From NCBI GenBank assembly GCA_965205605.1, contig CBDBHE010000007.1, forward strand, positions 544,001 to 608,000: a stretch of 64,000 nucleotides of DNA, given 5' to 3'. Below, piece by piece: positions 1 to 64,000 of the stretch. This DNA is from Spirochaetota bacterium. GTDB taxonomy: Bacteria > Spirochaetota > UBA12135 > COTS27 > CBDBHE01. The notes under the pieces were generated by a model, which worked only from the letters and a program-made list of their open reading frames with translations, made no database searches and had not been told where the DNA came from. Within the stretch, counting starts at the first letter, position 1, and every line of letters begins with the position of its first letter. The translations under genes and the position numbers were made by a program.

Positions 1-1782
1 AAAAAGAAACAAATATTACGTCTTCCTTCGCTTTTTTTTGCTAAAAAAGTTTTTCATCAAATGCCTTCTAAATCTTCTAAGAATATGACTCTAGAAATTT
101 TTTTAGAAATTTTTTTTCTATTTTGCCTTCTTTTCCTTTTAAGTGGTCCTAAGCTTGTTTCACAAAAACAACCCTTAAACAATCAAACATTACTTATTTT
201 TTTGGATAATTCTTTTTCAATGGGACATCAAACTCAACGTAATTTATTGTATGAAAAAAAAATAACGCCTTTTTTTAACGATTCTAGATGGAAAGAAATT
301 AAAGTCTTTGATATGAGCATGGTTTTAGATCAACATCAGCCCTTTCTACTGGCAACCAAACAATCTCTTTTGGCTTTTTTGCAAAAAGTAAAAAGAGAAT
401 ATCGTTCTTTTCAATTTAAGCACTTGGAGCAATATTTAAACCATGTCCTCTCCTTGCCAAAAGAAACCTACGTGCTTTACCTTATCAGTGATTTTAATAA
501 CAATCATTTCCAAACTCCTTTTTTTAATACTAAAAGTGTTTGGATAAGTAAAAATTCTTGGTCTCTTTCTTCTTCTTTTTTTGTCGAAAAAGACTTTAGT
601 TTTAAAAAAGTTTATTTTTTAGGAGAAAGCATTCCTTTAAATTTTAAGCTTTTATCGTCTTTATCTTTAAAAGGGTATACTTGTGAAATTAAAATTGATC
701 AAAAACGTCTTTATTTAGATGCATTTAAAAATAAAAAAAATCAATCGATTCAATTTTCATTTTTGCCTAAAAAAACCGGCTTGTTTCCAGTCGAACTTGT
801 TATTAAAAAAGAAAAAGAAATTTTTTATCGTTATTTTTCTTGTTTTTTAGTTGCTTCATCTGTTTTTTTAGGTTTACAAGGGTCTTTAGATTTACAACAA
901 GCGTTTAAAAAAGCTTTTTTATATGATTTTGAAAAAGGGTATATTCGTTTTGAAAGCCATGAAAAAAGTATCCATGTTTTTTTATCAGCGAATTTTAAAT
1001 CTTTAAAGAATTTAAATCTTTCTAAAAAATCAATTTTATTTTTATCTTCTAAAAAAGATGTTTTTTTTTGGAATGATTTTTTAAAGCAAAAAGGATTTCA
1101 AGATATTGTTTTTGAGGAAAAGGTTTATTTAGAAGAAAAAGATTTTATTTTAGCTCAAAGATCTCTTGGGGGAGTCTTAAAAGATGATTTTAAAAAAATA
1201 GGTTATTTTGATTTTTTAGATAAAAATTATGTATTTCGTTTAAAAAAACCGTTTAATCCTCAAATAATTTTACTGTTATTAGTGAACGATTTACCGGTTG
1301 CTTTTTTAAAAAAAAATACATTATTATTTCCTTTTGGACTTCGAAATCAAGAAGAGAGTTTGTCTTTTTTTGAAAATCCAGAAGGATTGATTCTTTTTTA
1401 TGAAGGTCTTTTTAGGTTGTTATCCAATCAAACGATGATGAGCGTTGACGGGAGAGGTTTTAATGATTTGGCTAATTTTCAAAAAGAAGGTCTTTTTTTA
1501 AATCATATGAAACCTGGACTTTATCAAAGCAAAGAGAAGGTTTTTATTTTAAACGTGCCTAGAGAAGAAGCTTTAGCAAGGCCTGTTGAAAAAAAAGAGG
1601 AATTTTTTAAAGCAATAAAGCTAATCGATGATGAAAGAGGGTGGTTAAAAGATGATAATCTTTTAACCTTTGGGTTTTTTTTTCGTTTGAAGGAGGTATT
1701 AAAAATAAGCCTTTTACTAAGTTTAGGTGGATTATTTTTAATGTTTTTACAAAGAAATAAATTTCAAAAGAAGAGAAAATAA
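1..1782 (+). CDS. BatA/vWA-like membrane protein, 5' end outside the window
   Basis: Frame is open from base 1 (KKKQILRLPSLFF, BatA-like), followed by a hydrophobic segment, a vWA MIDAS-like motif LIFLDNSFSM, and a C-terminal TM helix. Confidence 0.6.
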   Translation, partial: KKKQILRLPSLFFAKKVFHQMPSKSSKNMTLEIFLEIFFLFCLLFLLSGPKLVSQKQPLNNQTLLIFLDNSFSMGHQTQRNLLYEKKITPFFNDSRWKEIKVFDMSMVLDQHQPFLLATKQSLLAFLQKVKREYRSFQFKHLEQYLNHVLSLPKETYVLYLISDFNNNHFQTPFFNTKSVWISKNSWSLSSSFFVEKDFSFKKVYFLGESIPLNFKLLSSLSLKGYTCEIKIDQKRLYLDAFKNKKNQSIQFSFLPKKTGLFPVELVIKKEKEIFYRYFSCFLVASSVFLGLQGSLDLQQAFKKAFLYDFEKGYIRFESHEKSIHVFLSANFKSLKNLNLSKKSILFLSSKKDVFFWNDFLKQKGFQDIVFEEKVYLEEKDFILAQRSLGGVLKDDFKKIGYFDFLDKNYVFRLKKPFNPQIILLLLVNDLPVAFLKKNTLLFPFGLRNQEESLSFFENPEGLILFYEGLFRLLSNQTMMSVDGRGFNDLANFQKEGLFLNHMKPGLYQSKEKVFILNVPREEALARPVEKKEEFFKAIKLIDDERGWLKDDNLLTFGFFFRLKEVLKISLLLSLGGLFLMFLQRNKFQKKRK

Positions 1783-2288
1783 AATCATTATTTGCCGTCT
1801 CTTAATTTTTTAAGTTTTCTTTTTCGTCTAACTTTTTTTTTATTAAGCTTTGCTTTACTTTTTCTTCTTTTCAATTTAGCTTGGTCTCTTTAAAATTATT
1901 TTAATTTATTTTACTATGAATCTTTAAATAACTAGATATTTTTTTCTACTAATAAATAACTTTATTCTTTCTTTTTAAGAGTATATTTTGGATATTTTGA
2001 GTTAAAATTCTACTTTCCTTTATTCTTTTTTTATTTTTTTCCTATTTAGTTCCATTTTCTCAAATGCTTTCTTATAGATTAAATCAATTGTTTTGTCTCA
2101 AGCAAAATGGTTGGTTTTTTTTAAACCATAAGTTGCGTGCAGTTATTTTTTCTGTAATGCCTAAGTTGGTAAAGTTAATGTTGAGGGATTGTTCCTCATC
2201 ACCACGATTAATGAGTCTTATTGGGTTGCTAATTTCTATATATCGTTTTTGTTTATCGAGTATATAATCTAATTTTATAGTTCTATAC

Positions 2289-2662
2289 TTACAAATGAGA
2301 AATTTTAATTTTTTTTTCGTTCTGATAACTAACTGAAGTTGTTAAGACATCAAATTTTTTGATAAGTGAGAAACATAAAAAAATACTCCATCAATAGCAT
2401 CATTCTTTATGGTGACTTCTTTTTTTTTATTTTGTGATATTTGTTTTACATTCGATGACAATCATTAAATCAACGTCATCTGTAAAGAGAAAATAATAAA
2501 TTTAGGCCACTTACCTGTTTCTAATTTGGAGGTTTTCTTAGGCTATTTTTGAATGTGTAGGTTTGTAGATTGTTGTTCTTCAATAACGATTTTTTCGTTA
2601 TCATAATGTCTTAGACTTCTTAACTTATCTCTTACAATACTTTCTGTTATTTTCTCGTTCAT
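2289..2662 (-). pseudogene. Degraded N-terminus of a BcgI-like (Type IIB/IIG) restriction-modification enzyme
   Basis: Manual translation across stops and frameshifts: MNEKITESIVRDKL..IVIEEQQSTN..K*..WPKFII / DLMIVIECKTNITK* / DAIDGVFFYVSHLSKKFDVL..SVSYQNEKKIKISHL*. This matches the remembered BcgIA-type pattern NERITE..VR..EEQ.S..PEFII..IVIECK..AVDG..Y...LSK.FDV. Confidence 0.7.
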
Positions 2663-2782
2663 CGATAAATCTTTGGGTGAAATTATAAAAAACTAAAAAA
2701 ACAAAAAAGAATCGTTTTTAGTAAAAAAAAAGTATTTAGTTACCAATCTTTATTTTTTTTAAAGTGATTAAAAATATTCTAT

Positions 2783-2864
2783 TACGAGTGGAGAGACTCG
2801 AACTCTCAAACCTTGCGGCACTAGATCCTAAGTCTAGCGTGTCTACCAATTCCACCACACTCGC
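2783..2864 (-). tRNA. tRNA-Leu(UAG)
   Basis: GCGAGTG/CACTCGT acceptor stem, D-loop TGGTAGAC, anticodon arm CTAGA-CTTAGGA-TCTAG, long variable arm, GTTCGAGT T-loop; no encoded CCA. Confidence 0.95.
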
Positions 2865-2931
2865 TTTACATTTTTTATTAATCCTAGCATGTAAGTCTAT
2901 CAGTCTTTTTTTTTCTTTAAAGTTATTTTTT

Positions 2932-3747
2932 TTAAAAAAGGGTTTGTTTTTTTCGAATTTGATAGACTTCAAGGAGTTCTTTTAAAAGCAATTCCATTTT
3001 ATTTAAAGGATATTGAGTTTCTTGATCTGATTTTGCTTGGGAAGGAAATGGATGGGTTTCGATAAAGAGTCCATCGGCTCCTGCAGCTAATTGAGCTTTA
3101 GCTAGAGAAGGCAAAAACTCTCTCTGCCCACCTGAATGACTGCCTTTAGCAGCCGGCAATTGAAGAGAATGCGTGGCATCATACACATACGGTATGCCCA
3201 TATCTTTGATCACTTTAATAGAGCGAAAATCAACTACCAAGTTTCCATATCCAAAAAAACTTCCTCTTTCAGTGACGAGGAGTTCTTTTCCACCTGCTTC
3301 TAAAAACTTTTTACTTGCGTTTTCTATTTCATAAGGTGACATAAATTGTCCTTTTTTAATATTAAGGATTTTCTTTGTTTTAGCGGCTTCAATGTATAAA
3401 TCTGTTTGTCTTGCTAAAAAAGCAGGGATTTGGATCATATCTAAAACTTTCCCCGCCTCTTCAATCATCTCAGGTGTATGGATATCAGAAAGAATTGGTA
3501 CGTCATACTTTTCTTTTAAATTTTTAAGCATTAAAAGCCCTTCTTTTAGTGAAGGCCCACGATATCCTTTAATGGAAGACCGGTTTGCTTTATCAAAAGA
3601 AGCTTTAAAAATATAAGGAATGCCAAGTTTCAAAGTGATTTTTTTCATGGTTTCACAAACTTCATCGATAAGGGCTTTGCTTTCTATGACACAAGGCCCT
3701 GCAATGAGAAAAAAAGAAGATTGATTTAGAATATTTTTTAGCTTCAT
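2932..3747 (-). CDS. kdsA: 3-deoxy-8-phosphooctulonate (KDO8P) synthase
   Basis: Motifs IAGPCVIES, KASFDKANRSS, QIPAFLARQTD, KKGQF, DATHSLQ. Confidence 0.95.
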   Translation of the reverse strand: MKLKNILNQSSFFLIAGPCVIESKALIDEVCETMKKITLKLGIPYIFKASFDKANRSSIKGYRGPSLKEGLLMLKNLKEKYDVPILSDIHTPEMIEEAGKVLDMIQIPAFLARQTDLYIEAAKTKKILNIKKGQFMSPYEIENASKKFLEAGGKELLVTERGSFFGYGNLVVDFRSIKVIKDMGIPYVYDATHSLQLPAAKGSHSGGQREFLPSLAKAQLAAGADGLFIETHPFPSQAKSDQETQYPLNKMELLLKELLEVYQIRKKQTLF

Positions 3748-3748
3748 T

Positions 3749-4636
3749 TTAAATTTTTTTTTCTACAATAAAAGCAATTGAAAATAAACAACTATAAATA
3801 AAAAGACTTTTAGCTGTATTTTGTAAAACTTGATTTAAGGATTTTCCTTTTTGAGTGAAAAGCACTTTAATGCTAGGGATTAAAAATAACAGTGTTAGAA
3901 CAGGAAGAAAAAAAATTATTTTTTTATAAAGCAACCCCATAAAAGGAATAAAGAAACAAGCACTTAAAATACAAATTAAATATTCTACTTTTGTAAAAGT
4001 CTTTCCAAATCTTACCGCCAGTGTTTTTTTATTTGTTTTTTTATCCTCTTCTATGTCTCTTAAATTATTGACACTTAATATAGCTACTGAAAAAAGACCA
4101 GGGGGAATGCCAATTAGAAAAGATAAAAAAGAAATTTTTTGAACTAAAAGAAACACCGTTGTCCCTGTTAAAATAGGGCCAAAAAAAAGAAACGCAAAAA
4201 TGTCTCCGAGTCCTAGGTAAGCTAAAGGCATCGGTCCACTCGTATAACTATAAGCTAAAAAAATACTCACCCCTGTTAATCCTAAAATCCATTTTCCCCC
4301 TATCATTGAAAAATAAATCCCTAGTAAAGAAAAAAGAATTAATATCATGCTAATCCCTATTTTTATTTCTTTACCTGTTAATAGACCTGCTTGCATCATT
4401 CTTTTAGGGCCCAGTCTTTGCTCAGTATCCGTTCCTTTTTTAAAATCGTAATAGTCATTGATCAAATTAGTGGCTATTTGAATTAACAAAGCCCCAAGTA
4501 AAATCATAAAAGCATGGGCCCATGAAAACTCATTTGAAACACAAATACTAATTCCTATAAAGACAGGAGAAATACTCGCTAAAAGAGTTTTAGGTCTGCT
4601 TGCTAAAATCCATATTTTTAATTTACTTATTTTCAT
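3749..4636 (-). CDS. menA: 1,4-dihydroxy-2-naphthoate octaprenyltransferase
   Basis: WILASRPKTL, NLINDYYDFKKGTD, NNLRDIEED..NKKTLAVR; multiple TM helices. Confidence 0.93.
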   Translation of the reverse strand: MKISKLKIWILASRPKTLLASISPVFIGISICVSNEFSWAHAFMILLGALLIQIATNLINDYYDFKKGTDTEQRLGPKRMMQAGLLTGKEIKIGISMILILFSLLGIYFSMIGGKWILGLTGVSIFLAYSYTSGPMPLAYLGLGDIFAFLFFGPILTGTTVFLLVQKISFLSFLIGIPPGLFSVAILSVNNLRDIEEDKKTNKKTLAVRFGKTFTKVEYLICILSACFFIPFMGLLYKKIIFFLPVLTLLFLIPSIKVLFTQKGKSLNQVLQNTAKSLFIYSCLFSIAFIVEKKI

Positions 4637-5117
4637 TTTTTTCTTGATTTAGTTAATGATAAAAAACTGTTACAAGTTTACAATATTTTTTTTTTAAAAA
4701 ATACTTTAATTAATATCTTAACCTCAGCTTCAAAATTAACAAAGTGTAAAGCGTTCCCCACTATCCGCTAGCTGTTTGGAATTTGTAAAAGCTTGTGATA
4801 CCGTATTGTAACCAATATTGATTGTATTAAACAAAAACCTTATTAAGCAAGTTAGTGATTTTTTTTCCCCCAACAGGTAAACTGATAAGAAGAAATTTCA
4901 ATACTTCTAATAAACTAAGTTTTCTAGGATTTTTAGATATCTTACCTCGTATACTTACGCTTGTGTTTTGGTTTCTTCCAAGCTTGTTTGCTACCGAGTC
5001 ATTTTTAACTAAATCAAAAATTAAGGCAAGGTTAAAAACGGAAACACAGATTTATTTAAGCGAGCAGTCAGTTAATCCTATAAGTAAAGCCTCCACTCAG
5101 CAGGTAAATGTTTTATT

Positions 5118-5550
5118 TTAAAAGTCAGCTTTCTTTTTATTTAAAAATGCAACTAAACTTTCATTTAATTTGTTTTGGAATTTCAAAATTCCCGCATCAT
5201 TTAAGTGAAAATCAGAAACTTCTTTTAAATCAAATTGATACAGTTTTATTTTAGCCTTATTATCTTTGACTAAAATTTTAAACTTAAAACTACAAGAATC
5301 TTTTATTAAACCAACAGGATAAGAAGTTCTTCCATTTCCTACAATAATGCCTTGTTCTAAGTTTCTGAGCTCAATCACCGACTTACCTGACCTAAAAGCA
5401 TCATGAATCCATAATTCTATTTTTTGAAAAAATTTTTTTTTTGACAAAGGATGCTCTAATTAAAAAAGAAGTCCCCGTCACTAATTTTCTTGATGAAATA
5501 CATCCTATAAATAAACTTATGACTAAAAATGTAAAAATTATTTTTTTCAT
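5118..5550 (-). pseudogene. Frameshifted small lipoprotein, DUF4468-like
   Basis: ATG at 5550 gives signal peptide MKKIIFTFLVISLFIG-C (lipobox) but is out of frame with the 5118-5447 body (WIHDAFRSGKSVIELRNLEQGIIVGNG). The shift lies in or near homopolymer runs at 5433-5467. Confidence 0.55.
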
Positions 5551-5651
5551 AATGATTCTAATTAATTTGATGAAATAATAATATCGTTATCTAAAATAAA
5601 AATAAAAAGATCTTTTTTTTAAAAAAAATTCTTATTGGTTTTAAAATACAA

Positions 5652-7106
5652 ATGTTAAATAGAAATCGTTGGTTTTATGATTTGAAATTTTTTTTGATTT
5701 TACCATTTTTTTTAAAAGCACTTTTTAGTTTTGAAGAAAGAACGTTTGAAAAAGCTTATGAGCACTATTTAGAAACCAAAGATAAGGTCTTGATTTTAAA
5801 TCAATTTTTAAAAGGTGAAGAAAAAACGGTTTTAAAGGAAAAAATAAATTGGCTTTTTGAACAAAAAGCTTCTTTATCATTACTTAAAGAGATTGCTCAA
5901 AAGCTTAAAAATCAAGGACGCTATGATTTTGTTTATTTGACTTTTTTTGATGAAAGACTTCATTTAAAACAAGTTCTTTTTTGGAAAGATCTTTATTGGG
6001 ATTTGCTTAAGCTTCAAAATGAAAATATGGTTTTAATCGAAGACTTATTTTTTTTTCTTTCAAAGCCATCTTTAAGTGAAGAGATGATGGTGCAGCTTCT
6101 TTATTATTTTCAAATTTTAGCTAAAAAATCGCCTTTTTTTTTAGAAAAACAAATTAAGCAAAATTCACTTGTTTCAGAAAATAAAAAATTAAGTTTTTTA
6201 ATTTTGAATGCTTTTTATGCTCAGCACTTGCAAGCATTATCTTCAAATCTTTTAGCCTTTAATTTTAAAAAGATTGAATCTAAAAGAGAGTTTTTAGAAA
6301 ATTTAATTGTTGATTTTAAACCCGTGTTTTTAGAAGCTTTTTATTTTCATGCTCACTATAAAACTTTTTTAAAATTTTTAAATCTTTGGGAACTTAATGA
6401 AGGCACTGCTTTTCTTCAAATGCGTGAAAAAGCAGCTTTAATTGTAAAAGATTTTTCTGGTATTAATCAAACGACGATTCTCAATGAAAGAACTTTTAAA
6501 TTTCTTTTTTATAGCAATCAATATAAAAAAATCACGACTCATTTTAAAATTTATCAATCGCATCCTTATTATTTTATTTCTTTATTAAAAACTTCAAAAA
6601 AAAAAGCAATGGGTATTTTTGATAAACGACCTTTGGCAATATGGCTTAGGGCTATTTTTAAAGAAGAGGTGGGTGTTTTAGAAAAATTTTATTTACAAAC
6701 TTCTCCCTTTCATTTAACAAGTCAACAAATAGCGTTTCAAAACATTTTTGAAAATTTAATGGTCAATAAAAAAAAACTTTTTTTATTTTATAAACAAATT
6801 CTCTCGCATAATAAAACCATAGAATCTTTTTTCTATCAACATCAAAAAAACACGTCTTCTTTTTTACTTGATTTTGTGATCATTTCTATTTTGAAAATGC
6901 GTTATGAAGAAGGGAATAGAGAAGCTTTAATTCAATTTTATTTAGACAATCACCAAAAGATTAAAAGTTTTTTCATTCAAGAACAAGCTAAATGGTATTA
7001 TTCAAAAGCGAGTTTAAAGCAAGAACAAGCAAAAGAAATTTTATTTTCAAATCCTAAAACGCCGCTTCGTTTTGAAATTAATCAACAAAAAAAGCAACTT
7101 TTTTAG
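5652..7106 (+). CDS. Hypothetical protein, helical, possibly exported
   Basis: 484-aa ORF with an N-terminal hydrophobic stretch; no recognisable motif. Confidence 0.6.
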   Translation: MLNRNRWFYDLKFFLILPFFLKALFSFEERTFEKAYEHYLETKDKVLILNQFLKGEEKTVLKEKINWLFEQKASLSLLKEIAQKLKNQGRYDFVYLTFFDERLHLKQVLFWKDLYWDLLKLQNENMVLIEDLFFFLSKPSLSEEMMVQLLYYFQILAKKSPFFLEKQIKQNSLVSENKKLSFLILNAFYAQHLQALSSNLLAFNFKKIESKREFLENLIVDFKPVFLEAFYFHAHYKTFLKFLNLWELNEGTAFLQMREKAALIVKDFSGINQTTILNERTFKFLFYSNQYKKITTHFKIYQSHPYYFISLLKTSKKKAMGIFDKRPLAIWLRAIFKEEVGVLEKFYLQTSPFHLTSQQIAFQNIFENLMVNKKKLFLFYKQILSHNKTIESFFYQHQKNTSSFLLDFVIISILKMRYEEGNREALIQFYLDNHQKIKSFFIQEQAKWYYSKASLKQEQAKEILFSNPKTPLRFEINQQKKQLF

Positions 7107-7111
7107 GCTTT

Positions 7112-7768
7112 CTAAATTTGATCCATAATACTTAAATAATGACTTTTACTAACAATATAATGATCTAAAAGTCTTAAATTAAAATAACGACAACGTTCTA
7201 AAATTTGCTTTGTAAAATTAATATCTTCAGAGCTTACTTTAAGGATATTTTCAATGTGATTGTGAATGAGGACAATATTTGATGAATACCCATTTAAGAT
7301 GGTTTTCATTAATTCTTTTAAATAAATATGGATTTCATTATCAGTCCCTCTAGAAAATTCGATTAAGCCTTTGAGGTGATTAGAATTACTTAAAAAAAGG
7401 ATATACAAAATTTCTTGATGGGAAGAAAAGAGTTTGGGTCTGATAAAATTGACAATTTTTTTAGGAGTATTGAGTAGGATGTTGCCTTTCTTAAAGGAAT
7501 CCTGTATTCGTCTTGAAATTTCTAAAGCAGCCATAATTTTAGCCGCTTGTTTTTTATGAATTTTATTATTTTGGCAAAGTTCTCTAAGGGAAGCTTCTCT
7601 TAGATTTTCATAAGATCCGTAATGTTTAATAATTTTTCGACCGATGTCAATATTATCTTCGCTCCCCATAATAATAGAAATGAGCTCGGCATTGGGAATG
7701 GATTTTAATTGACCATTATAAATTTTTTCTAGAGGTCTTTCATCAATGGGTAAGTTGTATGTTTTCAT
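7112..7768 (-). CDS. radC: RadC/JAB-domain (UPF0758) protein
   Basis: LP..ERP.EK, S.AEL, A.LEI.RR, and JAMM-like E..HNH..S.ED..LLDH motifs. Confidence 0.85.
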   Translation of the reverse strand: MKTYNLPIDERPLEKIYNGQLKSIPNAELISIIMGSEDNIDIGRKIIKHYGSYENLREASLRELCQNNKIHKKQAAKIMAALEISRRIQDSFKKGNILLNTPKKIVNFIRPKLFSSHQEILYILFLSNSNHLKGLIEFSRGTDNEIHIYLKELMKTILNGYSSNIVLIHNHIENILKVSSEDINFTKQILERCRYFNLRLLDHYIVSKSHYLSIMDQI

Positions 7769-7910
7769 TGTTTAAAGTTTTCCTTTTCAATAAGTATATA
7801 TATAGGAAAAAAAATGAAGTTTAACTGATTTTTTATTTTTTTTTTCAATAAAATTTTGATTTGGGGAGTAAATAGTATTTAAAGATAAAAGGAGTAATAT
7901 ATAAAGGTCT

Positions 7911-8369
7911 ATGTTTGAACAAAAAAAGAAAAAAGAAAGCCTTTTTAAAGTAGTAGGTACTTTGATAAGAAAGTTTAGAAAACTTAAAGGGTTGTCTCAA
8001 AAAGAGTTATCAAAGCGGACAGTTAATAAAATTAAACCAAGTTACATTGGTAGGATTGAAAGAGGACAGCAAAATCCATCTATTGAAACCATTGATCAAA
8101 TTTTTGTAGCATTAGATATTGATTTAGCTAATTTTTTAAAATGTGTTTTCTTTGCTGAAAAGAAAGAAGAGTGTCATTTAATATTAGAAAAAAAATCACA
8201 AATTATTAAAAATATTAAATCTTTTGGGGATTATAAAATGAATTTCTTTTTTGGTTTTTATAATTTTTTCAGTGTTTTTTTTAAAGGCATCGAAGAAAAA
8301 ATGGAACAAAATATGGGTTTTGCTAAGGTTGCTAGTGGAGTCGCAAAACTTAAAAAAGACAAAGAGTAG
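7911..8369 (+). CDS. XRE-family HTH transcriptional regulator
   Basis: IRKFRKLKGLSQKELS..YIGRIERGQQNPSIETI; AAGGAG upstream. Confidence 0.85.
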   Translation: MFEQKKKKESLFKVVGTLIRKFRKLKGLSQKELSKRTVNKIKPSYIGRIERGQQNPSIETIDQIFVALDIDLANFLKCVFFAEKKEECHLILEKKSQIIKNIKSFGDYKMNFFFGFYNFFSVFFKGIEEKMEQNMGFAKVASGVAKLKKDKE

Positions 8370-8405
8370 CTTTTTTTAAGAAATATGTTAGATTTTTATT
8401 TTTAA

Positions 8406-10127
8406 ATGTCATTAAAGAAATCTCATTTTAATCACCATCGGAGGTATTCAAAAGAAATTGTTGATGGATTTGAGCGTGCGGCGAGTCGAGGAATGTTGTA
8501 TGCAGTCGGTTTTAAGAAAGATGATTTTAAAAAAAATCAAATAGGGATTGCTTCTACTTGGAGTCAAGTGACGCCTTGTAATATTCACCTTGATGTGTTA
8601 GCAAAAGCGTCTGCAAAAGAAGTTGAAAAGCAAGGAGGTAAATCGCTTATTTTTAATACGATTACGATTTCTGATGGGATTTCAATGGGAACAGAAGGCA
8701 TGAAGTATTCACTTGTTTCTAGAGAAGTAATAGCCGACTCGATAGAAACGGTTGTGAGCTGTCAAGGCTTTGATGGAGTTGTTACTATTGGAGGTTGTGA
8801 TAAGAATATGCCAGGATCTCTAATGGCACTGGCAAGGCTTAATCGTCCTTCTATTTTTGTGTATGGCGGAACGATTTTACCTGCTTGTAAGAAAATTAAG
8901 GGTAAGAAAGTAAAAATGGATATAGTGTCTATTTTTGAAGCGATTGGGGCTTATACAAAAAAAACGATCACAAGAAAAGAGCTTGAAGACATTACGGCTT
9001 GCGCGATTCCAGGGGCGGGATCTTGCGGAGGAATGTATACGGCTAATACCATGGCAAGTGCCATTGAAGTGATGGGGATGAGTCTTTTAGGTAGTTCTTC
9101 GATGACAGCTGTTTCAAAAGATAAAAAAAAAGAAGCTAGAAGGGCGGGAGAGAAAGTCCTTGATTTAATTAAAAAAAATATTACCCCAAAAGATATTATG
9201 ACTAAAAAAGCGTTTGAAAATGCGATTGTTTTGATTTGTGCTTTAGGGGGCTCAACCAATGCGGTGCTTCATTTGCTTGCGATGGCTCATGCGATGGGAG
9301 TGAGCCTTAACATTGATGATTTTACTAGAATCGGAAAAAAAGTGCCTGTTTTAGCGGACCTTCGTCCTAGTGGCAAGTACTTGATGAGTGAGTTTATTGA
9401 AATAGGGGGGGTTGCTCCTTTAGTGAAAAGACTAATTGAAAAAAAATTGATTGATGGAGATACCTTAACAGTTGAAGGGATGACTTTAGCACAATCGTTA
9501 AAAAAAATCCCTGATTATGTTTCCTCTCAAAATATGGTTCGCTCTTTTGACGATCCGATTAAAAAAAATAGTCATTTGGTTATTTTGTATGGCAATTTGG
9601 CCCCTAAGGGAGCGGTTGCTAAAATTTCTGGAAAAGAAGGAGAAGTGTTTTCTGGAAAAGCAAATGTTTTTAATTCTGAAAAAGAAGCTTTAAAAGCAAT
9701 TTTGGCAGGAAAAGTCAAAGAAGGAGAGGTCGTTGTGATTCGTTATGAAGGCCCTAAAGGAGGCCCTGGTATGCGAGAAATGCTTTCTCCGACTTCAGCA
9801 ATTATGGGTAGGGGTTTGGGTAAAAAAGTCGCTCTCATTACCGATGGTCGTTTTTCAGGAGGTAGTCATGGTTTTGTTATTGGTCACATTAGCCCTGAAG
9901 CGTATGAAGGGGGGCCTTTGGCAGTTGTAAAAAATGGAGATCCCATTACTATTGATGCCAAAAAACGAATTCTTTCTTTAAATATCGAACCAAAAATCAT
10001 TGAAAAACGACTTTCTACTTTTAAAACCCCTTCTACCAAATATCAAAAAGGAGTTCTTGCTAAATACCGCCACCATGTTACTTCCGCTAGTCAAGGAGCG
10101 GTAACTGATTTTTTTAAACAAAATTAG
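8406..10127 (+). CDS. ilvD: Dihydroxy-acid dehydratase
   Basis: PCNIHL, TISDGISMGTEGMKYSLVSRE, GGCDKNMPG, GPKGGPGMREML, TDGRFSGGS. Confidence 0.97.
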   Translation: MSLKKSHFNHHRRYSKEIVDGFERAASRGMLYAVGFKKDDFKKNQIGIASTWSQVTPCNIHLDVLAKASAKEVEKQGGKSLIFNTITISDGISMGTEGMKYSLVSREVIADSIETVVSCQGFDGVVTIGGCDKNMPGSLMALARLNRPSIFVYGGTILPACKKIKGKKVKMDIVSIFEAIGAYTKKTITRKELEDITACAIPGAGSCGGMYTANTMASAIEVMGMSLLGSSSMTAVSKDKKKEARRAGEKVLDLIKKNITPKDIMTKKAFENAIVLICALGGSTNAVLHLLAMAHAMGVSLNIDDFTRIGKKVPVLADLRPSGKYLMSEFIEIGGVAPLVKRLIEKKLIDGDTLTVEGMTLAQSLKKIPDYVSSQNMVRSFDDPIKKNSHLVILYGNLAPKGAVAKISGKEGEVFSGKANVFNSEKEALKAILAGKVKEGEVVVIRYEGPKGGPGMREMLSPTSAIMGRGLGKKVALITDGRFSGGSHGFVIGHISPEAYEGGPLAVVKNGDPITIDAKKRILSLNIEPKIIEKRLSTFKTPSTKYQKGVLAKYRHHVTSASQGAVTDFFKQN

Positions 10128-10200
10128 TTTTTTTTTGTAAACTTAAAAGAAATCACCTATAATTTCTAATAAACTTTATTTATATTTTGTTAAAAAAACT

Positions 10201-11907
10201 ATGTTTCAATTTTTAAAAAAGCCTTGGTCTCGTTTTTATACTTATTTACCTAAACAAAAAACGATTTCTTTAGATTATCAACATCTCCCTCAAATGCTTT
10301 CTACTGTTATTGAGCAAGTGCCTTCTAAAAAAGCCTTTGTTCAAGTCATGCCAAATGGGATGCAAGCCTCTCTTTCCTTTTATCAAGTTGGCTTTTATTC
10401 CGATGAGTTTGCTTTATATTTAAGAGAAATTATAGGGATTAAAGAAGGAGATAGAGTTGCGGTACAAATGCCAAATTGTCTTACGTATCCCATTGTTTCT
10501 TTGGGTATTTTAAAAGCAGGGGGTATTTTGGTCAATGTTAACCCTTTGTCCACCTCTTATGAAATGAAAGAAAAATTTAAAGATTGTGAACCTAAAGGAT
10601 TGGTTATTTTAGATATGTTTGCTGATAGGATTAGCAAAGCAATCGAAGGAGAGGCTATTAAGCAAGTCGTTCTAGTCAGTATTACCGAATTTTTTAACAA
10701 AAGACAAAAAATGATCATTGATTTTGTTTTAAAATACCTTAAAAAGCAAGTTCCCTCTTATCACGGAAAAGGAGTTTCTTATAAAGAGATTAGTTTTAAA
10801 GTGGCTTCTTTTTCTTTTAAAAAAAAATCTCTTTTAAAAGCATACCTTACAAATATTAATTTAAAAACAATCGCTCTGCTTCAATATACAGGAGGCACTA
10901 CAGGAGGCAGTACAAAAGCGGCTGTTTTGACCCACGAAAATTTAATTTCTAATATGGTTCAAATAGAGGTTTTTACTAAAGGGTTAGTGGTTAAAAATAA
11001 AGAATTGATTTTAACGGCTCTTCCTCTCTATCATTCTTTTGCTTTTACAGTTAATTTTCTTTTTTTCTTTTATCAAGGTGCCACTAACATCTTAATTCCT
11101 TCCCCCAGACCTATCACCAACTTGAAAAAACCAATGTTAAAATATCCCATTACTTGGTTTACAGGTGTCAATACTCTCTTTAAAGGACTCCTTGACTCAA
11201 AATGGTTTTCTAAAAAATATTTTTCAAAGTTAAAAACTTCTGTTGCGGGAGGCATGGCGCTTGAAAGTAATGTTCTTAAACGATGGCAAGCCATTTTCCC
11301 TTCTAGCTTAATCGAAGGTTATGGGCTTTCAGAAGCGTCTCCTGTGGTTACTTTTAATCCTATAGGGGGTAATGTTAAAGAAGGGACAATTGGTATTCCA
11401 CTCCCTTTCACCGATGCAAAGTGTGTGAATAAAAATGGAAAAGAAGTAAAAATAAAAGCAGTAGGAGAGTTAATTGTTAAAGGGCCTCAAGTGATGAAGG
11501 GGTATTGGAAAAAAGATATTGAAACAAAAAATAGCTTAAAAAAAGGGTGGCTGTATACCGGAGACATTGCTTTTATGGATAAGGAAGGGTACTTTAAAAT
11601 TGTTGATCGAAAAAAAGATATTATTATTGTCAGTGGATTTAATGTGTTTCCAAGTGAAGTGGAAGATTGTATTACGATGATGGATGGGGTTTTAGAAGTA
11701 GGGGTGGTGGGAATTAAAGATGATAAGACCAGTGAAGCTGTTAAAGCATTTATTGTTAAAAAAGACCCTTCTTTACAAGTAGATATGATTAAAAATCATT
11801 GTTGTGAGTATTTATCTGCTTATAAAGTACCGAAATTTTATGAGTTTAGAGAGGAACTTCCTAAAACAGTTATTGGTAAAATTTTAAGAAAAGACCTTAA
11901 AGAATAA
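10201..11907 (+). CDS. fadD: Long-chain-fatty-acid--CoA ligase
   Basis: LQYTGGTTG, LPLYHSFA, EGYGLSEASP, TGDIA, DRKKD, GKILRK (AMP-binding family). Confidence 0.88.
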   Translation: MFQFLKKPWSRFYTYLPKQKTISLDYQHLPQMLSTVIEQVPSKKAFVQVMPNGMQASLSFYQVGFYSDEFALYLREIIGIKEGDRVAVQMPNCLTYPIVSLGILKAGGILVNVNPLSTSYEMKEKFKDCEPKGLVILDMFADRISKAIEGEAIKQVVLVSITEFFNKRQKMIIDFVLKYLKKQVPSYHGKGVSYKEISFKVASFSFKKKSLLKAYLTNINLKTIALLQYTGGTTGGSTKAAVLTHENLISNMVQIEVFTKGLVVKNKELILTALPLYHSFAFTVNFLFFFYQGATNILIPSPRPITNLKKPMLKYPITWFTGVNTLFKGLLDSKWFSKKYFSKLKTSVAGGMALESNVLKRWQAIFPSSLIEGYGLSEASPVVTFNPIGGNVKEGTIGIPLPFTDAKCVNKNGKEVKIKAVGELIVKGPQVMKGYWKKDIETKNSLKKGWLYTGDIAFMDKEGYFKIVDRKKDIIIVSGFNVFPSEVEDCITMMDGVLEVGVVGIKDDKTSEAVKAFIVKKDPSLQVDMIKNHCCEYLSAYKVPKFYEFREELPKTVIGKILRKDLKE

Positions 11908-11978
11908 TTTTTAAGACTCAATAAAGCTATTTTTTTTTAATACTATAATTTTTTTATAAAAAAATTAATGATAACCTC

Positions 11979-12893
11979 ATGAACCTTTTACAAAAAGAAC
12001 TGAAACTTTTTTTCCCAACTATTTTTAAAGAAAACGTCGATCTTTCTTATCATTCTACTTTAAGGACAGGGGGTTGTGCGAAGTATTATTTTGAAATTGA
12101 CTGTTTGGAAGATCTTGAGGGGGTGTTTGAATGGAGTCAAAAAAAAGGGATTGATTTTTTAGTTTTGGGAAGAGGGAGTAATGTTGTTATTCAAGATCGT
12201 CCTTTGGGTGTTTTTGTTTTGAGCTTAAAAAGAAGGAAGGTTTGTTTTGAAAAAAGAAATAATGAAATGACTTTTTTTGCTTTTACGCCTTTTTATCAAG
12301 CCATTAAAGAAAGTCAAAAATATTTTTTAAAAGGCATGGAGTTTGCAACAGGGATCCCTGGTACAATTGGGGGGGGGCTTAAAATGAATGCAGGCACAAA
12401 ACAAGGAGAACTAAAAGATTCTTTTATAAGAGCGGCTATTTTTAGAAATGGTAAATTAGAAACCTTCTTTAAAAATGATTTAAATTTAAGCTATCGATCT
12501 TCAGCCTTAGGGGATAAAGATGTTATTTGGAAGGTTACTTTTTTACTATCTCAAGTGAGTGAAGAAGAAATGATATTTCTTAAAAAAAAATCTCAATCTT
12601 ACTTAGAATATCGCAAACAAACCCAACCACTTAATAAACCTAGTGGAGGCTCTACGTTTAAAAACCCCAAGGGCTTTAAAGCTGCCAAATTAATTGAACA
12701 AGCTGGACTTAAGGGAAAAAAAATAGGGGGAATGATGATTTCAGAAAAGCACCCTAATTTTGTTGTTAATGATGACCGAGGAACGGCTCAAGATACGTGG
12801 GACCTCATTGATTTTGTTCAAGAAACGGTTGATAAAAAATTTAACATTCTTTTACAACCAGAGCTTATTTCTTTTGGAAAGAAAGGAACGTGA
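11979..12893 (+). CDS. murB: UDP-N-acetylenolpyruvoylglucosamine reductase
   Basis: GRGSNV, GIPGTIGG..KMNAG, YRSS, QP..PSGGSTFKNP, SEKHPNF. Confidence 0.95.
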   Translation: MNLLQKELKLFFPTIFKENVDLSYHSTLRTGGCAKYYFEIDCLEDLEGVFEWSQKKGIDFLVLGRGSNVVIQDRPLGVFVLSLKRRKVCFEKRNNEMTFFAFTPFYQAIKESQKYFLKGMEFATGIPGTIGGGLKMNAGTKQGELKDSFIRAAIFRNGKLETFFKNDLNLSYRSSALGDKDVIWKVTFLLSQVSEEEMIFLKKKSQSYLEYRKQTQPLNKPSGGSTFKNPKGFKAAKLIEQAGLKGKKIGGMMISEKHPNFVVNDDRGTAQDTWDLIDFVQETVDKKFNILLQPELISFGKKGT

Positions 12894-12897
12894 TCGT

Positions 12898-13740
12898 TTA
12901 ATTTAATCTAAGAAGCCCTAGTCCATTAATACAATTATCCTTAACTCTCACTTCCCAATGTAAGTGAGGGCCTGTTGCTAAACCGCTTTCTCCAATCAGA
13001 CCGATGACTTGTCCTTTTTTAACCACTTGTCCTTGTTTGACTTTAATGGCACTTAAATGCCAGTAAGACGTTATTATAAAGCAGCCGTGATTGATGAGAA
13101 TGATTTTGCCCCGGATTCTTTTTTCTCCGACATAAATCACTTTCCCATGATTAGAAGCCATCACTTTTCCTTCATTTTTTTTTTTAAAATCAATGCCTCG
13201 ATGATAGTTTGTTTTTTGAGTATTATAAAGACGTAATTTTCCGTAATGCGAAGAAATCGTGACATGAGAAACGGGCAATTTCCATTTACCGACCCATCTT
13301 TGAAAGCGATCTTCTTTTAAAAAAAAAGGATGAAAAAACTCATTTTCTTTTTGACTTTTTTTTCTATTTAAACTTAGTTTTTTTTTAATGGGAGTTGGGA
13401 GATTGACAAATCCTTTTGGTTTTTTTTTCTTTTTTTTTTCTATATAAATGATTTTTTGATATTGTTTTGTTTGAGTTTTAATTAAAAGATGCCATTTTTT
13501 TACGTGGTATTGGATATCAAAGCCATCGAAGAAAAAATAAGTGTTTTTTTTTGTTTGATCTTGGTAATAATTTCTTTGTTTATGATTGACAAAGACGGTA
13601 GCAGTTTGATCTTTTTTAGAATCAATTGTGAAGGTAATTTTGATAATTTCACCAGGCTTTACTTCATTTTGAATCGATACATTTAAGCTGAAAAGAAAAG
13701 AAAAAAAAATTAAAAAGAGAAAAATAATTTTGTGAGACAT
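12898..13740 (-). CDS. M23-family metallopeptidase with signal peptide
   Basis: HRGIDF, YWHL, GESGLATGPHLHWEVR. Confidence 0.9.
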   Translation of the reverse strand: MSHKIIFLFLIFFSFLFSLNVSIQNEVKPGEIIKITFTIDSKKDQTATVFVNHKQRNYYQDQTKKNTYFFFDGFDIQYHVKKWHLLIKTQTKQYQKIIYIEKKKKKKPKGFVNLPTPIKKKLSLNRKKSQKENEFFHPFFLKEDRFQRWVGKWKLPVSHVTISSHYGKLRLYNTQKTNYHRGIDFKKKNEGKVMASNHGKVIYVGEKRIRGKIILINHGCFIITSYWHLSAIKVKQGQVVKKGQVIGLIGESGLATGPHLHWEVRVKDNCINGLGLLRLN

Positions 13741-13844
13741 TTTTGGAGCAAAAAATTAATTAATGATTATTTAATTAATAAGTTTAGTTTAAAAAGACAT
13801 GTGGTACAATGACTTGATTCATTAAATAACGTATTATTTTAAGT

Positions 13845-14456
13845 TTGATGGAATTCAAAAAAATTTTTAAAAAAAAAATAGGAATTTTTCCAGGATCTTT
13901 TAACCCCATTCATTTAGGCCACTTAACCATTGCCCAAAAGGCGTATGAGAAACTTGTTTTAGATGAAATTTGGTTTGTTTTAACGCCTCAAAATCCCTTT
14001 AAAAAAAATTCGACTTTACTGGCTTTTAAAAATCGGTGGCAACTTTTAAAAGTGGCTCTTAGAAAAAAAAAGTATTTTAAAAGAAGTCAAATAGAAAGAT
14101 GCTTGCCTAAACCCAATTATACGAGTAAAACCATTCGACTTTTAAAAATTCGATATCCTTTTTATGATTTTACCCTTATTTTAGGGGAAGATAATTTAGC
14201 CAATTTTGATCAGTGGAAGCATTCAAAATGGCTTTTGCAAACCATCCCCATTGCTTTTTATAAAAGAGGGAGCAGATTTTCTTTAAAAAAAGCAATGCTT
14301 CAAAAAGTTTTTCTGATTTCAAAAGAAATAGTTGCCATTTCTTCAAGTGAAATTAGGACGATGTTACGAAAAAAAGATTTTTCAAAAAAAGTGGTTAAAG
14401 CGTATCTTTCAAAATCTGTTTTAGATATGATAAAAGAAAAAAATTTTTATCTCTAA
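13845..14456 (+). CDS. nadD: Nicotinate-nucleotide adenylyltransferase
   Basis: GSFNPIHLGH, PQNPFK, ILGEDN, ISSSEIR. Confidence 0.93.
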   Translation: MMEFKKIFKKKIGIFPGSFNPIHLGHLTIAQKAYEKLVLDEIWFVLTPQNPFKKNSTLLAFKNRWQLLKVALRKKKYFKRSQIERCLPKPNYTSKTIRLLKIRYPFYDFTLILGEDNLANFDQWKHSKWLLQTIPIAFYKRGSRFSLKKAMLQKVFLISKEIVAISSSEIRTMLRKKDFSKKVVKAYLSKSVLDMIKEKNFYL

Positions 14457-14552
14457 TGGACTAAAGACTTTAGTTTTGTGTTAAAGAGGTTAAAATAGAT
14501 AGTTATTTATTTTAAAAAGTATTATAATGTTAAACTAATAGTTGTTTTTTAA

Positions 14553-17500
14553 TTGGTGCAAAAATTTTTTAGTACAAAATCGACTTTATCAAAGTCTTCT
14601 TATCAATATAAAATTGATCCTCGTTTTTTAGCTAGTGATGGGGTTGAAATTTACACAGGGTGCGAATTAATTGTTAAAGGTCTTTTAGAAACAGAAGGGG
14701 GTAGTCATCTTTGGACAGGATATCCAGGATCGCCGGTTTCTGGATTTTTTGATCAATTTAAAAAATTAGGCCCTCTTTTAAAAGAAAAAGGGATTCGCGG
14801 GGCACAAGCAAATAATGAAGCGCTTGCCGCAGCGATGGTTAATGGTTCACAAATGTTGCCTTTAAAAGTGATGGCAGCGATGAAAAGTGTTGGTTTTCAT
14901 GTGGCTTCGGATTCTTTATCACTTGGTAATCTAGCAGGAGCAAACCCTAAAGGAGGAGGGGTTTTGATTTTAGTAGGAGATGATCCTTGGAATCAAAGTA
15001 CCCAAGTGCCAGCTGATTCTCGTTTTATTAGTGAGCATATGCATATGCCTGTTTTAGAGCCTAGTGGCCCACAAGAAATGAAAGATTGGGTCGATTTAGG
15101 GTTTAAGCTTTCTAATGCTTCTCTTTTTTACATCACTTATCTTTTAATGACCCATCAAGCAGATGGAGCTGGAACCGTCAAAATTTTTAAAAATCAATAC
15201 CCTTTCTTTAATATGAATTTCAAATCTAATATCGAAACGCTTACTATTGGAATGAAAGAACCTACAATCATGCTACCACCAATAACAGAGAAAAAAGAAC
15301 AACAGCTTATTTTTAGAAGAGAAGCTCTCCATCAAGCAAGTAGAAAACTTGATATTGATAAAATTCTTTACTCTAGAAAAACTTCAAAAGCTTCTATTGG
15401 ATTTATTACTTCAGGGTGTTCGTTTGTGTATTTAAGGCATGCTTTAATGGAGCTTGATCTTTGGGGAGAGTATCCTGTTTTAAAATTAGGGATTACATAT
15501 CCCATTGACCCTAAAAAGGTACTTGATTTTTTAAGCCAAGTTGAAAATGTAGTGGTCGTTGAGGAAAGAAGAAGTTTTATTGAAAAACAAATTTTAGATA
15601 TTACTAATACCGCTTCCATTATAAAAGCTAAGCAAAAGAAAGAAAGAAAAATACCTCTAATTTATGGGAAAAACTTTCCCAACCAAATGGAAGGATTTCC
15701 ATCTACTTTAGGGCTCAATCCTTCTATGGTTGAAGAAAAAGTAGGTTTGATCATTTCTTTTTTAGGGGATAGAAAGAATTTAAAAAAAATAAAAGAAGAA
15801 ATTTCATTTATTAAAAAAATTCAAAATATTCAAATAGAAACCCCTGTTAGGACGCCTACTTTTTGTCCCGGATGTCCTCATCGAGATAGTTCGAGTAATT
15901 TTAAAAAAATTAAAAAAGACTTTATGAATCCCGTTTATATGAAAAAAAATCATCAAAGAGGAGTGGTTGATCTGATTTTTCACGGAGATACAGGTTGTTA
16001 TTCGATGCTCTCTTTCGAGCCTAATAAAGAACTAATGCACAACTATTCAGGGATGGGTTTAGGAGGAGGGACAGGAGCAGGTATTGATCCTTTTATTATT
16101 AATAAACAAATTGTTTTTATGGGGGATTCTACTTTTTTTCATTCAGGAAGTGTGGCAATTTCAAATGCTCTTAAAAATAATCAAGATATTACTTTTGTTA
16201 TTTTAGATAATGATACAACCGCTATGACAGGACATCAAACCACACCAGGTCTTTCTATAGGGGCATCTAATGAAACCACTCCTTTTCAAAAAATTGATGA
16301 TATTGTTAGGTCAATTGGTAAAAGAGAAAAACATTTTCCCGTCGCTCGTATTAATCCTGAAGATTGGCAATCTTATAGAAAAATAGTAGAAGAAAAAATC
16401 CTTTTAAAGGGTGTGAAAATTATTATTGCGGATAAAGAATGTGCCATTACTTATTATCGAAAAGAACGAATTAAAGAATCTCAAGTTGAAAATAAAAAAG
16501 GATTCTTACCTTCTAAACAATACATGAATGTTGTTGAAGAAACTTGTGAAAATTGCCTTGAATGCACCAATACAACCGGATGTCCTGGCCTTACTGTCAA
16601 ATCAACCCCGTATGGCAATAAGATTCAAACAGATACTTCTTGGTGTGTTAACGATCGAGCTTGTAGCAAAGTTGAAGCTTGTCCTTCTTTCGAATCTATT
16701 ACCGTAAAACGTAAAAAAGAGATTAAAAATCCTCTTGATATGATTGATCTTTATTCACCTTCGAAGCCTAAACAAATTTTTTCTTTTAGTCATTATTGGG
16801 GAGTGCATCTTGCTGGTGTAGGCGGGATGGGGACGGGAGTCCTTTCTGCTATTATTGGAAGAAGTTGCGTCAAAAGAGGCTATCAAGTCCGTTATAGTGA
16901 TAAAAAGGGACTAGCTGTTAGAAATGGAAGTGTGTATTCTAATATTATTGCTTATAAAGAGGGTAGAGAAGAACCTTCTAATGTCATCCCTTACGGGAAA
17001 GCGGATCTTCTAATTGGTATGGATCTTTTAGAAGCAGCAAGGGGGATTAGTTCGTTTCCTTCTCGTGGGGTAGCTTCTAAAGAGAAAACTTCTGCTATTG
17101 TTAATACTTCAAAAACGCCTACTGTTTTAAATTTAATGGGAGAAAATTTTTTTTCTGATGAAAAATTACTACAACAAGTTAAACAACATATTAAAGAAGA
17201 ACATAGTTTTTTCATTGACTTGGGAACCATTTCAGAAAAATATTTTTCAAATAAAATGTATGTTAATTTAATGCTTTTAGGCATTGCTTATCAAAAAGGA
17301 TTGTTACCTGTTTTTGAAGAAGATTTACTTTGGGCCATAAAGGTAGTTGTAGGGCGTCATCAGGAAGAGAAAAATATTATTGCTTTTAAATTGGGGCGTT
17401 ATATTGTTGAAAATATTGCTTTTTTCATCGAAGAAAATCAAGCCAATTTTTCTTATAAAAAATTGCGAGATTACTTTCTCTCTCAAATAGAAAAGCATAA

Positions 17501-18245
17501 AAAAAGACATGTTCGTCGTTTTAAAGATTTACTTTCTTCTTTTGAACATTTGCCTAGATTGGATGATCTTTTAAAGAAAGACATTATTCGAAGAGTCTAT
17601 GACCTTATTTGGCATTCTGGGTTTTTTTATGCTAAAAAATATTTAGGTCTGGTGCTATCTATTTATGAAAAAGATTTAGAAGCAAAAGAAATGCAAATTA
17701 CTAAAGCTGTTATTTGGAATCTCGCTAAAGTCATGCTGATTAAAGATGAACTTTATGTCGCTCATTTACTCACTTCAGAAGAAAAAATCCTTCGTGATAA
17801 AAAGCGTTATCAAATTGACCCTTCAAGAGGAGATAAAATCTATTACAAGCGTTATAATCGTCCTTCTTTTCAAATAGGGCCTTTTAAAATTGCTTTTAAA
17901 GTGAATGCTCAAAATTGGCAACTCAATATTCTTAAAAGAATGCTTTTTTTAAGAAAATTACTACCTACTTGGCATAAAAGAGAAAAACTTTTTAGAGATT
18001 GGTATATTAATTTAACACAAGAATTCCTTTTTAAAACACAAAATGACTATTCAAAATGGCTTGAAATCTTTAATGCCCCAGAACAAGTCACCGGTTATAG
18101 AGAAATCCGTTACCCAAAAGAAGACAAGGTTAAAAGAAGAGTTTATGATCTTTTAATTGACCTTAATAAGAGAAGAGAGTCCAATCCTATTAATTTTTAT
18201 TCTATTTTTAAACAAGAAAAAAATTTAATTAAAACGGGCTCTTAA
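14553..18245 (+). CDS. Fused (alpha+beta) indolepyruvate:ferredoxin oxidoreductase-family protein
   Basis: GYPGSP, NEALAA, MKSVG, RTPTFCPGCPHR, TPP motif GDSTFFHSG..NDTTAMTG, ferredoxin CENCLEC, POR domain AGVGGMG..KKGLAVRNG, and a C-terminal extension. Confidence 0.88.
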   Translation: MVQKFFSTKSTLSKSSYQYKIDPRFLASDGVEIYTGCELIVKGLLETEGGSHLWTGYPGSPVSGFFDQFKKLGPLLKEKGIRGAQANNEALAAAMVNGSQMLPLKVMAAMKSVGFHVASDSLSLGNLAGANPKGGGVLILVGDDPWNQSTQVPADSRFISEHMHMPVLEPSGPQEMKDWVDLGFKLSNASLFYITYLLMTHQADGAGTVKIFKNQYPFFNMNFKSNIETLTIGMKEPTIMLPPITEKKEQQLIFRREALHQASRKLDIDKILYSRKTSKASIGFITSGCSFVYLRHALMELDLWGEYPVLKLGITYPIDPKKVLDFLSQVENVVVVEERRSFIEKQILDITNTASIIKAKQKKERKIPLIYGKNFPNQMEGFPSTLGLNPSMVEEKVGLIISFLGDRKNLKKIKEEISFIKKIQNIQIETPVRTPTFCPGCPHRDSSSNFKKIKKDFMNPVYMKKNHQRGVVDLIFHGDTGCYSMLSFEPNKELMHNYSGMGLGGGTGAGIDPFIINKQIVFMGDSTFFHSGSVAISNALKNNQDITFVILDNDTTAMTGHQTTPGLSIGASNETTPFQKIDDIVRSIGKREKHFPVARINPEDWQSYRKIVEEKILLKGVKIIIADKECAITYYRKERIKESQVENKKGFLPSKQYMNVVEETCENCLECTNTTGCPGLTVKSTPYGNKIQTDTSWCVNDRACSKVEACPSFESITVKRKKEIKNPLDMIDLYSPSKPKQIFSFSHYWGVHLAGVGGMGTGVLSAIIGRSCVKRGYQVRYSDKKGLAVRNGSVYSNIIAYKEGREEPSNVIPYGKADLLIGMDLLEAARGISSFPSRGVASKEKTSAIVNTSKTPTVLNLMGENFFSDEKLLQQVKQHIKEEHSFFIDLGTISEKYFSNKMYVNLMLLGIAYQKGLLPVFEEDLLWAIKVVVGRHQEEKNIIAFKLGRYIVENIAFFIEENQANFSYKKLRDYFLSQIEKHKKRHVRRFKDLLSSFEHLPRLDDLLKKDIIRRVYDLIWHSGFFYAKKYLGLVLSIYEKDLEAKEMQITKAVIWNLAKVMLIKDELYVAHLLTSEEKILRDKKRYQIDPSRGDKIYYKRYNRPSFQIGPFKIAFKVNAQNWQLNILKRMLFLRKLLPTWHKREKLFRDWYINLTQEFLFKTQNDYSKWLEIFNAPEQVTGYREIRYPKEDKVKRRVYDLLIDLNKRRESNPINFYSIFKQEKNLIKTGS

Positions 18246-18259
18246 TCTTCTAAAAATTT

Positions 18260-20086
18260 TTAATCAATTAATTTTCTTTTATTTAAAATAGAAACAATTT
18301 TTGTGATTTCTTTTTTTAAATCTAATTCATTAGCATTAATGACGTGGTCTGATTGTTTTGAAAGCTCAATTTTTATTTCTGCTTCTTTTGGATTTCGACC
18401 TAGGTTGATTAATCTTTGTTTGGCATTTTCAATAGAAACGTCTGAGTGAATTTCTAAAATTGTTTTTTTTTCTAAACAAAGCTTGATGTTTTTTCGATCT
18501 TCTTTTTTATTAAAAGAATAAGTTGAAAAAACAAAACACCCTAAATCAAAAAGAAGTCTCACTTTTTCAACAAAAAGAATCAAGTCTCTTTTACTTGGAT
18601 TTTTTGTAATCGGAAAATCTGATTTGGGTTCTAAAACATACAAAAAACGACCTCTATCAAAGAGATATCTCTCTAAAGCTCTAGCCACCACAATTTTTGC
18701 AGAACCGGCAATACCTGTAAATAAAATCAAAAAAGATTTTTGATGAAATCGATCGGCTCTTTCTAAAGAAGTCACTCTCTCCGAAATGGCTTGAATATCT
18801 TGATCCCCTTGCTTAAAATCACAAATCATCCCGGCCCCTAAGGTTTCATTTGTTAGCCGATCGATAATAATAAAACAACCGGCATATTTGTTTTCTTGGT
18901 ATTTTGAAGCGATGATTGGTAAATCTAAATGAAGGGAAACTTTTCCAATGTCATTGAGTGCTAAATAGGAAGCTTTACTATTTGATAAGTTTTTCATGTT
19001 TTTTTTATAAATCACTTTATCAATGATGCCACTTATGGTTGAATTAGTGTGTTTAATCCAATAAGATTTATTGATTTTTAAAGGTTCTTCGCTCATCCAA
19101 ATAAGATCAGCTTTTAGTGAATAAAGAAGATGAAACGAGTTTTTTTCTTTAACAATGATATCTCCTCTAGAAATATCCACTTCTTCTTTTAAGGTGATCA
19201 CCGTTGACAAAGGAGAAGTGGCTTTTTTCAGTATTTGATCGTAAATCAAAATTTCTTTAACTTGATTTTTTTTCCCAGAAGGCAAAATAACTACTTTGTC
19301 TCCTGTTTTGATTTCTCCTGATAAAATACTCCCCCCATAGCCTCTAAAAGTTTGATCAGGTCTTAAAGTATATTGCACAGGGAAGTAAAATTCTTTTTTG
19401 TCGTTTTTTTCATCACAAGAAACGGTTTCTAAATATTCCAAAATCGTTCCTTTTTTAAACCAAGTCATGATTTGACTTTTACTAACAATATTATCTCCTT
19501 TTAAAGCGCTAATAGGATAAAAATTAACTTCTTCAAAAGAGAGATTTTTACAAAAAGAAACAAATTCTTTTTGGATTTTGTTAAATATATTTTTATCGTA
19601 CTTTATTAAATCCATCTTATTGATCGCAACGACTAGATGGCGAATCTTTAAAAGAGAAGTAATGTAAGCATGTCTTTTTGATTGAGTGGAGACTCCTTTT
19701 AAAGCATCAATTAAAATAATAGCCGTTGTTGCATTTGAAGATCCAGTTGCCATATTTCGAGTGTATTGTAAGTGACCTGGAGTATCGGCAATAATAAATT
19801 TTCTTTTTTCTGTTGTAAAATAACGATAAGCAACATCAATGGTAATGCCTTGCTCTCTTTCAGATTTGAGTCCATCGGTAATGAGTGAAAAATCAATTTC
19901 TTCTTGGAAATTAGCCTTATTTTTAGTGGCTTTTTTAACGGATTCTATTTGGTCTTTATAAACTCCTTTGAGTTCGTAGAGCAAGCGACCGATTAAAGTT
20001 GATTTTCCATCGTCAACAGAACCAATCACAACAAACCTTAAAAGATCTTTCTTTTGGTGATTTTTTAAGTAAGCTTCTATCTTCAC
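18260..20086 (-). CDS. cysN: Sulfate adenylyltransferase large subunit (CysN) with a degenerate C-terminal APS-kinase domain
   Basis: GSVDDGKSTLIGRLL, EREQGITIDVAYRYF, DTPGH, NKMD. The C-terminal domain has GIAGSAKIV where CysC normally has GLSGSGKST. Confidence 0.93.
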   Translation of the reverse strand: MKIEAYLKNHQKKDLLRFVVIGSVDDGKSTLIGRLLYELKGVYKDQIESVKKATKNKANFQEEIDFSLITDGLKSEREQGITIDVAYRYFTTEKRKFIIADTPGHLQYTRNMATGSSNATTAIILIDALKGVSTQSKRHAYITSLLKIRHLVVAINKMDLIKYDKNIFNKIQKEFVSFCKNLSFEEVNFYPISALKGDNIVSKSQIMTWFKKGTILEYLETVSCDEKNDKKEFYFPVQYTLRPDQTFRGYGGSILSGEIKTGDKVVILPSGKKNQVKEILIYDQILKKATSPLSTVITLKEEVDISRGDIIVKEKNSFHLLYSLKADLIWMSEEPLKINKSYWIKHTNSTISGIIDKVIYKKNMKNLSNSKASYLALNDIGKVSLHLDLPIIASKYQENKYAGCFIIIDRLTNETLGAGMICDFKQGDQDIQAISERVTSLERADRFHQKSFLILFTGIAGSAKIVVARALERYLFDRGRFLYVLEPKSDFPITKNPSKRDLILFVEKVRLLFDLGCFVFSTYSFNKKEDRKNIKLCLEKKTILEIHSDVSIENAKQRLINLGRNPKEAEIKIELSKQSDHVINANELDLKKEITKIVSILNKRKLID

Positions 20087-20092
20087 TTTATT

Positions 20093-20989
20093 TTAAAAAT
20101 AGCCTTCTTTTTTTTTGGTTTCCATAGAGCCTTCTACATCATAATCAATCACTCTTCCTTCTCTTTCTGAATTTTCTGAAACAAGCATTTCTTTAATAAT
20201 GTCTTTTACAGTGGTTGCTTTTGAGCGAATGGCACCGGACAAAGGATAACAACCTAAAGTACGAAATCGAATTTCTTCTAAAAAAGGTTTATCTTCTTTT
20301 TTTAAAGGAAAACGCTCATCATCTAACATAATGAGCACTCCTTTTCGATCAATGACTTGTCGTTTTTTGGCAAAGTAAAGCGGGATAATAGGAATTTTTT
20401 CAAGATTAATGTATAACCAAACATCAAGCTCTGTCCAATTTGATAAAGGAAACACTCGAATACTTTCACCTTGATCAATCTTTCCATTATAAAGGTTCCA
20501 AAGTTCAGGTCTTTGTTTTCTTGGATCCCACTGATTTTTTTTATCTCGAAAAGAAAAGATTCTTTCTTTAGCACGTGATTTTTCTTCGTCTCTTCTAGCC
20601 CCTCCAAGAGCAGCATCAAACTTTCCTTTATTTAAAGCTTGCAAGAGACTTTCTGTTTTCATAATGGCTGTGTATTTTTGGCTGCTATAGTTAAAAGGAT
20701 TAATTTTATTTTTAACGCCTTCTTGATTGATATGTACGATTAAATTTAACTTGTCTTTTTTAGCAATTTTATCTCTAAAGCTAATCATTTCTTTAAACTT
20801 CCAAGTGGTATCAACATGTAAAAGAGGAAAAGGAATCTTTGCTGGATAAAAAGCTTTTTTAGCTAAATGTAGCATTACAGACGAGTCTTTACCTATCGAA
20901 TACAGCATAACAGGGTTTTCAAATTCCACAGCGACTTCTCTTAAAATATAAATACTTTCAGCTTCTAATTTTTTTAGATGATTCATCAT
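20093..20989 (-). CDS. cysD: Sulfate adenylyltransferase subunit 2
   Basis: [47 protein letters not shown]. Confidence 0.97.
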
Positions 20990-21033
20990 TTTTTATCGTT
21001 TCTAATCTAATTTTTTTTTAAAATCTTGTGTCT

Positions 21034-21231
21034 CTAAACAAAGAAACATACAAAAAGAAAAAATGAGAAAGAGAAAAAATGGCTAAAACCATTATAAACT
21101 CTAAGAAAGAGCTTTAAAAAGATGATGCTCCCTACTTTGAACCAATTATCCATTTTTACCAAAAAGTACCATTATCATTTAGACATAGGTAGACATCACT
21201 TTAACATTATTTGACTTTTATAAGTGGTAAA
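21034..21231. repeat. Copy A of a ~200 bp direct repeat, upstream of cysD
   Basis: Aligns by eye with 25184-25388; the last 44 bp (GGTAGACATCACTTTAACATTATTTGACTTTTATAAGTGGTAAA) are identical. Confidence 0.9.
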
Positions 21232-21522
21232 ATATCGTTAAAAACGATCCTGATAAATCTAAAATAAAAAATTGTGAAAAAGACATTTTAATAAAGTTAA
21301 ATGAGGGTCAACCACTAAAAAAAAAAAATAATCAATCCCATGGGTTATGAGCTAGTGAAGTAAACTAAAAATCAAACATTCTATCGAATAGGACGAAAAA
21401 ACCATCGAATTTTTCAAAACCTAGATTAAATTTAATGTAAATCCTTTAAGTGATAAGTAGCAACAGCAATACATGTAAAGAGCCAATTTATTTAATGCCA
21501 TCACAAACTTACTGTAATAATT

Positions 21523-22581
21523 TTAATCAAGTATTCCCCCTTTTAAATTAATCAATAAAGGTTTGAAATTTTTATTTTTTAAGATTTCAATAGCTCTGAC
21601 GCTACGCGAAGCAGATTTACAGTAGACTACTAAATCTTTATTTTGGGGTATTTCTGCAATTCTACTTTTAAGCTCATCTAGGGGAATGTGTTGTCCGCCA
21701 ATATTAAATTGTTGCCGTTCACCATTTGTACGCACATCTAGTAAATTATATTTCTTGGGTTGTTTTTTTAGTTCTTCCTTTGTAATTTCTTTATTATTTT
21801 TGTGTAAGGGACAAAAACCCCCATCATTATTATCTAGGGTTTCAATTTTAATATTTTCATTTTTTTCAAAACTGAAAATACATTGTTGCATTGACAAAGC
21901 ATTATAAATTAATAATTTTCCTGATAATACCTTGCCTATCCCACAAATCATTTTGAGTACTTCATTGGCTTGAAGGGTCCCTATGATACCTGGCAATACT
22001 CCAAGCACCCCTATTTGTGAGCAATTGGGCATCTTATTGGGCTTGGGCGGATTTGGATATAAGCATCGGTAAGTTGGGCCATTTTTATAGTTGAATACCG
22101 ATACTTGCCCTTCAAATTTAAATATTGATCCAAATACTAAGGGTTTATTTGTGAGTAGAGCGGCATCATTTACTAAGTAACGTGTTGGGAAATTATCACT
22201 TCCATCTACAATGATATCGTAGTTATTAAATAATTCGATAGCATTTTTAGGAGTTAATTTTTGTGTATAAACTTGAAAATTGACAAACGGGTTTAAGGCG
22301 ACTAATCTTTGAGTGGCAATTTTAACTTTAAATTGACCAATATCACTTTGTGTATACAAAACTTGACGTTGTAAATTACTTTGATTTATTTTATCATCAT
22401 CGATCATACCAATGGTGCCAACACCTGCTGCAACGATATATTGCAATATTGGGCATCCCAATCCTCCTGCCCCAATAACCAAAACTTTGGCTCCTTTTAG
22501 TTTTTTTTGACCAAGCTCGCCAATTTCATCTAAAATAAGATGACGGTTATATTGTTTTTTTTCCTCGGGTGATAGCTTCAT
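21523..22581 (-). CDS. thiF: ThiF/MoeB adenylyltransferase fused to a rhodanese domain (MoeZ-type)
   Basis: YNRHLIL, GAGGLG, SNLQRQ, DGSDNF, YRCLYP..NCSQIGVLG, C-terminal rhodanese DVRT..VVYCKSASRS. Start moved to the ATG at 22581 just after the thiH stop. Confidence 0.85.
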   Translation of the reverse strand: MKLSPEEKKQYNRHLILDEIGELGQKKLKGAKVLVIGAGGLGCPILQYIVAAGVGTIGMIDDDKINQSNLQRQVLYTQSDIGQFKVKIATQRLVALNPFVNFQVYTQKLTPKNAIELFNNYDIIVDGSDNFPTRYLVNDAALLTNKPLVFGSIFKFEGQVSVFNYKNGPTYRCLYPNPPKPNKMPNCSQIGVLGVLPGIIGTLQANEVLKMICGIGKVLSGKLLIYNALSMQQCIFSFEKNENIKIETLDNNDGGFCPLHKNNKEITKEELKKQPKKYNLLDVRTNGERQQFNIGGQHIPLDELKSRIAEIPQNKDLVVYCKSASRSVRAIEILKNKNFKPLLINLKGGILD

Positions 22582-22582
22582 C

Positions 22583-23695
22583 TTATTGCCAATTATTCTC
22601 CCAATCTTTCCAAACAACTTCTAGTCCTTTGTCTTTTAGCATTTCCAAAACCTCTTCTGTGCTGCGTTCATCAGATACCTCAAATTGTTCTAATGATTTT
22701 AGTTCTACTTGATAGCCACCAGGGTTTGTTTTAGATCCTGCACTCATTGAGGTAATGCCTAAATTAACGATGTTATTTCGAAATACTTCACTTTCTCGTG
22801 TAGAGATAGATAATTCTACATCTTCATCTAATAATCTAAATGCACATATTAATTGCACCAAATCAGAATCTGTCATGTCTATTTTTGGTTCTAATTCACC
22901 CCAGTGGGGTCGTAACCTTGGAAATGAAATGGAGTATTTCGTTTTCCAATAAGTCTTTTGTAAGTACTTTAAGTGTAAAGCTGTAAAAAAACTATCCGCC
23001 TTCCAATCTTCTAAACCTAATAAAACCCCTAATCCTATTTTATGCACACCTGCTTTGCCTAATCTATCGGGAGTATCTAAACGATAATCAAAATTAGATT
23101 TCTTACCTTTGGGGTGATGTTTTTTATATTCTTCCCTATGATAAGTTTCTTGGTATACCAATACAGCGTACAAACCATTGTTTATTAATTGCTCATATTC
23201 GCCTTGATTTAGAGGTTGTACTTCTATAGTGATGTTAGAAAAATACGAACGAATCAGTTTTAATGCGTTATTAATGTAATTAACACCCACTGTTTTGTTT
23301 GCTTCACCTGTTACTAATAAAATATGGTCATACCCTTTTGATTTAAGATACTTGATTTCTTTTAAAATTTCGGCATTAGTTAAGGTTTTGCGTGAGATTT
23401 GATTGGTTAAACTAAATCCACAATAAGTACATATATTTTGACACTCATTACTTAAATACATTGGGGAATACATTTGCATCGTATTTCCAAAACGTTTTTT
23501 TGTTAAGTGCTTGCTCAACTGTGCCATCTGTTCTAAATAAGGTTTAGCTACCGGCGATACAAATGCCTTAAAATCCTCTAAATCGCGTTTGGACTTTGCA
23601 AGTGCTTTTAAAACATCATTTTCCGTTTTGTTAAAAATACTTTCTAGAACGAGGCCCCAATCATAAGTATCAAATATCTCTTTAAATGAACCCAT
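22583..23695 (-). CDS. thiH: 2-iminoacetate synthase (radical SAM)
   Basis: PMYLSNECQNICTYCGF, YQETY, SISFPRLRP, SAGSKTNPGGY, EQFEVSDER, VWKDW. Confidence 0.95.
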   Translation of the reverse strand: MGSFKEIFDTYDWGLVLESIFNKTENDVLKALAKSKRDLEDFKAFVSPVAKPYLEQMAQLSKHLTKKRFGNTMQMYSPMYLSNECQNICTYCGFSLTNQISRKTLTNAEILKEIKYLKSKGYDHILLVTGEANKTVGVNYINNALKLIRSYFSNITIEVQPLNQGEYEQLINNGLYAVLVYQETYHREEYKKHHPKGKKSNFDYRLDTPDRLGKAGVHKIGLGVLLGLEDWKADSFFTALHLKYLQKTYWKTKYSISFPRLRPHWGELEPKIDMTDSDLVQLICAFRLLDEDVELSISTRESEVFRNNIVNLGITSMSAGSKTNPGGYQVELKSLEQFEVSDERSTEEVLEMLKDKGLEVVWKDWENNWQ

Positions 23696-23697
23696 CT

Positions 23698-24468
23698 TTA
23701 ATCGTTCAAAAAACTTGTTAATGGACTACTTGCCTCAGCATCTTGTTTTATGGGTGCTAATTTTGCCTTATAGGCTATTCTACCTGCTACAACTGCCATT
23801 TTAAATGCTTTTGCCATTTCGATTGGTTGCTTAGACACCGCTATAGCGGTGTTAACTAAAACAGCATCGGCTCCTAACTCCATCGCATGTGCCGCATGAG
23901 ATGGGCTGCCTATTCCTGCGTCTACAATAACGGGTACATTACTTTGATCTATTATTATCTCTAGAAACTCCAATGTTTTTAATCCTTTATTGCTTCCAAT
24001 TGGGGCTCCCAAAGGCATCACGCACGGTGTCCCTATTTCTTCTAGTCGTTTGCATAACACAGGATCTGCATGAATATATGGCATTACTACAAACCCTAAT
24101 TTTACTAATTCTTCAGTAGCTTTTAAAGTTTCTATCGGATCTGGAAGCAAATATTTAGGATCTGGGTGTATTTCTAATTTTATCCAGTTAGTCTCTAAAG
24201 CTTCTCTAGATAATTGTGCTGCAAAAATGGCTTCCTTTGCATTGCGAACTCCTGACGTATTGGGTAATAAATTAATTTTTGGGTGATTTAAATGTGCCAA
24301 AAAATCGTCTTTTTTATCTTGAAGTTCAACACGTTTAAGTGCCACGGTAATGAGTTCACTTTCGGAGGTCAATAGTGCTTTTTTCATTAATTTACATGAG
24401 CTAAATTTCCCTGTTCCTGTAAATAATCTTGAATTAAACTCTTTCTCTGCTATTTTTAATGTATCCAT
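23698..24468 (-). CDS. thiG: Thiazole synthase
   Basis: [43 protein letters not shown]. Confidence 0.97.
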
Positions 24469-24472
24469 TTTT

Positions 24473-25111
24473 TTAATGGTTTACTAAAAACGATCTATCT
24501 TTAGATTGTTCTATTATTTTTTTTATTTCAACAGTTGATCTATTTGATATTAATCCAGAAACAGCTATTCCAAAAATACCAGACTTGTATAGATCTTTAA
24601 AATCAGCTGTAGTAATTCCACCTACTCCATAAATAGGTAGTTGACATCCTTTATTTTTTATTGTTGAAATAATTTTTTTGTAACCATTAATTCCTAGCAT
24701 CGGACTTAAATTTTTTTTTGTGTTAGTAAATCTAAGCGGTCCCAAACCAATATAATCCACTCCTTGATTTATTAAGGAGACACAATCTTCTAGTGTATTT
24801 GCTGTCCCTCCAATGATAGATTCGTTTAATATTATCTTTTTAGCTTCTAGGATACTCATATCATTTTTTCCTAAATGGACTCCATCTGCTTTTACAGCTT
24901 TGGTTACTTTAGCGTTGTCATTGATAATTAACTTTGCTCCAAAATTCCTGCATATCTTTTTTGCTTCTTTTGCAATAGAGATGTAGGTTTTTTCGGGACT
25001 TTTTTTCACTCTTAATTGCACCAATTTACAGCCTGCTTCACAAACTTTTTGAATATTTTTTAAATGTTCCTCCGGGTTTTTCCCCTGTGATATGTAGTAT
25101 AATTTATCCAT
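24473..25111 (-). CDS. thiE: Thiamine-phosphate synthase
   Basis: [36 protein letters not shown]. Confidence 0.92.
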
Positions 25112-25178
25112 GATGGCCCAATAAATTTTTATTTGAAGACAAAATCTTTTCTGTATATTTTTTCCTTCTGTGACATGC
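25104..25178 (-). pseudogene. thiD: C-terminal stub of ThiD (HMP/HMP-P kinase)
   Basis: Translates [24 protein letters not shown], resembling the remembered flavobacterial ThiD end (AC..AK.YTEK.L.SN..LLG.H). Its stop overlaps the thiE ATG, as expected for thiD-thiE coupling. Confidence 0.6.
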
Positions 25179-25183
25179 TGACC

Positions 25184-25388
25184 CTAGATAAAGAAGCATA
25201 CAAAAAAAAACAAAAGAGAAGGGAAAAAAAGGCTAAAACCAATACAAACTCTAAAAGAAAGCTTTAAAAAAAATAGTATTCTCTATTTTGAGCGTTGAAC
25301 GCAATGTATATTTACCAAAAGTTACTACTATCATTTAAATATAGGGTAGACATCACTTTAACATTATTTGACTTTTATAAGTGGTAAA
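25184..25388. repeat. Copy B of the ~200 bp direct repeat, between divergent thiE and thiS
   Basis: Similar to 21034-21231; perfect 44 bp match at 25345-25388. Confidence 0.9.
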
Positions 25389-25397
25389 GTGTACAAT
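25368..25397 (+). promoter_or_regulatory. Putative sigma70 promoter for thiS
   Basis: TTGACT-18 bp-TACAAT ending 37 bp before the thiS ATG; its -35 lies within the duplicated core. Confidence 0.5.
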
Positions 25398-25434
25398 TCG
25401 TTCAAAGTAGGGAGTTAGTTCTAATATTAAATTT

Positions 25435-25638
25435 ATGACACTAGTAACTGTAAACAATATAGCACATCAATTTTCAAAAATAGTCACATTGAAAGAAATC
25501 CTTGAGCAATTAAAAGTTTCTCAAAGCGGAATCGCTGTAGCCATAAATAAAAACATCATTTCGAAAACAGCATGGGCAAACACCCAAGTGAATAACAAAG
25601 ATGATATTTTGATTATAAAAGCAACTCAAGGGGGATAA
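25435..25638 (+). CDS. thiS: Sulfur carrier protein ThiS
   Basis: 67 aa, GIAVAIN..II.K..W, ends ILIIKATQGG with the C-terminal GG. Confidence 0.95.
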   Translation: MTLVTVNNIAHQFSKIVTLKEILEQLKVSQSGIAVAINKNIISKTAWANTQVNNKDDILIIKATQGG

Positions 25639-25703
25639 TCAATGATGGTATTTAAAAATTAGTGAAGTCTAAATGACTTTAAAGCAAAACGCTAATAGCT
25701 ATT

Positions 25704-25981
25704 ATGAAGAAAAAAGCCATTCGAAGATCAATTTAATTTAGGTTTAGATTCACAGCTGGTTTGGGAATACTACGATAAAACTTTACTAGCAGCGGGAGCT
25801 AAAAGAGTATCCTTTGGTTCTATGCGTGGATCCAAAATTCTGCTTCATGAAAAGATCTCAAAAAATAAGTGATTTTGCCATAAAAAATGACATCGTGGAT
25901 CTTAAAGTTGTCGTCAAAGGGAGGAAAGGTAAAATTCAAAAAATTAAAGAAAAAGAAAGCAAAATTGATCTACAAGCTTAA
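25704..25981 (+). pseudogene. thiC: thiC relic: a few start codons joined to a decayed C-terminus
   Basis: MKKKA, then out of frame FEDQFNLGLDSQLVWEYYDKTLLAAGAKRVSFGSMRGSK / FCFMKRSQKISDFA..NDIVD..KEKESKIDL. Compare ThiC WEDQFNLGLDP..A.EYHDETLP..GAK.AHFCSMCGPKFCSMKISQ. Two Fe-S cysteines are lost. Confidence 0.88.
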
Positions 25982-26032
25982 TGCCAAGGTACTTAATTCG
26001 TTTAAGAGTTTTAGTATTAAAACAAACAAACG

Positions 26033-26626
26033 ATGCTAATAGTTCTTACATCAGAGCAAGAAATAGAAAATGAAGCCATCCTTATTGATCAATTATTTAA
26101 CAATGGATTGCAATCACTTCATTTGCGTAAGCCTAATTTTAATAGTCATCATTATTTAAAATTATTAAACCAAATTAACCCTAAGTATTATAGCCAAATT
26201 ATGATTCATCAACGCCTCGATTTATGTTTCAAATTTAAGCTAAAAGGAATTCATCTACAAGAACAAACACGATTAAATTTAGGAGAAAAATTAAAAACTT
26301 ACGTGAATGAATATCAAAGTAAAAATTATACGGTGAGTAGCTCTTTTCATGAATTACAAGCTTTAGAAAGGTGTCCCGTTAATTTTGATTATCACTTACT
26401 AAGCCCGGTGTTTTCATCCATCTCTAAACAAGGTTACAAGTCAAGAAAATTTGATGTTAATCATATCCCTAAAAATATTATAGGTATCGGAGGGATAACA
26501 GCTGAGACTATCAAAGAAACAGTTTCTTTAGGGTACCAAGGAGTAGGAATTTTAGGAGCAATTTGGAACACAAAAAATCCTATTGAAAGCTTCAAAAAGA
26601 TTTATTTAAAATATAGCGAGAGTTGA
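26033..26626 (+). CDS. TenI/ThiE-like protein (thiamine phosphate synthase family, Bacteroidetes type)
   Basis: LHLRKP, GIHL.E, SSSFH, Y.LLSPVFSSISKQGY, IGIGGI; position directly after thiC. Confidence 0.85.
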   Translation: MLIVLTSEQEIENEAILIDQLFNNGLQSLHLRKPNFNSHHYLKLLNQINPKYYSQIMIHQRLDLCFKFKLKGIHLQEQTRLNLGEKLKTYVNEYQSKNYTVSSSFHELQALERCPVNFDYHLLSPVFSSISKQGYKSRKFDVNHIPKNIIGIGGITAETIKETVSLGYQGVGILGAIWNTKNPIESFKKIYLKYSES

Positions 26627-26793
26627 AAAATAATTTAATGTAAAAATCAGTATTGTTGAAAATTAAAACCTTCTTAATAATTTATTTGATAGGCTGTTTT
26701 ATGCATTAAAAACTCTCAGCAAGCTACCAAAACATTATTTAAGCTTTACTTTAGAAGTGTCTTGTTTTTTTTTGATGCAATTCGTTTTGGCAT

Positions 26794-27420
26794 TTATGCA
26801 TTTAGATGGAGCCCGCATTCTCTTTTTTCTAGTACTTTTGTTGGATCATAATAATTAGTTTCATTTTCAAGATGATTTTTTTTTAAAAATATACCCATCT
26901 CTTTTTTTGTATAATAAAAAAAAGGATTGATTTTAATCATTCCATTTCTTTCAGCTACTAAAATGTTTAAAGTTTCTCTAAAAGGAGTTTGTTCTTTTCT
27001 AAGGGAAGTAAGCCATAAAGTAGGCTTAAAAGTGTCAAGGGCTCTGTTAAAAGGTTCGAGTTTGACTTCTTTGGTAAAGTTTTTGTGTTGTTGTTCGTTT
27101 TCTAAAGAAGGGATTCCTCCTAAAGCAGCTTCTCTATAAGCACGTGTAATTTTAGGTGTAAAAATAGCCACGTTGAGTTTCATTGTTTCCGTGGTTTTCT
27201 TTGCAAACTGATAGGTTTCTTTTGTATTGTAGCCATGGTCGATCCAAATAACAGGGATTTCTTTTCTTACACTTGTTGCTAAATAAAGTAAGCATGCTTC
27301 ATAAGGTCCAAAATGGGTGCTAAGAATACTTTTTTTACTTTCTTTTAAATGGAAAGTCCACTTGATAATTTCTTCAGCTGTTTTATTTTTTAAGTTTTTA
27401 TTTTCAATAGATAGCTTCAA
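26794..27420 (-). CDS. cysH: (P)APS reductase, short form without Fe-S cysteines
   Basis: PVIWIDHGY, VKLEPFNRAL, RKEQT.FR, KINPF, C-terminal RECGLH; TTG start with AAGGAG RBS. Confidence 0.88.
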   Translation of the reverse strand: MKLSIENKNLKNKTAEEIIKWTFHLKESKKSILSTHFGPYEACLLYLATSVRKEIPVIWIDHGYNTKETYQFAKKTTETMKLNVAIFTPKITRAYREAALGGIPSLENEQQHKNFTKEVKLEPFNRALDTFKPTLWLTSLRKEQTPFRETLNILVAERNGMIKINPFFYYTKKEMGIFLKKNHLENETNYYDPTKVLEKRECGLHLNA

Positions 27421-27436
27421 TGATTTTCTCCTTTTT

Positions 27437-28183
27437 TTAAATGGTTTTACAAATAAGACATTGATTATTTTTTTTTATTTTAATTTTTTTAAAATTCATC
27501 TCTAACGTATTGATCATAAATAAAGTATTGGTTAAAGGCTGAGCGCAATGGGTCAAATATTTAATAGTTTCAGTTGCTTGAATGCTCCCGATAATGCCGA
27601 CAACAGGTCCAAGTACCCCTTGAGTGTTACAAGAAAGCATTTCTTTTTTAAACGGCAACTTTGGAAATACACATCGATAACAAGCTGTTTTTCCTGGAAT
27701 AATGGTCATGATTTGCCCATCAAAACCAAGGACACTAGCTAAAGAAAATGGTTTGTTGTTTTTAACACAAGTTTGATTAAGTAAATCTTTTGTTTTAAAA
27801 TTATCACTGCCATCTACAATGAAATCGTAATGATGAATGATTTTATGGGCATTCTTTTCATTAAGATTATCATCAATGATGTTGATTTTACAAAGAGGAT
27901 TAAGAGCTTTTAATTTTTTTTGAGCCAAAAAAATTTTTTTTTCTCCTATGTCTTTGCTCTGATAGAGAATCTGTCGTTGTAGATTAGAGAGCTCAATTTT
28001 GTCTTTGTCAATTAGTCCCAGAGTTCCAATGCCACTTGCTGCTAAATATAAAGAAGTGATCGATCCTAATCCACCGACTCCTATGATTAGCACTTTGGCC
28101 TTAAAAAGTTTTTGCATTCCTATTTTACCAATGTTTTTTAAAGTTAAATGTTTTTCAAAGCGATTTTTAAAATTTGGATTCAT
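27437..28183 (-). CDS. HesA/MoeB/ThiF-family adenylyltransferase without rhodanese
   Basis: GVGGLG, LSNLQRQ, DGSDNF, CYRCVFP, SC..QGVLG, terminal CLIC zinc site. Start taken at the ATG at 28183. Confidence 0.88.
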   Translation of the reverse strand: MNPNFKNRFEKHLTLKNIGKIGMQKLFKAKVLIIGVGGLGSITSLYLAASGIGTLGLIDKDKIELSNLQRQILYQSKDIGEKKIFLAQKKLKALNPLCKINIIDDNLNEKNAHKIIHHYDFIVDGSDNFKTKDLLNQTCVKNNKPFSLASVLGFDGQIMTIIPGKTACYRCVFPKLPFKKEMLSCNTQGVLGPVVGIIGSIQATETIKYLTHCAQPLTNTLFMINTLEMNFKKIKIKKNNQCLICKTI

Positions 28184-28208
28184 TTTTGTTTTTTTTATAA
28201 AAAAAAAT

Positions 28209-28664
28209 TTAAATATAATAAACATTCTCTTTTGATTTGAGAGACATTGCTTTAAAAGATTGATGAAGCTCTTCCAAGGTTTTACTTTCTAAGAATTCTT
28301 TTAATGGTTTATTGGCTTCATTTAAAAAATGAGCGATGACTTTAGTGGCATTTTTTGATTCTATTTTACTGTTGTTTTTTTCTTTAATAAAAGCCCAATC
28401 AATAGGGCCATCGATGAGCTCGATCATTTCTTTTAAAGAAATTTCTTTTGCATTTTTTTTAAGGAAATAACCCCCATTAGGTCCTTTTTTACTATCGATA
28501 TAGCCTGCTTTTTTAAGATCGAGTAAAATATTTTGTAAAAATTTCATGGGAATGTTTTGTTTGATAACTGTTTTTTTAATTTGAATAGGGTTTTGTTTAT
28601 TTTCATTAGAATAAAAATCTAATAAACACTTAATGGCATAGTAACATTTTTGAGAAAGTTTCAT
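28209..28664 (-). CDS. Rrf2-family regulator (CymR-like, heads the cys cluster)
   Basis: MKLSQK..YA, QNIP.KFLQNILLDLKKAG.I.SKKGPNGGYFL, IDGP; lacks the IscR three-Cys Fe-S motif. Confidence 0.9.
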   Translation of the reverse strand: MKLSQKCYYAIKCLLDFYSNENKQNPIQIKKTVIKQNIPMKFLQNILLDLKKAGYIDSKKGPNGGYFLKKNAKEISLKEMIELIDGPIDWAFIKEKNNSKIESKNATKVIAHFLNEANKPLKEFLESKTLEELHQSFKAMSLKSKENVYYI

Positions 28665-28748
28665 TTTATAGTCAATATTTTCTACTTGTATTGTAGATTT
28701 ATTTATTTATTTTTACAATGATATTTTTTTATGAGACAAAGATAGGTT

Positions 28749-28776
28749 TTGAATTTTTAAAAAGAAATATTATAAT
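28749..28776 (+). promoter_or_regulatory. Putative sigma70 promoter of the tRNA cluster
   Basis: TTGAAT-16 bp-TATAAT, 19 bp before tRNA-Arg. Confidence 0.6.
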
Positions 28777-28795
28777 GGCACTTTAAAGCAAAAAA

Positions 28796-28869
28796 GCGCC
28801 AATAGCTCAGCTGGATAGAGCAACTGCCTTCTAAGCAGTAGGTCGGAGGTTCGAATCCCCCTTGGCGTG
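28796..28869 (+). tRNA. tRNA-Arg(UCU)
   Basis: GCGCCAA/TTGGCGT acceptor, ACTGC-CTTCTAA-GCAGT anticodon arm, GTTCGAAT; no CCA. Confidence 0.95.
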
Positions 28870-28923
28870 ATTTTTTTTATTTAATTTTAATAATAGATAA
28901 AAAAATAATTTATAAAAGAAGAT

Positions 28924-28996
28924 GGCGAGTGTAGTTCAGTGGTAGAGCGCCAGATTGTGGTTCTGGTTGTCGTGGGTTCGAATCCCATCACTCGCC
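28924..28996 (+). tRNA. tRNA-His(GUG)
   Basis: G-1 plus GCGAGTG/CACTCGC-C acceptor, CCAGA-TTGTGGT-TCTGG anticodon arm; no CCA. Confidence 0.95.
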
Positions 28997-29011
28997 TTTT
29001 AATTTTTTTTA

Positions 29012-29085
29012 GCGGCTGTAGCTCAGTCGGATAGAGCATCTGACTTCGGATCAGAGGGTCGTGGGTTCGAATCCTTCCAGCCGCG
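29012..29085 (+). tRNA. tRNA-Arg(UCG)
   Basis: GCGGCTG/CAGCCGC acceptor, TCTGA-CTTCGGA-TCAGA anticodon arm; no CCA. Confidence 0.95.
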
Positions 29086-29244
29086 TTTGTTTTTTTTTAA
29101 TTTGTTCAAATAAAATTAAAAAACTATATTTTATTTAAATCTGATTTTGATTTTTCTTATTTTAAAATCATTTGTTATGTTTCAACTAGATAATAAGAAA
29201 ATAATAATATCTTCTCTTAGAAGATTCAAAGATTCAAAAATAAT

Positions 29245-29785
29245 TTGAGAATTATTGGAAACCACACGGTATTTCAAGCGTGTTTGTTATTCTTTCCCCA
29301 ACATTGCTCTTTTAAGGGTCTAGTTGCTTTTGGTAATGAAATGGCTCTTCTTCCTGTAGCCAAGCCTTTGCATGCCACTTATTTCTACAATTTCGTTCAA
29401 AGGCTCCTATTTGTTTCCATTAAAAATGCTCTGAGTTCGCATCCAAACTTAGTCGAGTGGCACCATTACTTGCAAGCTACTTTGGAAGCAATCTTTTTCG
29501 TGGCTTAAAAAGCCAAAATTTATTGTAAAATTTTTAGTAAAACAAAACAAAGTTTCTGCTAATCAGTTTCACAATACCTTTTTCACAAAAATTCGATATA
29601 TTCATGATACTAAATTTTCGAGTTACATCAGCAAGCACTACAATTCTCTTAAAAAATCGCAACTTTTAGATTTAAAAAAACAATACAATATTCGCTATTA
29701 TGTTGTGCATAAAAGTCGTCCTCCACTGTCTTTAAAGCTTGTTTTCATTTGGAAAAAAGAATATTACAACGTTTATCAATTGTAA
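29245..29785 (+). pseudogene. Fragmented gene, C-terminus of a DUF6798-like membrane protein
   Basis: Pieces in different frames: ..QRLLFVSIKN..NLVEWHHYL.. and ..LLDLKKQYNIRYYVV..KKEYYNVYQL*, separated by stops and frameshifts. Confidence 0.4.
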
Positions 29786-29852
29786 AAGAATATTTTTAAT
29801 GGTAACTATATATCTTGTTCTAACAAAAAAAAAATAAAAGGAGTGTTTTTTT

Positions 29853-30953
29853 ATGGAGATAAAAAATTTAAAGAATAAAATAAGCTTTTTAAGTCTAATG
29901 AGTTTATTTTTTTTAGGATTAATGGCTCTTCCATTGAGAGCTGAAGGAGCTGAAATAAAACCCTTTTCTAAGATTTACTTTGATTATCACGTTGACAAGA
30001 CTGAAAATGATGAAAAGCCACTTTCTCAATTTGAAGTGGAAAGAGTTTATTTTGGGATTAAAGGAAATGTGGATACTGATATAGGTAAAGTTAGTTATAA
30101 CTCTACATTTGATGTACAACAAGGGGTTGATTTAAAACAAAATAAGAGGTCTGCTTTTTGGGTGTCTTACTTGAAGATAGCTTACTTTAAGTGGAATTTT
30201 TTTAATATTACCACGGATAATTTATTATCAGCTGATGTGACCTTTGGACTTCAAAGTGCTCAGCTTTTTGGGTTTACAGAGTCTCTTTGGGGATATCGCC
30301 ATGTGGCAAAAGTTTTTACAGACCATACCGGTTTTTATACAGCTGCAGATGCGGGCATTAATGTAGCAGCTAAAGCTTTTAATGATTTACTTGCGGTGAA
30401 TGTTTTTCATTTTAATGGAGATGGGTACAATAAAATTCAAAACCCAAGTACTCGAAACTACGGAGCTAATGTGACCCTTAATTTAAAAGAGATCTTTTTA
30501 CCTTTTTATTTTTACGGGGCTTATCATTATAATTCGCATGCATTTAATGTCGATAAAACAACTTATTTAACCGCCTTAGCGTATAAGAATGAACTTTTTA
30601 GAGGTTATATCGAATATAGCCAGCAAAATAACTATGCGTATGAAGATGGAGATATTGCAAGAGGGCTCATGTTGGGAGCTAATTATCATTTAACTTCTTT
30701 TTTAGATCTTTTTTTTCGTTTTGATATAGACCTTTCTGATAAAGATGAAGATAATAACACAGTTGTCGCTAATGCAGATGAGCAACATATTTATTTAGGA
30801 GTTGCTTTAACACCGATTAAATCTTTTCAAGTGGTTTTAACGTATCATAGTTTAACGCATCATCCTGAGTTTAGAGAAGCTTATGGTTTGCTTGGTGATG
30901 GTGATTATTTTTTAGAGCATTCGATGCTTTTTGATTTTCAATTTACTTTTTAA
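29853..30953 (+). CDS. Outer-membrane beta-barrel, porin-like
   Basis: Signal peptide, F..ERVYFGIKG, YLKIAY, NGDGYNK, alternating beta pattern, C-terminal FQFTF; AAGGAG RBS. Confidence 0.75.
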   Translation: MEIKNLKNKISFLSLMSLFFLGLMALPLRAEGAEIKPFSKIYFDYHVDKTENDEKPLSQFEVERVYFGIKGNVDTDIGKVSYNSTFDVQQGVDLKQNKRSAFWVSYLKIAYFKWNFFNITTDNLLSADVTFGLQSAQLFGFTESLWGYRHVAKVFTDHTGFYTAADAGINVAAKAFNDLLAVNVFHFNGDGYNKIQNPSTRNYGANVTLNLKEIFLPFYFYGAYHYNSHAFNVDKTTYLTALAYKNELFRGYIEYSQQNNYAYEDGDIARGLMLGANYHLTSFLDLFFRFDIDLSDKDEDNNTVVANADEQHIYLGVALTPIKSFQVVLTYHSLTHHPEFREAYGLLGDGDYFLEHSMLFDFQFTF

Positions 30954-31093
30954 GTTAATTAAAAACTTTTTTTTTAGTGAGTTTTGCTTTATTGATCGAT
31001 TTTATCAATAAAGCAAAATTTTTTTTTAAATTTAATCATTTTAATTTTTAAGAAAATAGCCTTATACTTTTGTAATAAGGAGGAGGTTGTGAG

Positions 31094-31501
31094 ATGTCTA
31101 AAAGAAAAATTATAAAAAGTGATGAGGAATGGAAACGTATTTTGAGCGAAGAAGAGTTTGTAGTTTGTCGCCAGAAGGGGACAGAAAGAGCGTTTAAAGG
31201 GAAGTATTATAAATATCAAAAAGAGGGGGTGTATGCTTGTGTTTGTTGTGGGGAGTCTCTTTTTGACTCAGAAGATCAGTATAATTCGGGGAGTGGTTGG
31301 CCTAGTTTTTATAAACCACTTAATGATGAGGTGCTTGATGAGCGAGAAGATGGAAGTTTAGGGGTGATGAGAACAGAAGTGGTTTGTTGCTGTTGTGGGG
31401 CACACTTGGGACATGTCTTTGATGATGGTAACTTACCGATGGGTAGTAGACGGTATTGTATTAATTCTATTTGTTTGAATTTTAAGGAAAAATTAGACTG
31501 A
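31094..31501 (+). CDS. msrB: Peptide-methionine (R)-S-oxide reductase
   Basis: GTERAF, CVCC, SGSGWPSF, RTEV.C..CGAHLGHVFDDG, RYCINS. Confidence 0.96.
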   Translation: MSKRKIIKSDEEWKRILSEEEFVVCRQKGTERAFKGKYYKYQKEGVYACVCCGESLFDSEDQYNSGSGWPSFYKPLNDEVLDEREDGSLGVMRTEVVCCCCGAHLGHVFDDGNLPMGSRRYCINSICLNFKEKLD

Positions 31502-31517
31502 TTTTTTTTAAAGCGAT

Positions 31518-31691
31518 TTAAAAAACGACTCTCAAAACAAAAAGAAGCAACATTATGGGACCTGCAATAATTAATACACGAGCCCACTTACTGTAAAAGA
31601 CTTCGTACTCTGGTTTTTTTGACCAATTAATAACACGAAATCCGGTTAAGGTCATTGAAAGTCCGGCGATAAAAAGAAGGAAGCTTAACAT
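31518..31691 (-). CDS. Small two-TM membrane protein, 57 aa (not in the ORF track)
   Basis: MLSFLLFIAGLSMTLTGFRVINWSKKPEYEVFYSKWARVLIIAGPIMLLLFVLRVVF*; fills the msrB-cotH gap. Confidence 0.65.
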   Translation of the reverse strand: MLSFLLFIAGLSMTLTGFRVINWSKKPEYEVFYSKWARVLIIAGPIMLLLFVLRVVF

Positions 31692-31773
31692 TTTTCTATA
31701 GTGACATATTAGTTTTTATTTAATTAAAAAGCAAGATTTTAATTAAATAAAAAAATTTTTATTTAAAAAAAAA

Positions 31774-33522
31774 TTAAAGTGACTTTTTGAAAATAGGTTT
31801 GATGACAAGATCATCAGTGAGTTTAATTTGTAATTTTTTTTGATTTATCTTTTTACCATTAACAAGCCAATAATCAAGTTGATTTTCTCTTACTCCTTGT
31901 ATTTCAATCGCGAATAAATTATTTTTAAAATAAAATCCAGTATATTGGGTATAGTTTTTTACATGATCGATTTTATATTTTACGTTAAAGGGAGCTTGTT
32001 TGACTTGAATTTTTAATTTTTTACCGAGAGAAAAAAAATCTTGCATTTCTTTTCTAACAAAATCTTGGCGATTTTGCATAAAAGATTTTAAGTGAAAGAG
32101 ATCAGTTTGGTGCTGTTTTTTTATTTTTTTTTCTTTTAAATTTGAAATCGAATTAACAAAGCCTTCGTAAGGTTTTAAAAGAGGGAGTAATTTTTTAGGG
32201 GTTAATGTGTGGTTTAAAGCATGGACGGCTAAAGTGACGTAGTATGGTTTAAAGTTTGGATCACCATCGGTTAAAATTTTTAATATTCTTGCTCTAGCAC
32301 CTATTTTAAAAGCGACTTGGTTTGTCATTATTGCAAAAGATTCTTGCTCCCATATTTTTCTACTATTTACAATATTCCCATTCCATTGACTACGAATTCC
32401 ATTAATTATAGGATAATAATCAAAAAAGCTATGGTCTAAATCCCAGTGAAGCCATTGCCATTTTGGATGAGGGTGTTTTAAATTCAAAAAAAGGGCCCCT
32501 TGAAACCAATCAGTCGTACCGCAAAAAATAAAAGTGAAAGTATTGTAAAAATAATTTTCAAAATCAATAAGGTTTGAAAGCTCTAAAAAAGAAAGAATTT
32601 TTTTTTGATTAATTTTTTCCTTCAAAGGATTTTTAAACTCTTTTATGATGTGATTGAAAAAATCGTTTTCTTTAGAAAAAGTGGTTTGCCTTTGACGAGA
32701 TCTTCTTTTAAAAAAATAAAAACTAGAATGTTTAAGTTTATTTTTTAAAGTTTTTGTGCCCATAAACTCGGTTACATAACCAAAGCCTTTCTTTTTTCTA
32801 TTGATGTAAAGTATCATAGGGTAATAATCTTGTGATAAAGAATCTCCTAATAACTTAGAGACTTTACTTGCAAGTTTTAGAGGGTAAAATCGTGGACCAA
32901 GTTTAAAAACAAGGCGGTTAATGGGATAATCGTTTTCTTTTGGGTTGGAATATAAAACACGAGCATTAATGGAGTCTGTCCCATAACTTTTTCTTAAATA
33001 GGCTCTTAGGTGAAAATTATGGTTAAATTTTGACTTGTCTGCTCTAACAGTGCCTCCGTGAAATCGGATGCCTACTTGAGTGGTTGGTAAAATCATTTTT
33101 TTTTTATCGCTGTAAATCGTTAATGTTGCAAGCTTTTCGACCTTGCGTCCTCTTTGGCTTTTTGTTGCAATAATACCTGTTTTTTCGTCATAGATGTCTT
33201 TAGGATCGATATGAAAGGAAACAACATAGCAATTAGAATAAAAATTAAATTGATCGATTGATTCAATCTTATGATTTTTATTTTTTACTTGAGAAGATGG
33301 GTAATAATCATAATACGTTTTTGTTAAAGGATTGGGGTTTTTGATGGCTTTAAGGTATCCTAGATTCGAGAGTCTTTTTCCTAGTTTTGTGCTATTGACA
33401 AAACGTTCTGAGATGAAGTTTTGTTCTGGTTTTTTTGTCTTAGAGTCTTCAAAAAAAAAGATAAGACTTAATGAAAGGGTGAAAATGAAAACAAGTGAAG
33501 TAATAAAGGTTGATGGATACAA
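31774..33522 (-). CDS. CotH-kinase-family protein
   Basis: N-terminal TM, GIRFHGG, LYIN..G.GYVTE, IDFENY, DW..G, KWQWLHWDLDHSF; follows VTC and DUF4956 genes. Confidence 0.8.
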   Translation of the reverse strand: MYPSTFITSLVFIFTLSLSLIFFFEDSKTKKPEQNFISERFVNSTKLGKRLSNLGYLKAIKNPNPLTKTYYDYYPSSQVKNKNHKIESIDQFNFYSNCYVVSFHIDPKDIYDEKTGIIATKSQRGRKVEKLATLTIYSDKKKMILPTTQVGIRFHGGTVRADKSKFNHNFHLRAYLRKSYGTDSINARVLYSNPKENDYPINRLVFKLGPRFYPLKLASKVSKLLGDSLSQDYYPMILYINRKKKGFGYVTEFMGTKTLKNKLKHSSFYFFKRRSRQRQTTFSKENDFFNHIIKEFKNPLKEKINQKKILSFLELSNLIDFENYFYNTFTFIFCGTTDWFQGALFLNLKHPHPKWQWLHWDLDHSFFDYYPIINGIRSQWNGNIVNSRKIWEQESFAIMTNQVAFKIGARARILKILTDGDPNFKPYYVTLAVHALNHTLTPKKLLPLLKPYEGFVNSISNLKEKKIKKQHQTDLFHLKSFMQNRQDFVRKEMQDFFSLGKKLKIQVKQAPFNVKYKIDHVKNYTQYTGFYFKNNLFAIEIQGVRENQLDYWLVNGKKINQKKLQIKLTDDLVIKPIFKKSL

Positions 33523-33562
33523 ATTTATTTAGGCAGGCTTTTGTCGTTAAAAATGATAAATC

Positions 33563-34265
33563 TTAAGAAAGATAAGTCTGAAAAGAAACCGTTTTACATT
33601 GTTTTTGAATTAGCTTTTTTGCTTTTTCAAGACTTTCCATCTTATCTTGAAAGAAACGATATGAGATAGTTAAAGTGTTTTCTTTTTCAATTAGATTTTC
33701 TACTTTGCCACTCAGGTTTGATTTTAAAAGGTGGATGATATCGATTAAATTGTTATTTCCTTTATCTTTGAAATAAATCACAAAAAGACCATTTTCTTGA
33801 TTTTTTTTAATAAAAAATTGTAAAAAAGTATTTTTATTAACAAAGAGTAAACCAAGGATTGTGATCAAGAGAGTGACTAAAAGCAGCTTATGGTTGGCTG
33901 TAGCACAGATAAGAGAAGTGGCAATAATGAGCATTAAAAAGCCAATTTCTTCAGGCTCTTTAATGGGGGTCCTAAAGCGGACAATGGAAAGAGCCCCTAA
34001 AAGCCCTAAAGACAGAGGTAAGGAATGCTGTAAAGTAATAAAAATACTGGTGATACTAATGGGATAATAAAGGAAAGGCATGATGGAGTTGGCTGCCTGT
34101 TGCACGACTTTTATAAAATTTCAGATACAGTTTGCTAATTAAAAGAGAGACTAGAAAAGAGGTGAGAATTAAGAAAAAATAGACGCTTATGGATTCTCCT
34201 TTTGTAAAAATTTTTAGCACATAATAAAGTGCTTTTTTAATTTTTATGACTAAATCCATATACAT
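33563..34265 (-). pseudogene. DUF4956-family membrane protein split by a +1 frameshift
   Basis: ..RATGSQLHHAFPLLS / ISITSIF..SLPLSLGLLGALSIVRFRTPIKEPEEIGF. One extra C in TCC-C-ATT (plus-strand GGG at 34061-34063). Confidence 0.8.
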
Positions 34266-34284
34266 TAGAGTGGGTATCCTTTTT

Positions 34285-34969
34285 TCAGAATGATTGGTTC
34301 ATTGAATGAAGTGCTAAGTAAGCTTTATAATACTTTGAAATGGCTTCTTTCTTAAGATTTGCAAACTCTAAGAGTGTTTCCATCGAAGGAGGGACTTGCC
34401 TTTTTGAAGTTTTAATTTCTAAAACCCCAAATTTAAAAGGAAGTAAAGAAGGATGCTTGATTTTTAAAAGAGGATGAACGCTTTCAATTTGGATTGTTTT
34501 GTCCAAAGCGATACGAGTATGGGTTTCGGCTTCTGTAAAACGCAACCTTTGATAAGTAATTTTTAATGTAGGCAAACGAAATTCTTCAGCATCAAGGTAG
34601 GAGGAGATATGATTTTGAGAAAAAAGATGCCAACGCTCATCGGATAAAGGCAATTTTTTTAGAATCGTTGGGAAGGGGTTGATTTCGATTCTTTTTTTAG
34701 ATCGTTTTCGATTTTTTTTACTTTTAATTTCAAAAAAGGTAAGCGTTTTTGTTGTCTTTTGACTCATACCAACGAATGCGAGTTTTTTGTTTAAAAAAAT
34801 CGCTATTTTCCTTTTCAAATATTGATTTTAAATCAAGGGTGTCATAGTAGACACTACAAATTTTATTGTTAGGGTAAAAAGAGGGGTCTGTAAGATAATT
34901 AAATGAAAGAGAGACTTGGAGGGGGTCTATTTTTTCAAGTGGGACTTGATATTTTATTTCAAAGTTCAT
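34285..34969 (-). pseudogene. VTC-domain (polyphosphate polymerase/CYTH-like) protein split by a +1 frameshift
   Basis: FEIKY, SVYYDT, KTRIRWY / FEIK, YQRLRF, RIALD, VLEIK, ISKY. Junction TAC CTT TTT TGA A at about 34729-34741. Confidence 0.8.
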
Positions 34970-35056
34970 TAATTGTTTAGAGTTATTTTAATGATGAAAT
35001 CCTTGATGATTTAATTTTTTAAAGAAATTATCATCACCAAAGATCCTTTGTTAATC

Positions 35057-35692
35057 TTAATACTTTACCCTACACCCATAAGGCACTGTTTTTTGTTGGA
35101 GAGGTTTTTTGCCTTCAAGCAAGCTATTTAAAGATAGTTTAACATAATTTTTAGCTTTTTTAATATCTTTTTTTTGAGCTGAACGAATGGAATCAATTGC
35201 TCCATCATAAACGAGGGCCCCATTTTTATCAATAATAAACATGTGAGGAGTGGTTTTGGCTTGATATTTTTTTCCGACTTTACTTTTTGCATCGATGAGA
35301 TAGGCTGTTTGATAAGAGGCTTGAGATTGTATTTTTTTTTCAATTGCTTCAGTTGAATAATAACCTCCCTTTTTTTTTTTTGAAGAGCAAATAGAAAGCC
35401 AAATTACTTTTTTTTGAGTGAATTCTTTTTGGAGGTTTTGCATATTTTTAGATTGATAGTGTTTTTTTACAAAAGGGCAATCAAAATTAATCCATTCAAG
35501 GACAACAATTTTTCCTTTATAGTCAGATAATTTGTGAGAATTTCCCTTATGATCTTTTAAGGTAAAATGAGGGGCTTTTTGATTGATGATAGCATCCGCA
35601 TAAAGAAATGCTGATGAGGTGATAAAAAAAGTAGCTAACAAAATGAGTAAGACTACTTTTATAGGCATTATTTTTTGAAGATTTTTTTTCAT
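35057..35692 (-). CDS. Exported thioredoxin-like AhpC/TSA redoxin
   Basis: Signal peptide, APHFTL, VVLEWINFDCPFVKKHY, AKTTPHMFII, YDGAID, PYGC.VKY. Confidence 0.88.
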   Translation of the reverse strand: MKKNLQKIMPIKVVLLILLATFFITSSAFLYADAIINQKAPHFTLKDHKGNSHKLSDYKGKIVVLEWINFDCPFVKKHYQSKNMQNLQKEFTQKKVIWLSICSSKKKKGGYYSTEAIEKKIQSQASYQTAYLIDAKSKVGKKYQAKTTPHMFIIDKNGALVYDGAIDSIRSAQKKDIKKAKNYVKLSLNSLLEGKKPLQQKTVPYGCRVKY

Positions 35693-35721
35693 AATGACTC
35701 CTTTTTTATTAAGTGATTATT

Positions 35722-36966
35722 TTATAAATTACTGACGATTATTTGTGCAAATTCAGAGGTTTTTACTAGAGTTGCTTCAGGGATGAGTCGATGGAAATCA
35801 TAAGTAACTTTTTTTTGTTTAATAGTTTCCTTCATCCCTTTTAAAACCATCTGACCGGCTTGTTTCCAACCTAAATATTGTAACATCATTTCAGCGGAAA
35901 GAATCAAAGAGCTTGGATTAATGACATTTTTATTAGCGTATTTTGGAGCGGTACCGTGAGTGGCTTCAAAGATACCTACTTTGGTATCATAATTAATATT
36001 AGCCCCTGGAGCGATGCCAATCCCACCTACTTGAGCGGCTAAGGCATCTGATAAATAATCTCCATTTAAGTTCATGGTTGCAATGACGTCATATTCTTTA
36101 GGACGAAGGAGGATTTGCTGTAAAAAAGCATCTGCGATGACATCTTTAATAATGATTTCTCTTCCATTTTTTTTAATGACTTGCCAAGGCCCCCCTTGAT
36201 GATCAGTTGCCCCAAAAGCTTCTTTTGCCAGGTCATACCCCCAATTTCGAAAAGCTCCTTCTGTAAACTTCATAATGTTGCCTTTGTGTACTAACGTAAC
36301 AGAATCTCTATTGTGTTCGATGGCATATTCGATGGCAGCTTTAATCAGTCGTTTACTTCCTTCCTCAGAAATAGGTTTGATGCCAATACCAGAAGTTTCA
36401 GGAAAACGAATTTTAGTGACGTTTAGTTGTTCTTGAAGAAATTGAATGAGTTTTTTTGCTTCATCAGAACCTTTTTCAAATTCAATCCCCGCATACACAT
36501 CTTCTGAGTTTTCTCTAAAAATAACCATATCAATGTCTTGAGGGTTGGTCACAGGAGAAGGGACCCCTTCAAAATGAGCCACAGGTCTAAGACAAGTATA
36601 TAAATCCAGTTTTTGCCTAAGAGTAACATTTAAACTACGAAAACTTCCCCCTACAGGTGTGGTTAAAGGGCCTTTAAGACCAACTAAAAATTCTTTAAAA
36701 GCATCAATGGTTTGATCTGGTAGCCACTGATTAAATTGATTTTTCGCTTTTTCTCCAGCGTACACTTCCATCCATACAATTTTTTTCTCTCCCCCATAAG
36801 CTTTCTCAACGGCTTGATCAATCACATATTTACAAGCTTTCCAAATATCAGGACCAATCCCGTCTCCTTCAATAAAAGGAATGATTGGCTTATTAGGGAT
36901 ATTTAAACGTCCTTGTTTTAAAGATATTTTTTCCCCTTCTGTTGGGATCGTTAATTTTTTTTCCAT
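35722..36966 (-). CDS. icd: NADP-dependent isocitrate dehydrogenase
   Basis: [54 protein letters not shown]. Confidence 0.97.
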
Positions 36967-37006
36967 TTTTTTGTCCTTTGTATTATTGGATTAATAATAC
37001 TTTTTT

Positions 37007-37972
37007 TTATGATTTTTCTAAAATTATTTTTTCAAGTTTAACAGTATCTTGAGCAAATTTTCGAATTCCTTCTGACAGCTTTTCGATTGCCATCGCATCT
37101 TCGTTTAACATCCACCGAAACCGTTTTTCATTAATAACTTCTTTTTTTAAATCCATTTTTTTTGCTTGTTCAATTGAAAGTTCTTTTTTAACACTTTGAT
37201 TACTTTGTTTTAAATCTTTTAGCAGACTTGGAGAAATGGTGAGTAAATCACAACCACTAAGGGCTATAATTTGATCGATATTCCTAAAAGAAGCTCCCAT
37301 AATTTCTGTTTGGTAGTCAAACTTTTTATAATAATGGTAAATCATTTTCACTGATTTGACACCTGGATCATCTGTGCTTGCAAAACTTGTTTTGTTTTCA
37401 TTCTTACAATACCAATCAAAAATACGGCCGACAAAAGGAGAAATCAAAGTCGCTCCTACCTGAGCACAATAAAGAGCTTGAGGGAAACTAAAAAGCAAGG
37501 TCATATTGCAATGAATGCCTTCTTTTTCCAATTGTTTAGCTGCTTCAATCCCTTCCCAAGTGGAGGCGATTTTAATTAAAATGCGACTACGATCAATGTT
37601 GTCTTCTTCATATAGTTTAATCACGTTTCTCGCTTTGTCTAAGGTTGTTTGAGTATCAAAAGAATATCGAGCATCGACTTCTGTTGAAACTCTTCCGTCG
37701 ATGAGTTTTAAAATTTCTTTTCCAAACTTAACATAAAGTTTGTCTAAACAAAGAGAAAGCCATTGATTTTGATTAGAAGAGGCTTTTTTTGCTTGGGTAA
37801 TGGCTTCTTTGATAAAGCCTTGATATTCTTGCATTTGAGTGGCTTGGTAAATAAGGGTTGGGTTTGTGGTGGCATCTTTTGGTTTAAAAGTTGCAATGGA
37901 TTTAAGATCACTTGTATCGGCTACAAGCGTGGTGTGCTTTTTTAATTGGTTGAGTGAATGAGTTGTTGTCAT
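37007..37972 (-). CDS. tal: Transaldolase
   Basis: DATTNPTLI, GRVSTEVDAR, LIKIASTWEGI, LISPFVGRI, MGASFRN. Confidence 0.97.
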   Translation of the reverse strand: MTTTHSLNQLKKHTTLVADTSDLKSIATFKPKDATTNPTLIYQATQMQEYQGFIKEAITQAKKASSNQNQWLSLCLDKLYVKFGKEILKLIDGRVSTEVDARYSFDTQTTLDKARNVIKLYEEDNIDRSRILIKIASTWEGIEAAKQLEKEGIHCNMTLLFSFPQALYCAQVGATLISPFVGRIFDWYCKNENKTSFASTDDPGVKSVKMIYHYYKKFDYQTEIMGASFRNIDQIIALSGCDLLTISPSLLKDLKQSNQSVKKELSIEQAKKMDLKKEVINEKRFRWMLNEDAMAIEKLSEGIRKFAQDTVKLEKIILEKS

Positions 37973-38033
37973 TTTTTTTACAAAATAATTTTATCATATT
38001 TAGAAGACTTTTTTTTTAAGTTTTTCCTGTGTT

Positions 38034-38840
38034 TTAAAACATAGCTAGAGATTGACTAATTTTTTTTCCATAATCATTTTTTTTTAAAATAATCTGGTCA
38101 ATTTCGATGACAGTGCGTACCCCTGAAACTGAATTTAAATACAACATTTCATCACAAGATTTAAGCATGTTCCATGAAAATCCTTTTTTATATTTAATGT
38201 GAGTAAAAAAATGCTTTGCGTTTTTAATCATCATGGCTTGCATAATGCCTGGTAAAATGGTTTCACTTGGATCAATGAGGTAAAGTTTTTTTTTTTTAAC
38301 AAGGGCAATATTCGCATACGCGCATTCGATGGCTTTCTTTTGATGATTGAAAATCAAAAGATCTGTTTTGGAGCATGCATCTAAAGCATGATGGATTTCC
38401 ATTAAATTGGCAGTTTTGTGCTTTCTAAGAGGAGTTAAGCTGATGGAGTGTTTTGAAGAAAGGCTGAGTGTTTTTGAAGGAAGAGAGATGCTTTGTGTTA
38501 AAATAAGGCATTGAGATTGCTTTTGGTTTATTTTTGTTATTAAGATTTTAATTTTGACTCGTTTGTTTAAAAATTGATTTTTTTCAAGAAGAGAGAAGAC
38601 TTGTTTTTTGATTTTTTTTAAAGGGGGTTTTTTGATTTTGAAAGCATCACAAGTTAATTGGAGTCTTTGTAAATGTTCTTTTAAAAAATAAATAGTATGG
38701 TTGTGATACAGCAAAGTTTCAAAAACACCTAGTCCATATTGAAAATATAAAGAATAAGGGTTTAAAAAAACCTTTTTAAAAGAAACAATTTCATTATCCC
38801 AAAAAACATAATGACCACCCGTTTGTTGGCTTTTACTCAA
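38034..38840 (-). CDS. pabC: Class IV aminotransferase / 4-amino-4-deoxychorismate lyase
   Basis: YGLGVFETL, HLQRL, KHKT.N, E..AN, ILPGI, NSVSG; follows pabA-pabB. Start placed at a TTG overlapping the pabB stop (uncertain). Confidence 0.75.
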   Translation of the reverse strand: MSKSQQTGGHYVFWDNEIVSFKKVFLNPYSLYFQYGLGVFETLLYHNHTIYFLKEHLQRLQLTCDAFKIKKPPLKKIKKQVFSLLEKNQFLNKRVKIKILITKINQKQSQCLILTQSISLPSKTLSLSSKHSISLTPLRKHKTANLMEIHHALDACSKTDLLIFNHQKKAIECAYANIALVKKKKLYLIDPSETILPGIMQAMMIKNAKHFFTHIKYKKGFSWNMLKSCDEMLYLNSVSGVRTVIEIDQIILKKNDYGKKISQSLAMF

Positions 38841-40158
38841 AGAAGACTTGTTTAATAATTTTTTCTTTGTGTTTTGTTTCTGTAAGTTCGTCTTGTTCAT
38901 TGGATAAAAGGGTGATGCCTCCCCCCACACGATATTCAAAGTTAGATTTTATAATGTGAATGGTACGAATGAGTACATTAAACTCGCATTCATTACTAAA
39001 AGAAAAATAACCGAGAGAACCTGTATAAACACCTCTAGATTCTTTTTCCAAATGATCGATCATTTGACAGGTTTTTATTTTAGGAGCGCCTGTTACTGAA
39101 CCCGATGGGAATAAAGCATTAAAAATATCGATCATTGCTTGATGTGTTTTACCTTTAATATGAGCGCTTAAGTGATGAACATTGTTATAAGTACTTAAAA
39201 TAGGAAAGGCTTGTACTTTTACACTATGAGGGAGACAAATTTTGGATAAATCATTTCTCATTAGGTCAGTTATCATGGCCAGTTCGGCTAAGTTTTTTTT
39301 TGATTGAAGGAGTTGTTTTTTAATTTTTTCATCTAAAGATTGATTTTGTTTTTTTTGGATGGTGCCTTTAATGGGAGCAACTTCAAGAGTATTTTTAGAA
39401 TAAATAAAAAATCTTTCAGGTGAAGTTGAAATAATTGTGCCAAAGGGAGTTTCTAAAATGCCTTCATAAGGAGCTGGATTTTTTAAAAAAAGATTTTTAC
39501 AAATCGTTTGAGTTGATTTTTTTTTTTGACCCATAATTTTTCGACTAATGTTGACTTGATAAGTATTACCTTTCATAATTTGTTTTTTGATTTTTCTAAT
39601 TAATGTCTCGTAATTTGTTTTTTGATTTTTTTTAAAAGAATAATTTGATTTCATTTTTTTTTTCTTTTTATCAAAAATAGGGTTTGTTTTCAATTGCTGT
39701 CTGATGATTAAGCAAGACTGTTTTGTTTGGTTATAAACTTCGATGGTTTGGTATAAAACGAGGTAGATGTTTTCACTTGGACTAGGGAAGGTTTTAAAAA
39801 GGTTTCTTTCTTCAAGGTGATTTTTATAATCATAAGAAAAAATTCCAATTAAACCTCCTTCAAAAGGAAAATGAGTTTTTTTCAAGTGTTTGTTTTCTTC
39901 CATAAAATCTTTTAAAAAATTTGAGCTATTCTTAAAAGAGTAAGTTTTTTCTTCTTTATGAAACAAGCAATGTGTTTGATAAAAACTAACAAGGGGATTG
40001 TAAGCTAAAAGATGTATTTTTTCTTTTTTTTTTTCAAAAAGTTTTCCAGTGTGAAGCAAGACTCCTTGATGACTTAAAACCGTTAAAAGAGCGTTGTCTA
40101 AAAAAAATGATTTTTGAGTTAAATTAAAAGAGAGATCAATTAAAAAAGTCTTTGGCAT
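38833..40158 (-). CDS. pabB: Aminodeoxychorismate synthase component I
   Basis: GNTYQVNIS, NPAPY, SPERF, PIKGT, AELAMITDLMRNDL, FPSGSVTGAPK, NVLIRT, GGGIT. Confidence 0.85.
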   Translation of the reverse strand: MPKTFLIDLSFNLTQKSFFLDNALLTVLSHQGVLLHTGKLFEKKKEKIHLLAYNPLVSFYQTHCLFHKEEKTYSFKNSSNFLKDFMEENKHLKKTHFPFEGGLIGIFSYDYKNHLEERNLFKTFPSPSENIYLVLYQTIEVYNQTKQSCLIIRQQLKTNPIFDKKKKKMKSNYSFKKNQKTNYETLIRKIKKQIMKGNTYQVNISRKIMGQKKKSTQTICKNLFLKNPAPYEGILETPFGTIISTSPERFFIYSKNTLEVAPIKGTIQKKQNQSLDEKIKKQLLQSKKNLAELAMITDLMRNDLSKICLPHSVKVQAFPILSTYNNVHHLSAHIKGKTHQAMIDIFNALFPSGSVTGAPKIKTCQMIDHLEKESRGVYTGSLGYFSFSNECEFNVLIRTIHIIKSNFEYRVGGGITLLSNEQDELTETKHKEKIIKQVFFE

Positions 40159-40714
40159 AATAAGTAAAAAAGTTTTTAATCATTCTAAACCCAAAAGGAG
40201 TTAAAAATGACTCTGGGTGAAATTGTATCCCGACAATTGGATGGACTGGGTGCTCTAAAGCCATGACTTCTTTTTGACTAAAAGCAGTTGTTTTTAAAGA
40301 CGTTGAGATAGGATTTGCACAAAGAGAATTGTACCGACAAGCCAGAAATACTTTAGGTATTTTGGAAAAAAAAAGTGATTTTTGATGAGAAACTTTGACT
40401 TGCGATCCGTGAGTTGGAGTTTTTGAAAAGTTTGTTTTTCCTTTAAAAAATTCATTAATAATTTGCATTCCAAGACAAATGCCTAAAATAGGTTTTTTTT
40501 GATATTTTTTTATTATTTTAAGACAGAGCCCACTTTTTTTAGGCGTCATTGGTCCAGGTGAAATGACTAAAGCATCGGCTTGAATGGTTTTAAGAGAAAA
40601 GTCTCGGTTTCGTTTTATAACAATACAAGTATTTTTGATTTGTTTGTTAATGAGGTGAGAGAGGCTATAAGTAAAAGAATCATAATTGTCAATAATAAGA
40701 ATTGTTTTTTTCAT
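40136..40714 (-). CDS. pabA: Glutamine amidotransferase component II (PabA/TrpG)
   Basis: IDNYDSFTY, ISPGP, PILGICLG, GIQFHPES. Confidence 0.88.
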   Translation of the reverse strand: MKKTILIIDNYDSFTYSLSHLINKQIKNTCIVIKRNRDFSLKTIQADALVISPGPMTPKKSGLCLKIIKKYQKKPILGICLGMQIINEFFKGKTNFSKTPTHGSQVKVSHQKSLFFSKIPKVFLACRYNSLCANPISTSLKTTAFSQKEVMALEHPVHPIVGIQFHPESFLTPFGFRMIKNFFTYYAKDFFN

Positions 40715-40720
40715 AAATTA

Positions 40721-41473
40721 TCAAGTGTTTAATTTTTTTTTCAAAAGATACATTAAAATACCAGAAGCCACAGAAGCATTAAGAGAATTAAAATGACCAA
40801 CGCCTTTAAGACCGATGAGATAATCACTTTCTCTTAAAAGATGAGGGCGAATTCCTTTTTCTTCGGACCCAATAATAAGACATGCTTTAGAGTTTAGCTT
40901 AAGATCTTCTAAATTGTTTGTTTGTAAGTCGTTTGCTTTAGAAGCGATGATTTGATAATCGTGTTGTTTTAAAGCCTCCACAGATTTTAGTAATTTTTCA
41001 GTTTTAAAAAAAGGAACTAAAAGAGACGCTCCTGAAGAAATTTTGTGTACGGTATGATTAATGGGAGCTGAATTTTTGCTTTCAATCATCATCAAGCAAC
41101 AACCAAAATAATGAGCACTTCGAGTAATAGCTCCTAAATTATGAGGGTCTTGAATCCCATCTAAGACAATAATAAAATGATTTTTTGAGATCTGTTTGTA
41201 AAGAAAATCTTCTAAATTAGAAATAAAACGGGTCCCGTATTTGAGTTCAGCGAGGATTCCTTGATGCATATCTTCGGGACTGAGATAGTTGATTTCTTCT
41301 TTTTCAACAAAAAAAAATTGAATCTTCTTTTTTTTTAACTGATCAATTAAGTTTTGTATTTTTGGAGATACGCGACCTTTTTTAAAGTACACTTTTTTAA
41401 AAACATACCCTTCATTTAAAGCTTCTTTAATAGGATGGTAGCCGTAGAGATATTCTTTTTTTTCTTCTTTCAT
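40721..41473 (-). CDS. rlmB: 23S rRNA Gm2251 methyltransferase (TrmH family)
   Basis: YG.HPI.EAL, HQGI, LDGIQDPHNLGAI.RSA, IGSEEKG, SLNASVA. Confidence 0.92.
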   Translation of the reverse strand: MKEEKKEYLYGYHPIKEALNEGYVFKKVYFKKGRVSPKIQNLIDQLKKKKIQFFFVEKEEINYLSPEDMHQGILAELKYGTRFISNLEDFLYKQISKNHFIIVLDGIQDPHNLGAITRSAHYFGCCLMMIESKNSAPINHTVHKISSGASLLVPFFKTEKLLKSVEALKQHDYQIIASKANDLQTNNLEDLKLNSKACLIIGSEEKGIRPHLLRESDYLIGLKGVGHFNSLNASVASGILMYLLKKKLNT

Positions 41474-41494
41474 GATCTATGTATTATTGATGAT

Positions 41495-42940
41495 TTATTT
41501 AATTAATTTGATCTGATAATTATTTTTTAAATCAATGATTTGGTATCCTTTTTCAAAAATTTGTTTTCTAAGTTGATCAGCGGTTTGCCAATTTTTTTTT
41601 GCTTTGGCTTGTTTTCTTTTTTCCACCAATTCTTTAATCTCTTGGGGAATAGAAAACACAGAAACTTGATCTGAAGGAGGATTGATTTCAAAAGTATCAA
41701 AAATCTCATTGGTCATTTTAAAAAAATCTAGAAAAAAAGTCGCTGTTTTTGGAGAAAAAGTATCTTTGTTTTTATTAAAATAAGAAATTGTTTCAAAGAT
41801 TTCTCTTAAAGCTCCTGACGTATTTAAATCGTAAGCTAATTCTTTTTTAAAATTTCCATTTCGTTTTTTAATGGCTATTTGATGGTTTTTTTGATTCTTT
41901 TCATTAGAAGCCTTTGAAGTAGATTGGATGATTTGATAAAGTTCGCTAATGGTTTGATTAACTTTATTAATGGCTTTTTCAATGCCCCCAGCTTCTTGTA
42001 AAGTGAAGTTGTAGTGATTTCGGTAATGGGTTGACAAAAGCATATAGCGAATGGTGTTAGGATGGATTTTTTTTTTAATGAGATCTCTTAGGGTATAATA
42101 ATTGTTTAAAGATTTACTCATTTTTTGCCCCTCAACGAGTAAATGAGCACAATGTAACCAATAATGAACGTGTTGTTGTTGATGATAACATTCCGATTGA
42201 GCGATTTCGTTTTCGTGATGGGGAAATTTGTTGTCGATGCCCCCTGTATGGATATCAATAGGAGAGCCCAGACATTCTTTTGTCATCGCCGAACATTCAA
42301 TATGCCAACCGGGACGTCCTTTTCCAAAAGGAGATTCCCAGTAAGTTTCCCCTTCTGACTCATTGACATGCTTCCATAAAACAAAATCACTGATTTGATC
42401 ACGACTGTAGTCTTCTTGTTGGATTCTTTGGCTTGCTTCTGCTTGTTGTTTTTCCAACTTAATTTTTGAAAGCTTTCCATAATTAGGAAAAGAGTTAAGT
42501 TTAAAATAAACAGAGCCATCAACACTGGTATAAGCGTGCTTTTTTTTGATAAGGGTTTGGATCATTTCAATTATTGGTTTAATAAAATCAGTTGCTTTTG
42601 GATAATGACTGGCTTTTAAAATTTTTAAAGTTTGCAAATCTTCGTGAAAGGCTTGAATGTATTGTTTGGTGTAATTTTTTAAGCTTTGATGATTTTTTTT
42701 GGCATTTTCAATGGTTTTGTCATCGACATCGGTAATATTCATCACCAATTTTACCCGATAGCCTAATAATTTAAGAGTCCTATGAATTAAATCTGAAAAT
42801 AAAAATGAACGAAAATTGCCAAGATGAGCATAATTGTAAACCGTAGGGCCACAACTATAGAGGGTAACTTCTTTTTTTGCATGAGGGATAAAAATCTCTT
42901 CTTGATTAGAAAGTGAATTATAAAAAGCAATGTTCATCAT
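41495..42940 (-). CDS. cysS: Cysteine--tRNA ligase
   Basis: CGPTVY..HLGN, NITDVDDK, GRPGWHIECSAM, FPHHENEIAQ, KMSKS. Confidence 0.97.
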   Translation of the reverse strand: MMNIAFYNSLSNQEEIFIPHAKKEVTLYSCGPTVYNYAHLGNFRSFLFSDLIHRTLKLLGYRVKLVMNITDVDDKTIENAKKNHQSLKNYTKQYIQAFHEDLQTLKILKASHYPKATDFIKPIIEMIQTLIKKKHAYTSVDGSVYFKLNSFPNYGKLSKIKLEKQQAEASQRIQQEDYSRDQISDFVLWKHVNESEGETYWESPFGKGRPGWHIECSAMTKECLGSPIDIHTGGIDNKFPHHENEIAQSECYHQQQHVHYWLHCAHLLVEGQKMSKSLNNYYTLRDLIKKKIHPNTIRYMLLSTHYRNHYNFTLQEAGGIEKAINKVNQTISELYQIIQSTSKASNEKNQKNHQIAIKKRNGNFKKELAYDLNTSGALREIFETISYFNKNKDTFSPKTATFFLDFFKMTNEIFDTFEINPPSDQVSVFSIPQEIKELVEKRKQAKAKKNWQTADQLRKQIFEKGYQIIDLKNNYQIKLIK

Positions 42941-44235
42941 GGGTTATTTAAAGTTTCGATACGATAAAAAGTAGGTTTTTCTGTAATAAAAGAAAAAGCA
43001 GTGATGGTTTTTAAAATTTTCAAAAAAGCTTTTTCTTGACATTGATGCGTTGTTAAGATAATGGCGACATGATGATGAATTTTTTTTTTCTGATTTAAAG
43101 TGTCGATACTAGTATTATTTTGATAAAAAACATTGGTAATTTGTTTTAAGATTCCTTTTTTTTCAATAACAGTAAGGCGCATATAATAAGCGCTCATAAT
43201 TTCTTTCATAGAAACGATCGTTTTTTTTGAAAAAGCAATGATTTGATTAGAAAATGAAGCAGCTCCTAAGAGTTTAGAGCCAATCGCCACAAGATCACTA
43301 ATGACAGCAGAGGCTGTTGGCAAACTACCGGCTCCTTTTCCATAAAAAAGAGTATTGTCTAAAAAATCGGATTTAATAAAAATAGCGTTGTATTCATTTT
43401 CTACTTGAGCGAGTTCATTTCCAATGGGAATGAGTGTTGGATGGACACGAGCTTCAATGGTTTTGTTTGTAATTTCTTTTAAAATACCAAGAAGTTTAAT
43501 TTTAAAACCGAGCTCTTTTGTATAAAAAATATCTTTAGGATCAATTTTTATAATACCTTGAGTGAAGATTTTTTGGTAATTAATAGAAGTATTAAAAACG
43601 ATTTGTCCTAAAAGGGCTATTTTTTGAGTTGTATCGAGTCCACTGATATCTAAAGAAGGGTCTTGTTCAGCAAAGCCTAATGATTGAGCTTTTTTAAGAG
43701 CACTTGGTAAGGATTCTTTTTCAAGGTTCATTTTGGAGATAATGTAATTACAGGTACCATTGATAATGCAGTAAAGTCCTTTGATATGGTTAGAAGCAAA
43801 ATGTTCTTTTAATGTTTTTACAATGGGGATTCCTCCTCCAATAGCGGCTTCATAAGAAAGAGTGACTTGATGTGTTTTTGCTAATTTAAAAAGTGCTTTA
43901 CCGTGTTGAGAGAGGAGGGCTTTATTGGCGGTGACGACGTGTTTTTTTTTTTTGAGAGCTTGTTCGATGATTTCTTTTGCAGGGCTCGTGTTTCCTATAA
44001 GTTCGACGACAATGTCAATCGAAGGATCAGAGACAATTTCTTGATAATTTGTGCTTAATGTTATATTGGGAAATTGTTTTTTTTTTTTTAAAATATTTTT
44101 AGAACAAAGTGTTTTTATGTTTAATTTAAAACCCAATCGTTTATAAAGCAAACTTTGTTTTTGTTGTAAGATTTTAATCACTCCTGAGCCTACAACACCA
44201 GAGCCAATTATACCGATATTAATTTTTTTGATCAT
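42937..44235 (-). CDS. hom: Homoserine dehydrogenase with ACT domain
   Basis: GSGVVG, VVTANKA, YEAAIGGGIP, INGTCNYI, GFAE.DP..D..G.D, GKGAGSLPTASAV. Confidence 0.95.
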   Translation of the reverse strand: MIKKINIGIIGSGVVGSGVIKILQQKQSLLYKRLGFKLNIKTLCSKNILKKKKQFPNITLSTNYQEIVSDPSIDIVVELIGNTSPAKEIIEQALKKKKHVVTANKALLSQHGKALFKLAKTHQVTLSYEAAIGGGIPIVKTLKEHFASNHIKGLYCIINGTCNYIISKMNLEKESLPSALKKAQSLGFAEQDPSLDISGLDTTQKIALLGQIVFNTSINYQKIFTQGIIKIDPKDIFYTKELGFKIKLLGILKEITNKTIEARVHPTLIPIGNELAQVENEYNAIFIKSDFLDNTLFYGKGAGSLPTASAVISDLVAIGSKLLGAASFSNQIIAFSKKTIVSMKEIMSAYYMRLTVIEKKGILKQITNVFYQNNTSIDTLNQKKKIHHHVAIILTTHQCQEKAFLKILKTITAFSFITEKPTFYRIETLNNP

Positions 44236-44329
44236 TTTTAAAGTGAAAAAATAAGACTTAATAATTATCGTATCATTTTTTAAAATGTTCTTAAGTAAGA
44301 TTTTTAGCTTTGATTTTTTTTCTTTTTTC

Positions 44330-44358
44330 TTGACTTCTTTTTTTTTTCTTATTATATT
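44330..44358 (+). promoter_or_regulatory. Putative sigma70 promoter of groESL
   Basis: TTGACT-17 bp-TATATT. Confidence 0.5.
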
Positions 44359-44471
44359 ACTGATTAGATAGAGTTTTGGACTCTCTTCATAAAAAATCTT
44401 AAAAAAATAAAAACAAATTGTTTTATTTACTTTTATAAAAAAAAGTAAATTTTATAAAATTAAAGGAGTCA

Positions 44472-46462
<1,991 letters not shown>

Positions 46463-46495
46463 TTTTTTAATTTCTTTACAATCAATACAAGATAC

Positions 46496-46552
46496 AAAGA
46501 ACAAATTTTTTTGAGACTTATTACTTAGAAAAGTTTGTTCTTTTTTTTTTTT
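46496..46552 (+). terminator. Putative intrinsic terminator after groEL
   Basis: AAAGAACAAA...TTTGTTCTTT imperfect hairpin followed by a long T run. Confidence 0.6.
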
Positions 46553-46593
46553 CATGTTAAATTAACTTTAACTGTTTCCGTTTTTTCAAGTGA

Positions 46594-46623
46594 TAAAATA
46601 AAATAAAATAAAATAAAATAAAA
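46594..46623. repeat. (TAAAA)6 microsatellite upstream of the beta-barrel gene
   Basis: Six perfect 5-bp units read directly from the sequence. Confidence 0.85.
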
Positions 46624-46661
46624 TTGAATATTATTATTCAAAATAAAAGGAGTCAAAAAAA

Positions 46662-47711
46662 ATGAGGATATTGTTATTAATAGTTACTTTATTTTTTAGT
46701 ATGTCTATAGGAAAGAATCTTTTCTCTGATGAGCACACTAAAAGTTATTTTTCTGTTGCAGCACAGGGCGATTTATGGATTGACGACGTAGGGTCTGAAA
46801 ATGAGCAAAAAAACTATGAAAATGGTTTGTTTGATCTTATAGTAGGGGCAAATTTAAGTGAAAATGTTGCCGTAGAGATGTATCTTACCGCTGGAGCAGA
46901 AGATATAAGAACAGTCCCTCGTGGATCGGGTGATGACCGGTGGCCGGGTGTTGCTTTTGATGGGGTGTCACTTCTTTGGAAAGTAAATGAACATGTGGAT
47001 CTTACTTTAGGAGATTATGTACTCCATTATGGAGTTCCTAAGTTTTACCGTTTACGAAACTCAGCATTAATTCTTCCAGAAACGTTTTCTAGAGGAGCTC
47101 ATGGGGTTTTTAAACTAGGTGAAAAATGGACTTTAGAAGCAGGATTAGGGGTTTTAGATCGTTTCTCTTTCAACGAAAGTTCTTTATCTTTTAAACTTGC
47201 GTGTAGTAAACTCTTCAATCTGTATGCAGGAGCTAATATTGGTTCAGATGATAATACTAGTTATTTCTATGGGCTTGAGATTTTCTTTTCTGGATTAACG
47301 ATTACACTTGCAGCCAAACAAAACTTTGATGGGATTTCATGCTTATTTTTTAATCCTGGCATTGAAGGACATTATAAAATGGGTGAAAATTTTTTACTTG
47401 ATTTTGGTGTCTTAGGTGAGCAAAACTCAAATGAGGAAGTGGAAGAGGCTGAATTAATAGCTTCTTCTTTATTTCTTGACAATCGTTTAAATTTTTGGTA
47501 TTACGTAGAACCAGGTTATCAGTTTAATAAACTTTTTTCTTTAGGGCTTAATTTTAATGTTCCTTATGGAGAAAGTGAGGCACTGGGTTTAAATTTTGAA
47601 CCAAGATTTTATATTGATACGACTGAAAACACACAAACTGTTTTTTGGGTTGCTTATAATACGGAAGAAAACAAACCTTCTTTAGGAATGGAATTTAATT
47701 ATAATTTCTAA
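46662..47711 (+). CDS. Outer-membrane beta-barrel protein of unknown function
   Basis: Signal peptide, amphipathic beta strands, C-terminal MEFNYNF; AAGGAG RBS. Confidence 0.7.
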   Translation: MRILLLIVTLFFSMSIGKNLFSDEHTKSYFSVAAQGDLWIDDVGSENEQKNYENGLFDLIVGANLSENVAVEMYLTAGAEDIRTVPRGSGDDRWPGVAFDGVSLLWKVNEHVDLTLGDYVLHYGVPKFYRLRNSALILPETFSRGAHGVFKLGEKWTLEAGLGVLDRFSFNESSLSFKLACSKLFNLYAGANIGSDDNTSYFYGLEIFFSGLTITLAAKQNFDGISCLFFNPGIEGHYKMGENFLLDFGVLGEQNSNEEVEEAELIASSLFLDNRLNFWYYVEPGYQFNKLFSLGLNFNVPYGESEALGLNFEPRFYIDTTENTQTVFWVAYNTEENKPSLGMEFNYNF

Positions 47712-47728
47712 AGAACTAATATCAATTT

Positions 47729-47782
47729 AGCAAAATTTCACTTCTTATTTTAAACAATAAAAAGCGAAATTTTGCTTTTTTT
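47729..47782 (+). terminator. Putative intrinsic terminator
   Basis: AGCAAAATTTC...GAAATTTTGCT hairpin with T tail; a second AT-rich hairpin follows at about 47784-47820. Confidence 0.65.
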
Positions 47783-47939
47783 CAAAAAATCAAAAAATTT
47801 AGTTAAATTTTTTGATTTTAATTTATTCTTATCAAAAAAGCTTTTTTTGGCTTAAAAGCCTTCTTTATTTATTTTTTACATAAGAAATAAGCTTATTTTA
47901 TGTTAAAATAAACCTCATTAGAAAAAGGTTTACTAAAAA

Positions 47940-49658
47940 ATGTCTAATTTAAGCTTAAATGGTGCTGAAATTTTAATTAAGTATTTAGAAAAGCACGGTG
48001 TAAAGTATATTTTTGGGTATTCTGGGGGAGCTGCAATTCCTATTTTTGATGCGCTCTATGACTCTAAGATTGAGCTTATTTTAACAAGACACGAACAAGG
48101 AGCCACTCATATGGCAGATGGGTATGCTCGTGTAGTAGGCAAAGCGGGGGTTGTTTTAGTCACTAGTGGTCCTGGGGCCACCAATACAATTACAGGGATT
48201 TTGACAGCTCAAATGGATTCAGTGCCGATGGTTGTTATTACAGGGCAAACTTTAAGCACTAATTTAGGTAAAGATGCTTTTCAAGAAGCCGATGTATTTG
48301 GAATCACTCTTCCTGTTGTCAAACATAATTATTTAGTAAGGAATGTGAAAGAAATCCCAAGAATTATTAATGAAGCCTTTCACATTGCCACAACAGGTAG
48401 GCCAGGACCTGTTTTAATTGATGTCCCAAAAGACATTAGTTCTGCTCCTTTAGGTCAAGAAATCATAAAAGATAAAATTGACTTACCAGGGTATCAACTA
48501 GATGAATCAGTGGATCTTGATGCGATTGATCGGATTGTTTCTCTTTTTCATCAATCAGAAAGGCCTTTAATTTTAGCCGGTCATGGGGCTTTAATTGCAA
48601 AAGCTAGCAACTCTCTTTTTGATTTTGCTAACAAAGCTAAAGTGCCTATTGTCAATACTCTTTTAGGTAAAGGGGTTTTTCCAGAAACGCATGAGTTTTC
48701 TCTTGGGATGCTTGGAATGCATGGCACGGCGTATGCTAATAAAGCATTAGTTCGTTGTGACTTGATAATGTCTATTGGTTCTAGGTGGGATGATCGCATT
48801 AATGGAAATCCAAAGAAGTTTTGTGTGAATGCAAAAAAAATTCATATTGATATTGATCCGGCTGAAATTAATAAAGTGCAACTAGTGGATGAATATGTGA
48901 TTGGTGATGCTAGAAAAATACTTGAGGCGATTGCTGAAAAAGTACAACCTTTACAGACAAGCGCTTGGATTAAAGAAGTCAGTAAATATAAAAAAAAATA
49001 CCCTTTAAAGTATAAAAAAAAAGGGGGACTTAAAGCTCAATTTGTGATTGATGCTCTTTATGACATCACTAAAGAACAGCACCCTATTATTAGTACTGAT
49101 GTTGGTCAACATCAAATGTGGGCAGCACAATTTTATAAAATTGATAAAGCAAATACTTGGCTCTCTTCTGGAGGGGCAGGAACTATGGGATTTGGCTTTC
49201 CTGCAGCTATTGGTGCTCAATTGGCTAAACCAAAAGACCTCGTTATTAGTATTGTAGGCGATGGAGGGTTTCAAATGACTCTTTATGAACTTTCAACCAT
49301 TGTCGTTCATAAGCTCCCTGTTAAAATTATTATCATTGATAATAAATATTTAGGGATGGTGAGGCAATGGCAAGAACTTTTTTATGATAATCGTTATTCT
49401 GGGATTGATTTAAAAGGAAGTCCTGATTTTGTTAAATTAGCTCAAGCTTATGGAGTCAAAGGGTTTAGAATTAAACGTTCAGCGGATGTTGTGAAAGTCC
49501 TAAAAAGGGCTATTGCTTATGAAGGACCTTGTTTGGTGCATGCAGAAGTCGTTAAAGAAGATAATGTCTTTCCCATGATTCCCTCTGGAGAAGCAGCAGA
49601 AGCGATGATTATTGAAAATCCTACCAAAAAACTTAAAAAACCTAAAGGTAGTACTTAA
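47940..49658 (+). CDS. ilvB: Acetolactate synthase large subunit
   Basis: [52 protein letters not shown]. Confidence 0.97.
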
Positions 49659-49679
49659 GGTAGTACTTAATTTTTCATT

Positions 49680-50183
49680 ATGAAAAAAAATCAAAATTTA
49701 CATACGATTTCGGTTTATGTTACCAATCATGTGGGTGTTTTAGGAAGAATTTGCCTTATTTTTTCTAGAAGAGGGTTTAATATTGAATCTTTAGTGGTCT
49801 CTCCTACTAAAGATGAGCAATATTCTCGTATGACGATTACTTCTAAAGGTGATAAAGATACTTTAAAACAAATTATTAAGCAAGTGACGAGACTGATTGA
49901 TGTCCTTCATGCCATTGATCATACGGATGGTAATGTTATAGAAATTGAAAGTGCTTTGGTAAAAATATTAATTTTAGATGCGCCATCGAGAACGTTTGTT
50001 TTACAACTAGTAAGTCATTTTAAAGCTCAAACAGTTGATTTTACAGAAGAATCTTTAGTGATTCATGTTTCAGGAAAAACTGAAAAATTAGATGCTTTTA
50101 TTAGTATGCTAAGTCGCTTTGATGTTGTTGAAATCGTAAGAACAGGAAAAATCTTAATGTGTCGAGGAAAAGAAAGGACTTAA
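49680..50183 (+). CDS. ilvN: Acetolactate synthase small subunit
   Basis: N..GVL.RI..IFSRRGFNIESL, SRMTI, EIVRTG. Confidence 0.95.
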   Translation: MKKNQNLHTISVYVTNHVGVLGRICLIFSRRGFNIESLVVSPTKDEQYSRMTITSKGDKDTLKQIIKQVTRLIDVLHAIDHTDGNVIEIESALVKILILDAPSRTFVLQLVSHFKAQTVDFTEESLVIHVSGKTEKLDAFISMLSRFDVVEIVRTGKILMCRGKERT

Positions 50184-50249
50184 GTAATTTAAAAGAATGA
50201 TAATTGTATTTTTTTTATATTATAATAAAAATACATTGGTTTTACTCCC

Positions 50250-51296
50250 ATGAAAGATTTACTTATTAACAATATTCGTATTGAAAATTACGATCCTTTT
50301 ATTACGGTTAAAGACTTGAGAAATAGTTATCTTTTAGAGGATCAAACAGCTAGAGTTATTTTAAAAGTAAGGCAAGAGTTTATTGATATTTTAGAAGGGA
50401 AAGATGATCGATTTGTTATTATTTGTGGGCCGTGTTCGATTCATGATGAAAAGATGGCGATGGAGTATGCCCAGAAACTTCTTAAATTAAAAAAGCAGTA
50501 TGAAAAGAAATTTTTAGTTTTAATGCGAGTTTACTTTGAAAAACCTAGGACGATAGTTGGTTGGAAGGGACTTATAAATGATCCTTATTTAAATGGATCC
50601 AATGATATTAATCATGGACTAAAATTAGCTCGTAAATTATTAGTTAAAATTGCTTCTCTTGGTATAGGGACGGCAACGGAGCTTTTAGATCCTATTATTG
50701 CCGCTTATCTTGGGGAATTGGTTTCTTGGGTTGCCATAGGAGCTAGGACAACAGAATCTCAAACTCATAGACAAATGGCAAGTGGTTTATCTGCTCCTGT
50801 AGGGTATAAAAATGCAACTAATGGAGATCTTTTAGTTGCAATTAATGCGATGAAATCAGCACAAGCTCCGCATAGTTTTTTAAGTGTTGATGATAATGGC
50901 AAATGTAGTATTGTGCATACAAAAGGCAATCCTTATGGTCATATTATCTTAAGAGGAGGAGGGGGAAAACCTAATTTCCACTTAGAAGATATTGAAACAA
51001 CAGAGATTCTTTTAAAAAAAAATAATTTTAATCAGAAAATCATGGTGGACTGTAGTCATGAAAATTCTTATAAAAATTATAAAAAACAATTTTTAGTGAT
51101 TAAAGATATTGTTGCTCAAAAGAAAATAGGCAACCAATCTATTTTTGCTCTTATGATGGAAAGTAATTTAAAAGAAGGTAATCAAAAACTTGTTAATAAT
51201 CCTAAAGACCTTGAGTACGGGGTTTCTATTACAGATCAATGTATTGGGTGGAAAGAAACGGTTGAAATTTTTAATTTTCTTGGTCAAAATCTTTAA
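50250..51296 (+). CDS. aroG: DAHP synthase, class I-alpha (AroF/G/H type; isoform not resolved)
   Basis: GPCSIHD, MRVYFEKPRTIVGWKGLINDP, IGARTTESQTHR, DCSH.NS, YGVSITD.C. Confidence 0.92.
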   Translation: MKDLLINNIRIENYDPFITVKDLRNSYLLEDQTARVILKVRQEFIDILEGKDDRFVIICGPCSIHDEKMAMEYAQKLLKLKKQYEKKFLVLMRVYFEKPRTIVGWKGLINDPYLNGSNDINHGLKLARKLLVKIASLGIGTATELLDPIIAAYLGELVSWVAIGARTTESQTHRQMASGLSAPVGYKNATNGDLLVAINAMKSAQAPHSFLSVDDNGKCSIVHTKGNPYGHIILRGGGGKPNFHLEDIETTEILLKKNNFNQKIMVDCSHENSYKNYKKQFLVIKDIVAQKKIGNQSIFALMMESNLKEGNQKLVNNPKDLEYGVSITDQCIGWKETVEIFNFLGQNL

Positions 51297-51320
51297 TCAA
51301 AAGAATTTTTATTGTTTTAA

Positions 51321-53063
51321 GTGAATGATTTTTTTTTATCTGGCAATGAAGCTTTAGCTCACGCTTGTCTTAAAAATGATGTCAAAATAGCAACGGGTTA
51401 TCCGGGAACTCCTTCAACAGAAGTTATTGAAACACTTAAAAAGCTTGGGGGAGAGACTCAAGCTTTTTGGTCTTCTAATGAAAAAGTTGCTTTAGAAATT
51501 GCTTTAGGGGCTTGTTTTACAGGAGCGAGAACAGTGGTTGTGATGAAGCATGTGGGTCTTAACGTGGCCTCAGATCCTTTTATGACAGCTTCTTACACGG
51601 GTGTTAAGGGAGGATTTGTGGTTATTTCTTGTGATGACCCTAATATGTATAGCTCTCAAAATGAGCAAGACAATCGTCATTACGCCGCCTTTGCTAAAAT
51701 ACCTATGTTAGAGCCTAGTGATTCTCAAGAATCTTATGATTTTTTACGCTATGCCTTTCATCTCTCAGAATCTTATGACACTCCTGTTTTATTTAGAATG
51801 ACCACTCGAGTTTGTCATTCTAAATCGGTGGTTTGCATTACCGAAGATCAAAATTCAAATCCTTTAAAAATATCTTTTGAAAACCAGCAAGAGAAATTTA
51901 TTATGTTGCCTGCTTATGGGCGAAAACGACATTATTTCGTTGAAGAAAGGATCAAGCGATTACAAGATTTTTCTAGTAAAATTAAAATTAATGTTTTTGA
52001 AAAAGGAGAAGGAGATACTCTCTATATTACTTCAGGAGTCAGTTATCACTACTTAAAAGAAATTTTACCTAAAGCGCCTATTTTAAAATTGGCCATGTCT
52101 TATCCTTTACCGATTGAAAAAATTAAAAAATTAAGCTCTTCTTTTTCAAAAATTGTTTGTGTTGAAGAGCTCGATCCTTTTTTAGAAATGAGACTTTTAG
52201 CCGAAGGTCTTTGTGTGCAGAAAAGAAATGATTCTTTTTATTGTGGAGAATTATCTCCTAAAAGAGTTTTAAGTCTTATTACAGATAATGAAGAAAAAGA
52301 AGAAGCGTTTGTTTTTGATAGTCAAAATCCCCCTTCTTTGTGTTCAGGGTGCCCTCATTTAACGATTTCCATTTTACTAAGAGATCTTAATTTAAGAGTT
52401 TGTGGGGATATTGGTTGTTATACGTTGGGGGCACAAGCTCCTTTTAAAGCGATTGGTTCGGTTGTGGATATGGGAGCAAGTATTCCGATGATGGTGGGAA
52501 TGAATAAAGTTTTGCCCAAGGAAGAGAAAAAACGAACGGTTGCTGTGATTGGAGATTCGACGTTTCTTCATTCGGGGATTAGTGGTTTAATAGATGCGGT
52601 TTATCAAAGTGATTTAGGGGTTGTTTGCCTTTTAAATAATGATGCAACCGCTATGACCGGTAGGCAATCTCATCCTGGAAGTTTGCAACAAGAAGCAGGA
52701 AAGCATCAAAAAGTCAATTATTCCAAATTAGCTTTAGCTTTAGGAGTGAAGCATTTACATCAAGTCGATCCATATGATTTGCATGCTTGTAAAACAATTT
52801 TAAAAAAGGCTTTAAAAGAAGAAGATCTTAGTTTGATTATTTTTAATCGAGCGTGCGCATTGATTAGTCCTAAAGAAAAAATGATTGCAGAGACGAAAGA
52901 TTTTTGTGTGCGTTGCGGGGAATGTTTGGCGGTTGGTTGTCCGAGTATTTCTTTTGATTTAAATCTTAAAAGACCAATTATTGATGAGCATTCTTGTACG
53001 GGATGCCGGATTTGCTTTGATGTTTGTGATCATCAATCTATTGTGATGAAGCATAAATCTTGA
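51321..53063 (+). CDS. iorA: Indolepyruvate:ferredoxin oxidoreductase alpha subunit
   Basis: GNEA, GYPGTPSTE, NEKVALE, MKHVGLNVA.D, SSQNEQDNR, C.GCPH, GDSTFLHSG, two C-terminal 4Fe-4S motifs. Confidence 0.93.
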   Translation: MNDFFLSGNEALAHACLKNDVKIATGYPGTPSTEVIETLKKLGGETQAFWSSNEKVALEIALGACFTGARTVVVMKHVGLNVASDPFMTASYTGVKGGFVVISCDDPNMYSSQNEQDNRHYAAFAKIPMLEPSDSQESYDFLRYAFHLSESYDTPVLFRMTTRVCHSKSVVCITEDQNSNPLKISFENQQEKFIMLPAYGRKRHYFVEERIKRLQDFSSKIKINVFEKGEGDTLYITSGVSYHYLKEILPKAPILKLAMSYPLPIEKIKKLSSSFSKIVCVEELDPFLEMRLLAEGLCVQKRNDSFYCGELSPKRVLSLITDNEEKEEAFVFDSQNPPSLCSGCPHLTISILLRDLNLRVCGDIGCYTLGAQAPFKAIGSVVDMGASIPMMVGMNKVLPKEEKKRTVAVIGDSTFLHSGISGLIDAVYQSDLGVVCLLNNDATAMTGRQSHPGSLQQEAGKHQKVNYSKLALALGVKHLHQVDPYDLHACKTILKKALKEEDLSLIIFNRACALISPKEKMIAETKDFCVRCGECLAVGCPSISFDLNLKRPIIDEHSCTGCRICFDVCDHQSIVMKHKS

Positions 53064-53557
53064 TGACGGTTATTAACTTGTTAGTTGTTGGAAAAGGGGG
53101 TCAAGGGGTCTTGTTTGCAAGTGAAGTCATTTCAAGTCTTTTTATTCAAAAAGGACTTAATGTTAAAAAATCTGAAATCCACGGTCTTGCTCAAAGAGGT
53201 GGTACGGTTGTTTCTCACGTACGAATTGGGACTCTTATTTATTCGCCCGTCATTCCTAAAGGAGCAGTTGATTTTTTAATTGTTTTTGATTTAAAAGAGC
53301 AAAACCATTATCAATCGTATCTTAAAAAAGCTGGAATAGTAATTACTTTAAATGAAAAAGAAACCACCGCTTTTAATCAAAAAAAAGGAATGAATCTTGC
53401 CCTAGTGGCTCGTTTTTTTAAGTGTTATCAGCAATGCTTTAAATCAAAAAATGATTTGTGTTTTAACAATCAACAACTTTATTTCTTTTTAGAAAAAGCT
53501 CTTTTTTTAAAAAGAAAACAAGAAAACATCGCTCTTTTTAAAGAATTTTATGAATAA
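53060..53557 (+). CDS. iorB: Indolepyruvate oxidoreductase beta subunit (short)
   Basis: G.GGQG, KKSEIHGLAQRGG.VVSHVR, YSP.IP.G..D. Confidence 0.88.
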   Translation: MMTVINLLVVGKGGQGVLFASEVISSLFIQKGLNVKKSEIHGLAQRGGTVVSHVRIGTLIYSPVIPKGAVDFLIVFDLKEQNHYQSYLKKAGIVITLNEKETTAFNQKKGMNLALVARFFKCYQQCFKSKNDLCFNNQQLYFFLEKALFLKRKQENIALFKEFYE

Positions 53558-54266
53558 ACCCATTGTTTTTATTTCTCAAAAGCAAGTTAAAAAAAATCTA
53601 ATTGAAATTGTAGGGAGTGATGTTCACCATCTTTTGCATGTTCTTAAACTTACAGCAAGGAATGATATCATTTGTCGGACTTTTGAAGGATTTAATTATC
53701 AGTGTGTTCTTCATTTAATTTTAAAAGATAAGCTTATTTTAAACATTAAAGAAAAAAATGTTATAAAAGAAGAGTCCATTAAAAAAATACATTTAGTTTT
53801 ATCGATGCCAAAACCTAAAACTTTTTCTAGTGTTGTTAAAAAAATTACAGAGTTAGGAGTTGCTTCTCTATATCCGGTGATCACCGAGCGATCTTTTATT
53901 AAAGATGAAAAAGCTTTTAATTTAAAGCGTTATCAAAAAATAAGTTTAGAATCTTTAAAGCAATCAATGAGAAGCCATCCGATGAAAATAAGCAATATTC
54001 TTAAAATACAAGATTTTTTAACAACAGAAGAAAAAATCTTAAAATCAAGTTTTAAAATCTTCCCTTGGGAATGTGCTCAAAATGATTTTTTTAAAGAGTC
54101 TTTTCAAACTCAAAAAGAAATGATGCTTTTTATTGGGCCTGAGGGAGGTGTTACGCAAAAGGAAAAAATAATTTTAGAAGCCCACGGGTTTAAAGTAGTG
54201 AGCCTTTCAAAAAATATTTTAAGAGTAGAAACAGCAGTTTTATTTTCAATTGCCAAATTATTTTAA
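53550..54266 (+). CDS. rsmE: 16S rRNA m3U1498 methyltransferase
   Basis: HHL.HVL, K.TELGV, TERS, FIGPEGG, ILRVETA. Confidence 0.93.
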   Translation: MNKPIVFISQKQVKKNLIEIVGSDVHHLLHVLKLTARNDIICRTFEGFNYQCVLHLILKDKLILNIKEKNVIKEESIKKIHLVLSMPKPKTFSSVVKKITELGVASLYPVITERSFIKDEKAFNLKRYQKISLESLKQSMRSHPMKISNILKIQDFLTTEEKILKSSFKIFPWECAQNDFFKESFQTQKEMMLFIGPEGGVTQKEKIILEAHGFKVVSLSKNILRVETAVLFSIAKLF

Positions 54267-54937
54267 ACTAGATTTCTTTTTCCAAAAAGAATGGTACCAA
54301 GTCGGATTAAGTTGGCTCCAGAGTCAATGGCTATTTTGTAGTCTTGACTCATTCCCATAGAAAGAAACTGGCTTTGATAGTTTGAAGTGTTAAACTTTTT
54401 AGCGGTTTGAAATAATTCGTAAGTTTTTTGGAAATAAGGAAGATTGTCTTTGGGTTGTTTGACTAAAGGGCCCATGGTCATTAGCCCCAAGATTTGAATG
54501 TTTTTGTAATGGCAGGCTTGTTTAATAAAAGTAAGGACTTTTTCAGGGAAGAGGCCGGATTTATTTGCTTCTTTGGCGGTGTTAACTTCAATTAAAATAT
54601 TAACGATTTTGTTTTCTTTTTGGCCTTGTTGATTGATCAGTTTAAGATGCTTTTCATTTCCTACAGAATGGATTAAAGAAAAATATTTTACGATATCTCT
54701 AATTTTATTTGATTGAATTTTCCCAATAAAATGCCACTCTAAGGATTGATTTAGAGAAGGGGATTGTTTGATATATTGGATTAGTTGCAAGCCTTCTTGC
54801 AAATAATTAACGCCTAAAATATGAAGACCAGTTTTAATGCAAGCTTGAATGTTTTCAAAAGGCTGTTTTTTAATGACGCCACAAATGGAGACATTTTTTG
54901 GGATGCTTTTTAAAAGGGATGGAAAGAGAGGTGCCAT
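54263..54937 (-). CDS. yggS: PLP homeostasis protein YggS/PROSC
   Basis: NY.QE, WHFIG.IQSNK, IHSV, GLMTMGP, LSMGMS.DY..AI..GA..IRLGT.LFG. Confidence 0.93.
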   Translation of the reverse strand: MAPLFPSLLKSIPKNVSICGVIKKQPFENIQACIKTGLHILGVNYLQEGLQLIQYIKQSPSLNQSLEWHFIGKIQSNKIRDIVKYFSLIHSVGNEKHLKLINQQGQKENKIVNILIEVNTAKEANKSGLFPEKVLTFIKQACHYKNIQILGLMTMGPLVKQPKDNLPYFQKTYELFQTAKKFNTSNYQSQFLSMGMSQDYKIAIDSGANLIRLGTILFGKRNLV

Positions 54938-54938
54938 T

Positions 54939-56621
54939 TTATATTTTGTTTAAGAGATGAGTAAAAAAATTTTGATTAATTTCTTTTTCTTGATATTCTT
55001 GATATTGGTAACCTTGTTCGGTTAGAAATCTTTTTCTGTTTTGAGCAAAATATTCTTCTTTTGAATCTAAAGTAATTAAAGTAAAAAAATAAGCTTTATT
55101 ATTATTTGTCTCTTTAGGTCTTATAATGCGGCCGAGCCTTTGAGCTTCTTCTTGACGAGAGCCGTAAGTACCTGATATTTGAATGGCAATTTCAGCGTTA
55201 GGGAGGTCGACGGCGAAATTGGCAATTTTGGAAGTAGCTAAAATATTGATGTCGCCTTGATTAAATCTTTTGTAATATTCTTGTCTTTTTTCATTTGGCA
55301 TTTCTCCTGTAATGAGAGGAATGTTTAGTTTTTCTGAAAGAGTGTTTAGTTGATTAATATATTGACCGATGATGAGTATTTTTTTATTCTTAAATTGATC
55401 GATAAGTTTTTTGAGTACTAAAATTTTTTGAGAGTTTTCAGCTGCAATTCTAAATTTTTTATTTTCATTACTATAATATTCATAAGACGTTTTTTCATTC
55501 ATTGGGACTTTGACTTCGAAACAAGACGCATTAGCAATCACATTCTTTTTTTCCAAATCCTTCCAATCAATTGTAAATCGTTTTGGCCCAATTAAGGTAA
55601 AGACGTCTTTTTCTCTATTGTCTTCTCTCACCAAAGTAGCGGTAAGACCGAGCCTTCTTTTTGATTGAATACTTGAAATCGCTCTAAAAACCGGGGCTGG
55701 TAAAAGATGAACTTCATCATAAATAATTAATCCCCAGTTTTGTCTATTAAAAAGATCAAAATGTTTGAAGGAATCTTTTTTGCTTTTTCGGTAAGTAAGA
55801 ATTTGATAAGTTGAAATCGTCACCGGTTTAATATTTTTTTCTTCTCCAGAATACTCTCCAATTTGATCCTTGTTTAAATTAGTTTTATTTAAAATTTCTT
55901 TTTTCCATTGTCTTAGAGAAATTGTATTGGGAGTAATAATGAGAGTGTTCATTTTTAGGTAACATAATATCCCAATACCAATGATGGTCTTTCCAGAACC
56001 ACAAGGTAAAACAATCACTCCTATACTACCTTCGTTGCTACTAAAAAAAGTATCAATCGCTTCTTGTTGATAATTTCTATAACTATATTCTTTATGATTA
56101 AAAATAACGTTTAAAAATTTTCCTTTTGAAAACCCAGCTAAATCTTTAATTGGCATACTTATATTAACCATATCAACTTTAAAAACCCCTCTCATAGAAA
56201 CAGGGATTAAATATTGATGAGCCTCTTTATTATAAGTGAGGTATTTTGAAATATATTTATTTTTTAGCATTTTTTCAAAAATGTCTTTTGTTGCTATGAC
56301 TTCATGATGAGAATGGCTTGATTTTTTTAATTTAACAATGCCGTAATTTTTATAATTGATTTCAATGAACTCTAAAATCGTTTTTGGAATAGGAAATTTG
56401 GCGTATTTTTTTAGAATATTAATCATCTCTTGGGCTTTAAATCCAGCAGCAAAAGCATTCCATAAAGAAACCTGATTCATTTGATACGTATGAATTAATT
56501 TTGGAGACTTAATGAGCTCTAAAAAAGGATTGATTTCTTTTTTAGTTTGAGCGAAAAGAGGGTGAGACGTTTCTAATAAAACCTCATAATTTGATTGAAT
56601 AATTAGGTTTTTATCGTTCAT
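54939..56621 (-). CDS. Bacterial XPB/Rad25-like SF2 helicase
   Basis: ELIKSP..IHTY.M..SLWNA, LPCGSGKT, YDEVHLLPAPVFR, RRLGLTATLVRED, GSRQEEAQRLGRI.RP. Confidence 0.92.
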   Translation of the reverse strand: MNDKNLIIQSNYEVLLETSHPLFAQTKKEINPFLELIKSPKLIHTYQMNQVSLWNAFAAGFKAQEMINILKKYAKFPIPKTILEFIEINYKNYGIVKLKKSSHSHHEVIATKDIFEKMLKNKYISKYLTYNKEAHQYLIPVSMRGVFKVDMVNISMPIKDLAGFSKGKFLNVIFNHKEYSYRNYQQEAIDTFFSSNEGSIGVIVLPCGSGKTIIGIGILCYLKMNTLIITPNTISLRQWKKEILNKTNLNKDQIGEYSGEEKNIKPVTISTYQILTYRKSKKDSFKHFDLFNRQNWGLIIYDEVHLLPAPVFRAISSIQSKRRLGLTATLVREDNREKDVFTLIGPKRFTIDWKDLEKKNVIANASCFEVKVPMNEKTSYEYYSNENKKFRIAAENSQKILVLKKLIDQFKNKKILIIGQYINQLNTLSEKLNIPLITGEMPNEKRQEYYKRFNQGDINILATSKIANFAVDLPNAEIAIQISGTYGSRQEEAQRLGRIIRPKETNNNKAYFFTLITLDSKEEYFAQNRKRFLTEQGYQYQEYQEKEINQNFFTHLLNKI

Positions 56622-56622
56622 T

Positions 56623-57471
56623 TTAGAGATCAATAATTTCCATTGAAATGTCTTTTGCTTTTGTAGAATGCGTTAACGCTCCACAACTGATATAATCAAT
56701 GGAAAGATGAGAGAGTGTTTTTAAGCGTTTTTTGGTGATATTCCCACTGACTTCTATTTTGGCTCTTTTTTTAATGATTTTGATTGCTTTTTCAATACTT
56801 CGGTTATCCATGTTATCTAGCATCACAACATCAATATCTTTATAAGGTAAATTTTCTAGCAATTTTAAAGAAGTGCATTCTACTTCAACTAGTTTATTAC
56901 CCTGGTTATGTTTTTTAATTTTTTCAATCATAACAGGAATGTTCTTTTCTATTTTAAAATGATTATCTTTTACCATATAAGCGTCATAAAGACCCAAACG
57001 ATGATTAATTCCGCCTCCTGTTTTAAAAGCATATTTTTCTAAAATTCGATAAGCTGGCATTGTTTTTCGAGTATCAAGAAGCTTGATTTTAGAAGAACTG
57101 ATTTCTTTTTTCCATTCATTCGTCATAGATGCAATGCCACTTAAATGCTGGAGCATATTTAAAATAATTCTTTCATAAAATAAAAGTTTCTTAGTATTGC
57201 CTTTAATTAAAATAATGGATTGACCATTTTTAATGGTGGTTCCTTCTTTAATTTTTTTTTTTATTTCAAATTTTTTTTTTTCAACCGAAGCAATGTAATC
57301 AATAAAAGGAATTCCACAAATCATCATAGATTCTTTAGCGGTGAGAGTGGCAAGCTTATAATCATTTGGATTAATAATGGCGTTGGAAGTAATGTCTCCT
57401 TGTTTAGAAAGATCTTCTTGGATGGCTAGTTTTAAAAGCGTTTTAAAACTATTCAGCATTAATTTTTCCAT
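56623..57471 (-). CDS. nadC: Quinolinate phosphoribosyltransferase
   Basis: ED..GDITS, ER..LN.LQ.LSGIA, DTRKT.P, HRLGLYD, KDNH, EVE, MLDN, EVSGNIT. Confidence 0.96.
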   Translation of the reverse strand: MEKLMLNSFKTLLKLAIQEDLSKQGDITSNAIINPNDYKLATLTAKESMMICGIPFIDYIASVEKKKFEIKKKIKEGTTIKNGQSIILIKGNTKKLLFYERIILNMLQHLSGIASMTNEWKKEISSSKIKLLDTRKTMPAYRILEKYAFKTGGGINHRLGLYDAYMVKDNHFKIEKNIPVMIEKIKKHNQGNKLVEVECTSLKLLENLPYKDIDVVMLDNMDNRSIEKAIKIIKKRAKIEVSGNITKKRLKTLSHLSIDYISCGALTHSTKAKDISMEIIDL

Positions 57472-57852
57472 TATTTTAAAAAACCAATGAGATCTATTGT
57501 TAAAAAAGCTTGATTAGGTGAATTAGAAATCTCTACTAAAAAACGAGCAGCTTCTTTATAGGGAGCTTGAAAATAAGTTTTACCCATCATATTTATTAAA
57601 AGTCATTGCTTGCTTGAGAGCATTCAAATAACAAGTGGTTTTAATGTCATGATTCCAAGTAGGCCTTAACTCTAAAAGAGCTTGATTAATCTTTTGCATC
57701 GATTTTCTTGGCTTCATCTTTAAAAAAGCTATTTTTTTAAAAGGAATTTGCTTTGATGAATAAAGATCATTTTTTTGACTTAAAATTTCTTGAAAGTAAG
57801 CTCTTAAAGAAGCAGAGAATTTTTGACTAATAATGATTTTTTTTTCAACCAT
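57471..57852 (-). CDS. Hypothetical protein, split into 90-aa and 39-aa overlapping frames
   Basis: ORF 57580-57852 overlaps a +1-frame ORF 57471-57590 (MMGKTYFQAPYKEAARF..GFLK*) whose TAA overlaps the nadC ATG (TAATG). Confidence 0.45.
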
Positions 57853-57885
57853 ATAATAGGTGATTTGAAGATTGTTTCTTTAAAA

Positions 57886-60240
57886 TTATTTTGTAATTAA
57901 ATCACCGAAAGTTATTTTTTTTTCTTTGTTTGAAGAACTTAAATAAGGATTATTTTCTTTTTTTTTTTCTTTTTTATGATGACGATGACTATTAGGGTTA
58001 GAATTAGAGGTTTTTTTTCTTGAAAGTTGGATTTTTTTGTTTTGCTTGTCTATTTTTTGAATTTTAAAGGAATAACTTTCATTTAAATTGACACAATCTT
58101 CTACTTTTTTAATAAATTTTTCACTTAATTCAGAAATATGACAAAACCCTTCTAAATCTTCATTAATTTTAACAATACACCCAATGTCGATTATTTTAAT
58201 GACTTCAGCAGTGATAGTTGTATTTTCTTTGTTAAAATTAGTGATTAAATCTTCCCAAGGGTCTTTAGTTTTTTCTTTTACACTTAGTTTAATTTTTTTT
58301 CTTTTGGTATCAAAGCCAATAATAGTTGCTTCGATTTCACTATTAATAGGAAACTCTTTCTTATAATTAATTTTTTTATTGGCCCAAGAAAGATCATCTT
58401 TATCAATAAAACCTTCATAAGGAGTTATTTCACAATAAACTCCTCTTTGAGTAATATTTTTAATGGTTGTTTTAATGAGAGTATTGATTTGATATTTATT
58501 TTCGACTTCTTCCCAAGGGTCTTTAGTGACTTGTTTATGACCTAAAGATAATTTTTTATTCTCTTTATCAAGTATTAAGATTTTAGTTTTAATTTGATCG
58601 CCTATGTTTATGATTTCTTTTGGGTGTTTAATTTTTTTTTCCCAGCTCAATTCAGAAATATGACAAAATCCCTCTACTCCATAAGAAACTTTAATAAAAA
58701 TACCATAGGGTTCAATATTTTTCACTTCTCCGTCAATAAGGTCTCCTTCTTTTTTTGTATTTGAAAAATCAATAAAAGGATTTTCTTCAGCATCTTTTTT
58801 AGAGACTTCTATTTTATTTGTTTCTTCTTTAAGCTTAATAATTTTAACTTTAATTTTATCTCCTTCTTTAAAGAAAGTAGATAAATCTTCAATCCTTTCC
58901 CAAGCACAATTTTTTATTTTCAAAATACCATTAATGCCTTTTTCAAACTCGACAATAGCCCCATAATCAATAATTTTAATGACAGTAACTTCTTTAATAT
59001 CATTAACTTTTGTTTGAGCATAAAAACTTCGTCTTGCTTCTAAATAGATTTCTTCTAAATATTTTTTTCTAGATAAAATAATTTTACTTCCTTCTAAAGA
59101 TAAGATTTTAAATTTAGATTTAGTGTTTATAAACTCTTTTTTACTAACTTTGTAAATATCGATTTCACTTTGAGGGCAAAAAGAATTGCATCCTTTAAGG
59201 TTTACTAAAAGACCTCCTTTGACTTCTTTAGTGATTTCGCCTTCAATTTCCAAATTATCTTTAAAGTATTTTTTAATTTCTACCAAAGTTTCTTTATTTT
59301 GAAGTTCTAAATAAGAAACAATAATATTAGTTTTATTAATTTTTCTTACAATGACTTCAATTTCAAGACCAACTTTTAAAGTAGAAGAACCCAATCGACT
59401 GACTTCTTCTTGCGGGATAATGGCATCTTTTTTTGATTTTATATTTAAAATAATTTCATCATTAATAGAAACAATTTTAGCTTTTTGAAGACTTCCTTTT
59501 TCAATGATGTCATCTTCTAAACTTTCCATGGCATTCATAAAAACTTTGGAATTTTCTTTTTCAGATTTTCCCATAGCTTCTTGAGCTTCGAGTTGTTTTT
59601 TGTAATAATTAAGCATCATTTCAAGAATGTCATCAATCTTTTTATCAGAAGTTTCTATGATAAAAGCATTAGGAGGAATTTTTAAAGGACTTTCTTTTCG
59701 AGTAGAGTCTTCTAAGTCTCTTTTTTTAATTTCTGTTTTAATTTCATTGATTGTTTTTTTATGTTTTTCTTTACTTTCATTAAACCTTCTTTTTGCTCTT
59801 ATTTGTAAAGGGGCTTCTAAATAAAATTTACAAAAAGCATTTGGAAAAACGATGGTACCAATATCTCTGCCATCAACGACGACATTATTTTTTTCTGCGA
59901 TGGCTAGTTGTATTTTTCTAGTGAATTTTCTTATATCGGAATTTTGAGCGTAAAAAGCGACTTCTTTGTTGATCGAAGGTGTTTTTAATTGATTGATAGT
60001 AATTTCTGCTTGATTTAATAAAATAGTTTCTTGATTAATTTTAATAGTAATTTTTTTTAAAGCTTCTTTAACTTTTTCTTTTTCACTAGGTTTAATTTTA
60101 TTTTTTATCATTTCATAAGTAATCGTTCTATAAACGAGGCCTGTATCGAAATGATTAAATTGAATTTGTTTTGAAAAAAGTTTTGCAATGGTACTTTTGC
60201 CTGCACCACAGAGCCCATCAATCGTAATTATTTTTTGCAT
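57886..60240 (-). CDS. cmk-rpsA: Cytidylate kinase fused to 30S ribosomal protein S1
   Basis: N-terminal ITIDG..GAGKST, DTG..YR, DGRDIGT.VFP.A; then repeated S1 domains (GFCHISELS, DPW) in one uninterrupted frame. Confidence 0.93.
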   Translation of the reverse strand: MQKIITIDGLCGAGKSTIAKLFSKQIQFNHFDTGLVYRTITYEMIKNKIKPSEKEKVKEALKKITIKINQETILLNQAEITINQLKTPSINKEVAFYAQNSDIRKFTRKIQLAIAEKNNVVVDGRDIGTIVFPNAFCKFYLEAPLQIRAKRRFNESKEKHKKTINEIKTEIKKRDLEDSTRKESPLKIPPNAFIIETSDKKIDDILEMMLNYYKKQLEAQEAMGKSEKENSKVFMNAMESLEDDIIEKGSLQKAKIVSINDEIILNIKSKKDAIIPQEEVSRLGSSTLKVGLEIEVIVRKINKTNIIVSYLELQNKETLVEIKKYFKDNLEIEGEITKEVKGGLLVNLKGCNSFCPQSEIDIYKVSKKEFINTKSKFKILSLEGSKIILSRKKYLEEIYLEARRSFYAQTKVNDIKEVTVIKIIDYGAIVEFEKGINGILKIKNCAWERIEDLSTFFKEGDKIKVKIIKLKEETNKIEVSKKDAEENPFIDFSNTKKEGDLIDGEVKNIEPYGIFIKVSYGVEGFCHISELSWEKKIKHPKEIINIGDQIKTKILILDKENKKLSLGHKQVTKDPWEEVENKYQINTLIKTTIKNITQRGVYCEITPYEGFIDKDDLSWANKKINYKKEFPINSEIEATIIGFDTKRKKIKLSVKEKTKDPWEDLITNFNKENTTITAEVIKIIDIGCIVKINEDLEGFCHISELSEKFIKKVEDCVNLNESYSFKIQKIDKQNKKIQLSRKKTSNSNPNSHRHHKKEKKKENNPYLSSSNKEKKITFGDLITK

Positions 60241-60394
60241 TTTGTTTTTTAAGAGTTAATTGTTGATTTTAAGCTTAATTTTTTTAAAAAATGATAGAAA
60301 ATTTTTGTACATACAGTTTATAGTTATATTAACATGACATTTTTTTTTTTTTTTTTTAGTGTAAAATTTTTATTATTTTAAATAACTTACCAAT

Positions 60395-60955
60395 TTGTCG
60401 TTATTTTTTAAACACCAACTTAAACAATCTCTTCATTTTTTGAAAAAAGGTAAAATTATTGCATTGGGGACAGATACAGTCCCGGGTTTAGTCGTTGATT
60501 CAAAGCAGCCTAAAGCCATTGAGAAACTAAATTTACTTAAAAAACGTTCTAAAAACAAATCTTATGTTTTGATGACTAGTGCCATAGGGCGTCTTTTTGA
60601 AGAAATTATCATTCTTCCCTTGACCAAACCTCTTATGAAAGCTTATTGGCCAGGGCCCCTTACTATTATTTTTCCAGGTAAAGTGAAAAAAAGTATTGGA
60701 GTTCGAATCCCAAATGATTTGTTTTTACAAGCAATTTTAAGAGAATACCCCCATCCTCTTTATGTGACAAGTGCCAATTGTGCCGGTGGAAAAGAAGGGC
60801 GTTCTAAAAAAGAAGTGGATGAAATTTTTAAAAATAAGATTATTAATTTTATCCCTCAAAAAACTTATTACAAAGCAAAGTCTTCTACGATTGTTTGTGT
60901 ACAACCATCGATTACAATTTTGCGTCAAGGAGATCTAGTGATTAAAAAGAATTAA
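60395..60955 (+). CDS. tsaC: L-threonylcarbamoyladenylate synthase (TsaC/Sua5)
   Basis: TDTV.GL, LK.R..K, YWPGPLT, GVRIP, TSAN, SSTI. Confidence 0.9.
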   Translation: MSLFFKHQLKQSLHFLKKGKIIALGTDTVPGLVVDSKQPKAIEKLNLLKKRSKNKSYVLMTSAIGRLFEEIIILPLTKPLMKAYWPGPLTIIFPGKVKKSIGVRIPNDLFLQAILREYPHPLYVTSANCAGGKEGRSKKEVDEIFKNKIINFIPQKTYYKAKSSTIVCVQPSITILRQGDLVIKKN

Positions 60956-60974
60956 AAAAAAAATTTGATTTCAC

Positions 60975-61112
60975 TTAAAAATCATCTTCGTTAAATTCTT
61001 CATCTTCATCTTCAAAATCTTCCTCAAAATCTTCTTTGATAAAATGGTCTTCGTACTCATCATCAAAATCATCTTCGAGTTCGTTTATATAGTCTTCATC
61101 ATCTTCTATCAT
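60975..61112 (-). CDS. Hyper-acidic 45-aa small protein (not in the ORF track)
   Basis: MIEDDEDYINELEDDFDDEYEDHFIKEDFEEDFEDEDEEFNEDDF*; clean ATG to TAA with mixed GAT/GAA/GAC/GAG codons. Confidence 0.65.
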   Translation of the reverse strand: MIEDDEDYINELEDDFDDEYEDHFIKEDFEEDFEDEDEEFNEDDF

Positions 61113-61196
61113 TATAATACTTTAATTATTTAAGTTTAAATTTTGGTTTTTATAGTAGCATATTTTTTTTAAAATTGATTAATTAAAAAAAAATAC

Positions 61197-62006
61197 TTAT
61201 TTTATTTTTTCCAAAGCCATAAAAAGGCTTCCTTCTAATTTAGTAAAAATATTTTTATATAGATTCTTGTTTTTTCCTGTTGTGATAAGGGTGGGGATGT
61301 GTTTTTGTATTAATCGAGCGGCTTTAATTTTTGTTTTCATTCCACCTGTGCCAAGAGGGTTGATCGAATTTTTCAAAGATTTTTTAATTTCTTTACTCAA
61401 AGTTGTAATGATTTCAACTAAGGTTTGATTTTTTTGCTTATAATTAATAAACACTCCTTTAACATCAGATAAGATAAGGTATAAATCAGCACTGACTAAT
61501 TGAGCCGTCAAAGCACCTAAAAGATCATTATCTCCAAATTTAAGTTCATCAGTTGCCAAGGCATCGTTTTCATTGATGATAGGTAGAATGTTAAGTTTTA
61601 ATAATTTATTAATTGTTTTTTTAGCATTTAAAGACGACTTTTTTATTTCTAAAGAATCTTTAGAAAAAAGAATTTGCCCGATGGTGATTTTTTTTTTTTT
61701 AAATTCTTTTCGATAAAGATTCATTAAAGTCACTTGTCCAATGCTTGCCATTGCTTGTCTTAAAGTAAGATCTTCTTGAGCTTGTTTTTCTGTGGTGAGG
61801 ATTTGTTCATAAGCCATTGCCACCGCTCCAGACGAAACTAAAATGACTTCAATATTTTTTTTTCTCAATTGGCTGATTAGTTTAATATAAGGATGGAGTG
61901 TTTTTTGATTGACTGATTTGCCATTAGTTAAAAGAGTGCTGCCTATTTTAATGACGATACGCTTTAAGTTTTCTAAGTGTTGTTGTTTAAGTATTTTTTC
62001 TTTCAT
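61197..62006 (-). CDS. proB: Glutamate 5-kinase without PUA domain
   Basis: RIVIKIGS, VSSGAVA, QAMASIGQ, PIINEND, FGDND, GTGGM.TK. Confidence 0.94.
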   Translation of the reverse strand: MKEKILKQQHLENLKRIVIKIGSTLLTNGKSVNQKTLHPYIKLISQLRKKNIEVILVSSGAVAMAYEQILTTEKQAQEDLTLRQAMASIGQVTLMNLYRKEFKKKKITIGQILFSKDSLEIKKSSLNAKKTINKLLKLNILPIINENDALATDELKFGDNDLLGALTAQLVSADLYLILSDVKGVFINYKQKNQTLVEIITTLSKEIKKSLKNSINPLGTGGMKTKIKAARLIQKHIPTLITTGKNKNLYKNIFTKLEGSLFMALEKIK

Positions 62007-62103
62007 TTTTTAATACAGTAAAATTTGTTGGATTGATAAGAGCTATGTTAACATTGGAATTTAGTTTCTTTTTATAGAATAAAAATATTTTTAGAGAAAA
62101 ATA

Positions 62104-62859
62104 ATGAAAACTCTTTCAATTGTAATCCCCGTTTATAAAGGGGAGGATTATATTAAAAAAAATCTTCTCGTTTATCAAGATCAACTTAAACGATTAAAAA
62201 AAAAAAATCAAATTAATCAGTTTGAAATCATTGTTATTATTGATGGAGAAGTAGACAACAGTCATCTTTTAACCAAAACGATGAAAGGGATTAAACTGTA
62301 TTCTTATCAAAAAAATCGAGGAAAAGGATATGCTTTAAGATATGGCTTTTCTAAATCTTCGGGAGAATATGTTGTCTTTGTTGATTCAGGAGATGAATAC
62401 AATCTTTTAAACTTAGTTCATTTTTTTTCTTATTTCCCAGGGACCGATATGGTTGTTGGTAGTAAGCGCCATCCTTTTTCTAGGATTCATTATCCGTTTC
62501 ATCGTAGGGTTTTAAGCAGAGGATTTCGGTTTTTGTCAAAATTTATTTTAGGAATAAAACTCAGAGATACGCAATCAGGGTTTAAAGTTTTTAAAAGAGA
62601 AGCTTTTGAGTTGCTTTCACCTTGTTTTACGATTGATGGATTTTGTTTTGACTTAGAGTTTTGTTTTTTAGCTCAAAAATATGGCTTTCAAATTAGTGAA
62701 GCTCCCGTAAAGCTTCTTTTTGGTAAAAAAAGTACGATTTATTTTTCATCTATTTTTAAGATGTTTTTTGATATTTTTAAAATAAGGTATCAATTTTCTA
62801 TTAAGGGTTTTTATCAAAAAAAATTCAAATCTTTTCATTTTGACTCTTCTTTAAAATAA
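62104..62859 (+). CDS. GT2 glycosyltransferase (DPM/DPG synthase-like)
   Basis: LSIVIP.Y, N.GKG.A, FVDSG, VVGS, DTQSGFK.F, F.FDLE. Confidence 0.88.
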   Translation: MKTLSIVIPVYKGEDYIKKNLLVYQDQLKRLKKKNQINQFEIIVIIDGEVDNSHLLTKTMKGIKLYSYQKNRGKGYALRYGFSKSSGEYVVFVDSGDEYNLLNLVHFFSYFPGTDMVVGSKRHPFSRIHYPFHRRVLSRGFRFLSKFILGIKLRDTQSGFKVFKREAFELLSPCFTIDGFCFDLEFCFLAQKYGFQISEAPVKLLFGKKSTIYFSSIFKMFFDIFKIRYQFSIKGFYQKKFKSFHFDSSLK

Positions 62860-62869
62860 ACAACAAACC

Positions 62870-64000
62870 GTGATTTCTTTTTATATTAAAAATCTAGGTT
62901 GTAAAGTCAATCAAATCGAAATGGAACAACTTACCAGTGAGCTTTCTCATAAAGGATTTGTTTTTAATCCAGATTTTAATAAAGCAGATGTTGCCATTAT
63001 TAATACGTGCACGGTCACTAAAAAAGCAGATCGAAAATCACTTTCGGCTATTCGTTTTTTTGATAAAATGGAAAAAATTCAATATCTTTTTGTGATGGGG
63101 TGTTATTCAGAGCTTGAAAAAGATTTAAATCAAAAAGTTAAAGGGCTCACCAAAATCATTCCCCAAAGTCAAAAACTAAAAGCAGCCACCATTATTGAAC
63201 AAATTATTAAAAAAAAAACACCTACTTACCTTCAAACCCTTTCGCCTCAAACTTCTTTTAAAGAAGAAAAATGGAACGTCTATCAGCAATCTAAAAATTC
63301 TCCCCAAGCGCTTAAAAATCTTCAAACTAATTTTTTTAATCATCAAAGAGCTTTTATTAAAATCCAAGATGGTTGTAATTTTTTTTGTTCTTTTTGCCGC
63401 ATTCCTTTTGCGAGAGGAGCACCTGTTTCTAGAGCTTATGAGGATATTTTAAATCAAGTTAGCCATTTAGTTGATAAAAATGTGGGTGAAATTGTTATTA
63501 GTGGGATTAACCTTGGAACGTATTCTCAAAAAAACATTCGATTTGGAGATTTGATTAAAACCATCTTGAATCGTTCTAAAAAAACACTGATTCGTATTTC
63601 GTCTATCGAGCCTAATTCGATTGATGAAACCTTTCTCTCTCTTTTAGATCATCCCAATCTTTCTCCTCACATTCATCTCCCTCTTCAGGGGACTTGTAAT
63701 GATATTTTAAAACAAATGAATCGGCGTTATACCCTTCATGATTTTTATACGCTTTTAAAACATTTTTATAAAGCCAATCGATATTTTGCCGTTTCGACTG
63801 ATATCATTACTGGTTTTCCTACAGAAACTGAAGCAGCTTTTGAAAAAGGACTTGATTTTATTAGGAAATGTCGATTTTCAAAGTTACATGTGTTTCCTTA
63901 TTCTCCTAGGGGCTACACGGTTTCAGCTAGAAAGTATTCGGATCTTCCCAAGCAAGAAAAAAAAAAGCGAGTGCGAACCCTTTTAGATCTTTCTAAGCGG
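62870..64000 (+). CDS. mtaB: tRNA t6A37 methylthiotransferase MtaB (radical SAM), runs off the window end; not in the ORF track
   Basis: GTG start; LGCKVNQ.E, INTCTVT..AD.KS, GCY, RAFIKIQDGCNFFCSFCRIPFARG, RISSIEP, TDIITGFP.ETE, HVFPYSPR. Confidence 0.92.
   Translation, partial: MISFYIKNLGCKVNQIEMEQLTSELSHKGFVFNPDFNKADVAIINTCTVTKKADRKSLSAIRFFDKMEKIQYLFVMGCYSELEKDLNQKVKGLTKIIPQSQKLKAATIIEQIIKKKTPTYLQTLSPQTSFKEEKWNVYQQSKNSPQALKNLQTNFFNHQRAFIKIQDGCNFFCSFCRIPFARGAPVSRAYEDILNQVSHLVDKNVGEIVISGINLGTYSQKNIRFGDLIKTILNRSKKTLIRISSIEPNSIDETFLSLLDHPNLSPHIHLPLQGTCNDILKQMNRRYTLHDFYTLLKHFYKANRYFAVSTDIITGFPTETEAAFEKGLDFIRKCRFSKLHVFPYSPRGYTVSARKYSDLPKQEKKKRVRTLLDLSKR

What the first reader, a model, noticed from the sequence alone, without database searches (positions are those of the whole stretch)
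18260..28697. Candidate hybrid sulfate-to-thiazole module: a trimmed, rearranged thiamine island nested in an Rrf2-headed sulfate-assimilation cluster
Seen: the co-oriented rrf2-moeB-cysH and cysD-cysN blocks are separated by about 5.6 kb of thi genes arranged as two divergent units (thiE-G-H-F leftward; thiS-thiC relic-tenI rightward). Established: the flavobacterial order is thiS-C-tenI-D-E-G-H-F in one operon, normally under a TPP riboswitch, and ThiS/ThiF/ThiG/ThiH form the sulfur-consuming thiazole branch. Here only the sulfur-using and coupling genes are intact, no TPP riboswitch is visible, and the DNA upstream of both thi units is a copy of the cysD upstream region. Inference: horizontally acquired thiazole genes were rewired from thiamine feedback to sulfur-regulon control.
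Basis: partly seen in the sequence, partly recalled or inferred. Interest (0 to 1): 0.75.

Follow-up and report, generated by a model that had tools for sequence, protein, structure and literature searches.

The report
Borrowed vitamin B1 genes, partly decayed
A spirochaete-related bacterium picked up a vitamin B1 gene set from marine flavobacteria, which landed inside its sulfate-uptake genes, lost two genes and its vitamin-sensing switch, and probably still makes half of the vitamin; control by sulfur is possible but not shown.

Summary
The layout is real. A Flavobacteriaceae thi operon (ThiH 82-88% to its best hits) sits between cysH and cysD of a host whose GroEL groups with uncultured Spirochaetota. 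thiC is reduced to a deleted, frameshifted relic. thiD scraps lie on both sides of the break, so one inversion plus deletions explains the two divergent units. The TPP riboswitch found before thiS in 77 of 77 donor loci is gone, replaced by a ~235-bp segment about 80% identical to DNA upstream of cysD, with a 44-bp perfect core. A second, diverged assembly probably links the same CysD and ThiH, which argues against misassembly. The six intact genes show donor-like pN/pS; the relic does not. The 'rewired to sulfur control' step is unsupported. The same thiC+thiD trimming occurs in 8 of 80 flavobacterial loci that keep the riboswitch. No motif is shared between the repeat and the rrf2 upstream DNA above background, and the direction of copying is unknown. 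The cluster also stops at sulfite, whereas thiazole sulfur normally comes from cysteine. Best reading: a fixed inter-phylum transfer giving a thiazole-making, pyrimidine-salvaging genotype under a borrowed local promoter. The conserved core keeps co-regulation open (about 0.12).

The parts
18260..20086 (-). cysN fused to a degenerate APS-kinase (CysC) domain; host-like codon usage
   Evidence: TIGR02034 533.7 bits over cut-off 336.1; kinase part 51.6 vs cut-off 163, P-loop reads GIAGSAK; codon test
20093..20989 (-). cysD, ATP sulfurylase small subunit
   Evidence: TIGR02039 498.9 over cut-off 396.6; one sister protein at 96%, named hits at 70-72% from Planctomycetota, Gammaproteobacteria and a Deltaproteobacterium
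21029..21231 (.). Repeat copy R1, about 40 bp upstream of cysD; keeps the cysD-facing 33-bp arm (21128-21161) and a TTTAAA-16-TATAAT promoter-like site; the thiS-type rightward site is damaged by a short deletion
   Evidence: promoter function is inference
21188..21231 (.). 44-bp core identical in both repeat copies; includes a TTGACT hexamer and an imperfect dyad
   Evidence: simulated P(run>=44) 6e-5 to 1.5e-3 given 124 of 167 identity outside the core
21232..21522 (.). 290-bp spacer of unknown origin between R1 and the thiF stop
   Evidence: no significant match to donors; the decayed-thiS idea was not supported
21523..22581 (-). thiF, E1-like adenylyltransferase with C-terminal rhodanese domain (flavobacterial)
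   Evidence: PF00899 + PF00581; 56-69% to 51 donor ThiF; rhodanese loop CKSASRS where the common donor loops have G at the fourth place
22583..23695 (-). thiH, radical-SAM 2-iminoacetate synthase, CX3CX2C intact
   Evidence: TIGR02351 541.7 over cut-off 380; 82-88% to top hits, named ones Flavobacteriaceae; nested among Flavobacteriaceae
23698..24468 (-). thiG, thiazole synthase
   Evidence: PF05690 E 1.5e-108; median 83% to 79 donor ThiG
24473..25111 (-). thiE, thiamine-phosphate synthase
   Evidence: TIGR00693 154.4 over cut-off 145.1
25112..25178 (-). 3' end relic of thiD (about residues 230-250), still attached to thiE as in donors
   Evidence: 76% over 21 aa to the L001 protein between tenI and thiE, E 3.6e-10; best E 2.5e-11; DNA match 77% over 64 bp. 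The name ThiD is by position and recall
25179..25414 (.). Repeat copy R2, standing where the donor promoter and TPP riboswitch were; keeps the thiS-facing arm and TTGACT-18-TACAAT; the thiE-facing -10 has decayed to TGTATT
   Evidence: no significant match in 80 donor loci or phages
25435..25638 (+). thiS sulfur carrier, C-terminal GG intact
   Evidence: TIGR01683 56.4 over cut-off 37.45; 0 of 14 invariant donor columns changed
25705..25981 (+). thiC pseudogene: first few codons fused by a ~1.6-kb deletion to the C-terminal ~85 codons, with a frameshift and loss of the Fe-S cysteines
   Evidence: relic pieces match residues 537-617 of the 619-aa donor protein; start resembles donor starts; pN/pS 0.29 vs 0.10 among donors. 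The name ThiC is by position and recall; Pfam did not detect the relic
26033..26626 (+). tenI-like / ThiE paralogue of the flavobacterial operon
   Evidence: PF02581; below the TenI and ThiE cut-offs; median 49%, max 62% to 77 donors
26640..26702 (+). probable internal thiD relic (about residues 77-97), on the strand opposite the 3' relic
   Evidence: 57% over 21 aa, E 8e-5, same position in 4 donor ThiD shown; weak by DNA profile, E 2.2
26794..27420 (-). cysH-family (P)APS reductase, short form ending ECGLH, no Fe-S cysteine cluster
   Evidence: PF01507; below all NCBIfam cut-offs
27437..28183 (-). MoeB/ThiF-family E1 without rhodanese; not a copy of the imported thiF
   Evidence: 42% to the window's ThiF, 39-44% to 51 donor ThiF; host-like codons
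28209..28664 (-). Rrf2-family regulator without an Fe-S cysteine triad, ending in YYI (CymR-like traits)
   Evidence: TIGR00738 94.3 over cut-off 73.3; CymR 62.5 vs 195 and IscR 70.3 vs 207.55; Cys only at 7 and 13

Best explanation
A marine Flavobacteriaceae thi operon (thiS-C-tenI-D-E-G-H-F under a TPP riboswitch) was transferred to an ancestor of this Spirochaetota-related lineage and inserted between cysH and cysD of an older, host-ameliorated sulfate-activation cluster. The thiS-thiC-tenI-thiD' part was then inverted with a break inside thiD, and deletions removed most of thiC and thiD, the donor promoter and the riboswitch. A ~200-bp local segment was duplicated so that one copy leads cysD (cut off from the rrf2 promoter by the insertion) and the other leads thiS. 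The kept genes make thiazole phosphate from DXP, tyrosine and ThiS-thiocarboxylate (sulfur from cysteine via a host desulfurase and the ThiF rhodanese domain). ThiE couples it to a salvaged pyrimidine that a kinase elsewhere in the genome must phosphorylate. Expression is no longer TPP-sensing and is probably constitutive from the borrowed promoter. Shown: donor, host, relics, riboswitch loss, repeat. Inferred: order of events, promoter use, salvage, constitutive expression. The nesting in the cys cluster is most likely an accident of insertion.
For: Donor: all 80 loci kept from 405 GTDB hits are Flavobacteriales. ThiH nests with Algibacter, Maribacter and Flavivirga (SH-aLRT 91, quick tree). 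Host GroEL falls in a 99-supported clade of 17 rows, two of them named Spirochaetota. Codon test: 6 of 6 thi genes score foreign; 20 of 20 others, including the 5 untrained cys-cluster genes, score host-like. The thiD relics on opposite strands flank the break. TPP aptamer before thiS in 77 of 77 donors, none here. Intact genes have pN/pS close to donor-donor values (e.g. thiH 0.17 vs 0.15, thiG 0.15 vs 0.14), the relic 0.29 vs 0.10. thiC+thiD loss with the same five genes kept occurs in 8 of 80 donor loci. thiE+thiG without thiC is a described pyrimidine-auxotroph genotype (PMC10881298, passage). Each repeat copy keeps only the promoter-like site facing its nearer gene. Sister proteins P0002 (ThiH, 88%) and P0242 (CysD, 96%) both come from an ENA contig of 23,043 bp.
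Against: The 44-bp core is more conserved than chance, which suggests a shared functional site or gene conversion and is not explained by this reading. No promoter-like site of 9/12 or better faces thiE within R2, so how thiE-G-H-F is transcribed is unclear, and the promoter scan overall is at chance level (55 sites vs 48.8 +/- 6.5). ThiH has 13 of 231 near-invariant sites changed against a donor median of 1, so the island may be decaying. No thiD-like kinase or vitamer transporter was seen in the window. No empty-site relative was seen, so the ancestral cysH-cysD adjacency is inferred.
Confidence: 0.62

Rival explanations
1. Sulfur-regulon rewiring: the repeat carries the operator of the cluster's CymR-like Rrf2, so cysDN, thiS-tenI and thiE-G-H-F are co-regulated by cysteine status. 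In the strongest form the imported ThiS also serves the orphan cluster E1 as a sulfur carrier.
For: Riboswitch lost. The core is perfectly conserved in both copies and overlaps the -35 of the thiS promoter-like site, with an imperfect dyad in R1. Rrf2 ends in Ile, like CysK-binding partners (PMC4961446, passage). The cluster E1 lacks rhodanese, as in sulfur-assimilation operons that normally carry their own ThiS/MoaD-like protein (PMC1779556, passage), and no such carrier is left beside it. The linkage probably persists in a diverged sister.
Against: No shared motif with rrf2 upstream DNA above the null at k=17, 21 or 25. The same trimming occurs under riboswitch control in Maribacter. No sulfite reductase, JAB or SirA gene in the cluster or among the 45 window ORFs scanned. 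The APS-kinase domain is degenerate. The imported ThiF is intact, so ThiS needs no second E1. A CymR-type repressor would raise sulfur-consuming thiazole synthesis when sulfur is scarce (inference).
Confidence: 0.15
2. A decaying passenger: the operon was useful after transfer but is now under relaxed selection, and thiE-G-H-F has lost its promoter.
For: Heavy deletion of thiC and thiD. Long ThiH branch after transfer (stem 0.18 plus tips 0.13 and 0.16). 13 changed invariant sites in each of the window's and the sister's ThiH, only 4 at shared sites. ThiH differs by 12% between the sisters while CysD differs by 4%. thiE pN/pS 0.50 vs 0.39. The thiE-facing -10 has decayed.
Against: Six full-length open frames with catalytic motifs intact beside a frameshifted thiC. 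pN/pS near donor values, although synonymous sites are close to saturation so the test is blunt. TPP-dependent enzymes are encoded nearby.
Confidence: 0.2
3. Assembly artefact or chimera: flavobacterial reads joined to the host through the repeat.
For: Direct repeats flank thiE-G-H-F. The window's own GroEL was not listed by the protein search although its ThiH and CysD were.
Against: The copies are only ~80% identical, too diverged to cause a collapse. thiS-thiC'-tenI lies outside the repeats. The pseudogenes and split thiD are unlike any donor. A diverged sister ThiH (SH-aLRT 99) and a 96% CysD share a contig length in another assembly, and that ThiH's tail reads into the thiF start.
Confidence: 0.03

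Closest known systems
Flavobacteriaceae thiamine operon thiS-thiC-tenI-like-thiD-thiE-thiG-thiH-thiF with TPP riboswitch (RF00059)
   Same: All six intact genes and both relics derive from it; adjacencies S-C-tenI-D and D-E-G-H-F are kept.
   Different: Host from another phylum; split into divergent units; thiC and thiD destroyed; riboswitch replaced by non-donor DNA.
Maribacter thiS-tenI-thiE-thiG-thiH operons (L004-L008, L010-L012)
   Same: Same loss of thiC and thiD from the operon.
   Different: They stay co-oriented, keep the TPP aptamer, and have no thiF or cys genes within the fetched flanks.
Sulfur-assimilation operons with E1-like, ThiS/MoaD-like and JAB proteins (row 4e of PMC1779556; Wolinella protein-thiocarboxylate pathway, seen only as a reference title in PMC5764234)
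   Same: Rhodanese-less E1 beside PAPS reductase, ATP sulfurylase and an APS-kinase domain.
   Different: No native carrier, JAB, SirA, sulfite reductase, transporter or O-acetylhomoserine sulfhydrylase in this cluster; a foreign thiazole operon sits inside it.
Pyrimidine (HMP) auxotrophs of marine bacterioplankton (PMC10881298)
   Same: thiE and thiG kept, thiC lost, as far as the window shows.
   Different: Here the genotype arose from a transferred operon; transporter and kinase not located.
CymR of Bacillus subtilis (Rrf2 family, CysK partner)
   Same: Rrf2 fold, no Fe-S cysteines, C-terminal isoleucine, heads cysteine-related genes.
   Different: Far below the CymR model cut-off (62.5 vs 195); operator and regulon unknown.

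Membership tests
Flavobacteriaceae thi operon | Genes orthologous to flavobacterial thi genes | tested here: met
Flavobacteriaceae thi operon | One co-oriented unit S-C-tenI-D-E-G-H(-F) | tested here: not met
   Two divergent units against 64 of 80 donors with this order
Flavobacteriaceae thi operon | TPP aptamer upstream of thiS | tested here: not met
   77 of 77 donors have it; absent here
Flavobacteriaceae thi operon | Intact thiC and thiD | tested here: not met
   Relics only
E1/ThiS/JAB sulfur-assimilation operon (PMC1779556 row 4e) | E1-like protein without rhodanese beside PAPS reductase and ATP sulfurylase | tested here: met
E1/ThiS/JAB sulfur-assimilation operon (PMC1779556 row 4e) | Own ThiS/MoaD-like carrier, JAB, SirA and sulfite reductase in the neighbourhood | tested here: not met
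   None in the cluster; the only carrier is the imported ThiS; the only JAB among 45 ORFs scanned is RadC 20 kb away
E1/ThiS/JAB sulfur-assimilation operon (PMC1779556 row 4e) | Those genes elsewhere in the genome | not testable with these tools
   Host genome not among the 80 GTDB loci returned
CymR-type Rrf2 regulator | Rrf2 family, no Fe-S cysteine triad, C-terminal Ile | tested here: met
   that these traits mark CymR is partly recalled
CymR-type Rrf2 regulator | Score above the CymR equivalog cut-off | tested here: not met
   62.5 vs 195
Rrf2 sulfur regulon (for the thi genes) | Operator shared between rrf2 upstream DNA and the repeat | tested here: inconclusive
   No match above null, but the true operator is unknown and autoregulation was assumed
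Rrf2 sulfur regulon (for the thi genes) | Binding and sulfur-dependent expression | not testable with these tools
   needs EMSA and RNA-seq
Pyrimidine-auxotroph B1 genotype | thiE and thiG present, thiC absent | tested here: inconclusive
   True in the window; the rest of the genome was not seen
Composite transposon or MITE | Transposase, terminal inverted repeats, target duplication, dispersed copies | tested here: inconclusive
   33-bp internal inverted arms; fold z -1.6 and -2.2; no transposase ORF in the interval; only two exact copies of the arm motif in 64 kb; target duplication not tested

The most novel reading that the evidence does not exclude
A reduced E1-type sulfur-assimilation cluster that had lost its own sulfur carrier captured a foreign thiazole operon, discarded the TPP riboswitch, and put the imported thiS and thiE-G-H-F under the operator of its CymR-like Rrf2 (the 44-bp core). 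Vitamin B1 thiazole synthesis would then be gated by cysteine status rather than by thiamine, with ThiS shared between two E1 enzymes.
Probability: 0.12. Interest if true: 0.7.

Novelty: new variant of a known kind. Interest (0 to 1): 0.36.

Why it matters
It is a well-preserved record of how a transferred operon is domesticated across phyla. The riboswitch is lost, a local promoter region is duplicated in its place, the pyrimidine branch is deleted in the same way as in Maribacter, and the break points can still be read. It predicts an uncultured spirochaete relative that makes thiazole but needs an outside pyrimidine vitamer, which is a cultivation clue. If the conserved core proved to be the Rrf2 operator, it would be a rare case of thiamine genes answering to sulfur status. 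Searches listed no paper on such an arrangement, but only listings were read and the library lacks most subscription journals.

Tried and rejected
Degenerate TPP aptamer in the repeat: GTAGGGA resembles the aptamer 3' end, but Rfam at E<=10 and a donor-built DNA profile gave no hit there. Repeat derived from donors: no significant match in 80 loci; none in plasmids for R1 or phages for R2. Spacer 21232-21522 as a decayed second thiS/thiC copy, which would favour a tandem inversion duplication: two 9-mers lie on one diagonal, but 57 of 674 control windows scored as high, 45 to 320 of 382 did under five alignment settings, and the ThiS profile gave E 0.5; not supported. Cluster moeB as a duplicate of thiF: rejected. 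Rrf2 operator in the repeat: no signal above null. Plasmid searches with CysH, Rrf2, CysD and MoeB gave only distant hits; none was opened, so they say nothing on synteny. The gapped arm motif search found 0 because the spacing was set too long. The careful ThiH tree did not finish; the quick tree on 38 of 80 loci plus 17 database proteins and the window protein is used, and no clade-rejection test was run. No complex or structure prediction was run, since ThiS-E1 pairs would pass by likeness to solved structures. In searches 31 and 58 the term ThiS matches the word 'this' and adds nothing.

Full report
Observation. The ORF map and family scans confirm the described anatomy. rrf2, a rhodanese-less MoeB-like E1 and cysH run on the minus strand. 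Then come thiS, a thiC relic and a tenI-like gene on the plus strand, thiE-thiG-thiH-thiF on the minus strand, and cysD-cysN(C). The gap between cysH and cysD is 5.8 kb. Rfam finds only four tRNAs in the window and no TPP match at E<=10 over 20900-28800. A direct repeat joins 21034-21231 and 25184-25388 at 80% over 206 columns, with 44 identical bases.

Donor and host. The named top hits of ThiH are Flavobacteriaceae at 80-84%, and the best hit is an unnamed protein at 88%. The GTDB scan found 405 relatives and kept 80, all Flavobacteriales; the host itself was not among them. In a quick tree of 56 rows (38 of the 80 loci, 17 database proteins and the window protein) ThiH sits in a 91-supported group with Algibacter, Maribacter and Flavivirga. 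GroEL is 76-78% identical to its best hits and falls in a 99-supported clade of 17 rows, two named Spirochaetota, next to Spirochaetes bacterium GWF1_41_5 (29 of 120 hits used). The host assignment rests on this one gene. In a leave-one-out codon test all 6 thi genes score foreign and all 20 other genes score host-like, including the 5 cys-cluster genes that were not used in training. None of the 80 donor loci has cysD, cysH, rrf2 or a close cysN within the fetched flanks. The cys genes may be an older import: the named CysD hits are Planctomycetota and Proteobacteria at 70-72%, and the cluster abuts three tRNA genes.

Not an artefact. One ThiH (P0002, 88%, sister at SH-aLRT 99) and one CysD (P0242, 96%) both come from an ENA contig of 23,043 bp. 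I infer they share a contig; its DNA was not seen. The 12-residue tail of P0002 matches the frame that runs on from the window's thiH stop into the thiF start, so thiH-thiF adjacency holds there too. The island therefore predates the split of two diverged genomes.

How the layout arose. Donors have S-C-tenI-D-E-G-H-F in 48 of 80 loci and S-C-tenI-D-E-G-H in 16 more, all co-oriented. In the window the last ~21 codons of thiD remain in front of thiE on the minus strand (E to 2.5e-11). A probable internal piece follows tenI on the plus strand (E 8e-5, but only E 2.2 by DNA profile). thiC keeps its first few codons fused to the C-terminal ~85 codons, with a frameshift. The names thiC and thiD for the donor ORFs rest on position and recall. 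The simplest history is insertion, one inversion breaking in thiD, and several deletions. A tandem inversion duplication would give the same map, but I found no significant trace of extra copies.

Regulation. A TPP aptamer lies 38-180 nt before thiS in 77 of 77 donor loci with a thiS hit (Rfam-confirmed in 7 of 7). In the window, 25179-25414 takes its place, and this DNA has no significant match in donors. The repeat has two 33-bp inverted arms. R1 keeps the arm and the TTTAAA-16-TATAAT site facing cysD. R2 keeps the arm and the TTGACT-18-TACAAT site facing thiS. Each copy has damaged the other site. This looks like one divergent promoter region duplicated and divided between two genes, but consensus hits in this A+T-rich DNA are at chance level overall, so it is a hint only. 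No such site faces thiE. The perfect core is unlikely by chance (P 6e-5 to 1.5e-3) and stays unexplained. It does not resemble the rrf2 upstream DNA more than 62 control windows do. Which copy is the original cannot be told, because no empty-site relative was available.

Function. The six intact genes keep their motifs and show pN/pS near donor-donor values, while the thiC relic is about three times higher; synonymous sites are near saturation, so this test is blunt. Against full constraint, ThiH has 13 of 231 near-invariant sites changed (donor median 1, maximum 9), the sister has 13 too, and only 4 sites are shared. In E. coli the thiazole is made from tyrosine, cysteine and DXP, with IscS supplying sulfur to ThiS (PMC8300815, passage). 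ThiD is needed to make HMP-PP (PMC3020362, passages). The local cys genes reach sulfite at most, with a degenerate APS-kinase domain and no sulfite reductase among the ORFs scanned (45 ORFs in Pfam, 16 in NCBIfam, a few housekeeping genes named by recall only). So no direct sulfate-to-thiazole route is encoded here. The trimming has a plain parallel: 8 Maribacter loci carry S-tenI-E-G-H without thiC or thiD and keep the riboswitch (those genes could lie elsewhere in their genomes). thiE+thiG without thiC is the described pyrimidine-auxotroph genotype (PMC10881298, passages).

Known systems. The E1 beside cysH, cysD and cysN is itself known: such operons combine a rhodanese-less E1 with a ThiS/MoaD-like carrier, JAB, SirA and sulfite reductase (PMC1779556, passages). 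The Wolinella thiocarboxylate paper was seen only as a reference title (PMC5764234, passages). The cluster here is a reduced form with no native carrier. The Rrf2 has no Fe-S cysteines and ends in Ile, as CysK partners such as CymR usually do (PMC4961446, passage), but it fails the CymR cut-off. No supplements were read. Searches were seen as listings, and none listed a paper on thi genes nested in a cys cluster or on this lineage's transfer.

Verdict. Real, inter-phylum and forensically clear, but a variant of known processes: operon transfer, riboswitch loss, thiC/thiD loss. Best explanation 0.62; decaying passenger 0.20; sulfur-regulon rewiring 0.15 (0.12 in its full form); artefact 0.03. 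Interest 0.36. Unchecked: the rest of the host genome, the sister contig's DNA, cluster membership of the window proteins, and the metagenome and viral collections.

Noticed in passing
window 28796-29085: Three tRNA genes (Arg-TCT, His-GTG, Arg-TCG) start 130 bp upstream of rrf2 on the other strand; a plausible integration site for the cys cluster itself.
   Followed up: partly
window 29245-29508: An 87-aa ORF of higher G+C (39%) after the tRNAs has no Pfam or NCBIfam family and no plasmid DNA match; possibly a gene relic.
   Followed up: partly
window 14553-18245 and 51321-53557: Two TPP-dependent indolepyruvate oxidoreductase systems, one a fused 1230-aa form converging on cysN; these show a local demand for thiamine.
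   Followed up: no
window 31774-34969: CotH kinase, DUF4956 and VTC-domain trio; DUF4956 and VTC each seem split over two ORFs (34056-34265, 34730-34969), suggesting frameshifts.
   Followed up: no
window 18260-18800: The APS-kinase domain fused to CysN has a broken P-loop and scores far below its cut-off.
   Followed up: partly
window 29853-30953, 46662-47711, 61-1782, 5652-7106: Long ORFs with no Pfam family; the first two begin with signal-peptide-like stretches.
   Followed up: no
L004-L008, L010-L013: Maribacter thi operons lack thiC and thiD (8 loci) or only thiD (L013) while keeping the TPP aptamer.
   Followed up: partly
L001:434-535, L009:434-534: A second TPP aptamer about 4 kb upstream of the thi operon.
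   Followed up: no
P0002: The sister ThiH has lost its stop and runs 12 residues into the thiF start in another frame.
   Followed up: yes
window 44804-46462: The window's own GroEL was not listed by the protein search although its ThiH and CysD were; reason unknown.
   Followed up: no
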